Shown here piece after piece: positions 1-53,818 of a DNA stretch of 53,818 nucleotides. Under the pieces are notes generated by a model. It saw only the letters and a list, made by a program, of their open reading frames with translations, was not told where the DNA came from and did not search any database. The number at the start of each line of letters is the position of its first letter. Position 1 is the first letter of the stretch. The stretch is from an uncultured Anaerolineales bacterium (GTDB lineage Bacteria; Chloroflexota; Anaerolineae; UBA4142), in NCBI GenBank assembly GCA_903825565.1, contig CAIKBD010000488.1:1-53818 (forward strand). Reading direction: 5' to 3'. Both the position numbers and the translations under genes were made by a program.

Positions 1-159
1 GGCGAGGCGTGGCCCAACAACGATCATATCCGCCTGTTCATTGACCTCGATCTAAAAATGTCGCGCCTCGTCCCCGTGTTCGAGTCGTTCAAGGAACCAC
101 TCCTCGACGCGGTTAAACTGTGGTTACCCGGCAGTCTACCTTCAATTTTCAATTTGTGA
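1..159 (+). CDS. 3' end of a gene truncated by the window edge (possibly CvpA-like membrane protein; inference from synteny with mutS2)
   Basis: Frame 1 is open from base 1 (GEAWPNNDHIRLFIDLDLKMSRLVPVFESFKEPLLDAVKLWLPGSLPSIFNL*). Its TGA at 157-159 overlaps the mutS2 ATG (TGATG). Confidence 0.5.
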   Translation, partial: GEAWPNNDHIRLFIDLDLKMSRLVPVFESFKEPLLDAVKLWLPGSLPSIFNL

Positions 160-2525
160 TGAACCCAAAATACTTTCGCACACTCGAATTCGACAAAATC
201 CTCGCGCGGTTGGCGACGCACGCCGCGTTTGCCGCCAGCGCCGAACTGGCGTGCGCGCTGACGCCCGCGACCGATGCGGCAACCGTTGCGCGCTGGCAAA
301 GCGAAACGACCGAAGCGCGCGCATTGATCGATCAAAATTCCGAAATCAGCGTGGGCGGCGCGCATGACGTGCGCCCGCTCACCAAAAATGCGCGCATCGG
401 CGCGACGCTCCCGCCGCTCGATCTGATCGAAATCCGCCAAACCGTGGTCGCCGCACGCACGTTGCGCCGCGCGTTGGTGCGCCTTGCCGCGACGTACCCG
501 CGCCTCGCCGAACGCGCGACGACGCTCGCCGAATTGCCGGCGCTCGTGGAGACAATCGGGCGCGCGATCAACGAACGCGCCGAGGTCGCAGACAATGCGT
601 CGCCGGAACTCGCGCGCATCCGCCACGACCTCGGCGTGCAACGCGCACGGTTGATGGAAAAATTGCAACGGCTGATCGGCTCCTCCGCCAAAGTCGTCCA
701 AGAACCCATCATCACCGAACGCGACGGGCGGTACGTCATCCCGCTTCGCGCGGAAGCGAAAGGCAAAATCCCCGGGATCGTGCACGACACGAGCGCGAGC
801 GGCGCGACGATTTTCATCGAACCGCTCGCCGTGGTGGAGATGGGCAACCGCGTGCGCGAACTGGAGCGCGCCGAAGCGCGCGAAGTCGAACGCATTTTGC
901 GCGAACTCACCGCGCTCGTCGCCGCGCACGCCGACGAACTGGATTGGACGGTGGAAACGCTCGCCGAGATCGATCTCGCATTGGCGAAGGCAAAGTACTC
1001 GGCGGGGATTCGCGGCGTCGCGCCTAAATTCGAAATTCCAAATTCCAAATTGGCAATCCCGATTTTAGAGCTAGTGGAAGCGCGGCATCCTCTGCTCGAT
1101 CCCGAACACGTCGTGCCGATCACCGTGCGGCTCGGCGGCGAGTTTTCGATCTTGATCATCACAGGACCCAACACCGGCGGCAAAACCGTCACGCTGAAAA
1201 CCGTGGGCTTGCTCGCGTTGATGGCGCAAAGCGGTTTGCACATTCCCGTGCGCGCCGGCTCGCGCGTGCCGATTTTTACCGGCGTCTACGCCGACATCGG
1301 CGACGAGCAATCCATCGAACAATCGCTCTCCACGTTTTCGTCGCATCTCAAAAACATCACCGAAATTTTGCGTGCGGCTGATTTGCAATCGCTCGTCCTG
1401 CTCGATGAACTGGGCGCGGGCACAGACCCCGTCGAAGGGGCGGCGCTGGCGCGCGCGATTCTGCGCCACTTGTTGGAGCGAAAAATCCCCGCGCTCGTCG
1501 CCACGCATTACGCGGAATTGAAAGCGTTCGCGCACACGACGCCGGGCGCGCAAAACGCTTCGATGGAATTCAACGTCGAAACGCTTTCGCCGACGTACCA
1601 CCTGACCATTGGCTTGCCCGGTCGCTCGAACGCGTTTGCGATTGCGACGCGCCTGGGTCTCGACCCGGCGATCATCGCACAGGCGAAAACGGCGTTGACG
1701 CAAACGGATGTCGAACTGGAGGCGATGCTCGCGCAGATCAAACGCGCGCATCAGGATGCGGCGTCCGCGCGCGCGCACGCCGAGATCGCGCAGCGCGAAG
1801 CGGAGCAACGCGCAACCGAGACGCGGCGCAAGCTGGCGGAGATCGAAGCGGCGCGCGCGGCAATTCTCGAACAGGCGCACGCGCAGGCGCAAGCCGAGAT
1901 CGATCTCGCGCGCGCAGAACTCGAACGGCTGCGCCAAGAATGGCGCGCGACGCCGGCGACGCGCGATTTCGTCGCCGACGCGCAAACCAAGTTGAGCGAT
2001 TTGGCGGCGGTGTTGCCCAAACCGGCAACGTCCGCGCTCATGCCGCCGCCGCCCGCGCCGGTTGCGCCGGGCGAAATCAAAGCCGGCGATCATGTGTGGG
2101 TCGCGCGTCTGGGTCAGCGCGGCACCGTCCTCGCGCGCGATGCGAGCGGCGCGGATGTCCAAGTTGGCAGTTTTCGCGTGCGCTTGAAACCGGAAGAACT
2201 GGGCGATAAACTCGCCGCGCCCGCCGAGCCGGCGCGCGAAATGGCGAGCACGATCAGCGTGCCGGTCGCCGATTCGCCCGGCGTCGAAGTGAGTTTGCGC
2301 GGGATGCGCGCGGATGACGCGCTCGAGACGTTGGAAAAATATTTGGATCGTGCTTATGTGGCGGGGCTACCTTACGTGCGCGTTGTGCACGGCAAAGGCA
2401 CCGGCACTTTGCGGAAACTCACACGCGATTTGTTGCGCGCTCACCCGTTGGTTCATTCGATTCGGGAAGCCGCGGCGCACGAAGGCGGCGAGGGCGTGAC
2501 GGTTGTGAAATTTGTCAGTCGTTGA
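159..2525 (+). CDS. mutS2: Endonuclease MutS2 (MutS ATPase domain + C-terminal Smr domain)
   Basis: N-terminal LEFDKI, HDTSASGATIFIEP, Walker A TGPNTGGKT, DIGDEQSIEQSLSTFSSH, LLDELGAGTDP, Smr motif VHGKGTG..GGEGVT. ATG 159 is coupled to the upstream stop. Confidence 0.96.
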   Translation: MNPKYFRTLEFDKILARLATHAAFAASAELACALTPATDAATVARWQSETTEARALIDQNSEISVGGAHDVRPLTKNARIGATLPPLDLIEIRQTVVAARTLRRALVRLAATYPRLAERATTLAELPALVETIGRAINERAEVADNASPELARIRHDLGVQRARLMEKLQRLIGSSAKVVQEPIITERDGRYVIPLRAEAKGKIPGIVHDTSASGATIFIEPLAVVEMGNRVRELERAEAREVERILRELTALVAAHADELDWTVETLAEIDLALAKAKYSAGIRGVAPKFEIPNSKLAIPILELVEARHPLLDPEHVVPITVRLGGEFSILIITGPNTGGKTVTLKTVGLLALMAQSGLHIPVRAGSRVPIFTGVYADIGDEQSIEQSLSTFSSHLKNITEILRAADLQSLVLLDELGAGTDPVEGAALARAILRHLLERKIPALVATHYAELKAFAHTTPGAQNASMEFNVETLSPTYHLTIGLPGRSNAFAIATRLGLDPAIIAQAKTALTQTDVELEAMLAQIKRAHQDAASARAHAEIAQREAEQRATETRRKLAEIEAARAAILEQAHAQAQAEIDLARAELERLRQEWRATPATRDFVADAQTKLSDLAAVLPKPATSALMPPPPAPVAPGEIKAGDHVWVARLGQRGTVLARDASGADVQVGSFRVRLKPEELGDKLAAPAEPAREMASTISVPVADSPGVEVSLRGMRADDALETLEKYLDRAYVAGLPYVRVVHGKGTGTLRKLTRDLLRAHPLVHSIREAAAHEGGEGVTVVKFVSR

Positions 2526-2552
2526 TGTGTCCCCCTCAACGGTGAGGACAAG

Positions 2553-3704
2553 ATGACTCGGGAGCGATGTGCCTTTTGTGATTTGACCGCCGATTTGGCG
2601 GCACTTGAAAGTACGGATTTACGCGGCTTGGTCAGCGTGTTGACCGGTTATGCGATCCGAAACCTGGGAGTCAGCGCGGCGGATGTGTTGCTGTTCGACG
2701 CGCCGACGCAAAAATTGGTGAATGCCGGCGGACGCAGTTTTCAACATAGCATCGAGGGCAAGACGTTGCGCTTGGACGATTCGCTGGCTGGGCAGGTTGT
2801 GATTGGGCGCAGCCCGATTCGCCTTGCTCATCTGGCGCGCGCGAAAAATGATTACGCCAATATTCCCGATCTCATTACCGAAGGTTTTGTGATGTACGCG
2901 GGCGCGCCGCTGATCGCGCACAACCAAGTGCGCGGCGTGCTCGAAGTGTTCTGCCGCGACAGTGTCAATCCGCATAACGGTTGGTTCGATGCGCTTGCCG
3001 AGATTGCCGAAAAAACTGCGCCTGCGCTCGATCATGTTTTGCTGGCGCGCCGCTTGCAACGCGCGAACACCGATCTCGCGCAAGGCATTGACGCGCTGAT
3101 CGAGGGCTGGTCGAACGCGCTCGAACTGCGCGACTTTGAACCGCAAGGACACACGATGCGCGTCACCGAGTACACCGTCGAATTCGCGCATCTGGTCGGT
3201 GTGCCCGATGCGGAACTGGTGCACGTTCGGCGCGGTGCGCTGTTGCACGATGTTGGCAAAATGGGGATTCCCGATCAGATTCTGCTCAAGACCGAATCGC
3301 TGAGCGATGATGAATGGGCGGTGATGCGCCAGCATCCACTCATCGGGTACCAGTTTCTCGCCGAAGTGGAAATTCTCAAGCCCGCGCTCGATATTCCGCG
3401 CTATCATCATGAACGCTGGGATGGTGCGGGGTACCCGCACGGCTTAAAGGGGGAGCAAATCCCGTTTGCCGCGCGTTTGTTTTCGATTGTGGATGTGTGG
3501 GACACGCTGAAATCGGATCGCCCGTACCGCAAGGGCTGGGTGGATGAAAAAGTGCGGCAATTCATTCATGATGTGGGTGGGCGGCAGTTCGATCCCGATC
3601 TGGCGGATAAATTTCTCAAATTGCTGGAAGGTGGCGACAAGCGTCGTCATAGCGAAGAAGCTCAGTACTCGCGCACATACCAAGATGTCCGGTTCAACGT
3701 CTAG
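2553..3704 (+). CDS. GAF + HD-GYP domain protein (putative c-di-GMP phosphodiesterase)
   Basis: N-terminal GAF (YAGAPLIAHNQVRGVLEV); LLHDVGK, HHERWDGAGYP and DRPYR motifs; SD GAGG upstream. Confidence 0.9.
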   Translation: MTRERCAFCDLTADLAALESTDLRGLVSVLTGYAIRNLGVSAADVLLFDAPTQKLVNAGGRSFQHSIEGKTLRLDDSLAGQVVIGRSPIRLAHLARAKNDYANIPDLITEGFVMYAGAPLIAHNQVRGVLEVFCRDSVNPHNGWFDALAEIAEKTAPALDHVLLARRLQRANTDLAQGIDALIEGWSNALELRDFEPQGHTMRVTEYTVEFAHLVGVPDAELVHVRRGALLHDVGKMGIPDQILLKTESLSDDEWAVMRQHPLIGYQFLAEVEILKPALDIPRYHHERWDGAGYPHGLKGEQIPFAARLFSIVDVWDTLKSDRPYRKGWVDEKVRQFIHDVGGRQFDPDLADKFLKLLEGGDKRRHSEEAQYSRTYQDVRFNV

Positions 3705-3794
3705 CGGTCGCCGATTGCTTCGAGCTTGTGTGGTATTGCAAATGATTTGACAAGCTAGGGCGAGAATCGGAAACGCGTCTGGTTCTTCCATCTA

Positions 3795-3859
3795 AAACTG
3801 CGGGGTCAGAGATTCTTCGGGTTTCCCCAAAAACCGAAGAGTCGCTGACCCCGCAGTTT
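3795..3859. terminator. Long inverted repeat between convergent genes (bidirectional terminator or REP-like element)
   Basis: AAACTGCGGGGTCAG ... CTGACCCCGCAGTTT outer arms with inner TCTTCGG/CCGAAGA pairing. Confidence 0.6.
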
Positions 3860-3948
3860 GATCTAGCGGGAATGAATTTACGTTCGCGTTAAACCCGCCC
3901 GCGAAGGAGTATTGCCGGTTGGCGCAAGCCGTGGTTTCCGCGCGCAGC

Positions 3949-4848
3949 TTACACCACTTTGGTCCGGGCTTCAACAGACTGGCGCGTGCATTGTATAAAA
4001 TGTGCGGCGGCATTGGATAACGTAACCCCTTTGGGATAGCACAGATAAATTTGCGAAGCCATGCTCGGTGAAATATCCACAATCGAGACTTTGGGATTAA
4101 AGTCGTAGCGCGCCAATTGTTTCCACATTAGGGCAACGCCCATGCCCTGAGTTACCAAATCAATGAGGTTTTCAAACTTGCTGTCGGTATGCGCCACTCT
4201 GGGTTTGAAGCCGCTTTGGTTGCAGGCGCTGGTACAGAGTCTATACTGCGTCGAGCTTTTTTCGGGCAGCAGAAAATCCTCGTTCGCCAACATTTTCATA
4301 GATATGGTTTGCTGCTTAGCCAAAGGATGATCGCTGGGGAGCACTGCCGCCAGCGTATCCACTGCAAAGAGTATTTTGACCAGATCTTTATCCACACCAT
4401 TCGTTGCGCGAATAAAGGCAAGCTCACATTTTTTTTGGCGGAGCATTTCCTTCAATTCCTCCGACGTCGAGATTCCAATATTGATCATGGATTTAGGACG
4501 GCTTTTCTTATATCTGCCCAGAATTTCTGTAATGTTATATTGCGCTAAAGAGTGGAAGGAACCCAGCGTCAGGATTTCGCGCGTGGTCGCCAGGTTGCTC
4601 TGGATTAGGGTAGTATACTTGTCCTCAAGCTCCACGATTTGCTTGGCATAGGGCAGTAAGAGCTGACCGAAATCGGTGATCTCGACCTTGCGTGATGTGC
4701 GGTCAAAGAGGCGAACGCCCAATTCGGATTCAGCTTTTCTAAGATGTTTGGACAGAACGGAGGGCGAGGAAAACAGCACATTGGCGGCTTGTACAAAATT
4801 TCTGGTTTGTGTAATGACCACAAATTCCCTTAGAAAGTTAATATCCAA
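3949..4848 (-). CDS. LysR-family transcriptional regulator
   Basis: HTH (NFVQAANVLFSSPSVLSKHLRKAESELGVRLFDRTSR) plus substrate-binding domain. TTG start at 4848 with SD AGGTGA; the ORF-track start at 4950 lies upstream of the predicted promoter. Confidence 0.93.
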   Translation of the reverse strand: MDINFLREFVVITQTRNFVQAANVLFSSPSVLSKHLRKAESELGVRLFDRTSRKVEITDFGQLLLPYAKQIVELEDKYTTLIQSNLATTREILTLGSFHSLAQYNITEILGRYKKSRPKSMINIGISTSEELKEMLRQKKCELAFIRATNGVDKDLVKILFAVDTLAAVLPSDHPLAKQQTISMKMLANEDFLLPEKSSTQYRLCTSACNQSGFKPRVAHTDSKFENLIDLVTQGMGVALMWKQLARYDFNPKVSIVDISPSMASQIYLCYPKGVTLSNAAAHFIQCTRQSVEARTKVV

Positions 4849-4887
4849 TTTCTCACCTGCTTTCTGTTCGTGTCCAATCTGGAAATG

Positions 4888-4916
4888 ATCGTACTCAAAA
4901 TCGAAACAATTGTCAA
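4888..4916 (-). promoter_or_regulatory. sigma70-type promoter of lysR
   Basis: Minus strand TTGACA-17 nt-TACGAT. Confidence 0.65.
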
Positions 4917-5283
4917 TAGTTTGTGCTGTATAATTGAAACGACGTATCATTTTTACCTATGCCCGGCGTTGGCGTCTCTAATCTCAAAGAGGAGAAAATG
5001 AATTACTTTTGCGATGGCGCTTACCTTTCCACCGCTCGGCATTGTTTGTTCAGCACCTTCCTCTTGAAGCGAGTCACCAACGCAGAACGCGCCCGCGTTC
5101 AATGTGTGACCAGGGTCACTCTCCACGACTCGCCATTTTGCAGTTCTGCACTCATCGCCGATACCATTTCCCCATTTGTATTGATGCGTGCTTGGCACAC
5201 GCGAAAGGAGGCACTATACGCTTCACGCCCCAATCAAGCCACGCGATAACGGTATCAAAAGGATAAACCCACGAGGAGAAAAA

Positions 5284-7041
5284 ATGAAAACCCAAAAATT
5301 TCTGTTAATGCTTGTCGGCTTGATCGTGCTGTTGAGTTTGATCAGCGCATGTTCTGCCGCAACGCCTGAACCGACCAAAGCCCCAGCGCCAACCTCCGCA
5401 CCAGCCGCGCCAACCAAAGCGGCGGCGGCGGAACCGACCAAAGCGCCCGCCGCGCCCACGACTGCCGCCGCCGCTACCAAGGCACCGGAACCCACTAAAG
5501 CGGCGGCTCCGTCCGCTTCGGCGTGGCAAGCCAAGCCCGCCAACTGGACTGAGGCGATGGCGACCAAATCGTTTACGTACCACACCTCCGAAGATATTGT
5601 CGCGCTCGCCAAGTGGTCCACCACGACGAACAATACGATCCAGGTCATCAGTTACCTCGTCTTTGATCCGCTGATCGTGCAAGACGAAGATGGTCAATAC
5701 AAACCCTGGCTCGCCAAAGCGTGGAAATTTACGGATGATGCCAAGTCCGTCACCTTTGAATTGCGCGATGATGTGTATTTTACCGATGGCAACAAAATGA
5801 CTGCCGCCGATGTCATCTTTACGCTCGAACAACTCCGCGATGACAAGACGCATTATCCCGATTCCGTCGTCAGCAATCTGCGCCGATTCTTTGGCAAGAT
5901 GGAGAAGATTGACGATTACAAGTTCACGCTCAACTTGAACCAGCCCATGCCCGAGTTTTATTATCAAATGACCGCGCCAGGTTTGGAAATCTTCAGCAAA
6001 GCCGCCTTTGAAAAGATGGGCTATGACGCATTCTGGAAAAATCCCGTCGGCACGGGCGCGTACGTCGTCGAATCTTACAATCAACCCAACAGCATCATCA
6101 AACTGACTCTCCGTACCGACAAGAACGGCTACTGGGGCTACAAAGCGAGCAATCGTTATACCAACGTCAAGAACATTACGATCCAGTACTCGGCGGAAGC
6201 GCAGACGCGTTTGGCTTCGCTCCGCTCCAAAGAAATCCAAATGATCAACACCGTGCCGCCGACCGAAAAAGCGAATCTGGACAAGCAAGGTTTCACGACC
6301 ATGCTCCTGACGCCGATGAATACGGTCTTTCTCCAGATGGCGACTGCCAAGGGCGATACGTTTGAAAATGCGAAACTGCGCGAAGCCCTGTCCTTGGCGA
6401 TTGACCGCGATGTGATCGTGGCAACTCTGCTGAACGGTTATGCGACGCCCGCGCGTTGGCCCGCGCGTCAAGGCGACCTGGGCTATGAAGAAAAGCCGGC
6501 GACGCCGATTACGTACAACAAAGCCAAAGCCCAACAGCTCGTCAAAGAATCCGGCTATACGGGCAAAGAAGTCAATTTCATCTACACCCAGGCGTACGTC
6601 AATATCGGCAACGAGTTGGCGCAAGCCATTCAATCTATGGCGGCTGAGGTTGGCATCAAGGTCAAGATCAGTCCGCTCGAACGCGCCACGTACGATGAAG
6701 CGCGTTTGAAACATCAATTCGACATCGTGCTTGCCGCGATTGGTTACAGTGGCAATGCCTGGTACAAGACCGCGCACGATGTGATCGGCATGGATCGGTT
6801 CAACACCGGGGTCCAGAACAAGAAACTCAAAGACCTTGCCATCTCGCTGGAAAACATTGTGGATGAGCCAAAAGCCGCCGCCATCTACAAACAAATCTAT
6901 GCCATCGAAACCACGGAATTTGATCCGCACATCTATCTCTATTGGCCCAGCAATATCAATGCGTGGGATGTCAAGGTGACCGGTGCCCTGTGGCACAAGA
7001 ACCAGTATCCCGATTTGAGCAGTTTGGTGATCAAGGACTAG
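5284..7041 (+). CDS. ABC transporter substrate-binding lipoprotein, family 5 (DppA/OppA-like)
   Basis: SD GAGGAG, signal peptide with LISAC lipobox, EPTKAP-rich linker, FELRDDVYFTDGNKMTAADV, PVGTGAY, LREALSLAIDR. Confidence 0.92.
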   Translation: MKTQKFLLMLVGLIVLLSLISACSAATPEPTKAPAPTSAPAAPTKAAAAEPTKAPAAPTTAAAATKAPEPTKAAAPSASAWQAKPANWTEAMATKSFTYHTSEDIVALAKWSTTTNNTIQVISYLVFDPLIVQDEDGQYKPWLAKAWKFTDDAKSVTFELRDDVYFTDGNKMTAADVIFTLEQLRDDKTHYPDSVVSNLRRFFGKMEKIDDYKFTLNLNQPMPEFYYQMTAPGLEIFSKAAFEKMGYDAFWKNPVGTGAYVVESYNQPNSIIKLTLRTDKNGYWGYKASNRYTNVKNITIQYSAEAQTRLASLRSKEIQMINTVPPTEKANLDKQGFTTMLLTPMNTVFLQMATAKGDTFENAKLREALSLAIDRDVIVATLLNGYATPARWPARQGDLGYEEKPATPITYNKAKAQQLVKESGYTGKEVNFIYTQAYVNIGNELAQAIQSMAAEVGIKVKISPLERATYDEARLKHQFDIVLAAIGYSGNAWYKTAHDVIGMDRFNTGVQNKKLKDLAISLENIVDEPKAAAIYKQIYAIETTEFDPHIYLYWPSNINAWDVKVTGALWHKNQYPDLSSLVIKD

Positions 7042-7055
7042 CGCAACCGCGCGAG

Positions 7056-7171
7056 GTCATCCCTTGCAATGAGGTGTTGTGCATACGATTGTTGTATGCA
7101 CAACACCAAATCAAGTCAGGACTTTTTGTCACTGCGCAGAGATTTCTCGTCGCTTTGTTCCGCGAAATGAC
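7056..7171. repeat. Palindromic intergenic repeat (REP/RPE-like) with internal hairpin
   Basis: GTCAT...ATGAC ends; perfect 14-bp stem GGTGTTGTGCATAC/GTATGCACAACACC at 7073-7107. Confidence 0.5.
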
Positions 7172-7189
7172 AATTAAGCGAAAGCCCAA

Positions 7190-8125
7190 ATGAAGGTTGA
7201 ATCCATGAGAAATAATTTACTCAAACGACTCGGTCTGACGGTGTTTGTCCTGATCGGGGTAACGCTGATCGCGTTTGTCCTGATGCGGCTGGGGGGCGGT
7301 GACCCAGCCGTGATGATGGCTGGCGGCATGGCAACCAAAGAAGAAGTCCAAGATTACCGCGTCCGCATGGGGCTGGACCAATCTTATCTGGTCCAGTATC
7401 TGACCTACATGAATGGTATTTTGCATGGCGACCTGGGTTACTCGTGGAGTTATCACACGAGTGTCGGCGAAGTCCTTTCCGTCAGATTGGTCCAAACCTT
7501 CAACCTGACTCTGTTTGGTTTTTTCATCGCCTCGATTTTTTCGATGCTCCTGGGTACGATTGCCGGCATCCGTCACGGGAGTCCGATTGATTTCGTCGCG
7601 CTCCTCTTTGCGATTATCGGTCAGTCCATGTCCATCGTCTGGCTTGGTTTTGTCTTGATCCTGATCTTTGGGGTCCAACTCAAATGGTTGCCGACACAAG
7701 GTCTCGGCGGACTCCAACACATGATCATGCCCGGCATTTGTCTTGGGTTTGGTTATGCCGCTGTGCAAACCAGGATGATGCGTTCGGGCATGGTGGATGT
7801 TTTGAAAGAAGATTACGTCGTCGCCACCCGCGCGCGCGGCATTTCAAAGAGCAGGACGTATTTGGTCTATGCGTTGCGCAATGCGTTATTGCCCATCATC
7901 ACCAACATGGGCAATCAATTCGGGCATCTGTTGGCGGGCGTGGTGGTCGTCGAAACTATATTCAATTGGCCCGGCATCGGACAATTGCTTGTGCAAGCCA
8001 TCAATATGCGCGACTATCAACTAGTCCAGTCGGCGCTTCTGATCACTTCGATCTTGCTGGTATTGTGTAATTTGCTTGCCGACATTTTGTATACGGTCGT
8101 TGATCCGCGGATCTCATTTCAATAG
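7190..8125 (+). CDS. ABC transporter permease (DppB/OppB-like)
   Basis: GDPA, GLD..Y..QY, EDYVVATRARG (EAA loop), VVETIFNWPGIG. Alternative start ATG 7205. Confidence 0.92.
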   Translation: MKVESMRNNLLKRLGLTVFVLIGVTLIAFVLMRLGGGDPAVMMAGGMATKEEVQDYRVRMGLDQSYLVQYLTYMNGILHGDLGYSWSYHTSVGEVLSVRLVQTFNLTLFGFFIASIFSMLLGTIAGIRHGSPIDFVALLFAIIGQSMSIVWLGFVLILIFGVQLKWLPTQGLGGLQHMIMPGICLGFGYAAVQTRMMRSGMVDVLKEDYVVATRARGISKSRTYLVYALRNALLPIITNMGNQFGHLLAGVVVVETIFNWPGIGQLLVQAINMRDYQLVQSALLITSILLVLCNLLADILYTVVDPRISFQ

Positions 8126-8139
8126 AGGAGGAGTAGGTT

Positions 8140-8997
8140 ATGAAATTCAGCACCCTTCTTCGCAAGATGAGCAAGAGCATCTTGTTCATGGTCGGTTTCT
8201 CGCTCATCGTTCTGATCATTCTAACCTGTGCGACCTCCAGCAGTTGGACGCAATGGAGCCCAACCATCTCAAAGCTGACCGAGCGGCTCAGGGAGCCGGA
8301 TTGGTTTGCGAATGGTGGACTCGCCGGTCATCCGTTAGGCACCGATCCCTTGGGGCGCGATGTGCTTACGCGGTTGTTGCAAGGCGGTTGGACTTCGCTC
8401 CAAATCGCGTTCATCGTTACGCTGATCAGCATGAGCATCGGCGCATTTGTCGGACTGATCACCGGCTATTTTGGCGGCGTCTTTGATATGATTGTCATGC
8501 GGATCTGCGACGTGCTAATGTCCATTCCGAATATCATGCTCGCGCTGTGCGTGGTGGCGATCCTGGGATCGAGTATGTTCAACCTGATCTTTACGCTTAC
8601 TGCGATTGGCTGGGTTTCGACGGCGCGCATCGTGCGCTCGGTCGCGCTCAAAACGAAACACCAAGAATTTATTTCGGCGTCCAAAGTGTTGGGCGCATCC
8701 ACGTGGCGCATTCTGTGGAAAGAAATGTTTCCGAACGCGATCACCCAACTGATGATTGCCGCGAGCGCGTATTTCGGCGGGACGATCTTGGTCGAAACGA
8801 ACCTGAGTTATCTCGGCATGGGCGTGCCGGTGCCGCAACCATCCTGGGGCAACATGATTTCGGACGGACGGCAATACCTTGCCGCCGCGCCCTGGGTCGT
8901 CATCGCACCGGGCATTGCGTTGATGCTGACCGTGCTCGCGTTCAACTTTATGGGCGATGGCATCCGCGATGTGTTCGATCCCAGAAACAAGAACTAG
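8140..8997 (+). CDS. ABC transporter permease (DppC/OppC-like)
   Basis: HPLGTDPLGRDV, LSYLGMG..P.PSWG, FNFMGDGIRD; SD GGAGG. Confidence 0.92.
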   Translation: MKFSTLLRKMSKSILFMVGFSLIVLIILTCATSSSWTQWSPTISKLTERLREPDWFANGGLAGHPLGTDPLGRDVLTRLLQGGWTSLQIAFIVTLISMSIGAFVGLITGYFGGVFDMIVMRICDVLMSIPNIMLALCVVAILGSSMFNLIFTLTAIGWVSTARIVRSVALKTKHQEFISASKVLGASTWRILWKEMFPNAITQLMIAASAYFGGTILVETNLSYLGMGVPVPQPSWGNMISDGRQYLAAAPWVVIAPGIALMLTVLAFNFMGDGIRDVFDPRNKN

Positions 8998-9008
8998 TGG
9001 AGACGATA

Positions 9009-10016
9009 ATGAAAGCAACGGGGCTTTTGGAAAAACAAGCGACACAATCAGATCAAGTCCTGCGGATTGAAAATCTGCATGTGGAATATCGTTCGGGTGG
9101 TGGCATTGCCAAAGCGGTCAACGGTGTGAACCTGACCTTGCACAAAGGCGAAGCCGTTGGGCTGGTAGGCGAAAGCGGCGCGGGCAAAACAACGACCGCG
9201 CTCTCGATTCTGAACCTGCTCCCGGAAGGTACGGGCTATATCACCAAAGGCGACATTTGGTTCAACAATGAATCAGTTTTGAAAAAGAGCGAAACGGAAC
9301 TCAACAAAATGCGCGGCGGACAAATCGGCATGGTGTTCGCCAATCCGTTGACCTCGCTCAATCCAGTGTTTACCATCGGGCATCAGGTGGCGATGGTGTT
9401 GATGAAACATCGCGGCATCAAAGAAAAACAAGCGAACGAAACTGTCAAGCAACTCTTGGAGATGGTGGGCATTCCGGGGGCGCGGCTCAACGATTATCCG
9501 TACCAACTTTCCGGCGGAATGCGCCAACGGGTCGGCATCATCGCGGCGTTGGCGTGCTCGCCGCAATTGCTCATCGCCGACGAACCGACCACCGCGCTCG
9601 ATGTGACGATTCAAGCGCAAATCCTGGAATTGATGAAAAAACTGCAAGCCGAGTATGCGTCGTCCTTGTTGATGATTACGCACAACCTGGGCATCATCTC
9701 CGAGCTGTGCCAACGCGTCGCGATCATGTACGGCGGCGAAATCGTCGAGTACGGCTCGGTGCGCGAAATTTTTACTGCGCCCAAACATTGGTACACTTAC
9801 GGACTGCTTCATGCAATTCCCAAGTTGACCGGTCCGCGCGAAACACTCGAAGCGTTGCCCGGCTTGGTTGCCAATGCCCAGAATTTACCGGCGGGGTGCA
9901 AGTTCCACGAACGGTGCAGTCATTGCTTGGAAAAATGCAAATCGCAAATTCCACCCATGTTCAAGATCACGGATAATCATTCCGTCGCGTGCTGGGATGT
10001 AGAGGGACAAGTATGA
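9009..10016 (+). CDS. ABC transporter ATP-binding protein (DppD/OppD-like)
   Basis: [27 protein letters not shown]-terminal [15 protein letters not shown] 9009 follows GGAG. Confidence 0.93.
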
Positions 10017-10999
10017 GCGAGCCATTGATCAAAATCGAGGGTCTGAAAAAATATTTCCCGGTCAAAAAAGGGATGCTCCATGCGATTGACGATTTCTCGC
10101 TCGACATTATGCCGATGGAAACGGTGGGGCTGGTGGGCGAGAGCGGTTGCGGCAAAAGCACCGTCGGCAATGTGCTCGTGCGCTTGCTGGATGCGACCGG
10201 CGGGCATGTTTGGTTTCAAGGTCAGGACGTGGTCAAAGCCAAGCCCAAGGAACTAAAAGAAATCCGGAAAAAAATGCAAATGATTTTCCAGGACCCGTAC
10301 TCGTCGCTCAATCCCCGGGAAACGGTCGGGGCGATTCTGTCCGCGCCCTATCAGATTCATCACCTTGCCAGCGGCAAAGAACTCAAGCACAAGGTCACGG
10401 AACTCGCTGTTTCAGTTGGACTCGAACCGTACATCCTGGAAAAATTTCCGCACGAGTTGGACGGCGGCAAACGCCAATTGACCGGCATTGCGCGCGCCTT
10501 GTCGCTCAATCCGAAATTCATCATTTGCGATGAACCCGTGTCCGCACTCGATGTTTCGGTGCAAGCCAAAATCATCAACTTGCTCATCAGCATGAAACAA
10601 AAAATGGGTTTGTCGTACCTGTTCATCTCGCACGACCTGAGTGTGGTGCGCCACATTTCTGACCGCGTGGCGATTATGTACCTCGGACAAATCGTCGAGA
10701 CCGCGCCGACCGAAGTGATTTTCGGCAACACGTTGCACCCGTACTCGATTGCGTTGCTGTCCGCCGTGCCCCAAGTGGATTCCAATAACAAATCGAAACG
10801 CATCGTGCTCAAGGGCGATGTACCCAGCCCGGTGAATCCGAAACCGGGTTGTCGTTTCGCGCCGCGGTGTTGGATGAGCGATGAGAAATGCAAAAGTGAA
10901 ACGCCGGCGCTCGTTGAGGTCGGGAGTGGACACCAGGTCGCGTGCCATTTCTGGAAGCAATCGCGCGCGCAAGCCCAGCGTGTGTTGAATGGCAATTGA
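10013..10999 (+). CDS. ABC transporter ATP-binding protein (DppF/OppF-like)
   Basis: [37 protein letters not shown]; ATGA overlap with the upstream gene. Confidence 0.93.
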
Positions 11000-11032
11000 C
11001 GCAAACGCGACGATGAAAAGAGACGGCACAGC

Positions 11033-12805
11033 GTGAACAAACATTATCGTTATGAAAATATCGAACTGTGGCAAGAGGCGGTTTGGGCAAATAAGATCAG
11101 CCCGATTGCTGGGTTGGTGAATTGGCTCGGCGCTCACGAGTCAGTGGATCCAGCGCCGTACAAAAATCCGGTGAATGGGCTGTCCGGCGATGCGTGCAAA
11201 ACCTTGCCGTACTATAATCTCAAGACCAACAGCGTCAATCGTCCCGAGGTCATCGCCGCGTGGCGAAACAAGGGTGTCTATTACGATTGCCGCGCGATGG
11301 GCGGCGTCGCGTGGCTGATCATGGCTCCGCTCGCGTGCCTGCAAAATTCCGGTGCGAAATTACCGGCGTTGCTCGTGATGCACCGCACCGACATCACCGA
11401 TCCGTACTGGGCGATGAAAACGCTGGAGCATTATCAAGCGTACAACGAGATGCTCGCGCAAGACCAGGACAAGCTCATCATCTACATTGCGACGCCCGCG
11501 CCGGATTTCAATCGCATCTATGTCAACATTCTCCAGGAAGCATTCGTCTTTGTCCCCGGTGACACGCAACAGGTTTTCCTCGATGTGAGTGTCGTCTACG
11601 AAAATGGTGGCACACTCAAAGACATTCGGGAATTTGTTTACAAGGATTCCAATCCCGATGCGGCGGTCGTCAAGTTTGGATCGGCGCACGTGCCGGCGCT
11701 GGACATTACCGGACTCTGGGAAAGCAAGTGCAGTCTCACGCGCGACCAAGTGACCAAACTCAATTGGAGTTCCGCAAATTTCGACCTGGATCGCGTCATT
11801 CACAGCGAGACCGGCAAGAAAATGATCGAGGGCATCGCGCTCGAATATCAATTCGATTCGGTGGATGATCCTGGGTTTATCCAGTACTGGGCGGAGCGCG
11901 GTCTCAAATACGTCAGCCACGTGACCCAGTTGCGGCGATGGAAAGCGGCGATTCCCTTCGGCGCGTTGCAAATGCCGGAGAAAAAACTGCCGGTCATTTG
12001 CGTGATGCAAGAAGTCAATCATGCGAACGAACATCTCGCCGTCACCGAAGCGAGTTATTTCTATGAATATTTTCGCATCGCCGCGCAGGGCGATTGCATC
12101 CTCGTGAATTTTGTCCTGGAAGACCCGAACGACAACGACCTGTTGTGCGACATTCTCGATCAAGCATTCGCGCTTTATCCGATTGACCCAGGTCGCGTGT
12201 ACATCGCCGGGCATTCGCACAACGGACACTATGCGCTCGAATTCGCCGAACGCCATCCCAGGTTGATCGCCGCCGTTGCGACCCTGGGTGATCCACCGGG
12301 CTTGATGACGACCGGGTTGATTCCGTTCACCGATGAAAAGGTTGAGCAGTTGCGAACGCGGGATATTCCTCTAATCAATCTTGTCGGCTACGTCGAACCC
12401 AAATGTCATTTCCCGCTCAACCAGGATGCGGCGGGCTATCGCACATTGCAAGACGTGGGACCGCTCGTCACGTTTGAACAGCGCGCGGCAAGTTGGCGGA
12501 GACGATTGCGTGCGTTCAATTGTCCGGACAAATCGTTGCAAGAAATTCAAGCGACACAAAACAGTCCCGATCAAGCCATTCGATTGCTCGGCATTCCAGG
12601 GGACAAGAGCGCGACATTGTGGCTGGATGGTTTTGAACTCTACATCGTGGACATTAAAAACAACGAGGGCAAATTTCATTTGCGAATGGTGGCGGAAGAA
12701 AACATGCCGCACAACACCACGCCCGCGCAACAGGTCATGTCCTGGTCGTTTATGCGCCGCTTTGCGCGCGACACGGCAACCGGCAAGACGATTGAACTCG
12801 ATTAA
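11033..12805 (+). CDS. Uncharacterised alpha/beta-hydrolase-like protein (esterase/PHB-depolymerase-like C-terminal half)
   Basis: YPIDPGRVYIAGHSHNG nucleophile elbow, NMPH candidate catalytic His, WSFMRRFARD end; paralog of 21613-23379. Confidence 0.65.
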   Translation: MNKHYRYENIELWQEAVWANKISPIAGLVNWLGAHESVDPAPYKNPVNGLSGDACKTLPYYNLKTNSVNRPEVIAAWRNKGVYYDCRAMGGVAWLIMAPLACLQNSGAKLPALLVMHRTDITDPYWAMKTLEHYQAYNEMLAQDQDKLIIYIATPAPDFNRIYVNILQEAFVFVPGDTQQVFLDVSVVYENGGTLKDIREFVYKDSNPDAAVVKFGSAHVPALDITGLWESKCSLTRDQVTKLNWSSANFDLDRVIHSETGKKMIEGIALEYQFDSVDDPGFIQYWAERGLKYVSHVTQLRRWKAAIPFGALQMPEKKLPVICVMQEVNHANEHLAVTEASYFYEYFRIAAQGDCILVNFVLEDPNDNDLLCDILDQAFALYPIDPGRVYIAGHSHNGHYALEFAERHPRLIAAVATLGDPPGLMTTGLIPFTDEKVEQLRTRDIPLINLVGYVEPKCHFPLNQDAAGYRTLQDVGPLVTFEQRAASWRRRLRAFNCPDKSLQEIQATQNSPDQAIRLLGIPGDKSATLWLDGFELYIVDIKNNEGKFHLRMVAEENMPHNTTPAQQVMSWSFMRRFARDTATGKTIELD

Positions 12806-12820
12806 TTTCGATTGGAGGGG

Positions 12821-13777
12821 ATGATGGAATTCATAAAGACCAAGGTGCTCAAACGCGAAGAACCGCTTGATACACTGAGCGCGGCGTATATGAAATTGCT
12901 CCGCGAAAAAGATAAAACGAAAAAAGTCTACGGCATTGATCCGTACGCCGAAGTGTACCAATTCCGCGATAATGTCTACGGCATTCTGACCGAAAGTTTG
13001 GATGGCATGGGCGCGCCGTGGATGTACTTGATCGTCGGTCCCGAAAAAGCGATGCTAATTGATACAAGTTTCGGGCTGGGCAACCTCAAAGGTTTGGTCA
13101 ATGAAATCACCGGCGGGATGGAATTGGTCGTGGTCAACACGCACGCCACGTTCGATCACTCGTACGGCAACCATCAATTCGAGCGCGTGTACTGCCACGA
13201 GTTTTGTGTGCCGTATCTGCAAAAACAATTGACGCCCAAGTTGTGGGACTTTTTGTTCGACGAAAACGGCAACGGCAAATGGGCAGAGTTCGACAAGCGC
13301 GACATGATCCAATACAAGGAATATGAAATGATCGGGTGTCCGAATGGTCACATTTTCAACCTGGGCAAGGATCACGATATCGAATTGGTTTTCATGCCGG
13401 GGCATCAAGCCGGTCACGCCGCATTCCTCGACAAGAAAAATCGCATCTTGTTTGGCGGCGATGATTTTTGCAGTATGCGCGTTGGGCTGGGTGGACCCAA
13501 AGAAGGTTTGCCGTACGGCGAGTACGCGACTGTGACCGCGCTCGCGCGCGAACTTGAAAAACTCGTCAAGCGCACGAACGAATTCGATGTGATCTACCCA
13601 GGGCATTTCATGGTTGAACTCGATAACTCGGTGGTGCAAAATTTGTTGGAGGCGTGCCAGGCGGTCGTCGCCAATCCCAACGACTATGACTACTTGCATG
13701 TGCTCAAGGGCAAGACGTACAAACTCAAATACATCAAAGAGTTTGGCGTCCTGGGTTACACCGACCGCAGTGTTTGA
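12821..13777 (+). CDS. MBL-fold metallo-hydrolase
   Basis: LIDTS, THATFDH (HxHxDH variant), PGH, GDD, YPGH; SD GGAGG before ATG 12821. Confidence 0.85.
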   Translation: MMEFIKTKVLKREEPLDTLSAAYMKLLREKDKTKKVYGIDPYAEVYQFRDNVYGILTESLDGMGAPWMYLIVGPEKAMLIDTSFGLGNLKGLVNEITGGMELVVVNTHATFDHSYGNHQFERVYCHEFCVPYLQKQLTPKLWDFLFDENGNGKWAEFDKRDMIQYKEYEMIGCPNGHIFNLGKDHDIELVFMPGHQAGHAAFLDKKNRILFGGDDFCSMRVGLGGPKEGLPYGEYATVTALARELEKLVKRTNEFDVIYPGHFMVELDNSVVQNLLEACQAVVANPNDYDYLHVLKGKTYKLKYIKEFGVLGYTDRSV

Positions 13778-13792
13778 GTCAAGGGAGCGCAT

Positions 13793-13823
13793 TGTAGAGA
13801 CGTTGCAATGCAATGTCTCTACA
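13793..13823. repeat. GTAG-type REP-like palindrome
   Basis: TGTAGAGACGTTGC-AAT-GCAATGTCTCTACA. Confidence 0.6.
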
Positions 13824-13846
13824 TTTTGTTTTAGGGATCATTCAGC

Positions 13847-14704
13847 ATGAATCAACTCAACTTTTTCAGCCACGAACAAATTTCGCAACGGCTCTGGATT
13901 TTTACCGAGGGCTATTCGATGGTGCACCGCTTTACGATTGGCGTCATCATCGGCGACGAAAAAATTCTCGTCGTTGATTCAGGTCTCGGCGCGACGAACG
14001 ATTTGCGCGAAACGATTGAGAGCGTCGTCGGAAAAGACAAACCGCTCATTTGCGTTTGCACGCATCTGCATCCCGATCATGCCGGCAGTGCCAAGCGCTT
14101 TGACGAAGCGTACTGCAGTCACCTCGATTGGCCCGCGCGTTCGGATTTTGCGTTGAACGCGCAACAACGCTTGACCGACTTGGAAGGATTTTCGCTCAAC
14201 AATGCCGAGGTGCTGGCATACGGCAAGACGCACATTATCGAAAATGCCGATTCGACATTCAAGGACATCCAGGACGGCGACATTTTCGATTTAGGCGGCG
14301 TTCAGATCGAAGCGGTGCATGTGCCGGGTCACTCGGCGGGGAGCATGGCGTTTTTCAATCGCGCCGAAAAATATGTGTTTACCGGCGATGCCATCAACAC
14401 CGATGTGCGTTTGCGAAAACTGGGACGCGCTGGCTTTTCAAGTTACATCGAAATGCTCAGTCGCTTTATCGCGCGTGTGGGCGAGGATGTTACGCTTTAT
14501 CCCGCGCATCTGCCACTCGCGATGGATATTTCGATTGCGCGAAATCTCATCGTGATTTGCCAAGACCTGCTCGACGGAAATACGGCGGGCGATCCGCCGG
14601 GCGAAACGATTTTCGCCGAACGCAACAACAACCCAGATGTCCGGATGCATTATTACAACAACACCTGCATCGTTTACAGTGAAAAAATGCTGGCGGAGAG
14701 TTGA
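13847..14704 (+). CDS. MBL-fold metallo-hydrolase
   Basis: VVDSG, canonical THLHPDH, PGHSAG, FTGDA, YPAH. Confidence 0.88.
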   Translation: MNQLNFFSHEQISQRLWIFTEGYSMVHRFTIGVIIGDEKILVVDSGLGATNDLRETIESVVGKDKPLICVCTHLHPDHAGSAKRFDEAYCSHLDWPARSDFALNAQQRLTDLEGFSLNNAEVLAYGKTHIIENADSTFKDIQDGDIFDLGGVQIEAVHVPGHSAGSMAFFNRAEKYVFTGDAINTDVRLRKLGRAGFSSYIEMLSRFIARVGEDVTLYPAHLPLAMDISIARNLIVICQDLLDGNTAGDPPGETIFAERNNNPDVRMHYYNNTCIVYSEKMLAES

Positions 14705-14711
14705 GATCAAC

Positions 14712-15560
14712 ATGCGACGTTTAAATTTTTACAGTCACGAAAAAATATCGGATCGAATCGTCGTGGTGACCGAAGGGTACTCGATGGTGCACCGGTTTAC
14801 CATCGGCGTAGTGATCGGCGACAAACAGGTGCTCGTCATTGACAGCGGTCTGGGCATGACCGGCGATTTGCGCCCTTACATCGAATCCATCGTGGGACGC
14901 AAGAAACCGCTCCTCTGCGTTTGCACACACGGCAACATTGATCACATCGGCGCGGCGTGCACGTTCGATGAAGCGTATCTCAATCACGGCGACTGGGATG
15001 ATGTGGCGCGCGCGTTGGATCGAGAGCGACGGATGCGCGACCTGAATTCGTTTTCCTTGTTCAACAAAGAAGTCGTCGAGTATGGGCGCGTGCACATGGT
15101 TGACAATAGCAAGACCGAGTTCAAGGATGTGGTCGAAGGACAAAACTTTGACCTGGGCGGAGTTGTCGTCGAGCCGATTGATTTGTACGGACATACCTGG
15201 GGACATTACGGTTTTTACATTCGCCAGGAAAACATCGCGTTCGGCGGCGATGGCATCAACGTGGATACGCATCTCAAACGACTCGACCGCGCGGGATTGT
15301 TCAAGTATCGCGATACCTTGCGTCGCTTCCTGTCCATCACCGGCGACGATGTGAAAATTTATGCGGGGCACTTGAATCGCCCGCACAAATCGAACGTGGC
15401 GAAAAATGTTGCGCTCGCATGTGAAGAGGTGGCGAACGGACAGACCCAGGGCGATCCGCCTGCCGAAACGATCTTCCTCGAAAAAACCGGCAACCCGGCG
15501 ATGCGAATGCACTATCACGGCAACAGTTGCATCATTTACGATGCGAGCAGGTTGAAATAG
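14712..15560 (+). CDS. MBL-fold metallo-hydrolase (tandem paralog of 13847-14704)
   Basis: Shares TEGYSMVHRFTIGV, GDPP.ETIF and RMHY with the upstream gene; motif THGNIDH. Confidence 0.85.
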   Translation: MRRLNFYSHEKISDRIVVVTEGYSMVHRFTIGVVIGDKQVLVIDSGLGMTGDLRPYIESIVGRKKPLLCVCTHGNIDHIGAACTFDEAYLNHGDWDDVARALDRERRMRDLNSFSLFNKEVVEYGRVHMVDNSKTEFKDVVEGQNFDLGGVVVEPIDLYGHTWGHYGFYIRQENIAFGGDGINVDTHLKRLDRAGLFKYRDTLRRFLSITGDDVKIYAGHLNRPHKSNVAKNVALACEEVANGQTQGDPPAETIFLEKTGNPAMRMHYHGNSCIIYDASRLK

Positions 15561-15564
15561 AAAT

Positions 15565-17082
15565 ATGAGATATTTATTGGCGCACGACCTGGGAACGTCC
15601 GGCAACAAGGCAACGTTGTATACGGTTGAAGGTGCGCTCGTGAAAAGCACCGTGTATGCCTACCCCGTTTATTATTTCAACAACAACTGGGCGGAGCAAG
15701 ACGCCGACGATTGGTGGCGAGCCGTTTGCGCGACCACGCATGAAATTTTGCAAGGTATCAACAAAGAAGATGTAGTTGCTGTTTCGTTTAGCGGACAAAT
15801 GATGGGGTGCTTGTGTGTGGATCGCAACGGGCAACCGCTGAGAAGATCGATCATCTGGGCAGACCAACGCGCGATCCGCGAGATGGACGAGATCAAGGAA
15901 CACATCAGCGCGGAAAAATTTTATCGTATCACCGGTCATCGCATCAGCGCGTCGTATACGCTTCAAAAATTGATGTGGATCAAAAACAACGAACCCCAGG
16001 TCTATGCCCAGACATTCAAAGTGCTGAACGCCAAGGATTATATTTTATTCAAGTTGACCGGCAGGTTCGTGACCGATTATTCGGATGGCACGAGCACGAA
16101 CATGGTAGACCTGAATCGTCTGGTGTGGTCGGATGAAATCATCACGACGATGGGGATGGATGGCGACAAGATGCCCGAACTCTTGGCGTCCACCGCCATC
16201 GTTGGCAATGTGACGAAACAAGCGGCGCAAGAAACCGGATTCTCGGAAAAGACGCTCGTGATTTGCGGCGGTGGCGATGGCGCGTGTGCGGCAGTTGGCG
16301 CGGGGTGTGTCAAAGAAGGCGTCGCGTACAACGTCGTCGGTTCATCGTCCTGGATTTCGATCAGCACACGCAAGCCGATCTATGACGAACAGATGCGAAC
16401 GTTCAATTGGGCGCACGTCGTCCCAGGATACGTTCTGCCGTGCGGTACGATGCAAGCGGCAGGCGTTTCGTACAACTGGCTCAAGCATGAAATCTGCACG
16501 AGCGAAGTGGCGCAAGCGGAGAAACTGGGTGTCAGTCCGTATCAATTGATGGATGCGGAAATCGCTAAATCGCCGGCGGGCGCGCGCGGATTATTATTTT
16601 TGCCGTACCTTCTCGGCGAGCGTAGTCCCCGGTGGAACCCGAATGCGCGCGGCGCGTTTATCGGCTTGAAAGTCGAGCACAAACGCGAAGATGTTTTGCG
16701 ATCCGTCCTCGAAGGCATCACATTGAACCTGAATGTAATCCTGGACGTGTTCAAACAGCAAACCGACATTCAAGAAATCGTGGCAATCGGTGGCGGAGCC
16801 AAAGGCAAGGTCTGGCATCAAATCATGGCGGACATTTACGGCGTCAAAATCTTGCGCCCCAATTATCTCGAAGAAGCCACCTCGATGGGCGCGGCTGTTG
16901 TCGGCGGGGTGGGCGCGGGCGTGTTCAAAAGTTTTGATGTGATTGACCAATTTATCCGCATCGAGTCCGAGCAAATGCCGATTGAATCGAATCGCCGAGT
17001 GTACGAAAAAATGATGCCCATTTTTGAAAAAAGTTATCATGCGCTCCTGGATGTTTATCAAGACCTGGCGGCGTTGGGATGA
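15565..17082 (+). CDS. xylB: FGGY-family carbohydrate kinase (xylulokinase-like)
   Basis: HDLGTSGNK, WAEQD, SFSGQMMG, IIWADQR, GGGDG, FLPYLLGERSP, GGGAKG. The exact sugar cannot be determined from sequence. Confidence 0.8.
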   Translation: MRYLLAHDLGTSGNKATLYTVEGALVKSTVYAYPVYYFNNNWAEQDADDWWRAVCATTHEILQGINKEDVVAVSFSGQMMGCLCVDRNGQPLRRSIIWADQRAIREMDEIKEHISAEKFYRITGHRISASYTLQKLMWIKNNEPQVYAQTFKVLNAKDYILFKLTGRFVTDYSDGTSTNMVDLNRLVWSDEIITTMGMDGDKMPELLASTAIVGNVTKQAAQETGFSEKTLVICGGGDGACAAVGAGCVKEGVAYNVVGSSSWISISTRKPIYDEQMRTFNWAHVVPGYVLPCGTMQAAGVSYNWLKHEICTSEVAQAEKLGVSPYQLMDAEIAKSPAGARGLLFLPYLLGERSPRWNPNARGAFIGLKVEHKREDVLRSVLEGITLNLNVILDVFKQQTDIQEIVAIGGGAKGKVWHQIMADIYGVKILRPNYLEEATSMGAAVVGGVGAGVFKSFDVIDQFIRIESEQMPIESNRRVYEKMMPIFEKSYHALLDVYQDLAALG

Positions 17083-17091
17083 AATGAGAAT

Positions 17092-18081
17092 ATGAAATAC
17101 ACTTATCTGGGTCGAAGCGGAATGCGCGTCAGTCGCTTGTGTCTCGGCACGATGAACTTTGGCTCGCACACGCCCGAGCAAGACGCCTTTGCGATTATGG
17201 ACAAGGCGCTTGAAGTGGGCATCAATTTTTTCGACACAGCGAACGAGTACGGCAAACACAACAACGGTCGTACCGGTTGGACGGAAGAAATTATCGGACG
17301 CTGGTTTGCGTTGGGCGGCGGTAGGCGTGAAAAGGTCGTCCTGGCGACCAAGGTGTACGCAAACATGAAAGACGAGACCGAAGGACCGAATGCCATCCCA
17401 GGTCTATCCGCGTTCAAAGTGCGCCGACACATCGAAGGTTCGCTAAAACGTTTGCAGACCGGCCACGTCGAACTATACCAGATGCACCACATTGACCGAC
17501 ACGCGAACTGGAACGAGATGTGGGGTGTGTTTGAAAACCTGGTCAACCAAGGCAAGGCGTACTACATCGGCTCCAGCAATTTTGGCGCACGTCACTTGAT
17601 TTACGCGCAGACCGCCGCGAACAATCGGCATTTCCTGGGTCTCATCAACGAGCAACACAAATACAATTTGTTGTGCCGCTTGCCTGAACTCGAAGTGTTG
17701 CCGACTGCCCGTGACCTGGGGATTGGCATTACGCCCTGGAGTCCGTTGTTCATGGGCTTGCTTAGCGGCAGTGTGTTGAAGACGATTGATGCGAACCAAC
17801 GATCTGTCAAGTACGCCGGCAAATTGAGCGATGCGCAGATCGCGCAACTCACCATCTATTCCGAACTCTGCAAACAAATCGGCGAGAGCGAATCCACCGT
17901 TGCGTTGGCGTGGTTGCTGGCAAACCCAGTTGTTACCGCGCCAATCATCGGACCGCGCACGGTCGAGCAGTTGGAAAACTCATTGCGCGCGGTCGAGGTC
18001 GAGCTGACCCAGGATGTCATGAAAAAACTCGATGAGATATTCCCAGGTCCGGGCGAATCGCCGGAAGCTTACACCTGGTAA
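17092..18081 (+). CDS. Aldo/keto reductase
   Basis: LGRSG.RVSRLCLGTMNFG, FFDTANEY, LATK, YQMHH, WSPL, PIIGPRT. Confidence 0.93.
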   Translation: MKYTYLGRSGMRVSRLCLGTMNFGSHTPEQDAFAIMDKALEVGINFFDTANEYGKHNNGRTGWTEEIIGRWFALGGGRREKVVLATKVYANMKDETEGPNAIPGLSAFKVRRHIEGSLKRLQTGHVELYQMHHIDRHANWNEMWGVFENLVNQGKAYYIGSSNFGARHLIYAQTAANNRHFLGLINEQHKYNLLCRLPELEVLPTARDLGIGITPWSPLFMGLLSGSVLKTIDANQRSVKYAGKLSDAQIAQLTIYSELCKQIGESESTVALAWLLANPVVTAPIIGPRTVEQLENSLRAVEVELTQDVMKKLDEIFPGPGESPEAYTW

Positions 18082-18086
18082 GCAAA

Positions 18087-19043
18087 GTGGAATCCACTCA
18101 TCTTCCCATGCCGCGACCGGTGATGACGGTGCAAGGAGCAATGACATTCGACCAACTGGGAATTGCCGACGCGCATAATCACTTGTGGATTGCGCCAGTC
18201 CCAGGTGCTCATTCGAATAGTCCAGTTCTAAATCAGTTCGATGCGATTTTGCAAGAGTTGGTCGAGTACCGACAAAAAGGTGGGGGCACGCTGTTGGATT
18301 GTCAACCGGCGGGCTGTGGACGCGACGGAAACAGGTTGCTCGCTCTTTCAAAATCATCCGGCGTCAACTTGATTGCCTGCATCGGATTTCATCGCAAAAA
18401 ATATTACGCGCCCGATTACTGGCTGTGGCAAGCCGACACTCAACAGGTGTGCGATTTTTTGCGTGACGAACTCGAACGCGGTCTGGTTGAAACTTTGAGT
18501 ACATCACCGGCGCGAGCCGGGTTCATCAAGATTGCGCTCGAATCTACCTGGAACGAATGTCCACGTGCCGCAGTGGAAGGCGCGGGGCGTGCCGCTTTGC
18601 AAACCAAATCGCTCATCGCGATTCACACTGAAAAGGGCGCGCTCGCCGAAAAAATTTGCGACTATTTCACCGACCTGGGATTGCCGCCCACGCAAATTGT
18701 TTTGTGTCACCTGGACAAGCGCCCCGATTTGCATCTGCATCAAGAACTTGCACGCCTGGGGGTTCTGCTCGAATACGATACGTTTTACAGGCCAAAATAT
18801 AATCCCGCTGAAAATCTTTGGCAGTTAATCGAAAAAATGGCGGGTGCCGGCTTCGCCGATCGGATTGCATTTGCAACCGACATGGCAGAAGCGGAACTCT
18901 ATCACCACATTAGTGGCGGTCCAGGTTTAGCAAGTTTGCCCGGCGAAATTCAAAAGCAACTCATCGCAAAAGGATTTTCGGAAACCGACCGAATGCAAAT
19001 GCTGGGTGGTAATATCGCGCGCCGACTTGCCGGAATAAATTAA
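18087..19043 (+). CDS. Phosphotriesterase-family (Php/PTE-like) metallo-hydrolase
   Basis: VMTVQG, DAHNH, GFIK (candidate carboxylated Lys), IHT, HLD, ATD. Start uncertain (GTG 18087 or a nearby ATG). Confidence 0.85.
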   Translation: MESTHLPMPRPVMTVQGAMTFDQLGIADAHNHLWIAPVPGAHSNSPVLNQFDAILQELVEYRQKGGGTLLDCQPAGCGRDGNRLLALSKSSGVNLIACIGFHRKKYYAPDYWLWQADTQQVCDFLRDELERGLVETLSTSPARAGFIKIALESTWNECPRAAVEGAGRAALQTKSLIAIHTEKGALAEKICDYFTDLGLPPTQIVLCHLDKRPDLHLHQELARLGVLLEYDTFYRPKYNPAENLWQLIEKMAGAGFADRIAFATDMAEAELYHHISGGPGLASLPGEIQKQLIAKGFSETDRMQMLGGNIARRLAGIN

Positions 19044-19060
19044 ATCCAGGTTGGAGAGAA

Positions 19061-19633
19061 ATGGATTTCCCTTTTATTTTCACACTCCCGATGCCGCAGG
19101 TCATCCCTTCGCGTGTGGATAATCACATCGAACGTCGCCTCTCAGCGATGCAGGGTCAGTTCCTCGACCAGGAAGCATACGCGGAAATGCTGGCGCGGGA
19201 TGACCGGTTGGTTTATGAAGTGTACGAAATCGAACGACCTGAAGTTGAAGGCGAAATGCTCATGGGCATTTCGATTGTGCATCCGGGCAAAGTGGGCAAG
19301 GAATTTTTCATGACCAAAGGGCATTATCATTCCATCCTTGAAACCGCCGAAATCTATTATTGCTTGCGCGGCGAAGGATGCATGGTCATGGAAAATCCAG
19401 AGGGCTATATGTGCGTGGAGACGCTCGTGCCGGGGACGGTGCTGTACGTGCCACCGCGCTGGGCGCATCGCTCGGTGTGCACATCGCGCCAAGACGACCT
19501 GGTGACGATGTTCATTTATCCCGCGAATGCCGGTCACGATTACGGCACGATTGAGCGGCAAGGTTTTCGCAAGCTCGTCGTGGAGAGCGCGAGTGGCGGT
19601 TCCGAGGTGATTGATAATCCGCGTTGCAAATAA
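19061..19633 (+). CDS. Cupin-type glucose-6-phosphate isomerase family protein
   Basis: PGKVGKEFFMTKGHYH..E.Y, YVPPRWAHRSV and AGHDYG motifs of the archaeal-type cupin PGI family. Confidence 0.88.
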   Translation: MDFPFIFTLPMPQVIPSRVDNHIERRLSAMQGQFLDQEAYAEMLARDDRLVYEVYEIERPEVEGEMLMGISIVHPGKVGKEFFMTKGHYHSILETAEIYYCLRGEGCMVMENPEGYMCVETLVPGTVLYVPPRWAHRSVCTSRQDDLVTMFIYPANAGHDYGTIERQGFRKLVVESASGGSEVIDNPRCK

Positions 19634-19635
19634 AA

Positions 19636-20604
19636 ATGATGAACCTGAAAAATTGTCGCGTGTTGGTCACGCCCACCTCGTACGCGAAAAATGATGCGCA
19701 ACTCAAAACAGAATTGGAATCCCAGATCGGCGAGGTGATTTACAATCCGATTGGAAAACCGTTGACCTCGCATGAGCTGGCGAAATTGTTGCCCGGCGTG
19801 CATGGCTATATCGCGGGCTTGGACGAGATTGATGCGCGCGCCATCAACGCGGCGGATTGTCTCCAGGTGATTTCGCGTTACGGCGTCGGGGTAGATAACG
19901 TAGACCTGGATGCGGCGCGCGCAAAAAACATCATCGTCACGAACACGCCCGGCGCAAACTCGGTTTCGGTAGCGGAACTCGCGCTCGGCTTGATGCTGGC
20001 ATTAGCGCGGCAAATTCCCGAAGCGGTGGACGCGATTCATCAGGGCAAGTGGCCCCGCTTGGCGGGGGTGAGTATCGAGGGCAAAACGATTGGCATCCTG
20101 GGTCTGGGTTCGATTGGCAAACACCTCACACGCCGTCTCGCCGGTTTTGATTGCAAGATTGTCGCGTTCGATCCGTTCGCGGATGTTGCCTTCGCTCAAG
20201 CGCATCACGTCGAACTTGCCGATCTGGACGCGGTCATCGCGCAAGCCGATTTTCTGAGTTTGCATTTGCCGCTCACCGCTGAAACGCGCGGCATGGTTGA
20301 CGATGTTTTTTTGAGCAAAATGAAAACAGGTTCATTCCTGATCAACACGGCACGCGGCGAAATCGTGAATGAAGATGCGCTGTTGCGGGCACTGCAAAAC
20401 GGTCGTCTCAAGGGCGCGGGGTTGGATGCGTTGACGGTCGAACCACCCGAACCTGGGAATCCGCTGTTGGCTCTGCCGCAAGTGATCGCCACGCCGCACC
20501 TGGGCGCGCAGACCGATGGCGCAGTCCACAATATGGGTTGGTGGTCAACGAAAGATTGTCTCGCGGCGTTGAAAAACGAAAAGCCAGATTTCCGGGTTGT
20601 ATAA
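19636..20604 (+). CDS. D-2-hydroxyacid dehydrogenase (phosphoglycerate-dehydrogenase-like, no ACT domain)
   Basis: RYGVGVDNVD, NTPGAN, GLGSIG, SLHLPL, INTARG, ATPHLGAQT. Confidence 0.9.
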   Translation: MMNLKNCRVLVTPTSYAKNDAQLKTELESQIGEVIYNPIGKPLTSHELAKLLPGVHGYIAGLDEIDARAINAADCLQVISRYGVGVDNVDLDAARAKNIIVTNTPGANSVSVAELALGLMLALARQIPEAVDAIHQGKWPRLAGVSIEGKTIGILGLGSIGKHLTRRLAGFDCKIVAFDPFADVAFAQAHHVELADLDAVIAQADFLSLHLPLTAETRGMVDDVFLSKMKTGSFLINTARGEIVNEDALLRALQNGRLKGAGLDALTVEPPEPGNPLLALPQVIATPHLGAQTDGAVHNMGWWSTKDCLAALKNEKPDFRVV

Positions 20605-20621
20605 AAAACAGTGGAGATGGT

Positions 20622-21581
20622 ATGAGCCAGTTTGATTATCCAGTCATAAAAAAATCAGTGCCGACATTTTATTTCATCGGCGTGACGACCGGCAAATCCT
20701 CAATCATAAAAGTGTTTCCGTCGTGGATGCAAGTCCTGGGACGCACCGAGGTTGTCATCGAAGGGATAGATTGCAAAATCCATGATGATGCTCAGGTGTA
20801 TCGTCGAGCCGTTGCCCAGATCAAATATGATCCCAATTCGCTCGGCGCGTTGGTGACGACGCACAAGATTGATTTGCTCAACGCCGCGCGCGACATGTTT
20901 GAATATCTCGATCCTTACGCCACGATCACCGGCGAAATTTCGAGCATCTCGAAACTGGATGGTCGCCTCGAAGGTCATGCCAAAGACCCGCTGACATCGG
21001 GCGCAAGTTTGGACGCGATCGTTGAGCCAGGTTACTTTGGAAAAACCCAGGGGCAGGTATTGTGTTTCGGCGCGGGCGGGTCGGGGGTTGCCACCTTGTT
21101 GCACCTGATCAACAAAAAAGATCGCGCGGATCGTCCCGCCAAGTTCACGTTCGTCAATCGTTCCCAGGGGAGGTTGGAGCATGCGCGCGCGATGGTGAGC
21201 ACGTTAAAGACGGACATTCAGGTCGAATACATTTGCAGTTCCGATCCGGTGGCGAACGATTCGATCATGGAAAAATTTCCGCCGCACAGCATCGTCATCA
21301 ACGCAACGGGCATGGGCAAAGATACGCCCGGTTCACCGATCACGTGGAATGGAAAATTCCCCCTGGACAGCATCGCGTGGGAATTCAACTATCGCGGCGA
21401 ATTGGATTTTATGCACCAAGCGCTCGCGCAAGCGGCAAGCCGCAAGGTCAAGGTCGAGGACGGGTGGATTTATTTTGTGCATGGCTGGACGCAGGTCGTC
21501 GCGCAGGTGTTGCATTTTGATCTCACGCCGGAATTGTTCACCAAGTTGAACACGGCGGCATCATCGGTGCGAGGAAAATAA
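20622..21581 (+). CDS. Shikimate-dehydrogenase-like NAD(P)-binding oxidoreductase
   Basis: GALVTTHK, GAGGSG Rossmann motif, VNRS, INATGMG, DGW.YF. Divergent from AroE. SD GGAG before ATG 20622. Confidence 0.75.
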   Translation: MSQFDYPVIKKSVPTFYFIGVTTGKSSIIKVFPSWMQVLGRTEVVIEGIDCKIHDDAQVYRRAVAQIKYDPNSLGALVTTHKIDLLNAARDMFEYLDPYATITGEISSISKLDGRLEGHAKDPLTSGASLDAIVEPGYFGKTQGQVLCFGAGGSGVATLLHLINKKDRADRPAKFTFVNRSQGRLEHARAMVSTLKTDIQVEYICSSDPVANDSIMEKFPPHSIVINATGMGKDTPGSPITWNGKFPLDSIAWEFNYRGELDFMHQALAQAASRKVKVEDGWIYFVHGWTQVVAQVLHFDLTPELFTKLNTAASSVRGK

Positions 21582-21612
21582 ATCGGTATATTTAGAGTCT
21601 GGAGGATTTTTT

Positions 21613-23379
21613 ATGAACAAGTATTACCAATACAAGCACAAGGAACTTTGGGATGAGCACATCTGGGACAAACGCCTGAGCCCAATCATTCCGCTCGCGC
21701 GCTGGATTCAGGTCAAGAACCGGGAACTCAATCGCATCCCAGGTCGCCCCAAGGATGAACGTCGCACGACCGGCATCTTTGATCCCAAATCGAATGCGTT
21801 GTCGGACCCGGAAATTTTAGATGGCTGGGAACAGCGCGGTTTGCATTATCACTGCACAAGCATGAACTTGCCCTGGATCGCCATGACTCCCACCGGGCAC
21901 ATGGGCGTCAAAGGGTATCGTGACGAGATGGACACGATCCTGGTTTTGGTCAACGCCGAACTTGCGGATCCGAATTGGTGTATGTACACGCTGGAGAAAT
22001 ATCAAACGTATTTGGAACAAGCGGCACAGCACAAGTTCGCGCTGATCTTTTTGGCGTCCGATACAATTGATGCTTCCGATCACTATATCAGCATCGTCCA
22101 GGAAGCGGTCATCCTCTTTCACCTCAACTATAACCGAATGTTTTTGGATGTGAGCACGATTTATCAAGCGGGGACTGACCTGAAAAGCATCCCAGGATTC
22201 AAGTATCCCGGCGAAGCAAATCCCGACGCAGTCGTTCGCCGCATTGCCGGAATTTCTGCCCTGGATATTGCCGGCAAGTGGACGAATAAAAACAGTCTTT
22301 ACGATCATCTCATCATTCATCCCACCGGCAGTAGCAACTTGGCGTTCGACAAGGACGCGCTCATCCACAGTCAGGTCGGCAAAGATTTGGCGGAGGCGAT
22401 TTATTACGAGTACGCGTTCGACGATGCCGAAGATCCCAGGTTGCTTCAAGAATGGGAAGCGCGCGGGATTCGATGCGAGTTCCACGATAAAAATGGCGAG
22501 CAATGGATCACGCTTGCGCCGTTGAGCGCATACGATGCGCCCGCGAAAAAATTGCCGTGCATGTGCATCATGCACGAGGTCAATCGTTTCGATCCGCATC
22601 AAGCGATTACCGCGTTCAGTTATTATTACGAGTTCTTGAACATCGCCGCGCAAGGCGAGTGCATTTTATTATTCTTTGCGCTCGAATCGCTCAACGACAA
22701 CGATCTGCTCCACGACATCCTGGACGATGCGAGCCAGCTGTATCCGATTGATCGCCGTCGCGTGTACATCACTGGGCACAGCCACAACGGACGTTTTGCG
22801 GCAGAGTACATGCGCCGCCACCAAATGGATATTGCGGCAGTCGCAACCCTCGGCAATGAACCAGGTCAACTCTCGCCGGAAGTGACGGGTGGATTTTTCG
22901 TTGTGACGGATGAACAAATCGCCAAGCAAGCATCGGTGGATACGCCGCTCATCAACATCAGCGGGTTTAACGAACGCAACAGCATGTTCCCACTGCACAG
23001 CGACGCGCCGTTCGTGCGACCAGGACAATGGGTCGCGTTGAACACATTCGAAAAACGCGCGGTGAGTTGGCAACGCCGATTGAAATCGGCGCGATGCCCA
23101 GCCAAGACGATTGAGGAAATCGCGGCGACGAAAAACAGTAGCAATTCGGTGGAACGTCTGCTTGGTATTCCTGCCGATAAGACCGAAGTGCTTTTCAAGG
23201 ATGGCGGTGAGAATTACATCGCCGATATTAAAAATGGGGACGGCAAATTTCATTTGCGAATCGTCGCCCTGGGCAACATGCCGCACACCGTCACCTCGAC
23301 GATGATCGAATTGGCGTGGTCGTTTCTCCGGCGTTTCGCGCGCGATCAAAAAACCGGCGAGTGCATCGAACTGTATTGA
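21613..23379 (+). CDS. Uncharacterised alpha/beta-hydrolase-like protein (paralog of 11033-12805)
   Basis: YPIDRRRVYITGHSHNG, NMPH, WSFLRRFARD; SD GGAGG. Confidence 0.65.
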   Translation: MNKYYQYKHKELWDEHIWDKRLSPIIPLARWIQVKNRELNRIPGRPKDERRTTGIFDPKSNALSDPEILDGWEQRGLHYHCTSMNLPWIAMTPTGHMGVKGYRDEMDTILVLVNAELADPNWCMYTLEKYQTYLEQAAQHKFALIFLASDTIDASDHYISIVQEAVILFHLNYNRMFLDVSTIYQAGTDLKSIPGFKYPGEANPDAVVRRIAGISALDIAGKWTNKNSLYDHLIIHPTGSSNLAFDKDALIHSQVGKDLAEAIYYEYAFDDAEDPRLLQEWEARGIRCEFHDKNGEQWITLAPLSAYDAPAKKLPCMCIMHEVNRFDPHQAITAFSYYYEFLNIAAQGECILLFFALESLNDNDLLHDILDDASQLYPIDRRRVYITGHSHNGRFAAEYMRRHQMDIAAVATLGNEPGQLSPEVTGGFFVVTDEQIAKQASVDTPLINISGFNERNSMFPLHSDAPFVRPGQWVALNTFEKRAVSWQRRLKSARCPAKTIEEIAATKNSSNSVERLLGIPADKTEVLFKDGGENYIADIKNGDGKFHLRIVALGNMPHTVTSTMIELAWSFLRRFARDQKTGECIELY

Positions 23380-23488
23380 ACGACGCATTGACCGTTCGTA
23401 GCCAGCACAAGGGAGGTGGTACGAGCAAATAAAAATTCTGGCTAGTCTAGTCATTCGAGTCAATTTCTCAATTCTCATGGAGGAGAAG

Positions 23489-24526
23489 ATGAAAAAGTTA
23501 CTTGTCGTTGCGATGCTTGCCATCGCGTTGCTTGTTGTCGCATGTGCGACGCCAACCGCCGAACCGACCAAAGCGCCGGCATCGTCCGCGGCAAGTCCGA
23601 CCAAAGCCGCGTCGCATCCCGAAGTCAAAGTGAACATCTACACGTCCTCGTTCGGTACGCTCAACTATACGTTCTCGTTCGCGCTCGGCGATATGATGAA
23701 CAAGAAACATCCCTGGTTGCGAATTGCCGTGCAGGAAACCACCCAGGCGGCGGACGCGATCAAGACGGTGGCGGCAGACCCCGCGCTGAGAAAAAACAGT
23801 ATGTTCCCACTCGCTTCGTCCATTCACTATGATGCCACGAATGGCACCGGCGCATTCGTCAACAATGCGATCAAGTACCAAGCCGTTGCGATGTACAACT
23901 CGAACGCAGTCGCGTTTGTCGCGCTCGATTCCAAAATTCAAACGGTCAAAGACCTGGATGGCAAACGGATCACGGTCGGTTCCGCCGGCGGCGCTGCGCC
24001 AACCTTCGAATCCATCATCGCCGCGTATGGCATCAAGCCAGCCAAGATTGACAAGATCAGTTGGGAACCCGGCAAAGATGCGTTGATTGACGGCAAGACC
24101 GATGCGTGCGCGCAGACCTTGGGTGATGTGGGTCTCAATCCATATCAACCCAATGCGACGATTTCGCAACTGCAAGCCACGAATGGTTTTCATCTCGTCG
24201 CGATGGACCCCGAACTGGTGAAAAAAGCCGCGACAACGGTTCTGCTCAGTCCCATTGACCTGCCTTCGGGGACGCTGGGACTCTCCAAGCCGACGACCGT
24301 GGCGTTGAACACCAACACGTTGGCAGTCCTGCCCGAATTCGATTCCGAAGCCGCGTATGAAATCGCCAAGTTCATCGTTGAGAACGCGGATGGATTCAAG
24401 GACTATGACAAGTCCCTGGGTTCGGTGAAAAAGAGTTCGGTGGCTTCGTTTGCGGTGCCGATTGTGACAGTCAATCCGGGCGCGGAAAAGTACTATAAAG
24501 AAGCCGGCATGAAGATCGGACAGTAA
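23489..24526 (+). CDS. TAXI-family TRAP transporter solute-binding lipoprotein
   Basis: SD GGAGGAG, LVVAC lipobox, S.I..VKDLDGKRITVG, C-terminal PGAEKYYKE typical of TAXI proteins. Confidence 0.85.
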   Translation: MKKLLVVAMLAIALLVVACATPTAEPTKAPASSAASPTKAASHPEVKVNIYTSSFGTLNYTFSFALGDMMNKKHPWLRIAVQETTQAADAIKTVAADPALRKNSMFPLASSIHYDATNGTGAFVNNAIKYQAVAMYNSNAVAFVALDSKIQTVKDLDGKRITVGSAGGAAPTFESIIAAYGIKPAKIDKISWEPGKDALIDGKTDACAQTLGDVGLNPYQPNATISQLQATNGFHLVAMDPELVKKAATTVLLSPIDLPSGTLGLSKPTTVALNTNTLAVLPEFDSEAAYEIAKFIVENADGFKDYDKSLGSVKKSSVASFAVPIVTVNPGAEKYYKEAGMKIGQ

Positions 24527-24764
24527 AGCGACTGGATAGTCCCTCTCCAATGAAATCGTTGCACAAAATGCAAGGATTTTGGGACGCGGATATTTTTTAT
24601 CCACGCTCGGCCGCGTCCAAGCAAATGAATTGGGTTTCGGCTTGTCCGAGTTAGGATAGAGCCAGACCGACGGTGACACGCCCGCTTGGTTTGCCCGAAC
24701 CAAGCGTTTGCCGCAAGCCAAGCGGGATCGCTCACGGTCAAGTTTCGCATTCGGGAGAAAAACA

Positions 24765-26702
24765 ATGGCATCACAGGGTTCCGATGAACTCATCGGCAAG
24801 TACATGGTGGACGGTCAGCAGTCGAATACCAAGCCCTTGGGCGTTTTGCAAATCGCCATCTATGTTTTTGCGATTGCAATGATTCTGTTTCAATTTTTTG
24901 GCGATAGCGTAATGTCCATGAGCGAATTGGCGTTCAAGGATATTCATTATGCTTTTGTGCTGACGATCTCGTTTCTCGTCCTGATGAAAAAACACCCCAA
25001 GCAAAATTGGCTGTGGGCGATTCTTCTCGTCGTCTCGCTGTTCTCGACCGGCTATGTGTACTTTTACGAGGAAGCGTTGATCCTGCGCGCGGGTCAGCCC
25101 ATCGGCTTGGATATTCCGGTCGGCATTGCGCTCCTCGTGGTCGCGCTCATTGCGACGTGGCGCACCTGGGGCATGGCAATCCCCCTGATGAGTCTCGCCT
25201 TTATCGGCTATACGTTTATCATCCAGTACTTGCCGCCGCCGTTTTACGGTCCCTCGCCGACGCTGGCGCGCATGGTCACGACACTCACGATTGGTCTCAC
25301 TGGGATGTGGGGCACAATGATGAGCACGTCGGCGAATACCATTTTCTATTTCATGGTGTTTGGTTCCGTGTTTGAAATGACGGGGACGGTGCGTTGGTTC
25401 GACGAGATCGGCAAAGTCATCGGGCGCTTTTCCAAAGCGGGCGCGGCGCAGACCTCGGTAGTGACGAGCGCGTTGTTCGGTCTCACCAGCGGCTCGGCGA
25501 TGGCGAATGTCGTGACTTCTGGCATCTTTACAATTCCGGCGATGAAAAAAGCCGGCTTTAAGCCCGAAGACGCCGCGGCGATTGAAGCCACGTCCTCGGT
25601 GGGCGGTCAGATCATGCCGCCGATCATGGGCACGACCGCGTTCATTATGGCGGCGGTGATTGCGACGCCGTATGCCGAGATCGCGTTGCGCGCCGCGATC
25701 CCGGCGTTGCTGTTCTTTCTCGCCTGCGGAGTTCAGGTGGAATTGATCGCGCGCAAAGAACGCACGACGGTCGCCGATGAACAGGTGAACGTGAAAGAGT
25801 TGATCTTGATGTCGCCCTTGTTTATCGTGCCGATGGTCCTCCTGACCTGGTTGCTGTTTGAAGGGCACAGTGTTGCTTACTCGACCGGTCCCGCCATCCT
25901 CAGCATGATCGTGATTAGCATGTTACGCAAAGAGACGCGCCCAACTTGGCGCGGCGCGCTCGAAGGTCTCTCCGATGGCGCGATCAAGGGCGCGGAGTTG
26001 GGAATCACTTGCGCGGCAATGGCGCCGATTGTCGTGCTCACGACCTATACCGGCTTGGGCATCAAGTTTCCCGGTATTGTGCAAATGTTCAGCGGCGGCA
26101 ACATGCTGATCGCGTTGATTCTGACTGCCATCGTCGCGCTTGTGGTGGGCTTGGGCGCGCCGACCTCGGTCACGTATTTGATCGTGGCGATCATCATCGC
26201 GCCCGGTCTGGTCAAGATGGGCGTGCCCTTGCTCGCGGCGCATATGTTTGCATTTTACTATGGCATCATCGGGGCGGTGTCGCCGCCCGTCGCGCCGGCG
26301 GTGCTCGTTGCCGCCCGCATGGGCGATGCGGACTATATGAAAGCCGGTTGGGCATCCATGAAATTTGCCGTCGTCGGTTTTATCGTGCCGTTTCTTTTCT
26401 GCTTCAACCCGGTTCTGCTCGGTTATTTCAAGGACCCTGTTTCGGATATTGTGGTTCTGGTGATGACGTGCGTCCTGGTTTTTATCCTGTCGGTCGCATT
26501 GGTCGGTTGGTATCTCACCCGGCTCAACGTAATCGAGACGCTCGTTGCCGGGTTGAGCAGTGCGCTCCTGGCATTCTACATCGGGACAAACAACCTTGTG
26601 CTTTTGGTTGCGGCGTTGGTTTCATTCGGACTCTTGACCCTCTGGCAAGTCAAAAAGAAAAGGGCGGAAAAAAATTTGCAAGCCGGGGCAAGCCCTGCTT
26701 GA
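24765..26702 (+). CDS. TRAP transporter fused permease (4TM/12TM, DctQM-like)
   Basis: SGSAMANVVTSG..TIP.MKK.G, AIEATSSVGGQIMPPIMG, AHMFAFYYG, SPPVA. SD GGGAG before ATG 24765. Confidence 0.92.
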   Translation: MASQGSDELIGKYMVDGQQSNTKPLGVLQIAIYVFAIAMILFQFFGDSVMSMSELAFKDIHYAFVLTISFLVLMKKHPKQNWLWAILLVVSLFSTGYVYFYEEALILRAGQPIGLDIPVGIALLVVALIATWRTWGMAIPLMSLAFIGYTFIIQYLPPPFYGPSPTLARMVTTLTIGLTGMWGTMMSTSANTIFYFMVFGSVFEMTGTVRWFDEIGKVIGRFSKAGAAQTSVVTSALFGLTSGSAMANVVTSGIFTIPAMKKAGFKPEDAAAIEATSSVGGQIMPPIMGTTAFIMAAVIATPYAEIALRAAIPALLFFLACGVQVELIARKERTTVADEQVNVKELILMSPLFIVPMVLLTWLLFEGHSVAYSTGPAILSMIVISMLRKETRPTWRGALEGLSDGAIKGAELGITCAAMAPIVVLTTYTGLGIKFPGIVQMFSGGNMLIALILTAIVALVVGLGAPTSVTYLIVAIIIAPGLVKMGVPLLAAHMFAFYYGIIGAVSPPVAPAVLVAARMGDADYMKAGWASMKFAVVGFIVPFLFCFNPVLLGYFKDPVSDIVVLVMTCVLVFILSVALVGWYLTRLNVIETLVAGLSSALLAFYIGTNNLVLLVAALVSFGLLTLWQVKKKRAEKNLQAGASPA

Positions 26703-26715
26703 CCTCCTCTTTATA

Positions 26716-26742
26716 GGGGTGGCGTGTCACTGCCGCCACCCC
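26716..26742. repeat. GC-rich hairpin (REP-like or terminator/attenuator)
   Basis: GGGGTGGCG-tgtcactgc-CGCCACCCC just after the permease stop. Confidence 0.5.
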
Positions 26743-26787
26743 AACCCTTGCGCCAATGATTGAATTTTTTCAGCCGAGATAAGACGT

Positions 26788-28521
26788 ATGAACCCCGCAA
26801 CCCCGGTGAAACTTCAAGTATTCAACCCCACCAGTCGAGTGAACATTTCCGCGCCGAATGCGCCGCGTCTGGACACCTTGAATGGCAAGACCCTCTGTGA
26901 ATTGTGGGTCTCTGGCAATTGGGCCGGCGAGCGAACGTTTCCGGTTCTGCGCGCAATGTTGCGCGTGCGTTTTCCCGGGATCAACATTGTGCCATACACC
27001 GAGTTTCCGTACACCGAAAAAGGATTGTCCACGCGCGCCACGTATGAACCGTACTTTGAAAAAATGGGCGAGCTGTTGCGCGCCCAGGGATGCGATGCCG
27101 TTTTGATTGGCAATGGCGGTTGCGGGTGCATCATCCCGGTCAGCACCGTCGCGGCGCTCGTCGAAAAAGCCGGGTTTCCGACCGTCACGATTGTCTCCGA
27201 TGAATACGCGGAGGTGATCAAGGTTACGGCGCAAGGACAAGGGCTTGCCGCATTGCCAAGCGCGTCGTTCCCCAGCCAGGTGATGTGGCGTCAGGTTGAG
27301 GACGTGCGCCCCGCGTGCGAAAACGCGCTCGATGCGATCATCGCCGGCTTGACGACCTGGCGACCCGATGAATCAAATGCAACCGAGCCGAGCGAGTTTG
27401 TGTTTGAAGGTGCGGATTATCAGGATGCGGTTGACCAAATGGAAAGCGCATTTCTTGCGCGCTGGTGGAGCGATGGCTTGCCGCTGATCCCGCCAACCCG
27501 GGAGCGCGTCGCGTGGCTGTTGACCGGCACCGATTTGCCGCGCGAGCAAATCGTCACCCAGAAAATTTCGCCGCGCTATGGCGCGATCACGGTCGAGACT
27601 GTTGCGATCAACGCGGCGATGGCGGGCGCGCGCCCGGAATATCTGCCGGTGATTTTGGCGGCGATTGACGCGCTCGGCGCGACGAAAGCGGGCTTGGAAC
27701 TGAGTTATGTTTTTCAAGAGACCTTGTCGCCGGTCGCGCCCTGGTTTATCGTGAATGGGCCCATCGTGCAAGAACTGAACATCAATTCATCGTTCGGCGT
27801 CCTGGGTCCCGGTTGGAAAGCCAATGCGACGATTGGGCGCGCCATCGGGTTAGTGCTGAACAATGGCGGCGGTGGCAATTCGGGACCAGCGGGCACACGC
27901 CGGGCGCAATCTACGGCGGCGCGCTACACCTGTTGCTTTGCGGAGAACGCCGCAGAAAATCCCTGGAGTCCGTTCCAGGTCGAAAATGGTTTTGGCGCGG
28001 ATGTCAGCACGGTGACGATTATGGCGGGCAAAGGCACACACCTGGTTCACGTTGTAGATGGCACCGAAGAAATTTTGCGAGCGGCGGTGCGTGCGTTAAA
28101 AGGATTCACGTATCACGACATCGGCGTACCCTGGGATCAGTGGCTCATCCTGTCGCCCGACCATGCCCAGCGGCTTGCGCGCGGCGGCTGGACGAAAGCG
28201 AGTATTCGCGCGTACATTCACGAACGCGCGCGGATACCTTTGGTGGAAGCAAAAGCGGACGGTATCTTTTTGCGCTTTAGCGAAAGTTGGCTGAAACAAG
28301 TGGCGACGACCCAGGATCACAACCTGCCAATCCCGATCACGGAAAAACCGGAGGATTTGAATATCGTGGTGGCGGGTGGCACCGGCAACGGCAATTCGAC
28401 GCTGGTTGCCGGAATGCGGAGAAAAGTCATCGCAGAGGTAGACCAGTACAAACCGCGAAACTGGGTGCAACTCCTGGAACGAGCCAGGCAAGATTTAACG
28501 TCAAGAGTGGATATATGCTGA
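26788..28521 (+). CDS. UGSC-family protein, cysteine homolog (CxC motif)
   Basis: Uninterrupted 577-aa ORF. DAVLIGNGGCGC...EKAGFP aligns with the U-G-x-C sites of the three downstream paralogs; shares WSDGLP.IPPT and A.MAGARPEY. Confidence 0.85.
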   Translation: MNPATPVKLQVFNPTSRVNISAPNAPRLDTLNGKTLCELWVSGNWAGERTFPVLRAMLRVRFPGINIVPYTEFPYTEKGLSTRATYEPYFEKMGELLRAQGCDAVLIGNGGCGCIIPVSTVAALVEKAGFPTVTIVSDEYAEVIKVTAQGQGLAALPSASFPSQVMWRQVEDVRPACENALDAIIAGLTTWRPDESNATEPSEFVFEGADYQDAVDQMESAFLARWWSDGLPLIPPTRERVAWLLTGTDLPREQIVTQKISPRYGAITVETVAINAAMAGARPEYLPVILAAIDALGATKAGLELSYVFQETLSPVAPWFIVNGPIVQELNINSSFGVLGPGWKANATIGRAIGLVLNNGGGGNSGPAGTRRAQSTAARYTCCFAENAAENPWSPFQVENGFGADVSTVTIMAGKGTHLVHVVDGTEEILRAAVRALKGFTYHDIGVPWDQWLILSPDHAQRLARGGWTKASIRAYIHERARIPLVEAKADGIFLRFSESWLKQVATTQDHNLPIPITEKPEDLNIVVAGGTGNGNSTLVAGMRRKVIAEVDQYKPRNWVQLLERARQDLTSRVDIC

Positions 28522-29624
28522 AACAATCCTATATTTATTTTGCGATTGCCGGCGAAGATAAAATCCTGGGTGGTACGCTCGATTCTGAAACTGGGGCGAT
28601 TGAGATTCGCCATGAAATTGCGGTGCCCTGGGGACCCGAGGCGTTAGCCATTGATCCCGGCAAGCGATTCCTTTTTGTAGGATGCCATCCGCGCAATGCG
28701 TCCAAGCATGGTTCTTGCGAGAGCAAGATGTACAGCTATTGGATTGATTGGCAGACCGGCGGCTTGACGCCCATCAACAGTGTTGCGCTCCAAGACGCGC
28801 CGACTTTTGTGGCGGTGGATCAGACATCGCGCTTTTTGCTTTCGGCGTACTATCGCGCTGGCAAAGCGGCGGTGCATTGCATCGGCGCGGATGGCGCGAT
28901 TGGCGAAGCGACGCAATGGTTCGAATCCGGCGGCGGCGCGCATTGTATCCAGGTTGATACATCCAATCGTTTCGCTTTTCTTCCGCACATCGCCACCAGC
29001 AAAGTCAATATCAATTATTGGCCCCCCAATGGAAATTCGAATCACATTTTACCCGGCGCGTCGAATACGATTCTGCAATTCAAATTCGATGACGCGACTG
29101 GGACGCTGATTCCCAATGCGCCATTCAAATTGCCGGGCGAACGCGGCGGCGGACCGCGCCATTATTGTTTTCATCCTAGGTTGAATGTGGTGTACTTTGC
29201 CAACGAACAGGGATGCGCCGTGACCGCGTACGCATTGAACCCAACCGAAGGCACGCTGACGCCGTTTCAACATATCTCGACGTTGCCACCGGAAGGCTAC
29301 GACAACTATGCCAGTTGTTCCAGTTTGCGTGTGACACATTCCGGCAAATTCTTGTATGTGCTGAATCGCGGTCTGGATAGTGTGGCGTGTTTCAGTGTTG
29401 ACCCGACGACGGGTCGGTTGAAATCGAATGGACTCGTGCCGACCGAAGCGCAACCGCACGCGCTCGAACTCGACCTGGATGACCAGTTTCTTTTTGTCGC
29501 CGGACATACTTCAGGGTGCTTGACCACCTATCGCGTACAAGAAGATGGCAAGTTGCAACCAATCGCCTCGCGTGCGATTGGCAAACAACCCAAGTGGATT
29601 TTGGTGACGCGGCAAGAAACCTAA
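28515..29624 (+). CDS. Lactonase family beta-propeller protein (6-phosphogluconolactonase-like)
   Basis: AHCI, GGGPRHYCFHP, YFANE, FLYVLNRG, P.WI repeats; ATG 28515 overlaps the upstream stop. Confidence 0.88.
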   Translation: MLKQSYIYFAIAGEDKILGGTLDSETGAIEIRHEIAVPWGPEALAIDPGKRFLFVGCHPRNASKHGSCESKMYSYWIDWQTGGLTPINSVALQDAPTFVAVDQTSRFLLSAYYRAGKAAVHCIGADGAIGEATQWFESGGGAHCIQVDTSNRFAFLPHIATSKVNINYWPPNGNSNHILPGASNTILQFKFDDATGTLIPNAPFKLPGERGGGPRHYCFHPRLNVVYFANEQGCAVTAYALNPTEGTLTPFQHISTLPPEGYDNYASCSSLRVTHSGKFLYVLNRGLDSVACFSVDPTTGRLKSNGLVPTEAQPHALELDLDDQFLFVAGHTSGCLTTYRVQEDGKLQPIASRAIGKQPKWILVTRQET

Positions 29625-29628
29625 GCCC

Positions 29629-30450
29629 ATGATGATTGTGGATACCCATGCTCATGCGTCGCCTTTTTGGTTCGAACCCATCGAGGTGTTGCTGTTTCAG
29701 ATGAACCGCAACGGCGTAGCCAAGACGATGCTCGTCGCGATCAATGGGCAGACGGATGAAAAATATAATCGGTATCTGATCGAGTGCGCGCAAAAATTCC
29801 CCGGTCGTTTTGCGCCCATCATCCTGGTAGACCCAGAACGCGCGGATGCGCCGACGATGCTGAAGCACTGGGCGAGCCAAGGCGCCGAAGGGGTACGATT
29901 AAAGGTGACGGCGCGTTCGCCGGGCAGTGACCCGCTGAGTATTTGGAGAGCGTGCGCCGACCTGGGTCTCGTCGTCTCATGCCAAGTGCGGCGTCTCGAA
30001 GAGTTTGCGAGCGATGAATTGCGCATCCTGGTCGCGGCATTGCCGAATTTAATTTTTATCATCGAACATCTGGGCAAGCCCAACCTGGACGAAGCCGCGC
30101 CGTACCCCAACTATAAACAGGCGTTGAACCTAGCCCGGTTTCCGAATGTGTACATCAAGGTGGGCGGACTGGGAGAAATTTGCCGGCGACCGTATCCGTT
30201 TCGTGAACCGTTTTATCGGGGAGAGGTGCCGCCGTTTATCAAAATGGCTTACGATGCTTTCGGTGCGGCGCGCATGATGTGGGGAAGCAATTATCCACCC
30301 AGCAGTCAGGTTGAGGGCTATCGCAACACGTTGGGTTATCTCGATGAATATCTCGATTCGTTTTGTAGCGCGCAAGATCAAGCCTGGATGTTTGGCAAGA
30401 CGGCGCTGACCCTCAGTTCAAATCAACGCGGAGTGATGAATCATGAGTGA
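29629..30450 (+). CDS. Amidohydrolase_2-family protein (sugar/pyrone lactonase-like)
   Basis: VDTHAH, GVRL, IEHLGKP, PNVYIKVGG, AFGAARMMWGSNYP. Confidence 0.87.
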   Translation: MMIVDTHAHASPFWFEPIEVLLFQMNRNGVAKTMLVAINGQTDEKYNRYLIECAQKFPGRFAPIILVDPERADAPTMLKHWASQGAEGVRLKVTARSPGSDPLSIWRACADLGLVVSCQVRRLEEFASDELRILVAALPNLIFIIEHLGKPNLDEAAPYPNYKQALNLARFPNVYIKVGGLGEICRRPYPFREPFYRGEVPPFIKMAYDAFGAARMMWGSNYPPSSQVEGYRNTLGYLDEYLDSFCSAQDQAWMFGKTALTLSSNQRGVMNHE

Positions 30451-32182
30451 ACCAACCTATCAAGTCGTTTGGCCCCTGGGCAAATCCACCTATCAAATTG
30501 TGGCGATGCAATCGCGGATCAAGGATTTGGCGAGCATCACGGTTGGCGAATTATCGCACGGCGGTTTTCGCGATCAAGAGATTCGCCCCCTCGTCGAAGA
30601 AACATTGGCGAAACAATTTCCGGGGATTAAATTTATTGATCACACCGTTTTCGGCAACATTCACGGTCGCAACGAAGCCGAGGTGGTTGCCGCGTTGCCG
30701 GAAAATTTGCGTCAACACAAAGTGGATGCGGTCATCACCGGCATCGGTTCCTGAGGAAGTTGCACACCCGCCGTGGTGCGGGCAAGCGTGGTCGTCGAGA
30801 AAGCCGGCATTCCTACGGCATCTATTGTGGCGACTGGGTTTCTCGGTCAAGCCAAGGCGACCGCCAAATCACTCGGCATGGCGAACCTGGGATTGGCGGA
30901 ATATCCCGGCATCATCATGAATCACAGCCAAGAAGAGCTTCGCAAGAATGTCGAGACGGTGCTCGTGCCGAATATCATCAAGGTGCTCACAAAACCGACG
31001 GAGAACGCGGTCAAGGTCAACGAGCTAAGAGCGACCGACGTTATTTTCGAGGGGACGCTCGATGAGGTCAACGAATTCTTTTTGCAAAAACAATGGTCGG
31101 ATGGTTTGCCGATCATTCCGCCGACCGTCGAGCGTGTGCAAGCGTTCCTTAAATTTACGGATCATCAACCGGACGAGGTGCTGGGCGTCCTCGCGCCGGA
31201 AAATCGCCAAGCCACCATTTGGAACGTGGCGGTGAACGGCGTGATGGCGGGCTGTCGCCCCGAGTACATGCCGGTGCTCATCGCCGTTGTCGAGGCGATT
31301 GCCGAACCGGATTTTCATCTGCGCGATGCCGGCGCAACGCCGGGCTGGGAGCCGCTCATCATTCTCAACGGACCCATCGCCAAGGAATTGGATTTCAACT
31401 ACGAGTCGGGAATTTTGCGCGCGGGACGCCAGGCGAACACGAGCATTGGGCGATTCATTCGCTTGTACATGCGAAACGTCGCCGGCTTGCGCATCGCGCC
31501 CGGTAGCATGGACAAGGGGAGTATCGGTCTCGGCTTGAATGTGGTCGTGGCAGAGAATGAAGATGCGGTGAGCGAACTGGGTTGGGAATCGTTCAGTAGC
31601 CAACGCGGATTTGATCGCAGTGATAATGTCGTGACGGTGCAAAGCGCACTCAGCACGACGATCCCGATTTACAGCGCCGGCGATACCGCGCTCGATCACA
31701 TGGATACGCTCGTCGAAGTGTTTGGCGGCACGTGCGCGTTCTGGTCGCATACGGCAGTTCGCAAGGGCAAATATTTTCCCCTGCTCATCATCAGCCCGGG
31801 TGTCGCCAAAGTCATCGCGCGTGATGGGTGGACGAAAAGAGAGATTCAGCAACATCTGTTTGAGCACACCAAGGTTTCGGTGCGCGCGTTGCAAAAACAC
31901 GCCTGGCAAATCGGTTTTTCGGAATACGATCTTTACGCGCTCGTCGCCAAAGGTGTGGTGTCGCCCGCGTACGCCGAATCGGATGATCCGGATCGCTTGG
32001 TGCCGGCGTTCATCAAATCGGAATGGATCGGCATCGTTATCGGCGGCGACCCCGGTCGCAATCAGAGCAAGGGCTTTGTGCAGAATCACGATCAAGCGCC
32101 GCCCATCAGCAAAAAAATTATTTTGCCGGCGAATTGGCAGAACCTGGTTGGCAAAGTGAAAAAATCGCATGAAGCCCATTGA
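30443..32182 (+). CDS. UGSC-family selenoprotein (579 aa; Sec104 encoded by in-frame TGA 30752-30754)
   Basis: ORFs 30443-30754 and 30773-32182 are the same frame, separated only by TGA. Readthrough gives DAVITGIGS-U-GSCTPAVVRASVVVEKAGIP, collinear with the Cys paralog. Confidence 0.88.
30755..30785 (+). promoter_or_regulatory. Candidate bacterial SECIS hairpin
   Basis: CCCGC(CGTGGT)GCGGG stem-loop; the loop starts 18 nt after UGA; possible lower pairing TTG/CAA. Folded by eye only. Confidence 0.6.
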
Positions 32183-33386
32183 GGTCGCGCCGTCCGCGAA
32201 CGTAAACGCGGACGCGGTTGACGAGCGATTGCTGTCGGCGAATTTCGTCTTTACCGTCCTGACTAATTTTTTCTATGCGCTCGGTGGGCAAATGACGAAT
32301 GCTATCGTGCCAATGTACGTGTTGAGCATTGGCGGCACGAATGCCGAAGCCGGCTTGATCGGCGGCATCGCTTCGATCACGGCGCTGGTTGTGCGCTCGC
32401 TGATCGGCTGGGTGACCGATGTGTGGCGGCGACGCCCGGTGATCTTGTTGGGCACGATGCTCTATGCGGTCGCCAATTTTATTTATTCCATCAGCGGCGC
32501 AATCGGGATGATCATTTTTGGGCGCGTCATCCAAGGATTGGGCATCAGTTGTTATAGCACGGCGTCCACGTCGTACGTCGCCGACATCGCGCCACCCAAA
32601 CGCCGCGCCGAAGCCATCGGTCTCTTTGCCGCCGCCAATAGTCTGGGGCTCATCCTGGGTCCCGCGATTGGTTTTTATTTGATCGCACTCCTGGGTTATC
32701 ATGGACTGTTTTACATTGTGACGGGAATTTCGGCTGTCGCCGGCATCGTCTCGCTGTTTGCGAAAGAAAAAATAAAGCCGCGCGAGACCAAACGTCCGGC
32801 TTGGTCTTGGCGTTCGGGCATCGTGGCGGTGGACGCGCTACCGATTGCTTGGACAGCGCTGTGTCTGGGCATGGCGTACGGCTCGTTGACCACGTTTATC
32901 GCGATTTTTGCGACCGCGCGCGGCATCGCGAACCCCGGTTTTTATTTCACGGTTCAAGCGATCATGCTTTTGTTGTCCCGCACTTTTTCGGGTCGCTTTG
33001 CGGATAAATATGGTCGCGCGTTCGTGATTGCGCCCGGCTTGATGGCGATGGCATTGGCGTTGGGTATGTTGCCGCTGATGTATGACTTGAGCGGTTTCAT
33101 GATTTCTGCCGCGCTCATGGGCTTGGGCTTTGGCACTGCGCAACCGGCAACGATGGCGCTGTTGGTGGACCAGGTGCGTGCGGATCAGCGCGGACTCGCG
33201 GTTGCCACGTACTCGATGGGGTACGACGGCGGTATGTTCCTGGGCGCGTCCTTGTTCGGCGTGGTCACCCAGGTCTGGGGCTTTAATGTCATGTGGACAG
33301 CGGTAGCGGTTTGCGTATTGCTGGGTCTGTTGGGCATTTTGAGAACCTTGCGCATGAATGTTTCGATTTCAAGTGAACAAAAATAA
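32169..33386 (+). CDS. MFS transporter
   Basis: About 12 hydrophobic segments, G..TDVWRRR and GRFADKYGR motif A, ILGPAIG. Confidence 0.92.
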   Translation: MKPIEVAPSANVNADAVDERLLSANFVFTVLTNFFYALGGQMTNAIVPMYVLSIGGTNAEAGLIGGIASITALVVRSLIGWVTDVWRRRPVILLGTMLYAVANFIYSISGAIGMIIFGRVIQGLGISCYSTASTSYVADIAPPKRRAEAIGLFAAANSLGLILGPAIGFYLIALLGYHGLFYIVTGISAVAGIVSLFAKEKIKPRETKRPAWSWRSGIVAVDALPIAWTALCLGMAYGSLTTFIAIFATARGIANPGFYFTVQAIMLLLSRTFSGRFADKYGRAFVIAPGLMAMALALGMLPLMYDLSGFMISAALMGLGFGTAQPATMALLVDQVRADQRGLAVATYSMGYDGGMFLGASLFGVVTQVWGFNVMWTAVAVCVLLGLLGILRTLRMNVSISSEQK

Positions 33387-33586
33387 ATTGACCCGGATTG
33401 TGTTGAATTCAATCCGTGAACACGATTGAAGCGACAAATTGCACGCGCAACATAGCGTAACGTGTAGCAACGCGAAGCAAATTTTGTGCGGCATTCGGCA
33501 TCCAGCGTCCGTTATCGCAAGTGGCAAAATAATTCTGCTCACCTACTTGGTGATTGGAGATACAAGTCAGGAGCTGTGAACATATC

Positions 33587-35299
33587 ATGATCTCATTCCA
33601 AGTGCTCAATCCCTGCGGCGCGGTTGGCTCGACCAAAGGGGCTTATGCGCCGCGTCTGCCCGATCTCGCCGGCAAAACGATTGGGATGCTGTCCAATCAA
33701 TTGGGCGAAGCCGACCGAATTTTTCCGGCGATGCGCGAGTTATTGCGAAAACGATTTCCAACTGCCAACATTATTCCGCACACCGAATTTCCACAGGGCG
33801 GCGACCGGATTGATTCGGCAGAGATTGTGCAAATCGTCCAAAGCAAAAAATGTGATGCGGTCATCGTCGGCAACGCGCAGTGAGGGTCGTGCACCACCAA
33901 AGCCGGTCGGGCTGCGGCAAGACTAGAAAAAGTCGGTATCCCTTCGTTCATCATCACGCGCAAGGGTTTTGCTAAAATCGTGGACAGTGCATTTGCCGGC
34001 ATGGGTTTCCCTGCCGATGCGCCGTCCGTCTTGGAATTCCCGCTCGAAATGTTTGTGCCGGGGAGCGATTTGTCGCCGCTCGAAAAAAACCTGGATCAGA
34101 TTATTTTTGGACTGACGCAATGGAAATCCAAAATCGCCGAACGTACAAGTTACGCGCCGCCGCCCATCACGATTGAGGGCAAGGATTATCCCGCTGCGCT
34201 CGACAACCTGAATTTATTTTTCTTGCGTAACTTGTGGAGCGATGGACTGCCCATTGTGCCGGCGACGCGTGAGCGGGTGGATTGGCTTTTGACCGGCGCT
34301 AATTTGCCGCGCGAAAAAATTCTCGGCACGATGCTTCCGCGCGGCGGCATCGTCACGCTTGAACAGATCGCGGTGGCGCTGGCGATGGCAGGCGGGCGTC
34401 CCGAATATATGCCGGTGCTCATCGCTACCGTCGCGGCATTCCTCGACCCCGCCATCAAACACGAACATTTGCAAACCACGACCGGCAATAATTTTCCGGT
34501 CGTCATCGTCAACGGCGCGATTGCCAAACAAATTCGGCTCAATGCCGGCACAGGGTGTTGCGGACCCGACCCGAATCATCCGGCGGGCGCGAGCATCGGA
34601 CGTGCGTTGCGCTTTTTGCAAATGAACGTTGGCGGCGCAATCCCAGGTCAGGGGACGATGGCAGAGTATGGCGCGAACCGGTTTACGAACATGGTCATCG
34701 CCGAAAATGAAGACGCGCTACCGGCAGGGTGGCAATCGCTCAGCGAGGAGCGCGGCTTTAGCCGAGCAAGTAACACGGTCACGCTGCATTTCGTTGCGTC
34801 CATCATTGACATGATTCCGTCCACGACGACGACGGAGCAGGCGGCGATCTATACCTTGAATCGGTGGGCGGCGTACATCGGTGGTCCGTTCAACATGTAT
34901 TTCGGTTTCGAGTCGCGCTGGGAGCATGGCTCGCCGGGCGTGTTGTTGATGGGTGCGTTGACCGCGCAAGGATTTGCCAACACCGGTTTTTCCAAAGACC
35001 AGATTCGAGAATGCTTGTGGGAAAAATCGAAACTAGCGCCGGAGAAAGTCAAAGAGTACGGCTACGAAAAACATGTGGCGGAGTTGCGCCTCGATCCCAC
35101 CATGCCCTTGCCGGTATCCAAGTCGCCCAAGTCGTTGCTCATTGCGATTGCCGGCGGCGCGCCATCGGGTCATGCGTACTTTATGCCGAACCAGGGCTAC
35201 ACATCGGTTACCCAAGAAATAAAATTGCCGTCCAGTGCGACCTGGGACGATCTTTTGAAACAAGCCGCGCAAGACCTGGGTCCGTTGCCGGCGAGTTAA
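33587..35299 (+). CDS. UGSC-family selenoprotein (570 aa; Sec99 encoded by in-frame TGA 33881-33883)
   Basis: Same frame across the TGA: DAVIVGNAQ-U-GSCTTKAGRAAARLEKVGIP continues without a stop into ORF 33980-35299. ATG 33587 follows AGGAG. Confidence 0.87.
33884..33923 (+). promoter_or_regulatory. Candidate bacterial SECIS hairpin
   Basis: AGCC(GGTCG)GGCT apical stem-loop, loop starting 22 nt after UGA; lower stem GTC.TGC/GCA.GAC. Folded by eye only. Confidence 0.55.
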
Positions 35300-35316
35300 A
35301 ATCGGAGGTTTGAAGA

Positions 35317-36999
35317 ATGCCAGCACATAGTTCCTATCAAGTTCTGTCGCCGATCACCGAATCGCATACGCAAAAAACACGCTTGGCTCCGTCCATCCCC
35401 GACCTCGCCGGGAAAACCATCGGCGCGATGCGCCACACCTTTCGCGCCGACGAAACATTTCCGATGATCGAGCAGTTGTTGCGCGAAAAATATTCCAACC
35501 TCAAGTTCATCTCGAATACGGACATGCCGGACATGCGCCCGACGAACGCGGCGGAAGAAGCCGAGCTAACGCGCGTGCTCAAGGATAAAGGATGCGACGT
35601 GCTCCTTGCCGGCAACGGCGCTTGAGGAACGTGCGCGCCCGCGGCTTCACGGGCAGTCATCACAGCGGAGAAAGCCGGCATTCCTGGCGTGGTCATCGCC
35701 GTCTCCGATTTTCTCACGAGTTGCCGGGCAACCGGCAAAGCGGCGGGCTTGCCCAACCTTCGCGTGGCGGTTTATCCCGGCGCGATTGCTGTGCATCCAC
35801 TTGAGGATGTGCAAAAAAATATCCAGGAAATTGTCTTTCCGCAAATCATCAAATTGTTGACCGAACCAGTCGCGCAAGGCGCGGTGTCAAGCAAGGTTGC
35901 CGCGCAAGAACCGGCGATTGTTTTTCAAGGTAGCTTTGAGCAAGTGAACGAGTACTATACTCAAAAGCAATGGTCGGACGGTTTGCCCATCGTTCCGCCC
36001 ACCGCCGACAAGGTGCAAACGTTCCTTAAATTTACAGAGCATTCGCCCAACGCGGTGTTGGGTGTTTTGCATCCGGCGTTGCGCCCAGCGACCGTTCACT
36101 CGATTGCGGTCAATGGCGTGATGGCGGGCTGTCGTCCCGAGTACATGCCGATCTTGGTGGCGATTGTGCAAGCGATTGCCGACCCGCGTTTTCATCTCGA
36201 AGATGCGGGCAGTTCGGCGGGCTGGGCGCCGCTAATTATTCTCAACGGTCCGGTCATCGCGCGACTGGGTTTCAATGCCGGCACCGGCGTGATGCGCGCG
36301 GGCAATCAGGCGAACACGAGCGTCGGTCGTTTCCTGCGCTTGTATCTACGCAACGTCGCCGGGTTTATTCCCGGCGTGAGCGACATGGCAACGTTCGGGC
36401 GTCCCAATTTTCCGGTGCTCGCCGAGAATGAATCCGCGAGTCCCTGGGAGCCGTTGAGTGTGACGCGCGGATTCGCGCCCGGCGATAGTGTGGTCACGGT
36501 CACTTCGGTGGGGTGCATGAGTTATCAGTTGACGGTGGTCGCGCAAACGGGACACGATATTCTCTACAATCTCACCGCCAAAGTGAAACAGACTTTGCTC
36601 GCGGGCGATGGCTCGGTGATTACCAAAGGTCCCGAACAAGCGCCGCAGTTGGTGTTGAGTCCGGTGGTGGCGCGCTCGTTGGCAGAGGCGGGGTACAGCA
36701 AGCGCGATATTCAACAGCACATCTTTGAGCACGCCAAAGTGCCCGCGTGCGAGTTCGATGCGTGGTTGGCGTTTCAAGGTGTGGTCAACGCGCGCGAGTG
36801 CGTGAAAAAAGGTTTGCTCCCGGCGCAGTTCGCCGAGTCGGATGATCCGCAAAGAATGTTGCCGCTGTATCACGCGCCACACGAATTGCAAATCATCGTC
36901 GCCGGGACGCCAGAGCGCAATCGGTTTTTCGTGACCCAGCAAGTTGGACGGCAAGGACTCGCCACTTCAAAAAAAATCAGCATGGGTTTGCTGGGGTGA
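35317..36999 (+). CDS. UGSC-family selenoprotein, UGTC variant (560 aa; Sec103 encoded by in-frame TGA 35623-35625)
   Basis: SD GGAGG. Readthrough gives DVLLAGNGA-U-GTCAPAASRAVITAEKAGIP, in frame with ORF 35689-36999. Confidence 0.88.
35626..35655 (+). promoter_or_regulatory. Candidate bacterial SECIS hairpin
   Basis: GCCCG(CGGCTTCA)CGGGC stem-loop, loop starting 17 nt after UGA. Folded by eye only. Confidence 0.55.
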
Positions 37000-37108
37000 G
37001 CCATGCACTCGTGTTGGAAAACAAGTTAGACGCGGACAAGCGCGGATGAACGCGGATAAAAACTAGTGGGTGCTCGGGCGTGTGTTATTTCTAAGCAGCG
37101 AGACAATT

Positions 37109-37130
37109 CGTGAGACAAATTTGTCTCACG
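37109..37130. repeat. Perfect 22-bp palindrome upstream of the dehydrogenase
   Basis: CGTGAGACAAATTTGTCTCACG. Confidence 0.6.
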
Positions 37131-37151
37131 TCTTCAAAAGAGGTAAGCATA

Positions 37152-38174
37152 ATGAAACAAGCAGTGATGCCTGCTCCAGGCAAAATCGAATTTAGAAATG
37201 TAGGACAGCCAACCTGCCAGGATGACGAGGTGCTCGTTCAAATCAAACGCATCGGCGTATGTGGTTCGGATATTCACGTCTATCACGGACAGCATCCGTA
37301 CACAACGTATCCGGTGGTGCAAGGGCACGAAGTGTCCGGCACGCTTGCTCAGATCGGGAACGCGGTCAAGAGCTTTACACTGGGCGAGCAAGTTGTGTTC
37401 ATGCCCCAGATCACCTGCGGCGAATGTTATCCGTGTCGCCAAGGCATGTATCACATCTGCGACAACCTCAAGGTCATGGGCTTTCAAACTGGCGGAGCGG
37501 CGCAAGATTATTTTCCGGTCAAGGCGAACATGGTTCTAAAAATGCCGGACGCGATCTCGCTCGATCATGCCGCGATGATCGAACCGATCTCGGTCGCCGT
37601 TCACGCCTTGTCGCGTGTGGGCAGTGTGCAGGGGCGCAAGGTGTTGGTGTTGGGCGCGGGAACGATTGGCAACCTGGTCGCGCAAACGGCGCGTGCGCTG
37701 GGCGCGGCGCGCGTGATGATTACCGATGTGAGCGAATACAAGTTGGACAAGGCGCGTCGTTGTGGACTCGACTGCGCGATCAATTCGCAACAAGAAAATC
37801 TCACGGACGCCATCATCCAACACTTGGGTCCCGACAAAGCCGATGTGATCCTGGAATGTGTCGGCGTCGAGGAGACGATTACGCAAGCGATTGCGAACGC
37901 GCGCAAGGGCACGCCGATTGTCGTCGTGGGAGTGTTTGGCAAAAAGCCGCCGGTGGATTTGGCGATGGTGCAAAATAATGAATTGAGTTTGATTGGCACG
38001 CTCATGTATCAACGCGCCGATTATGAATGTGCGATCGACCTGGTTGCCCGGCACGCGATTCAACTCGACGAATTAATCACGCATCGCTTTCCATTCGAGG
38101 CATACCTGGAGGCGTATCAGGTGATTGAAGCATCGCAAGGCAAATACCTCAAGGTCATGATCGAACTGGACTGA
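37152..38174 (+). CDS. Zinc-dependent (MDR) alcohol/polyol dehydrogenase
   Basis: GVCGSD, GHE, CGECYPC..C structural Zn site, GAGTIG; SD GAGG before ATG 37152. Confidence 0.93.
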   Translation: MKQAVMPAPGKIEFRNVGQPTCQDDEVLVQIKRIGVCGSDIHVYHGQHPYTTYPVVQGHEVSGTLAQIGNAVKSFTLGEQVVFMPQITCGECYPCRQGMYHICDNLKVMGFQTGGAAQDYFPVKANMVLKMPDAISLDHAAMIEPISVAVHALSRVGSVQGRKVLVLGAGTIGNLVAQTARALGAARVMITDVSEYKLDKARRCGLDCAINSQQENLTDAIIQHLGPDKADVILECVGVEETITQAIANARKGTPIVVVGVFGKKPPVDLAMVQNNELSLIGTLMYQRADYECAIDLVARHAIQLDELITHRFPFEAYLEAYQVIEASQGKYLKVMIELD

Positions 38175-38265
38175 GTGGATGCGTGGAACACGCTGGGAGA
38201 AAATCGGATTGAACCCGCGCAAATTATTTTCACCGATCACGGTTTTTGCGCGGGGGAGGCATGTC

Positions 38266-39474
38266 TCACATTTTGCGAACGCTAGGCGTGCCGGTATCCC
38301 ACCCAGCGCGTGCCATGCCACAGCCGAATGCGCCAACGGCACAGAGTAGCGCCGTGACGGTCATCGTCGCGGCGAGTCCCCCAACCCCGGCGACCACACC
38401 CAGCACCAAAGGGCACAAGGTGCTTCCAAAGCGAAGCGCGGTGAAACGCAAGCCCAAGGCGAAGCCGCGTTGCTCTGCTGGAACCGCGCTGGCAGTCATC
38501 GCCATGGTCAGCGGATACAAGACGCCGACTGAAATCCCGATCACGCCCGCCGAAAATCCCCACGCCATCATGCCTTGTGTCCAGGGAATTAGCGCAAACG
38601 CCGGAAAACTGATCAGAAACGCGATGAGCATTAGAGTCCGACGTCCGAACCATTCGACCAGCGTTCCTATTCGACTACGGATCACAATACTCGCGGCGGC
38701 AAGCACCGAAACCAGAACGCCGATCTGTGTGGCAGAGTAGCCGGCATGAGAGAAATAAAGCGGGAGAAATGAGACCCGCGCACTGAGCGCGAGAGAACCG
38801 ATAAAGATTGTCCAGATTGCCACGCCCAGCGCCCGGTTGCTCCATAAGGATTTTTGCAATCCCTTTTCCAAGCGAGCCGTGTCCGGCGTTTTAAGCGTAC
38901 GCCGAAATCCTAGCAAGCCGATTACCGACATCCCCGCTACCCATGCGGCGAGACTAAAAACTAGGGGGAGACTGGACCAATCGGCAATCATCCCCGCGAT
39001 GGCGGGCCCCAGAGTTTGCCCGATGGCGGATGTTGTACTGAGCCAGCCGAATGCCTCCAATTGTTTTCTGCGCGACTCGATCCCGGCGAGAAGCGATTGA
39101 TAAGCGATTGAGGTGGAGGCGTACCCGAGACCGCTGAACATCAAAAAAACGACAAGTAGCCAGATGGTCGTTGATGTTCCAAACCCGAATAGCCCCAGCG
39201 CACACAGCGCTGTTCCGAGCATAGCCAAGCGCCGAGTTCCGATGCGATCCACAAGTTTGCCTAAAGGGAGCGCAAAGAACATGGGCACCATTCCCGTGAT
39301 CGCCAAGAGCACGCCAATGACGCTAGGCGATGCCCCTAAACTCGCAAGTTGGAGTACGCTTAGCGGCTGGGTTCCCTGAATGGCAAGCTCTACGCAAAAG
39401 CCGGAAACGTAAATACCAACCAGATCGCGAAAACCGACACCGCCCGACGCGGTCTGATCGGACTGAGTAGACAT
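38266..39474 (-). CDS. MFS transporter
   Basis: GKLVDRIGTRR and GTLVEWFGRR motifs, LGPAIAG; ATG 39474 follows GAGGGAG. Confidence 0.88.
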   Translation of the reverse strand: MSTQSDQTASGGVGFRDLVGIYVSGFCVELAIQGTQPLSVLQLASLGASPSVIGVLLAITGMVPMFFALPLGKLVDRIGTRRLAMLGTALCALGLFGFGTSTTIWLLVVFLMFSGLGYASTSIAYQSLLAGIESRRKQLEAFGWLSTTSAIGQTLGPAIAGMIADWSSLPLVFSLAAWVAGMSVIGLLGFRRTLKTPDTARLEKGLQKSLWSNRALGVAIWTIFIGSLALSARVSFLPLYFSHAGYSATQIGVLVSVLAAASIVIRSRIGTLVEWFGRRTLMLIAFLISFPAFALIPWTQGMMAWGFSAGVIGISVGVLYPLTMAMTASAVPAEQRGFALGLRFTALRFGSTLCPLVLGVVAGVGGLAATMTVTALLCAVGAFGCGMARAGWDTGTPSVRKM

Positions 39475-39855
39475 GATTCGTGGCTCCCTCAACCATTTGC
39501 CATTGCCTTTTGCTACGTTAGGGCGTGGCACAGTTCATTCCTTGATCAAATGTTGCAACAACGCTCGGCGAGACGCTCGAAAAACCAATGCGGTTCTACA
39601 GGCGCTTTGGAATTTGGCAAGATTTTCTTTTCGAGCAACTGTCGAGTCAGTATACCATGTCCGTTTCGCGCGACAAAATGCGGAAGGAACGACGGCAAAT
39701 GTTTCAATGCGCCCGGGGTGTTCGCCGCGCAAGATTCCTGTCGTGTGTCCGAAACGCTTCGGCATTGCGCCACACAACCGGCGGAGCTGGCGCGCCGCGT
39801 TCTTCACAACCCGCAAGTGACTAGGCACACGCCGTGCGATGCTCAATACTTGCTA

Positions 39856-39884
39856 TTGACAATTGTTTTTTCTTCGATTATACT
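39856..39884 (+). promoter_or_regulatory. sigma70 promoter of the ROK operon, overlapping a candidate operator (TACTTT...AAAGTA, 39881-39905)
   Basis: TTGACA-17 nt-TATACT. Confidence 0.75.
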
Positions 39885-39937
39885 TTCACCACGTAAGTAA
39901 AAGTAACTTGGTGTAACTAGACGCAAAGGCGCGGTGC

Positions 39938-41116
39938 ATGTTCCACACAATTACCTCGGCTGAAATGCGGAGCGTCAATCGCTCCGCCGTCCTCGATTAC
40001 ATTCGGCGCAATAGCCCCGTTGCGCGTTCCGTCATCGCGCACGCCCTCAAATTGAGTTTGCCCACTGTCATGCGGATCGTGGATGAACTGATCGCGCACG
40101 GCTGGGTGCGTCCCACTGGCACGAAAGAATGGAGCAGTAGCCGCCGCCGCGATTTGCTCGAGTACTATAAAGACGGTCACGCGGTCATTGGCGTTGACCT
40201 CGGCGGCACGAAAATGTTCGGCGCGCTCGCCAACATCGGCGGCGAAATCATCGGCGAGCAAACCGTCAACGGGCACGGCACTTCGGGCGAAGCGAGTTAT
40301 GCGATGCTCGAAGAAATCATTAGCGAATTGATGCGTGTCCCGCGTCCGCGCGGGCAAAAGATTCGCGGCATCGCGGTTGGCGCGCCGGGTGTCACGCGCA
40401 CGCACGATGGCATCGTCGAATGGGCGCCAAGTTTGAATTGGCGCGAGTATCCGCTTAAACAAAAACTCGAAAAACGATTTCGTCTGCCCTGCATCGTAGA
40501 CAACGATGTGAACCTCGCCGCGCTCGGCGAGCAATGGTTCGGCGCGGGCGATGGCGCGCACAACATCGTGCTCATCGCGATTGGCACCGGCGTCGGCGCG
40601 GGCTTGATCGTGGATGGCGTGTTGTATCGCGGGCACAACAACGCGGCGGGCGAAGTTGGTTTTCTGCTCTCGAATCGCGCCGAACTCGATCAGCAGTACG
40701 AAAAATTCGGCGCGCTCGAAAGTGTCATCTCCGGCACGGGTATCGCCGAACGCGCGCAACACGTCCGCACCGGCAAACGCGCGCTCAAAAATCTCACCTC
40801 GCAAGACGTGTTCGAAGCGTACCGTCGGCATGAAACGTGGAGCATTCCGCTCATCAACGAAACGGTGGATTACCTCAGCATCGCGATTGTCAACATCAGC
40901 ACACTCCTCGATCCTGAACTCATCATCCTGGGTGGCGGCGTCTCCGAATCGGCGGATGTGTTACTCCCCGCCGTGCAAGCACGCATCCAAAACATTTTGC
41001 CGAAAACACCCACGCTCAAAGTTTCGACCCTGGGTCGGCGCGCCGCCGTAATGGGTGCGATTGCCCAAATCGTTCACACCACCAGCGACTATTTCGTCGC
41101 ACGCAAGTTGGTGTAA
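39938..41116 (+). CDS. ROK-family transcriptional regulator (NagC/XylR-like)
   Basis: N-terminal HTH (NRSAVL..IR..LSLPTV), GVDLGGT, DNDVNLAALGE, GTGVGAG, AGEVG, IILGGG. Confidence 0.92.
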   Translation: MFHTITSAEMRSVNRSAVLDYIRRNSPVARSVIAHALKLSLPTVMRIVDELIAHGWVRPTGTKEWSSSRRRDLLEYYKDGHAVIGVDLGGTKMFGALANIGGEIIGEQTVNGHGTSGEASYAMLEEIISELMRVPRPRGQKIRGIAVGAPGVTRTHDGIVEWAPSLNWREYPLKQKLEKRFRLPCIVDNDVNLAALGEQWFGAGDGAHNIVLIAIGTGVGAGLIVDGVLYRGHNNAAGEVGFLLSNRAELDQQYEKFGALESVISGTGIAERAQHVRTGKRALKNLTSQDVFEAYRRHETWSIPLINETVDYLSIAIVNISTLLDPELIILGGGVSESADVLLPAVQARIQNILPKTPTLKVSTLGRRAAVMGAIAQIVHTTSDYFVARKLV

Positions 41117-41169
41117 TTCGCAATTCGCAATTCACAATTCGTCATTTGCCATTTGTCATTTGTCATTCT
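41114..41169 (+). repeat. Tandem heptamer repeat
   Basis: TAATTCG CAATTCG CAATTCA CAATTCG TCATTTG CCATTTG TCATTTG TCATTCT. Confidence 0.75.
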
Positions 41170-41181
41170 TCAGGAGGTCTT

Positions 41182-42123
41182 GTGGCATATCAAAATTTAC
41201 GCATCATTGATTTTCACGTTCACTTTCCCACCACCAAGCCGATGATGGGCGGCAGTTACGCCGATAGCCCTTCGCATCCGCGCGGACCGGAAAAAGCGGC
41301 AGTGATTCGTGAATGGCAAAAAATGTACAACGAAGATTGGCGGCTCGCCTGGGATTTTCCCGCGCCCGAAAGAGAAAAACAATCCGATGAAATTCTCGCG
41401 GATCGTTGGGCGGCTGAGGTAGACAAGTATGGTTTGGATTGTGTCGGCTTTGTCACCGGCGGCGGCAACGACAATCTCGCGCAAGTGATTGCGCGCCATC
41501 CGAAAAAATTTGTCGGGTTCGCGCATCACAATCTCTTTGCCGAGAATGCGGCGGCAGAACTCGAACGCGCAATCACGCAACTGGGAATGCGCGGCTACAA
41601 ACTGCTCGCGCCCGCGCTCGACAAACCCATCGAAGACAAATCGGCGTGGCCTGTCTGGGAAGTTGCGGAAAAGTACGACATTCCGGTACTGATTCATTTC
41701 GGCGTCCTGGGTTCGGGTGGCGGCGTGTCGTGGCACGAGAACATCAATCCGTTCAAACTGCACGATGTGGCGCGCGCGTTCCCGACCGTGAAATTCGTCA
41801 TCCCGCATTTTGGTTGCGGCTGGGTGCGCGAGGCGTTGCAACTGTGTTGGAGTTGCGCGAACGTGTACATTGACACATCCGGTTCGAATCAATGGGTGCG
41901 CTGGATGCCGGAAGAACTGACCGTGAAAATGTTGTTCCGTAAATACCTGGAAACGATTGGACCTGATCGCTTGATCTTTGCGACGGATTCATCCTGGTTT
42001 CCGCGTGGCTTTGCGATTCGCTACTTGCAAGATCAACTGCGCGATTGCCGCGAGTTGAATGTGCCGCAAGACGCTCTGCAAAAAATCTTTGGCGGCAATG
42101 CCGCGCGCTTGTTGAAAATCTAG
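41182..42123 (+). CDS. Amidohydrolase_2-family protein
   Basis: IDFHVH, RGYK, PVLIHFG, IPHFG, NVYIDTS, FATDS, GGNAARLL. GTG 41182 follows AGGAGG. Confidence 0.9.
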   Translation: MAYQNLRIIDFHVHFPTTKPMMGGSYADSPSHPRGPEKAAVIREWQKMYNEDWRLAWDFPAPEREKQSDEILADRWAAEVDKYGLDCVGFVTGGGNDNLAQVIARHPKKFVGFAHHNLFAENAAAELERAITQLGMRGYKLLAPALDKPIEDKSAWPVWEVAEKYDIPVLIHFGVLGSGGGVSWHENINPFKLHDVARAFPTVKFVIPHFGCGWVREALQLCWSCANVYIDTSGSNQWVRWMPEELTVKMLFRKYLETIGPDRLIFATDSSWFPRGFAIRYLQDQLRDCRELNVPQDALQKIFGGNAARLLKI

Positions 42124-42186
42124 TGAATAGTGGGTAGTGGATAGTGAACAGTCAACTGACCACTACTCACTATCCACTACCCACTA
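42121..42186. repeat. Heptamer tandem repeats arranged as an inverted repeat
   Basis: Four TAGTGRN units followed by their reverse complement; 42128-42147 pairs perfectly with 42167-42186. Confidence 0.75.
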
Positions 42187-42279
42187 ATTTGAAGGAGGTG
42201 ATGATCTGCCTCGATTCCAAAAATTTCTGCGAACGAATATCCAATCGAAACTGATTCAACCCAAAGAGGAGGAGTTCAC

Positions 42280-43620
42280 ATGAAACGGTTAGCATTACTC
42301 GCCCTGTTGGCTTTGGCATTGATCGTGGTTGCGTGCTCCGCACCTGCCGAGCCGACCAAAGCGCCCGCCGCGTCTGCCGCGACATCGGCACCCGCCGCCA
42401 AACCCACCGACGCCCCGGCGGCGAAAGTCGAAATTGAGTACTGGCAGTACTTTTTCGAATCCAAGAAAAACCTCGTGGACGAATTGATCGTCGAGTTCCA
42501 AAAACAAAACCCGAACATTACCGTCGTCCACACCACCTTCCCGTACGAACAATACACCGACAAGGTCGCGGCAAGTGTGCCCGCCGGTCGTGGTCCCGAT
42601 GTGGTCAACCTGTACTATGGTTGGTTGCCGCTGTACATCAACTCGGGTTATCTCGCGCCGTTACCCGACAAGGATTTTCCGATCGCGCAACTCGAAAAAG
42701 ATTTCATCCCGATGATCCAGATCGCCAAAGTGGATGGCAAGTACTATTCCTTGCCGACCGCCGTGCGCAACCTGGCGATTTTCTACAACAAGGATTTGTA
42801 CACCAAAGCCGGTCTCGATGCGACCAAGCCGCCCAAGACGTTTGATGAATTGGCGAGCGCGGCGCAAAAGATGACCAAGGTCGAAGGCGGCAAGATGACG
42901 GTTGCCGGTTGGCGCGTGGATTTGAGCAATCAAGATCACAACCTGTTCCGTGAAATTCTCGTCCGCGCGTACGGTGGTGTGCCGCAGAGCGACGATCACA
43001 AAAAGATTCAGTGGAACGCTACGCCGGGTGGATACGACGCGTGGCAATTCTTGATTGACTTGACCGCGAAACAAAAAGTCAGTGAGCCGACCCTGGGTCA
43101 AGATGGTCCGACCGCGTGGCTCGCGCAACAAGCCGGCATGATGGTTAGCGGCTCATTCTATCTCGGCACGGCAAAGAGCAAGGCAACCTTTAACTGGGGC
43201 GTGTTCCCCATGCCTGCCGGTCCAAAAGCCAGCGCGAACTTTGGTTCGTTCTGGACGCACGGGATCACGACCAAAGCCGCCAAAGATCCGGCGAAACTCG
43301 CCGCGTCGGTCAAGTTTCTGCAATTCCTGACCAGCGCCGAAACAATGAAGAAATGGACGCCCGCGATTGGTGAATTGCCCGCGCGCGCCGAAGTCCTCAA
43401 AGACCCCGTGTTCGCGAACGATCCCTTGCTCGCGCCGTTCCTGCAAACGCTCCCGGTGTCGTACGCCTCGTACTTTGTGGACGAAGCCGCGGATCGTACC
43501 GCGTTGATTGACGCGTACAACGCGGTCATCCTCAAGAACGCCGATCCGAAAAAATCGCTCGACGATGCAACCAAGACTGTGCAAAAATTGTTCGACGATT
43601 ACTGGGCATCGAAGAAATAA
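42280..43620 (+). CDS. Carbohydrate ABC transporter substrate-binding lipoprotein (family 1)
   Basis: SD GAGGAGG, IVVAC lipobox, F.KQNPNI.V, GPDV, DGKYYSLP, FYNKDL. Confidence 0.92.
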   Translation: MKRLALLALLALALIVVACSAPAEPTKAPAASAATSAPAAKPTDAPAAKVEIEYWQYFFESKKNLVDELIVEFQKQNPNITVVHTTFPYEQYTDKVAASVPAGRGPDVVNLYYGWLPLYINSGYLAPLPDKDFPIAQLEKDFIPMIQIAKVDGKYYSLPTAVRNLAIFYNKDLYTKAGLDATKPPKTFDELASAAQKMTKVEGGKMTVAGWRVDLSNQDHNLFREILVRAYGGVPQSDDHKKIQWNATPGGYDAWQFLIDLTAKQKVSEPTLGQDGPTAWLAQQAGMMVSGSFYLGTAKSKATFNWGVFPMPAGPKASANFGSFWTHGITTKAAKDPAKLAASVKFLQFLTSAETMKKWTPAIGELPARAEVLKDPVFANDPLLAPFLQTLPVSYASYFVDEAADRTALIDAYNAVILKNADPKKSLDDATKTVQKLFDDYWASKK

Positions 43621-43627
43621 AATGTTC

Positions 43628-43654
43628 GTAGGGGCGGGATGATCCCGCCCCTAC
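43628..43654. repeat. GTAG-type REP-like palindrome
   Basis: GTAGGGGCGGGA-TGA-TCCCGCCCCTAC. Confidence 0.65.
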
Positions 43655-43669
43655 CCCAATGAGGTGGTT

Positions 43670-44575
43670 ATGGCTGTCCGTGCGCGCGGATTATCCCTGG
43701 GGCAACGCCGAGCAGTGTGGGCGTACATTTTTTTGATCGTGCCGCTTTTGTTTTTCATCGGCGTGCGATTTGCGCCAACCTTGTTTGCGATGAGTGTCAG
43801 CTTGTTCAAGTGGGATATTCTTTCGCCGACCAAACCCTGGTTAGGTTTGCAAAATTACGAAACACTTTTCGCCGACAAGGTGTTTTGGAAATCACTGACG
43901 AACACGTTGTTGTACGTCGTGTTGAGTGTGCCGCTCGAACTCGTGTTTGGTCTAACATTCGCGTTGCTATTGCAAAGCGCGGCGCGGTGGAAAGGATTTT
44001 TTCGCGCGTTATATTTCATTCCGTTCGTCACCTCGACGGTCGCGATCAGTTGGGTGTGGCGTTGGATGTACGAGCCGACGTTTGGTCCGCTCAACAAATT
44101 GCTGGCGTTCCTGAGTCTGCCCGAACAAAAATATCTAGCAAATCCCGATCAAGCCTTGCCCTCGATTGTCATTGCCATCGCGTGGCAAGCCGTCGGATTT
44201 TATATCATCATCTTCCTCGCCGGTCTCGAAGCGATCCCCGCCGATTTTTACGAAGCCGCGAAAATTGACGGCGCGCATGCCTGGGATTTGTTCCGCCACA
44301 TCACCTTGCCCCTGCTCAATCCGACGATTGTGTTTCTCACCGTCATCGGCACGATCAACGGCATTCAAGTGTTCACCCAGGTTTTGAACATGAGCTTTCA
44401 AGGCACGGGCGGTCCGCTTGATGCGACCAAGTCGCTCGTGTTGTTCATTTATCAGCAAGCCTTTCGCTCGTTCAAGATGGGCTATGCCTCGGCCGGCACG
44501 GTCGTGTTGTTTGGAATCATTTTGCTCATCACCTTGATTCAACTCAAAGTGACCACGCGTCGGGTGGAGTATTAA
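43670..44575 (+). CDS. Carbohydrate ABC transporter permease (MalF/UgpA-like)
   Basis: GLQNY, EAA loop YEAAKIDGA..FRHITLP, MGYASA. Confidence 0.92.
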   Translation: MAVRARGLSLGQRRAVWAYIFLIVPLLFFIGVRFAPTLFAMSVSLFKWDILSPTKPWLGLQNYETLFADKVFWKSLTNTLLYVVLSVPLELVFGLTFALLLQSAARWKGFFRALYFIPFVTSTVAISWVWRWMYEPTFGPLNKLLAFLSLPEQKYLANPDQALPSIVIAIAWQAVGFYIIIFLAGLEAIPADFYEAAKIDGAHAWDLFRHITLPLLNPTIVFLTVIGTINGIQVFTQVLNMSFQGTGGPLDATKSLVLFIYQQAFRSFKMGYASAGTVVLFGIILLITLIQLKVTTRRVEY

Positions 44576-44576
44576 C

Positions 44577-45416
44577 ATGAATCAAACTCAAACCCGCGGT
44601 TTGCCGCGCTGGACGACGCAAACGATTTTGTACGCCGTGTTGTTGATCGGCGGAATTTTGATGATCATTCCCTTTGTGTGGATGTTGGCAACCTCACTCA
44701 AACCGGCAAAAGAAGTTTTTCTCGGCAACTTTTTTCCCATCGCGCCGACGCTGGATAACTTCCAAGCCGTGCTGAAAAAAGTTCCGTTCGCGCGCTGGTA
44801 TCTCAACAGTCTCATCGTCGCCACGCTCAGCACACTCAGCGTCGCGTTTTTTGATTCGCTTGTCGGCTTTGTGCTCGCCAAGTACGAGTTTCGCGGCAAG
44901 AATGTGATTTTCGTTTTCATTCTCAGCACCCTGATGGTGCCGACCGAAATGCTCATCATTCCCTGGTTCATTTTGTCGAACAGCTTGAACTGGGTGGACA
45001 CGTACTGGGGCATTATGTTTCCCGGTATCATGACCGCGTTCGGCGTATTTTTGATGAAGCAATTCATGGAAGGCATTCCGTCCGAACTGCTCGACGCCGC
45101 GCGCATTGATGGCGTATCCGAGTTTGGTTTGTTCTGGCGCATCGCGATGCCGCTCGTCAAACCCGCACTCGCCGCACTGTGCATTTTCAATTTCCTGGGC
45201 AACTGGAACGCGTTCCTGTGGCCCGTCATCATCACCGAAAAAATGGACATGCGCACCGTGCCGGTTGGCTTGGCATTTTTCTCCGGCGAAGCCGGGTCGG
45301 CGTGGGAATTGATCATGGCGGGCGCGAGCATGGCGACGATCCCCTTCTTGATCGTGTTCTTGATTTTCCAGCGCCAAATCATCAAGGGGATTGCGCTCAC
45401 CGGACTCAAGGGATAA
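44577..45416 (+). CDS. Carbohydrate ABC transporter permease (MalG/UgpE-like)
   Basis: IPSELLDAARIDG, WNAFLWP, FQRQIIKG..G.KG. Confidence 0.92.
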   Translation: MNQTQTRGLPRWTTQTILYAVLLIGGILMIIPFVWMLATSLKPAKEVFLGNFFPIAPTLDNFQAVLKKVPFARWYLNSLIVATLSTLSVAFFDSLVGFVLAKYEFRGKNVIFVFILSTLMVPTEMLIIPWFILSNSLNWVDTYWGIMFPGIMTAFGVFLMKQFMEGIPSELLDAARIDGVSEFGLFWRIAMPLVKPALAALCIFNFLGNWNAFLWPVIITEKMDMRTVPVGLAFFSGEAGSAWELIMAGASMATIPFLIVFLIFQRQIIKGIALTGLKG

Positions 45417-45421
45417 AAAAA

Positions 45422-45448
45422 TCTGGCTAGTTTTGAAAACTAGCCAGA
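45422..45448. terminator. Hairpin between convergent genes (probable bidirectional terminator)
   Basis: TCTGGCTAGTTTT-G-AAAACTAGCCAGA. Confidence 0.65.
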
Positions 45449-45452
45449 GTGC

Positions 45453-45839
45453 CTACTTGCCCAACCACGTTTCGATTTCAGCCAAGATTTGGCTCAAGGT
45501 CGGTTGTTCGGCTGGCGCAAGTCGGTCATTTGCGCCAAGATGTTTGTGATGCGGATGCGTGATGATTTCGGGATGATGCGGTGCGTTGTCGTAGCGAAAG
45601 ATGCGTTGCCCTTGGCGTAGAAAAGTGTACGCATAATGCACGCGCACCGGATAACCCAATTCGGTCGAAACTACTTCGTAGATATCGAGACAAGAATCAT
45701 CCCAGAATATCACGCGGCAACGAAGTAAACCGTTGTAATCGTCAGAAGCAAGGCAGGTCACCGCGTCCGCGATTTTGCCCGCACGCAGATTTTGGCGCAA
45801 GCCGCGTTCGAGCGCGGAAAAATAATCGTCAATGGTCAC
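45453..45839 (-). CDS. tumE: DUF6516 / TumE-like toxin
   Basis: Y.Y.F......FRYDNAPHHPEIITHPHHKH signature. The GTG start overlaps the upstream stop (GTGA). Confidence 0.75.
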   Translation of the reverse strand: MTIDDYFSALERGLRQNLRAGKIADAVTCLASDDYNGLLRCRVIFWDDSCLDIYEVVSTELGYPVRVHYAYTFLRQGQRIFRYDNAPHHPEIITHPHHKHLGANDRLAPAEQPTLSQILAEIETWLGK

Positions 45840-46057
45840 GCGCTCACCAACGCCGATTTTTGCATCAATTGACGAATCGGAAGCGAGGTCAAGTACAGAT
45901 GGTACAACCCCGCCCACATCATCAAATCGTCATTGTCGCCCAGTTCGCCGTTTTGAAACCGCCGGTAAAATTCGATGGTGGAGTAACCGTATTGTTGTTC
46001 GTACGTTTTCAACCGGTCGCTCAACTCGCCAAAACTTAATCGGTTCGGTTTGAACAT
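45836..46057 (-). CDS. tumA: Small TumA-like antitoxin
   Basis: 73 aa with L..YEQQYGYST.EFY..FQ.G.LGD.DD...WAGLY; directly upstream of and coupled to the DUF6516 gene; SD GGAG. Confidence 0.65.
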   Translation of the reverse strand: MFKPNRLSFGELSDRLKTYEQQYGYSTIEFYRRFQNGELGDNDDLMMWAGLYHLYLTSLPIRQLMQKSALVSA

Positions 46058-46087
46058 TTTCTCCACTCCATTTCTTTCAGCGGCAAA

Positions 46088-46116
46088 ATTATAGCACGTT
46101 CCGATTTTACTGACAA
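46088..46116 (-). promoter_or_regulatory. sigma70 promoter of the TA pair
   Basis: Minus strand TTGTCA-17 nt-TATAAT with extended -10 TG. Confidence 0.7.
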
Positions 46117-46133
46117 CCAATCAAGGAATTTGT

Positions 46134-47606
46134 ATGGCTCACACATTTCCCCATCCCGCTTACGCCAAAACTGTGCTCGCGCCCAATTTCGAGCAGACCA
46201 AAAATTATCTCGTGCCCGCAATGTTGAACGCGACGCGCGCGCATCTCGTGATGCTCGTGCGCCAAAACATTTTGGATCGCGCCACCGGCAAATCGCTCAT
46301 CGAAGGACTGTGCGCGCTCGAAGCCGAAGGCGTGCGCGATGTGATGTACGATGGCAAATACGAGGACTTGTTCTTTTTCATGGAACATCGGCTTGGCGAG
46401 TTGACGAGCGAAGACGCGGTCGGCAACATGCAAGTTGCGCGCAGTCGCAACGACCTCGACGGCACGATGTGTCGCTGGGTCGTGCGCGAAAAAATATTTG
46501 CGCTCTTGCAAGGCATCCACACCTTGCGCGCGCGTGTGCTCGCGATGATGCGCGAACACACGGACACCTTGATGCCGGGTTACACGCACACGCAACCCGC
46601 GCAACCGACCACACTCGCGCACTATCTCGGCGCGGTCGCCGCATTCCTCGAACGCGATGCGGCACGTTTGCAATCCACATTCGCGCGCGTGAATCTTTGT
46701 CCGCTCGGCGGCGTCGCGTTCACCACGACCGGCTTTCCGATTGACCGCGCGCTCGTCGCCGACTTGCTCGGTTTTGACGCGCCGGTCGTAAACAGTTATG
46801 ATGCGGTTGGCGGCGCGGATTATCAAACCGAAATCGCGGGTGTTGTGCAAACGGCGGCGGGTGGCTTGTCGCGTTTCGCCACCGATTTGCTGTTCTGGGC
46901 GACCCAGGAAGCCGGCGCGCTCCGCATCGGCGACGAGTTCGTGCAGATTTCGAGCATCATGCCGCAGAAACGCAATCCAGTTGTGCTCGAACATTTACGC
47001 ACGCAACTGGGTTACATTTACGCCGACGCGCAAGCCGTGTTCACGCTTCATCACAACGCGCCGCTCGGCGACGTGAACGATGTCGAAGACCCGATCTATC
47101 GTCCGCTGTTTCGGATGTTGGATTACGCGATTGGCGTGTACGAATTGCTCGACGCCGTTCTCGCGAGCGCGACCTGGAATGTTGAGCGACTCGCATCGCG
47201 CGCGGCGGATGGATTCACCACGGCGACCGAACTCGCGGACACACTCGTGCGCGAAGCGAAATTGCCATTTCGATCCGCGCATCGCGTCGTCGCCCAACTC
47301 GTCCGCACGGCGATTGCGGAAAATATTTTGCCGCGCGACATTCGTGCGCAACACGTTGACTCTGCCGCACAAAAAATCCTGGGTCGCGCACTCGGCTTGA
47401 CCGATCAAATCGTGCGCGAGGCATTGGACGCGCGACACTTTGTTGCGATTCGCGCGATTCCCGGCGGACCCGCGCCCGATGCGACGCGCGCGATCATCGC
47501 CGCGCAATCCGCGCAACTCGAACGCGATGTGGCATGGCGCGCACAACAACTCGCGCGATTGGAACAAGCGCGTGCGCGATTGAACGAAGCGATGCAAAAC
47601 ATTTGA
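46134..47606 (+). CDS. argH: Argininosuccinate lyase family C-N lyase
   Basis: ARSRND, MPGYTHTQPAQP, SSIMPQKRNP signature, ATELAD.LV....PFRSAH. Family is secure; the physiological substrate is not. Confidence 0.8.
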   Translation: MAHTFPHPAYAKTVLAPNFEQTKNYLVPAMLNATRAHLVMLVRQNILDRATGKSLIEGLCALEAEGVRDVMYDGKYEDLFFFMEHRLGELTSEDAVGNMQVARSRNDLDGTMCRWVVREKIFALLQGIHTLRARVLAMMREHTDTLMPGYTHTQPAQPTTLAHYLGAVAAFLERDAARLQSTFARVNLCPLGGVAFTTTGFPIDRALVADLLGFDAPVVNSYDAVGGADYQTEIAGVVQTAAGGLSRFATDLLFWATQEAGALRIGDEFVQISSIMPQKRNPVVLEHLRTQLGYIYADAQAVFTLHHNAPLGDVNDVEDPIYRPLFRMLDYAIGVYELLDAVLASATWNVERLASRAADGFTTATELADTLVREAKLPFRSAHRVVAQLVRTAIAENILPRDIRAQHVDSAAQKILGRALGLTDQIVREALDARHFVAIRAIPGGPAPDATRAIIAAQSAQLERDVAWRAQQLARLEQARARLNEAMQNI

Positions 47607-47649
47607 TAGCAAGGGCGAAGGATTTTTTAACCATAGTTCTGCTGAAAAA

Positions 47650-50600
47650 ATGCTTCGCTCTTACGCGGCACCCAAGGATGGCACTATTTATATGTCTACG
47701 GTAACGCAGTCCGCGCATTTGGAATGTCCGCCGGATCGCGCCGATCTGACTCGGCTTATTGCCGCCGTTTTGCGAATCAATCGTTCGTTCGAACTCACCG
47801 AAATCCTCGCCGCCAGTCTGGAAAGCATGGGCGATGCCCTGCGTTGTGATCTTGGGTGTCTTTTCCTCTTTGGCTCCGCTCAACGCGTCGTCGAGTTGAA
47901 AAACGTTTGCGGTTTGTCGCCCGCCTTGTACGAACAGCTCGCGCATGTGACGCTCGATTACGATGTCTACGCGCGTTTGCCGGACGCGGAGCGGCAAATG
48001 CGGCTCCCTGCCGAGTTGAGTTCCCAAGTTCGCCAAATTTTTGATCAGCACGACATTCGCACTGTGTGCTTGATTCCACTGACCGCGCGCGAGAAAGCCG
48101 TCGGGCTAATCGCGCTTGCCGCGTCGAGTTTGACGTTGGCGCAACCGGATTTGGATTTGCTCTGGTCTATCGGCGAGCAGGTAGGCATGACTGTTGAGAA
48201 CGCGCGCGCGTGTGCCGCGTTGAAAGAATCGGAAGCGTGGGCGCGCACGTTCATCGAAAAAAGCCCCGATGGTTTTATCGAATGTTCAGTCAGCGACGGG
48301 CGCATCTTGTACGTCAATGACGCGCTATGTGATTTGCTCGAAACCGACCGCGCGACGATCCTGCAAATGCCTATCTTTGACTTTATCGGTGAGAATGTCG
48401 TGTCCGCCGAAGCCAGCGCGGACGGGCGGCAACCGATTTACCCCACGCATCGCCAAACCTGGGTCAAGTTGCCCAACGGCAAAACCAAAAAAGTCGCCGT
48501 GTCCAACCATTTTGTGCGGCAGGGGCAGGGACACGCAATCCGCTTTCAATCCATCGTGCGCGATATCAGTCAGCAGGATCAAACGCTCGAATCGCTGAAT
48601 CGGCGCAACCAAGAGCTTGCCGCGTTGAACGCCATCGGTAGCATCTTGAGCCACCCGCTTGAATTAGAGCGCGCGCTCGATCAAGTATGCGAGCAAATTG
48701 TGTCCATCATCGGGATGGACAGTGTGTCGTTGTATCTCGTGGACGGCACGCGGCAATACCTCGACTTGCTGGCGTGGCGCGGCATCGGCGAAGATTTGTT
48801 GGGGCAAATTCGCCGGCTCGGTTTGGATGATCCGGTGACGCGCCAAATTGCGGCGGAAGGCAATTTTTTCGCGCTGGATGATGTGGCGGCGTATGCCGGC
48901 ACATCGGGGGCGGGTCCCCGCGCGGCTGGGTATCACGCTGGAATCGGCGTGCCGATTCGCCGCCACAATGAGCCGATTGGCGCGATCTTTGTCGGCAGTA
49001 AAACGAAAATGCGCTACGAACAGTCCGATGTGGATTTACTGATCAACATTGGCGGGCAAATTGCCGTCGCGCTCGAAAATCGCGATCTGTACACGGCGAT
49101 GCAAGAGCGCGTTGCCGAGTTGGACGGCTTGGCGCAATTCAGCGCGGTGTGCGCCAGCCAACTCGACACCCGCGCCATTGGCAACATCGCGGTGGAGTGG
49201 ACGCAGAAATTTTTGACGGTGGATATGTGCAGCGTGCGCTTGGTAGAAGGCGAGACCCAACGGCTCATCGCCAGTTATACCAGGAACGGGGTGCCGTTGC
49301 TGGAGCAGTTGCCGATTGATCACGTGACCCGGTCTATGCTGACGCAGCGACGCCCGGTTGTGTTTTCAGATTTTCCAGCCGATCCGTCGGAATCTCCCAT
49401 CATTCAGGCGGCGCTGCGCCAAGCCAAGCCGCGCGCCGGTTTACTCGTGCCTCTGCCGGGTCACACTCACCCTATCGGCATGTTGAGCGTTGGCAAGAAC
49501 CAAGCCCACGTGTGGACGCAACGCGAAATCAATCTGATGCGGACGCTCGCCAACCAAGTTGGTGTGGCGCTTGCCAACGCCAGTCTCTACGAACAAGTCC
49601 GGCGGCGCGCCGAGGAGTTGGACGGCTTGGCGCAACTCAGCGCGGCATTCGTCACAACGCTCGATCCCAAAACCATTTCCGAATTAGCGGTAACTTGGAC
49701 GCGTAAATTGATCCCTGCGCAGATTTGCTCGGTTCGGCTAGTCAAAGACCATGCGTTGCAACTTGCCGCCCGGTATACCGAGTTGGACAACCTGTTCGCG
49801 GAAGAACTGGTTTTGGACGAGGCTCTGTTGCAACACGCGCACAATCGCGCGGTGTATGCCATCTCCGACCGCGACGATCCGCAACTGCCCGCAGCGCATC
49901 GCCAAATTTTGCTTGACCTTCATGCCAGTGCGGCGTTGCTCGCGCCGTTGCCCACTTCGGATCGCGTGCTGGGTTTTATCAGTATTGCGTACCGCGAGCC
50001 GCACGCGTGGTCGGTGTACGAAATCGGTTTGCTCCAAACGATTGCGAATCAAACGGCGAACGCGTTGGACAATGCGTTGCTCTTTCAACGCGTGATGAAT
50101 GAACAGCGCAAGGTGCAGGCGATCTTCGATAGCGGCTTGAGCGGCTTGTTTGCGACGGACGCCGCCGGGCGGATTGTCATGTTTAACCGCGCGGCGGAAC
50201 GCATTACGGGCTGGAGCCGCCACCACGTCGAGATGCGCCAATGGGACGAAGTGTTTTCCCAGCCCAATGATGAAGCCGCGTTCAAATCGCTGATCAACGA
50301 AGCCCTCCAACACCGGCGCAATGTGTATGTGCCGAGTGGACGCAAAATGCGGACGCGTGATGGGCGCGTCATTCCCGTTGCCCAAGCCATCGCCCCGCTG
50401 TTCGATGAGCAGAGCAACATCGCCGGCGCGGTCGGCGCATTCTGGGATCTGACGAAAGAACAGTTATCCGAACTCGAACACGAAAATTTCTTGACGCTCG
50501 TCGCGCATCAACTCCGCTCGCCGCTGACGACGGTGTTGAGCGCGTTGGAATTGCTCGACCGGCGCGATTTGCCGAGCGCGCGCCGGAAAGAATTATGGAC

Positions 50601-51147
50601 GCTGATTCAAGCGGAAGGCACGCGTCTCAAAGCGTTCGCCGATCAATTTTTGGATCGGCAAGCGGCGGTGCGGTCGGCGTTGCCGTTGCGGTTTGAAACG
50701 TTTTCGGTGGTCATGCTGGCGCGGCAACTGACCAAAGAATTTCAGGCGCGGTGCGCCAGCCCGCGTTTTTTCGTGCGCTATGTGCATCCCGAACCGCTGG
50801 CATTTGCGGATCGCCAACGCGTCGAGAACGTACTGCGGAATTTGCTCGACAATGCCGTGACGTATGCGCCCGCCGGCAAACGCGTGACGGTGGCGATCAA
50901 AGCCGAGAATGTCGAACAGATCAAAGTAACGGTGCGCGATCAGGGACCCGGTATTCCCTTCGCCGCGCAAGAACACATCTTTACCCCGTTCTATCGTTCC
51001 ACCTTGCCGGTTGACCGAAGCGTGTACGGGCATGGACTGGGGCTGGCAATTGCCAAGGAAATGGTGACGGCGATGGAAGGTAAAATTTGGTTAGACTCGG
51101 GGCGGCGCGGCACGGCGTTTCATTTTACTTTACGGAGGGCGCAATGA
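47650..51147 (+). CDS. Soluble multi-GAF/PAS sensor histidine kinase
   Basis: GAF-PAS-GAF-GAF-GAF-PAS architecture, H-box AHQLRSPLT, NLLDNA, DQGPGI, FTPFYR, GHGLGL. Start may be ATG 47692. Confidence 0.9.
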   Translation: MLRSYAAPKDGTIYMSTVTQSAHLECPPDRADLTRLIAAVLRINRSFELTEILAASLESMGDALRCDLGCLFLFGSAQRVVELKNVCGLSPALYEQLAHVTLDYDVYARLPDAERQMRLPAELSSQVRQIFDQHDIRTVCLIPLTAREKAVGLIALAASSLTLAQPDLDLLWSIGEQVGMTVENARACAALKESEAWARTFIEKSPDGFIECSVSDGRILYVNDALCDLLETDRATILQMPIFDFIGENVVSAEASADGRQPIYPTHRQTWVKLPNGKTKKVAVSNHFVRQGQGHAIRFQSIVRDISQQDQTLESLNRRNQELAALNAIGSILSHPLELERALDQVCEQIVSIIGMDSVSLYLVDGTRQYLDLLAWRGIGEDLLGQIRRLGLDDPVTRQIAAEGNFFALDDVAAYAGTSGAGPRAAGYHAGIGVPIRRHNEPIGAIFVGSKTKMRYEQSDVDLLINIGGQIAVALENRDLYTAMQERVAELDGLAQFSAVCASQLDTRAIGNIAVEWTQKFLTVDMCSVRLVEGETQRLIASYTRNGVPLLEQLPIDHVTRSMLTQRRPVVFSDFPADPSESPIIQAALRQAKPRAGLLVPLPGHTHPIGMLSVGKNQAHVWTQREINLMRTLANQVGVALANASLYEQVRRRAEELDGLAQLSAAFVTTLDPKTISELAVTWTRKLIPAQICSVRLVKDHALQLAARYTELDNLFAEELVLDEALLQHAHNRAVYAISDRDDPQLPAAHRQILLDLHASAALLAPLPTSDRVLGFISIAYREPHAWSVYEIGLLQTIANQTANALDNALLFQRVMNEQRKVQAIFDSGLSGLFATDAAGRIVMFNRAAERITGWSRHHVEMRQWDEVFSQPNDEAAFKSLINEALQHRRNVYVPSGRKMRTRDGRVIPVAQAIAPLFDEQSNIAGAVGAFWDLTKEQLSELEHENFLTLVAHQLRSPLTTVLSALELLDRRDLPSARRKELWTLIQAEGTRLKAFADQFLDRQAAVRSALPLRFETFSVVMLARQLTKEFQARCASPRFFVRYVHPEPLAFADRQRVENVLRNLLDNAVTYAPAGKRVTVAIKAENVEQIKVTVRDQGPGIPFAAQEHIFTPFYRSTLPVDRSVYGHGLGLAIAKEMVTAMEGKIWLDSGRRGTAFHFTLRRAQ

Positions 51148-51842
51148 AAACGAAACCTCGCATTTTGATCGTGGATGATGACGACGCGTTACGCAAGGTG
51201 TTGCACTTGTTGCTCGAAGCGGAAGGGTTTGCCGTACTCGAAGCCGCCAGCGGCGAAGAGGGTTTGCGGTTGGCGGGTAGTACGTCGGTGGACTTGATCT
51301 TGCTGGATATTATGATGCCCGAAATGGACGGTCGCCAAATTTGCCAACGCCTGCGCGAAACATCCACCGTGCCGATCATCATGCTCACGTGCATTTCCAG
51401 CGAGCGCGAAAAAGTGGAGCGGCTGAACCAGGGCGCGGACGATTACGTGACCAAACCGTACCGCAACGACGAACTCATCGCGCGCATCCGCGCGATTTTG
51501 CGGCGCACGCGGCGCGATCCCGAAAGTGTGGGCCGCGTGTACGACGACGGCTTTTTGCGCTTTAATCTCGATCTGCGCCAAGTCTACGTCGAAAACCAAC
51601 TCGTCAATCTCGCGCCCAAGCAATGGCATCTGTTCGAGTGCTTGGTCAAGAACCATCGTTGCACGTTGAGCCACGAAACGCTATTGCGTACGGTCTGGGG
51701 CGCGGAATACCTCAACTCGATCAGTTATCTCAAGGTGCAGATTTCGCACCTGCGCGATAAACTGCACGAGTCGGCGCACGCGTCACGCTACATTCACACC
51801 GTGCGCGATCAGGGGTATCGCTTTGCGCCGCCCGACAAGTAA
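51144..51842 (+). CDS. OmpR-family response regulator (KdpE-like)
   Basis: ILIVDDD, LLDIMMP, GADDYVTKP, winged helix (VWG, LRDKL, GYRF); ATGA overlap with the kinase. Confidence 0.93.
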   Translation: MKTKPRILIVDDDDALRKVLHLLLEAEGFAVLEAASGEEGLRLAGSTSVDLILLDIMMPEMDGRQICQRLRETSTVPIIMLTCISSEREKVERLNQGADDYVTKPYRNDELIARIRAILRRTRRDPESVGRVYDDGFLRFNLDLRQVYVENQLVNLAPKQWHLFECLVKNHRCTLSHETLLRTVWGAEYLNSISYLKVQISHLRDKLHESAHASRYIHTVRDQGYRFAPPDK

Positions 51843-51877
51843 CGCCGCGCATTGGTGCGCCCCACAAAAAAATCTAG

Positions 51878-52558
51878 TCACTCGCCAACCTTGCCCAACT
51901 CTGTTGCGGCAAGGTTTTTGATCGGCGCGAAGGAGACGCGATGCGCCGGCGACGCACCCAGGTTCTCAAGCGCGGCGCGATGCGCGGCGGTGCCGTACCC
52001 TTTGTGTTGCGCGAATCCATAGCCGGGAAACTGCACGTCCAGCTCGCGCAGCTGCCGGTCGCGCGTCACTTTGGCGAGGATGGACGCGCACGCTATCGAA
52101 AGCGCGAGTTGATCGCCGCGAATGATCGCCTGTTGCGGAAGTTGAATCGCCGGCAGAGTGAGCGCGTCAATCACCAACGCGTCCGGCGGAATAGTGAGCG
52201 CGGCGAGTGCGCGTTGCATCGCCAACCGCGTGGCAGGCACGATGCCGAGCGCATCAATCTCTTCGTGCGAAGCCGCGCCGGTGGCGGCGGCAAGCGCAAC
52301 CGTACGGATCGGCTCGAACAAGGCATCGCGTTGCGCCGGCGAAAGCAGTTTGGAATCGCGTGCGCGCGCGAGGTCGCGGAGCGCCGCATCCGTCCACCAT
52401 TCTTTCACGCGGCGCGGGTGCGGCAAAATGACTGCGCCGGCGACGACAGGACCCGCCCACGCGCCGCGGCCGGCTTCATCCACGCCGGCGACGTGCGCGA
52501 GTTGGCGTACCCACAGCGCGCGCTCAAATGCGAGCGATGGAATCGGCGCAGGCATCAA
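51878..52558 (-). CDS. rnhB: Ribonuclease HII
   Basis: AGVDEAGRGAWAGPVVA, DSKLL, SIACASILAKVTRD, HKGYGT, HR.SF. Confidence 0.95.
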   Translation of the reverse strand: MMPAPIPSLAFERALWVRQLAHVAGVDEAGRGAWAGPVVAGAVILPHPRRVKEWWTDAALRDLARARDSKLLSPAQRDALFEPIRTVALAAATGAASHEEIDALGIVPATRLAMQRALAALTIPPDALVIDALTLPAIQLPQQAIIRGDQLALSIACASILAKVTRDRQLRELDVQFPGYGFAQHKGYGTAAHRAALENLGASPAHRVSFAPIKNLAATELGKVGE

Positions 52559-53007
52559 TAAATTACGCAGGTGAACGCGCGAGCGACGATTCGCAAATCG
52601 CGCGGGTGGAATAAATAGTACGCGTCGCGCAAGTGCGGTTCGGGAATGGCGGGCGGCTCGGTCGGCGAAAGGCGGGTGCGCGGAATGGCGGTGGCGGGCT
52701 TGGGCGACAGAATGGCTTGCCAGTACGTTTCGTTTGCGTCCACCGGTTCATTGTCCGGCGGCTTGCCGTCGCGCTTGCCGCCGATGCAGGCGAACGGGTT
52801 GCGGTCGCCGTACCGTTTCGCCACGTCACTGCCTTTTACCTGGCGCACCTCTTTCACATCCCAGTTCGCGCGGTTGCGGGACGATGTGAACGGGATGAAA
52901 TCCTGCCACGCGCTTTCGACGATTTGGCTTTCGGCGCTCGGTGTGGCTGGGGCGGTGCAGGCGGGGAGCAGGAGAAGGAGGATGAGGAGTGTGAGCGATT
53001 TAGACAT
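52555..53007 (-). CDS. Hypothetical lipoprotein
   Basis: SD GGAGG, signal peptide ending LLLPAC, Pro-rich, two additional Cys. Confidence 0.65.
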   Translation of the reverse strand: MSKSLTLLILLLLLPACTAPATPSAESQIVESAWQDFIPFTSSRNRANWDVKEVRQVKGSDVAKRYGDRNPFACIGGKRDGKPPDNEPVDANETYWQAILSPKPATAIPRTRLSPTEPPAIPEPHLRDAYYLFHPRDLRIVARAFTCVIY

Positions 53008-53026
53008 TGTGCCTCCGATAAACAAA

Positions 53027-53070
53027 AAGCCGCAAAACCCACTTGCTTGAGAAAGTGAATCTTGCGGCTT
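53027..53070 (-). terminator. Probable rho-independent terminator after rplS
   Basis: AAGCCGCAA...TTGCGGCTT stem followed by a T-rich tract on the minus strand. Confidence 0.55.
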
Positions 53071-53086
53071 GCTTATTTCGAGCGAT

Positions 53087-53491
53087 TTACTCTTTGGGCG
53101 CTTCAGCGGGCTTTTCCGCCGGCGCGGCGCTGGTAGGTTCGACCATGCGCTTTTCTTTCAGGCGCGCGGCTTTGCCATGCAGACCACGCAGGTAGTAGAG
53201 TTGCGCGCGGCGGACGTGCGTGTGTCCCGCCACTTCCACTTTTTCCACGCGCGGCGAGTTGAGCAGGAACGTGCGCTCGACGCCGATGCCGTGCGTGGCG
53301 ATGCGGCGCACGGTGAAACCGGCATTGGGTCCCTTGCCCTTGCGGAGGCGCATCACGGTACCTTGAAAGACCTGAATGCGTTCGCGATCCCCTTCGACGA
53401 TGCGGGTGTGCACTTTGACGCGGTCGCCCGGGTGGAGTTCCGGAATATTCGGGTTCGCTTCACGTTTCGTTACGGCATGTACGAGGTTCAT
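53087..53491 (-). CDS. rplS: 50S ribosomal protein L19
   Basis: PGDRVKVH..IVEG.RERIQVFQG, FTVR...GIGVERTF, VRRAQLYYLR...GKAAR. Confidence 0.97.
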   Translation of the reverse strand: MNLVHAVTKREANPNIPELHPGDRVKVHTRIVEGDRERIQVFQGTVMRLRKGKGPNAGFTVRRIATHGIGVERTFLLNSPRVEKVEVAGHTHVRRAQLYYLRGLHGKAARLKEKRMVEPTSAAPAEKPAEAPKE

Positions 53492-53603
53492 TTTCGTTCA
53501 CCTTCCATTTGAAATCAGTAATTGGGCAATCGGTCAACCAGTCAACCGCTAACCGATTGACGGATCGCCGGATTGACTGAGCCATTTCCAAAGCGCGGGG
53601 GCG

Positions 53604-53632
53604 ATTATAACATCAAACCCTAAATCGCGCAA
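53604..53632 (-). promoter_or_regulatory. sigma70 promoter of rplS
   Basis: Minus strand TTGCGC-17 nt-TATAAT with extended -10 TG. Confidence 0.65.
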
Positions 53633-53674
53633 AACCAAACCCCAGAGCCAACTGCTCCGGGGTTGAACGAACCA

Positions 53675-53758
53675 TGCCGAGCCAGGGACTTGAACCCTGA
53701 TGAACTTACGTTCACACGCCCCTGAAACGTGCGCGTCTGCCAATTCCGCCAGCTCGGC
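53675..53758 (-). tRNA. tRNA-Leu (anticodon CAG), long variable arm, CCA not encoded
   Basis: GCCGAGC acceptor stem, TGGCGGAATTGGCAGACGC D-arm, CACGT-TTCAGGG-GCGTG anticodon arm, GGTTCAAGTCC T-arm. Confidence 0.95.
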
Positions 53759-53768
53759 GTTCGAGTGC

Positions 53769-53796
53769 ATTGTATTCACATCGCGCGTTTTGTCAA
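53769..53796 (-). promoter_or_regulatory. sigma70 promoter of tRNA-Leu
   Basis: Minus strand TTGACA-16 nt-TACAAT. Confidence 0.65.
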
Positions 53797-53818
53797 ACAA
53801 TCGAGACGACGGATCGCC

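Follow-up and report, generated by a model that had tools for sequence, protein, structure and literature searches.

A plus-strand gene run at 23477–38174 of the window (the whole analyzed stretch of 53,818 nucleotides from an uncultured Anaerolineales bacterium) encodes four paralogous long UGSC-family proteins of 560–579 amino acids, and we proposed, with modest confidence, that these proteins act as thiol/selenol oxidoreductases on imported organic acids and are recycled by a thioredoxin-type system. The four paralogs (A to D) share the run with genes for a TAXI-TRAP importer, a lactonase, an Amidohydro_2 hydrolase, an MFS transporter, and a Zn-dependent dehydrogenase (table 1). The order, the strand, and the overlaps of these genes were reproduced as initially annotated, with 7 nt shared by paralog A and the lactonase (at 28515), 8 nt by the hydrolase and paralog B (at 30443), and 14 nt by paralog B and the MFS gene (at 32169). 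Models of 6-phosphogluconolactonase matched the lactonase with scores below their cut-offs; the Amidohydro_2 hydrolase showed a weak likeness to L-fucono-1,5-lactonase and 4-sulfomuconolactone hydrolase, with NF052480 and NF042924 far below cut-offs; and the top NCBIfam matches of the dehydrogenase (threonine 3-dehydrogenase and others) were all below their cut-offs.

Table 1. Genes, selenocysteine (Sec) codons, and hairpins of the UGSC gene run, in order of position.
Feature	Position	Strand	Evidence or remark
TAXI-family TRAP solute-binding protein, 349 aa	23477..24526	+	TIGR02122 128.8 bits (cut-off 84.35); Pfam NMT1_3
Fused TRAP permease, 664 aa	24708..26702	+	TIGR02123 464.9 bits (cut-off 320.65); Pfam DctM
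Paralog A, long UGSC family, Cys form, 577 aa	26788..28521	+	PF24696 54.4 bits; in-frame TGA absent
7-bladed beta-propeller lactonase, 369 aa	28515..29624	+	PF10282, E 3.9e-54
Amidohydro_2 hydrolase, 273 aa	29629..30450	+	PF04909, E 8.5e-33
Paralog B, Sec104 in UGSC, canonical C-domain with Cys271, 579 aa	30443..32182	+	TGA=U translation; PF24696 98.2 bits
Sec codon TGA of paralog B	30752..30754	+	Translation with TGA=U
SECIS-like hairpin of paralog B	30766..30783	+	5 base pairs, loop CGUGGU, 15–32 nt after U of UGA
MFS transporter, 405 aa	32169..33386	+	PF07690, E 1.3e-52
Paralog C, Sec99 in UGSC, 570 aa	33587..35299	+	ATG at 33587; TTG at 33554 likewise open
Sec codon TGA of paralog C	33881..33883	+	
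Imperfect hairpin of paralog C	33886..33918	+	MFE fold; apical loop ~19–24 nt after UGA; weaker than B and D
Paralog D, Sec103 in UGTC, canonical C-domain with Cys, 560 aa	35317..36999	+	PF24696 match
Sec codon TGA of paralog D	35623..35625	+	
SECIS-like hairpin of paralog D	35637..35654	+	GCCCG/CGGGC stem
Zn-dependent medium-chain dehydrogenase, 354 aa, closing the run	37110..38174	+	ADH_N, ADH_zinc_N

The initial annotation presented the system as new; UGSC is, however, a selenoprotein family known since 2005–2008 and covered by Pfam PF24696 and NCBIfam NF041046, and both the UGSC-containing selenoprotein and a fusion named "UGSC/Unknown_1" appear in passages of a 2008 paper (PMC2398784). 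The Unknown_1 part of that fusion, as far as those passages describe it, is likely the C-terminal domain (C-domain) of the long form studied here. Passages of the same paper place UGSC among the most abundant selenoprotein families of oxic surface waters, and passages of two reviews call its function unknown (PMC1976440; PMC13188914). At least 4795 clusters at 50% identity matched the family at E ≤ 0.001, and close full-length Cys homologs carry the source names "UGSC family (seleno)protein" or "UGSC-like domain-containing protein". All four paralogs share with the family the U/C-G-[ST]-C motif and an N-terminal domain (N-domain) of ~185 aa that matched PF24696 at 54–98 bits (cut-off 25); in contrast, they scored only 34–66 bits against the equivalog NF041046 (147 positions, cut-off 125), which represents the short stand-alone form, whereas the window proteins are long and fused and occur as four copies in one putative operon. 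The whole genome carries seven UGSC-family copies, and among 30 relatives two were found with one copy each.

Three of the four paralogs contain an in-frame TGA, within UGSC in B and C and within UGTC in D, and the previously noted pattern D-[AV]-[VL]-[IL]-x5-U-G-[ST]-C-x11-E-K-x-G-I-P was exact in all three (U104, U99, and U103, respectively). Judged from sequence, these codons are decoded as genuine Sec beyond chance, because the Pfam UGSC match spans each of them, full-length homologs carry Cys at the same column, 29 of 31 strict-motif copies from other genomes have TGA at this position, the genome carries a complete set of Sec machinery with selA, selB, selD, and two tRNA-Sec genes, and contigs of other lake-water studies covering 30400–36100 showed 46 substitutions, with none at the three TGA codons among the rows listed. 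Across 50 Sec genes, 83% of cells were paired in the hairpin register +15 to +32 nt, versus 36–51% when the 3' side was slid; at least five of six pairs formed in 44 of the 50, and compensatory CG<->UA/GC swaps were present. None of the three window hairpins was individually better than shuffled sequences (z +0.19, −0.43, and −0.59). The initial count of four UGSC genes is thereby corrected to three Sec forms and one Cys form; paralog A is the Cys form that reads ...GNGG-C-G-C-IIP...EKAGFP, in which Cys occupies the place of U in a C-x-C motif one residue shorter. Paralog A also has Ala at the site of the near-invariant C-domain Cys in the alignment, and paralog C, the most divergent at conserved C-domain sites, has Gly in place of Cys271. 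On these sequence features B and D are the canonical enzymes, whereas A and C, in which the C-domain Cys is missing, more probably serve as partner subunits or as isoenzymes whose chemistry is altered.

We addressed the genomic context of the family in 80 comparison loci selected by likeness to paralog B. The initial annotation had tied UGSC genes to the neighbors seen in the window, and these proved rare elsewhere (TAXI in 1 locus, lactonase in 2, and Amidohydro_2, MFS, and ADH in 1 each); as they are not conserved, a lactone or hydroxy-acid pathway would be specific to this locus, which is a guess. A link to uptake did recur in another form: the TctC carboxylate solute receptor adjoined UGSC in 15 of the 80 loci and lay within 5 kb in 24, in raw counts, although the great number of TctC genes in Burkholderiales, the source of many of the loci, makes these counts less telling than they look. 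Further neighbors were PrpD (nine loci), CoA-transferase III, SDR, ECH, and TRAP genes, and the window presents a carboxylate uptake and catabolism setting of the same type. Ten of the 80 loci contained a Pyr_redox_2 gene whose product has one CxxC and is 28–37% identical to trxB of grd operons, and in 9 this thioredoxin reductase (TrxR)-like gene was on the same strand within 250 nt of the UGSC gene. In the same genome, a TrxR-like gene lies ~1.3 kb downstream of a UGSC copy on another contig (C20), with one gene between; a search of the window for TrxR-like or thioredoxin genes found none. Distant members (L058, L060, and L071) adjoin DsbD_TM/CcdA and redoxin genes, and ECF sigma and AhpC-TSA/redoxin genes also occur beside distant members. 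The redox role suggested earlier gains support because TrxR-like genes adjoin, and we infer the redox cycle itself. Thioredoxin-dependent reductases (low-Mr TrxR with a CxxC/UxxC acceptor) share with the UGSC proteins a U/CxxC pair at a helix N-terminus and the adjoining TrxR-like flavoprotein in 9–10 of the 80 loci; they differ in that the UGSC acceptor domain is without a thioredoxin fold and the module showed no thioredoxin gene.

An AF2 model of paralog B (pLDDT 96.5, pTM 0.95) indicated that the long form consists of two domains, a Rossmann/flavodoxin-like N-domain of ~185 aa and a C-domain of ~390 aa. The modeled N-domain matched Rossmann/flavodoxin-like chains at Z 8.6–9.8, with no thioredoxin-fold protein among the best 50 rows, in contrast to the thioredoxin-like fold guessed in the consulted passages of the 2008 paper (PMC2398784); its U/C-x-x-C pair follows a beta-strand at the N-terminus of a helix. 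The C-domain carries WSDGLP, MAGxRPEY, and other motifs in all four paralogs and a single near-invariant Cys. In keeping with the initial annotation, which gave it no function, this domain could be assigned to no family: there was no Pfam match, and the best solved structure in VIA-align (7xky_A, Z 5.2, rmsd 3.9, 93 residues aligned) was not convincing, since unrelated models typically reach best Z values of 7–8. Complex prediction for the C-domains of B and A gave 0.75 in three of three runs and 0.00 for the best of three controls, where solved complexes attain the score mark in 58 of 80 cases and mismatched pairs in 2 of 110; contacts agreed between runs by at least 78%, the partner pLDDT was at least 77, and the predicted interface took in the WSDGLP loop, MAG, and R337. 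The prediction brings the most conserved C-domain motifs (WSDGLP, MAG-C-RPEY, and the R337 helix) together at the interface of a dimer. The idea of a hetero-oligomer of paralogs gains some support because pairs of unlike paralogs recur and because of this prediction.

The N-domain also revealed the relationship of the family to glycine and proline reductases, as noted in the initial annotation. Alignment of 26 UGSC N-domains with 16 GrdB/PrdB sequences in hhalign gave a probability of 96.7% (E 4.3e-10, 103 columns) with Sec placed on Sec; clostridial GrdB and PrdB genes read DAV[IV]LT..-U-GTC-x11-E-..-G-[IL]-P, and their U-to-E spacing equals that of the UGSC paralogs. The only NCBIfam families weakly matched by more than 1 of 69 UGSC members were PrdB (13), GrdB (9), GrdF (9), GrdH (8), and TIGR01918 (6), and paralog D weakly matched the PrdB model TIGR04483 (E 1.7e-4; 21 bits versus a cut-off of 300). 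By these comparisons, homology links the N-domain to the C-terminal module of GrdB/PrdB that bears Sec, a module of ~100 residues with the pattern D-A-V-x-x...U-G-[ST]-C-x11-E-x-x-G-I-P that is shared with GrdB, GrdH, GrdF, and PrdB. A reductase of the GrdB/PrdB style, along the lines of the initial annotation, in which Sec would attack the alpha-carbon of a carboxylate in reductive C-N, C-S, C-O, or C-halogen cleavage and the C-domain would take the place of the pyruvoyl GrdE/PrdA as the partner that activates the substrate, is a special case of the oxidoreductase explanation, and we regard it as possible but doubtful. Besides the homologous module, a trxB-type gene adjoins UGSC genes as it often does in grd operons, and passages of one source (PMC10838667) take the GrdB family to have spread to further alpha-substituted acetates, such as monofluoroacetate. 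However, the homology covers just ~100 residues, in an alpha/beta fold that is common, the window paralogs fall below every GrdB/PrdB family cut-off, PF07355 is unmatched, a carbonyl cofactor site is not evident, and the C-domain resembles neither GrdE/PrdA (hhalign probability 0.2%) nor the N-terminal part of GrdB (0.6%). Moreover, grdA, grdE/prdA, grdB, and GrdC/D were found neither in the window, as noted before for grdA, grdC, and prdA, nor in the whole genome, and the same searches for grdA, grdE/prdA, and grdB were positive in two control genomes. On sequence grounds, the UGSC system is not a Grd/Prd complex. The organism came from oxic lake water and, unlike the hosts of Grd and Prd, is presumably not a Stickland fermenter.

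Two further explanations depart from a reductase of imported acids. A thiol-redox defense or repair protein, reducing peroxides, sulfoxides, disulfides, or metalloids in an incidental operon context, would fit the reported abundance in oxic waters, the redox genes beside distant members, and the existence of a TrxR-like partner, but the UGSC reading frames run into those of catabolic and transport genes by 7–14 nt, solute receptors, PrpD, CoA-transferase, and ECH are common neighbors, and the copy number, four here and seven in the genome against one each in two relatives, resembles substrate diversification; we consider this explanation unlikely. Still more improbable is a non-redox enzyme (isomerase, racemase, hydro-lyase, or decarboxylase) with Sec/Cys as acid-base or covalent catalyst, a reading that would lend meaning to the weak resemblance in fold between the C-domain and class I fumarate hydratase, serine dehydratase, and PrpD-type enzymes. 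Class I fumarate hydratases were the best Foldseek rows (E 1.2e-3, TM 0.24–0.30), PrpD, IRG1, and L-serine dehydratase followed 7xky_A in VIA-align at Z 3.3–3.7, and PrpD genes adjoin in the loci given above; yet every structural score is under the usual unrelated-model level, the Fe-S ligand triad is not conserved in a domain with one near-invariant Cys, and the U-x-x-C pair and TrxR-like neighbors suggest two-electron redox cycling. Counting against the thiol/selenol oxidoreductase itself are the TrxR-like gene in only 10 of the 80 loci, a GrdB homology of only ~100 residues, and the absence of the defining Grd/Prd partner subunits.

For the thiol/selenol oxidoreductase, we infer the substrate class and the oligomer as follows. 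The substrate would be a small organic acid delivered by the adjoining uptake system, TAXI-TRAP here and TctC, TRAP, or Opp-type systems elsewhere, and may be held by the C-domain dimer. The selenol/thiol pair would supply two electrons, either by a direct GrdB-like nucleophilic attack or via the conserved C-domain Cys, and would finish as a selenenyl-sulfide, which a thioredoxin-reductase-type flavoprotein or thioredoxin could re-reduce. In this organism, the proteins may help to degrade a hydroxy acid or a compound of the lactone type, as suggested by the two lactone-type hydrolases, the MFS carrier, and the Zn-dehydrogenase encoded in the same plus-strand run.

The UGSC genes of the window lie in a run of ten + strand genes, from 23477 to 38174, which are spaced by short gaps or overlap (table). 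The overlaps at 28515, 30443 and 32169 read from the sequence in the initial annotation agreed with the gene coordinates, and the gene downstream of the run (38269-39531) is on the opposite strand. Catabolic genes on the same strand extend far upstream of the cluster; among them, the metallo-beta-lactamase-fold (MBL-fold) genes and, after these, the kinase, reductase, lactonase, isomerase and dehydrogenase genes form one large island of the sugar/lactone type. The two proteins of about 590 aa in this run both weakly matched the nucleophile region of alpha/beta hydrolases, their scores against a PHA-depolymerase model (E 1.3e-6 and 3.7e-4) were far under the cut-off, and the gene of the second is immediately 5' of the TAXI gene. 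Another gene, at 20538-21581, only weakly resembled shikimate dehydrogenase (E 1.6e-6, far under the cut-off) and matched no Pfam family at E ≤ 1e-4. Counts from a promoter and terminator consensus scan of 21000-40000 were at the level of shuffled sequence (13 vs 10.4 and 31 vs 26.9), so operon boundaries could not be drawn; the gene layout alone points to an operon.

Genes of the UGSC cluster and of the catabolic run upstream of it
Feature	Coordinates	Strand	Remark
Opp-type ABC system	upstream of cluster	same as cluster	
Two paralog-like proteins, ~590 aa	11033-12802, 21613-23376	same as cluster	hydrolase-like, without Pfam family
Three tandem MBL-fold genes	12812-15557	same as cluster	
FGGY kinase	after MBL-fold genes	same as cluster	xylulokinase model over its cut-off
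Aldo-keto reductase	upstream of cluster	same as cluster	
Phosphotriesterase-type lactonase	upstream of cluster	same as cluster	phospho-furanose lactonase-like
Cupin isomerase	upstream of cluster	same as cluster	cupin-type GPI
2-Hydroxyacid dehydrogenase	upstream of cluster	same as cluster	
TAXI-type TRAP solute-binding protein	23477-24526	+	score over NCBIfam cut-off
Fused TRAP permease	24708-26702	+	score over NCBIfam cut-off
Paralog A	26788-28521	+	PF24696
7-bladed lactonase	28515-29624	+	PF10282
Amidohydro_2 hydrolase	29629-30450	+	weak likeness to fuconolactonase, sulfomuconolactone hydrolase
Paralog B	30443-32182	+	PF24696, in-frame TGA
MFS carrier	32169-33386	+	
Paralog C	33587-35299	+	PF24696, in-frame TGA
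Paralog D	35317-36999	+	PF24696, in-frame TGA
Zn-dependent dehydrogenase	37110-38174	+	

All four paralogs are members of the UGSC family, as PF24696 matched the N-terminal ~185 aa of A, B, C and D (the N-domain) with 54.4, 98.2, 87.2 and 84.8 bits, respectively, against a gathering score of 25. The curated cut-off of 125 bits of the equivalog model NF041046 (UGSC_fam) was not reached (34.3, 66.0, 52.9 and 58.6 bits); this model describes a short form of 147 positions, whereas the window proteins are a long fused form. The initial annotation had counted four UGSC genes, a reading that stood for three of the four: B, C and D each contain one in-frame TGA, at 30752 (UGSC), 33881 (UGSC) and 35623 (UGTC), and paralog A has none, with a deviating C-G-C motif that is shorter by one residue. 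Thus, the cluster comprises three Sec forms (B, C and D) and a single Cys form (A). The residue preceding Sec in the window paralogs gives S-U, Q-U or A-U, not Cys; many homologs, including those at loci L018, L019, L021, L022 and L024 fetched from other genomes, have C-U-G-S-C, in which a Cys immediately precedes Sec.

Several lines of evidence bear on the decoding of these TGA codons. The Pfam UGSC match spans the TGA in B, C and D, the Sec column is occupied by Cys in full-length homologs of Actinacidiphila, Novosphingobium and Pelagibacterium, and strict-motif copies in other genomes (n = 31) have TGA in 29 cases and Cys in 2. The genome from which the window derives carries selA, selB, selD and two predicted tRNA-Sec genes, so that complete Sec machinery coexists with UGA codons aligned with the Cys of homologs, as Sec decoding entails. 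Contigs of other lake-water studies, about 99% alike, span 30400-36100 without indels, and no TGA codon was hit among the substitutions listed in them. As judged from sequence, the TGA codons of B, C and D are genuine Sec codons. In the same genome, selD is directly 5' of selB (G000:C39:4393-7413), and an in-frame TGA makes selD itself a selenoprotein; another long UGSC copy (L092, G000:C435:2477-2926), with two TGA codons within its N-domain match, has neighbors without a Pfam family.

A SECIS-like hairpin after the UGA was found at the level of the family. RNAalifold gave no consensus structure on a gapless 66-nt alignment because two stem registers coexist, and hairpin conservation was scored by explicit pair counts instead. 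At 15-32 nt past the UGA, 83% of cells were paired in register across 50 Sec genes, compared with 36-51% in a control with the 3' side slid by 1-3 nt. At least five of the six pairs were kept in 44 of the 50 genes, with compensatory swaps (CG to UA, CG to GC), and the mean fold z-score was -1.53 for the 50 Sec genes vs +0.53 for four Cys genes. Taken singly, the hairpins of B, C and D were no better than shuffled sequences, though each was present at the expected place.

We addressed the GrdB/PrdB-like Sec site noted in the initial annotation with full-length genes fetched from Clostridia-class genomes, 14 of the GrdB type and 3 of the PrdB type, all of which contain a TGA; one PrdB-type gene with an extra stop was left out of the alignment, leaving 16 sequences. 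The Sec site of the fetched genes followed two patterns, ...DAV[IV]LTST-U-GTC-TRCGATMVKEIE-R-AGIP... and ...DAVVLTAG-U-GTC-HRSAVI.QRAIE-E-.GIP..., and the window genes show this kind of pattern with the same spacing. In hhalign, 26 UGSC N-domains aligned with the 16 GrdB/PrdB sequences at a probability of 96.7% (E 4.3e-10, 103 columns), with UGSC 77-186 on GrdB 320-424 of 431 and Sec on Sec. The noted resemblance was thereby borne out as homology of a Sec-bearing module with Sec in a shared column. A weak match of the UGSC N-domain profile to residues 259-342 of GrdE (L111-L121; 68%, E 4.7e-5) was also observed and given no weight below; sequence comparison suggests that GrdE, GrdB and UGSC may have one alpha/beta module in common.

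This kinship is invisible to Pfam because the GRDB model ends before the shared post-Sec region: PF07355 (347 positions) stops just 5' of the Sec codon in the GrdB loci L093-L107. None of 69 UGSC-family members matched PF07355 at E ≤ 1. When the 69 members were searched singly against NCBIfam, the only families matched by more than one of them were PrdB (13), GrdB (9), GrdF (9), GrdH (8) and TIGR01918 (6); the PrdB model (TIGR04483) gave at most 21 bits vs a cut-off of 300, and none of the models PF07355, TIGR01917, TIGR01918 and TIGR04483 was matched over its cut-off. The C-terminal domain (C-domain, ~390 aa) was compared with the N-terminal part of GrdB and with GrdE/PrdA, and both candidates were rejected (hhalign 0.6% and 0.2%). 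In the window's own genome (93% complete), no gene was found for PF09338 (GrdE/PrdA, Gly_reductase), PF04723 (GRDA) or PF07355, although the same searches recovered such genes in the positive controls G117 and G072; thus, neither the pyruvoyl partner subunit GrdE/PrdA nor the GrdA of a Grd-type system was found. Likewise, GRDB was not found in five Bacillota genomes bearing UGSC loci. Since all scores stayed far from the cut-offs of the models, the remainder of GrdB and GrdE/PrdA bear no relation to the C-domain, and the Grd genes were not found in the genome, we concluded from these comparisons that UGSC and GrdB/PrdB are truly homologous, but locally, in the Sec module, and that UGSC is not a member of the GrdB/PrdB family.

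The AlphaFold2 model of paralog B, built from a 69-sequence alignment, has two domains (pLDDT 96.5, pTM 0.95). Residues 26-189 are predicted to form a Rossmann/flavodoxin-like alpha/beta domain, in which Sec104 follows strand 96-102 and precedes helix 107-120. The best 50 VIA-align rows for these residues (Z 8.6-9.8) comprised short-chain dehydrogenases, receiver domains, PurE and others, with no thioredoxin-fold protein among them; a thioredoxin fold had been suggested for UGSC (PMC2398784). In whole-model fold searches, all the matches listed were to the N-domain and of a generic alpha/beta kind, none of them a GrdB or PrdB chain, and a PDB sequence search with paralog B found no match at E ≤ 1.

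The C-domain, folded alone, reached a pLDDT of 96.6, and only 2 of 48161 chains reached Z 5 in VIA-align. The best of these was a class I fumarate hydratase (Z 5.2, rmsd 3.9, 93 residues aligned), and class I fumarate hydratases were also the best rows in Foldseek (E 1.2e-3, TM 0.24-0.30); the C-domain has only one near-invariant Cys, whereas the comparison with a 4Fe-4S hydro-lyase calls for a triad. Pfam searches of the four C-domains at E ≤ 10 returned nothing except one chance Smr row, and a PDB search with the C-domain profile gave rows at chance level (best E 0.07, Hsp104). The C-domain thus has no convincing relative in these searches, and the fold, as modeled, is apparently novel. In the ESM Atlas, the C-domain matched proteins of 348-371 aa in clusters that are unnamed or auto-named "thioredoxin family"; that C-domain proteins exist on their own is a lead, nothing more.

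Near-invariant residues of the C-domain include W218, D220, G221, P223, P226-T228, N265, M268-A-G-C271, P273, R337, N345 and E371 (numbering of B); Cys271 is kept in 66 of 69 aligned sequences, with A (Ala) and C (Gly) being two of the three exceptions. Complex prediction for the C-domains of B and A gave 0.75 in three of three runs, whereas none of three controls scored above 0.00. Of 80 solved complexes, 58 attain this score, as do 2 of 110 mismatched pairs, a calibration that holds only roughly for the custom alignments used here. The runs agreed in at least 78% of contacts, with a partner pLDDT of at least 77. Confident contacts involved the WSDGLP loop (219-225), Ala269-Gly270 beside Cys271 and the Arg337 helix, with their equivalents in A, and fall on the most conserved pieces of the family. 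These models support a predicted dimer in which conserved motifs would meet at the interface, with homodimer and heterodimer not told apart.

The gene neighborhoods were compared in 80 UGSC loci of named genomes, picked by likeness to paralog B. The neighbor types of the window rarely recurred: lactonase in two loci, and TAXI, TRAP permease, Amidohydro_2, MFS and alcohol dehydrogenase in one each. All flanking ORFs were clustered, the clusters were named by Pfam, and genes on the same strand within 250 nt were counted as immediate neighbors; clusters of antisense ORFs over TctC genes (c5, c6) or over UGSC genes (1, 2, 7, 11, 13 and 14) were dropped. A TctC-type carboxylate receptor was the immediate neighbor in 15 of the 80 loci (24 within 5 kb), and a thioredoxin-reductase-like (TrxR-like) flavoprotein in 9 (10 within 5 kb); PrpD, SDR, CoA-transferase III, ECH and TPP enzymes were less frequent, and 22 loci had at least two UGSC copies. 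The TrxR-like proteins each have one CxxC at about residue 133-179 and are 28-37% identical over the full length to the trxB located 5' of grdE in fetched grd operons. The order long UGSC gene, C-domain-only paralog, TrxR-like gene was observed in L018, L019, L022, L028 and L044, and another order in L036; in four of the six, the second gene most resembled paralog A, and in L019 it resembled D and A equally (34-37% identity).

Elsewhere in the window's own genome, the UGSC copy on contig C20 is in an operon with an Opp-type ABC system, a LUD-domain protein, a MaoC-like hydratase, a biotin-dependent decarboxylase set, a CoA-transferase and a TrxR-like gene, the last with 59% identity to the UGSC-adjacent TrxR-like gene of a Lachnospiraceae genome. 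Another copy, on contig C357, sits among an HdrD-like Fe-S/CCG protein, an FAD oxidoreductase and a 2-oxoacid dehydrogenase E1. Downstream of distant long UGSC genes in Bacillota and Treponema come AhpC-TSA/redoxin and DsbD_TM (CcdA-like) genes or a Fer4 gene (L058:7378-8666, L060:11849-12589, L071:11960-13461). An ECF sigma factor is beside the UGSC gene in L066, L068 and L069, and L069 also has an anti-sigma zinc finger. These neighbors hint at an envelope thiol-redox context for this branch.

Taken together, the initial annotation was sound in its observation, once its count was corrected to three Sec paralogs plus a Cys paralog, and in part supported in its interpretation as a selenium-dependent catabolic or reductase system. 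The best-supported reading is that the long UGSC proteins are two-domain selenol/thiol oxidoreductases. We weighed it against a role of these proteins in redox defense and against a role as enzymes without redox chemistry, both of which are less likely. As oxidoreductases, they would combine a Sec module of GrdB/PrdB ancestry with a new-fold domain that would bind the substrate, probably at the dimer interface. Sec may either attack the substrate directly, in a GrdB-like reductive cleavage, or relay electrons to Cys271. The oxidized U-x-x-C pair would then be re-reduced by a partner of the thioredoxin-reductase type, and a dedicated TrxR-like reductase would probably supply the electrons. The substrates would be organic acids brought in by adjacent uptake systems, with carboxylates imported by TAXI-TRAP or TctC systems as candidates; for the window, the pair of lactone-type hydrolases together with the dehydrogenase suggests a hydroxy-acid or lactone route, a guess specific to this one locus.

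The initial annotation had proposed the system as a candidate new one, but the family is not new: excerpts of PMC2398784, PMC1976440, PMC9312934 and PMC13188914 describe the UGSC-containing protein as a selenoprotein with no known function that is prominent in samples from the ocean and especially from non-marine waters, and such proteins have ranked among the most abundant selenoprotein families of aquatic metagenomes since 2005-2008. The excerpted text also reports a fusion of UGSC to an unknown domain, "Unknown_1", in 2008 (PMC2398784), and a 2026 review counts UGSC among selenoproteins with largely uncharacterized biological functions (PMC13188914); the GrdB kinship is not mentioned in these excerpts of the four sources. 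More than 3461 proteins were matched in a word-indexed search, and at least 4795 clusters (50% identity) had a match at E ≤ 0.001; many database entries start just past the TGA, which indicates that Sec genes were called too short. The fetched UGSC loci come from Pseudomonadota, Chloroflexota, Actinomycetota, Acidobacteriota, Bacillota, Bacteroidota, Spirochaetota, Verrucomicrobiota and others, and the window's own genome has seven copies, compared with one each in just 2 of 30 relatives. What stands out within this known family is the GrdB/PrdB kinship, the TrxR link, the apparently novel second domain and the putative four-paralog operon.

A broader proposal, which we regard as rather unlikely and offer tentatively, is that the long UGSC proteins would be a very widespread, unrecognized branch of the GrdB/PrdB lineage, with a Sec module, a new-fold substrate domain and an active site across the dimer. 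Driven by TrxR and needing neither GrdA nor a pyruvoyl subunit, such enzymes would reduce imported organic acids, or cleave them reductively, in aerobic bacteria of fresh water, soil and the gut. The four paralogs of the putative operon would then be reductases that serve a single catabolic route, either each with its own substrate or as heteromers. The locus and the comparisons made with it turn a long-standing "unknown" family into testable statements. If these are confirmed, GrdB-type selenium chemistry would reach common aerobic bacteria, beyond the anaerobic Stickland fermenters, and a new protein fold would acquire a function.
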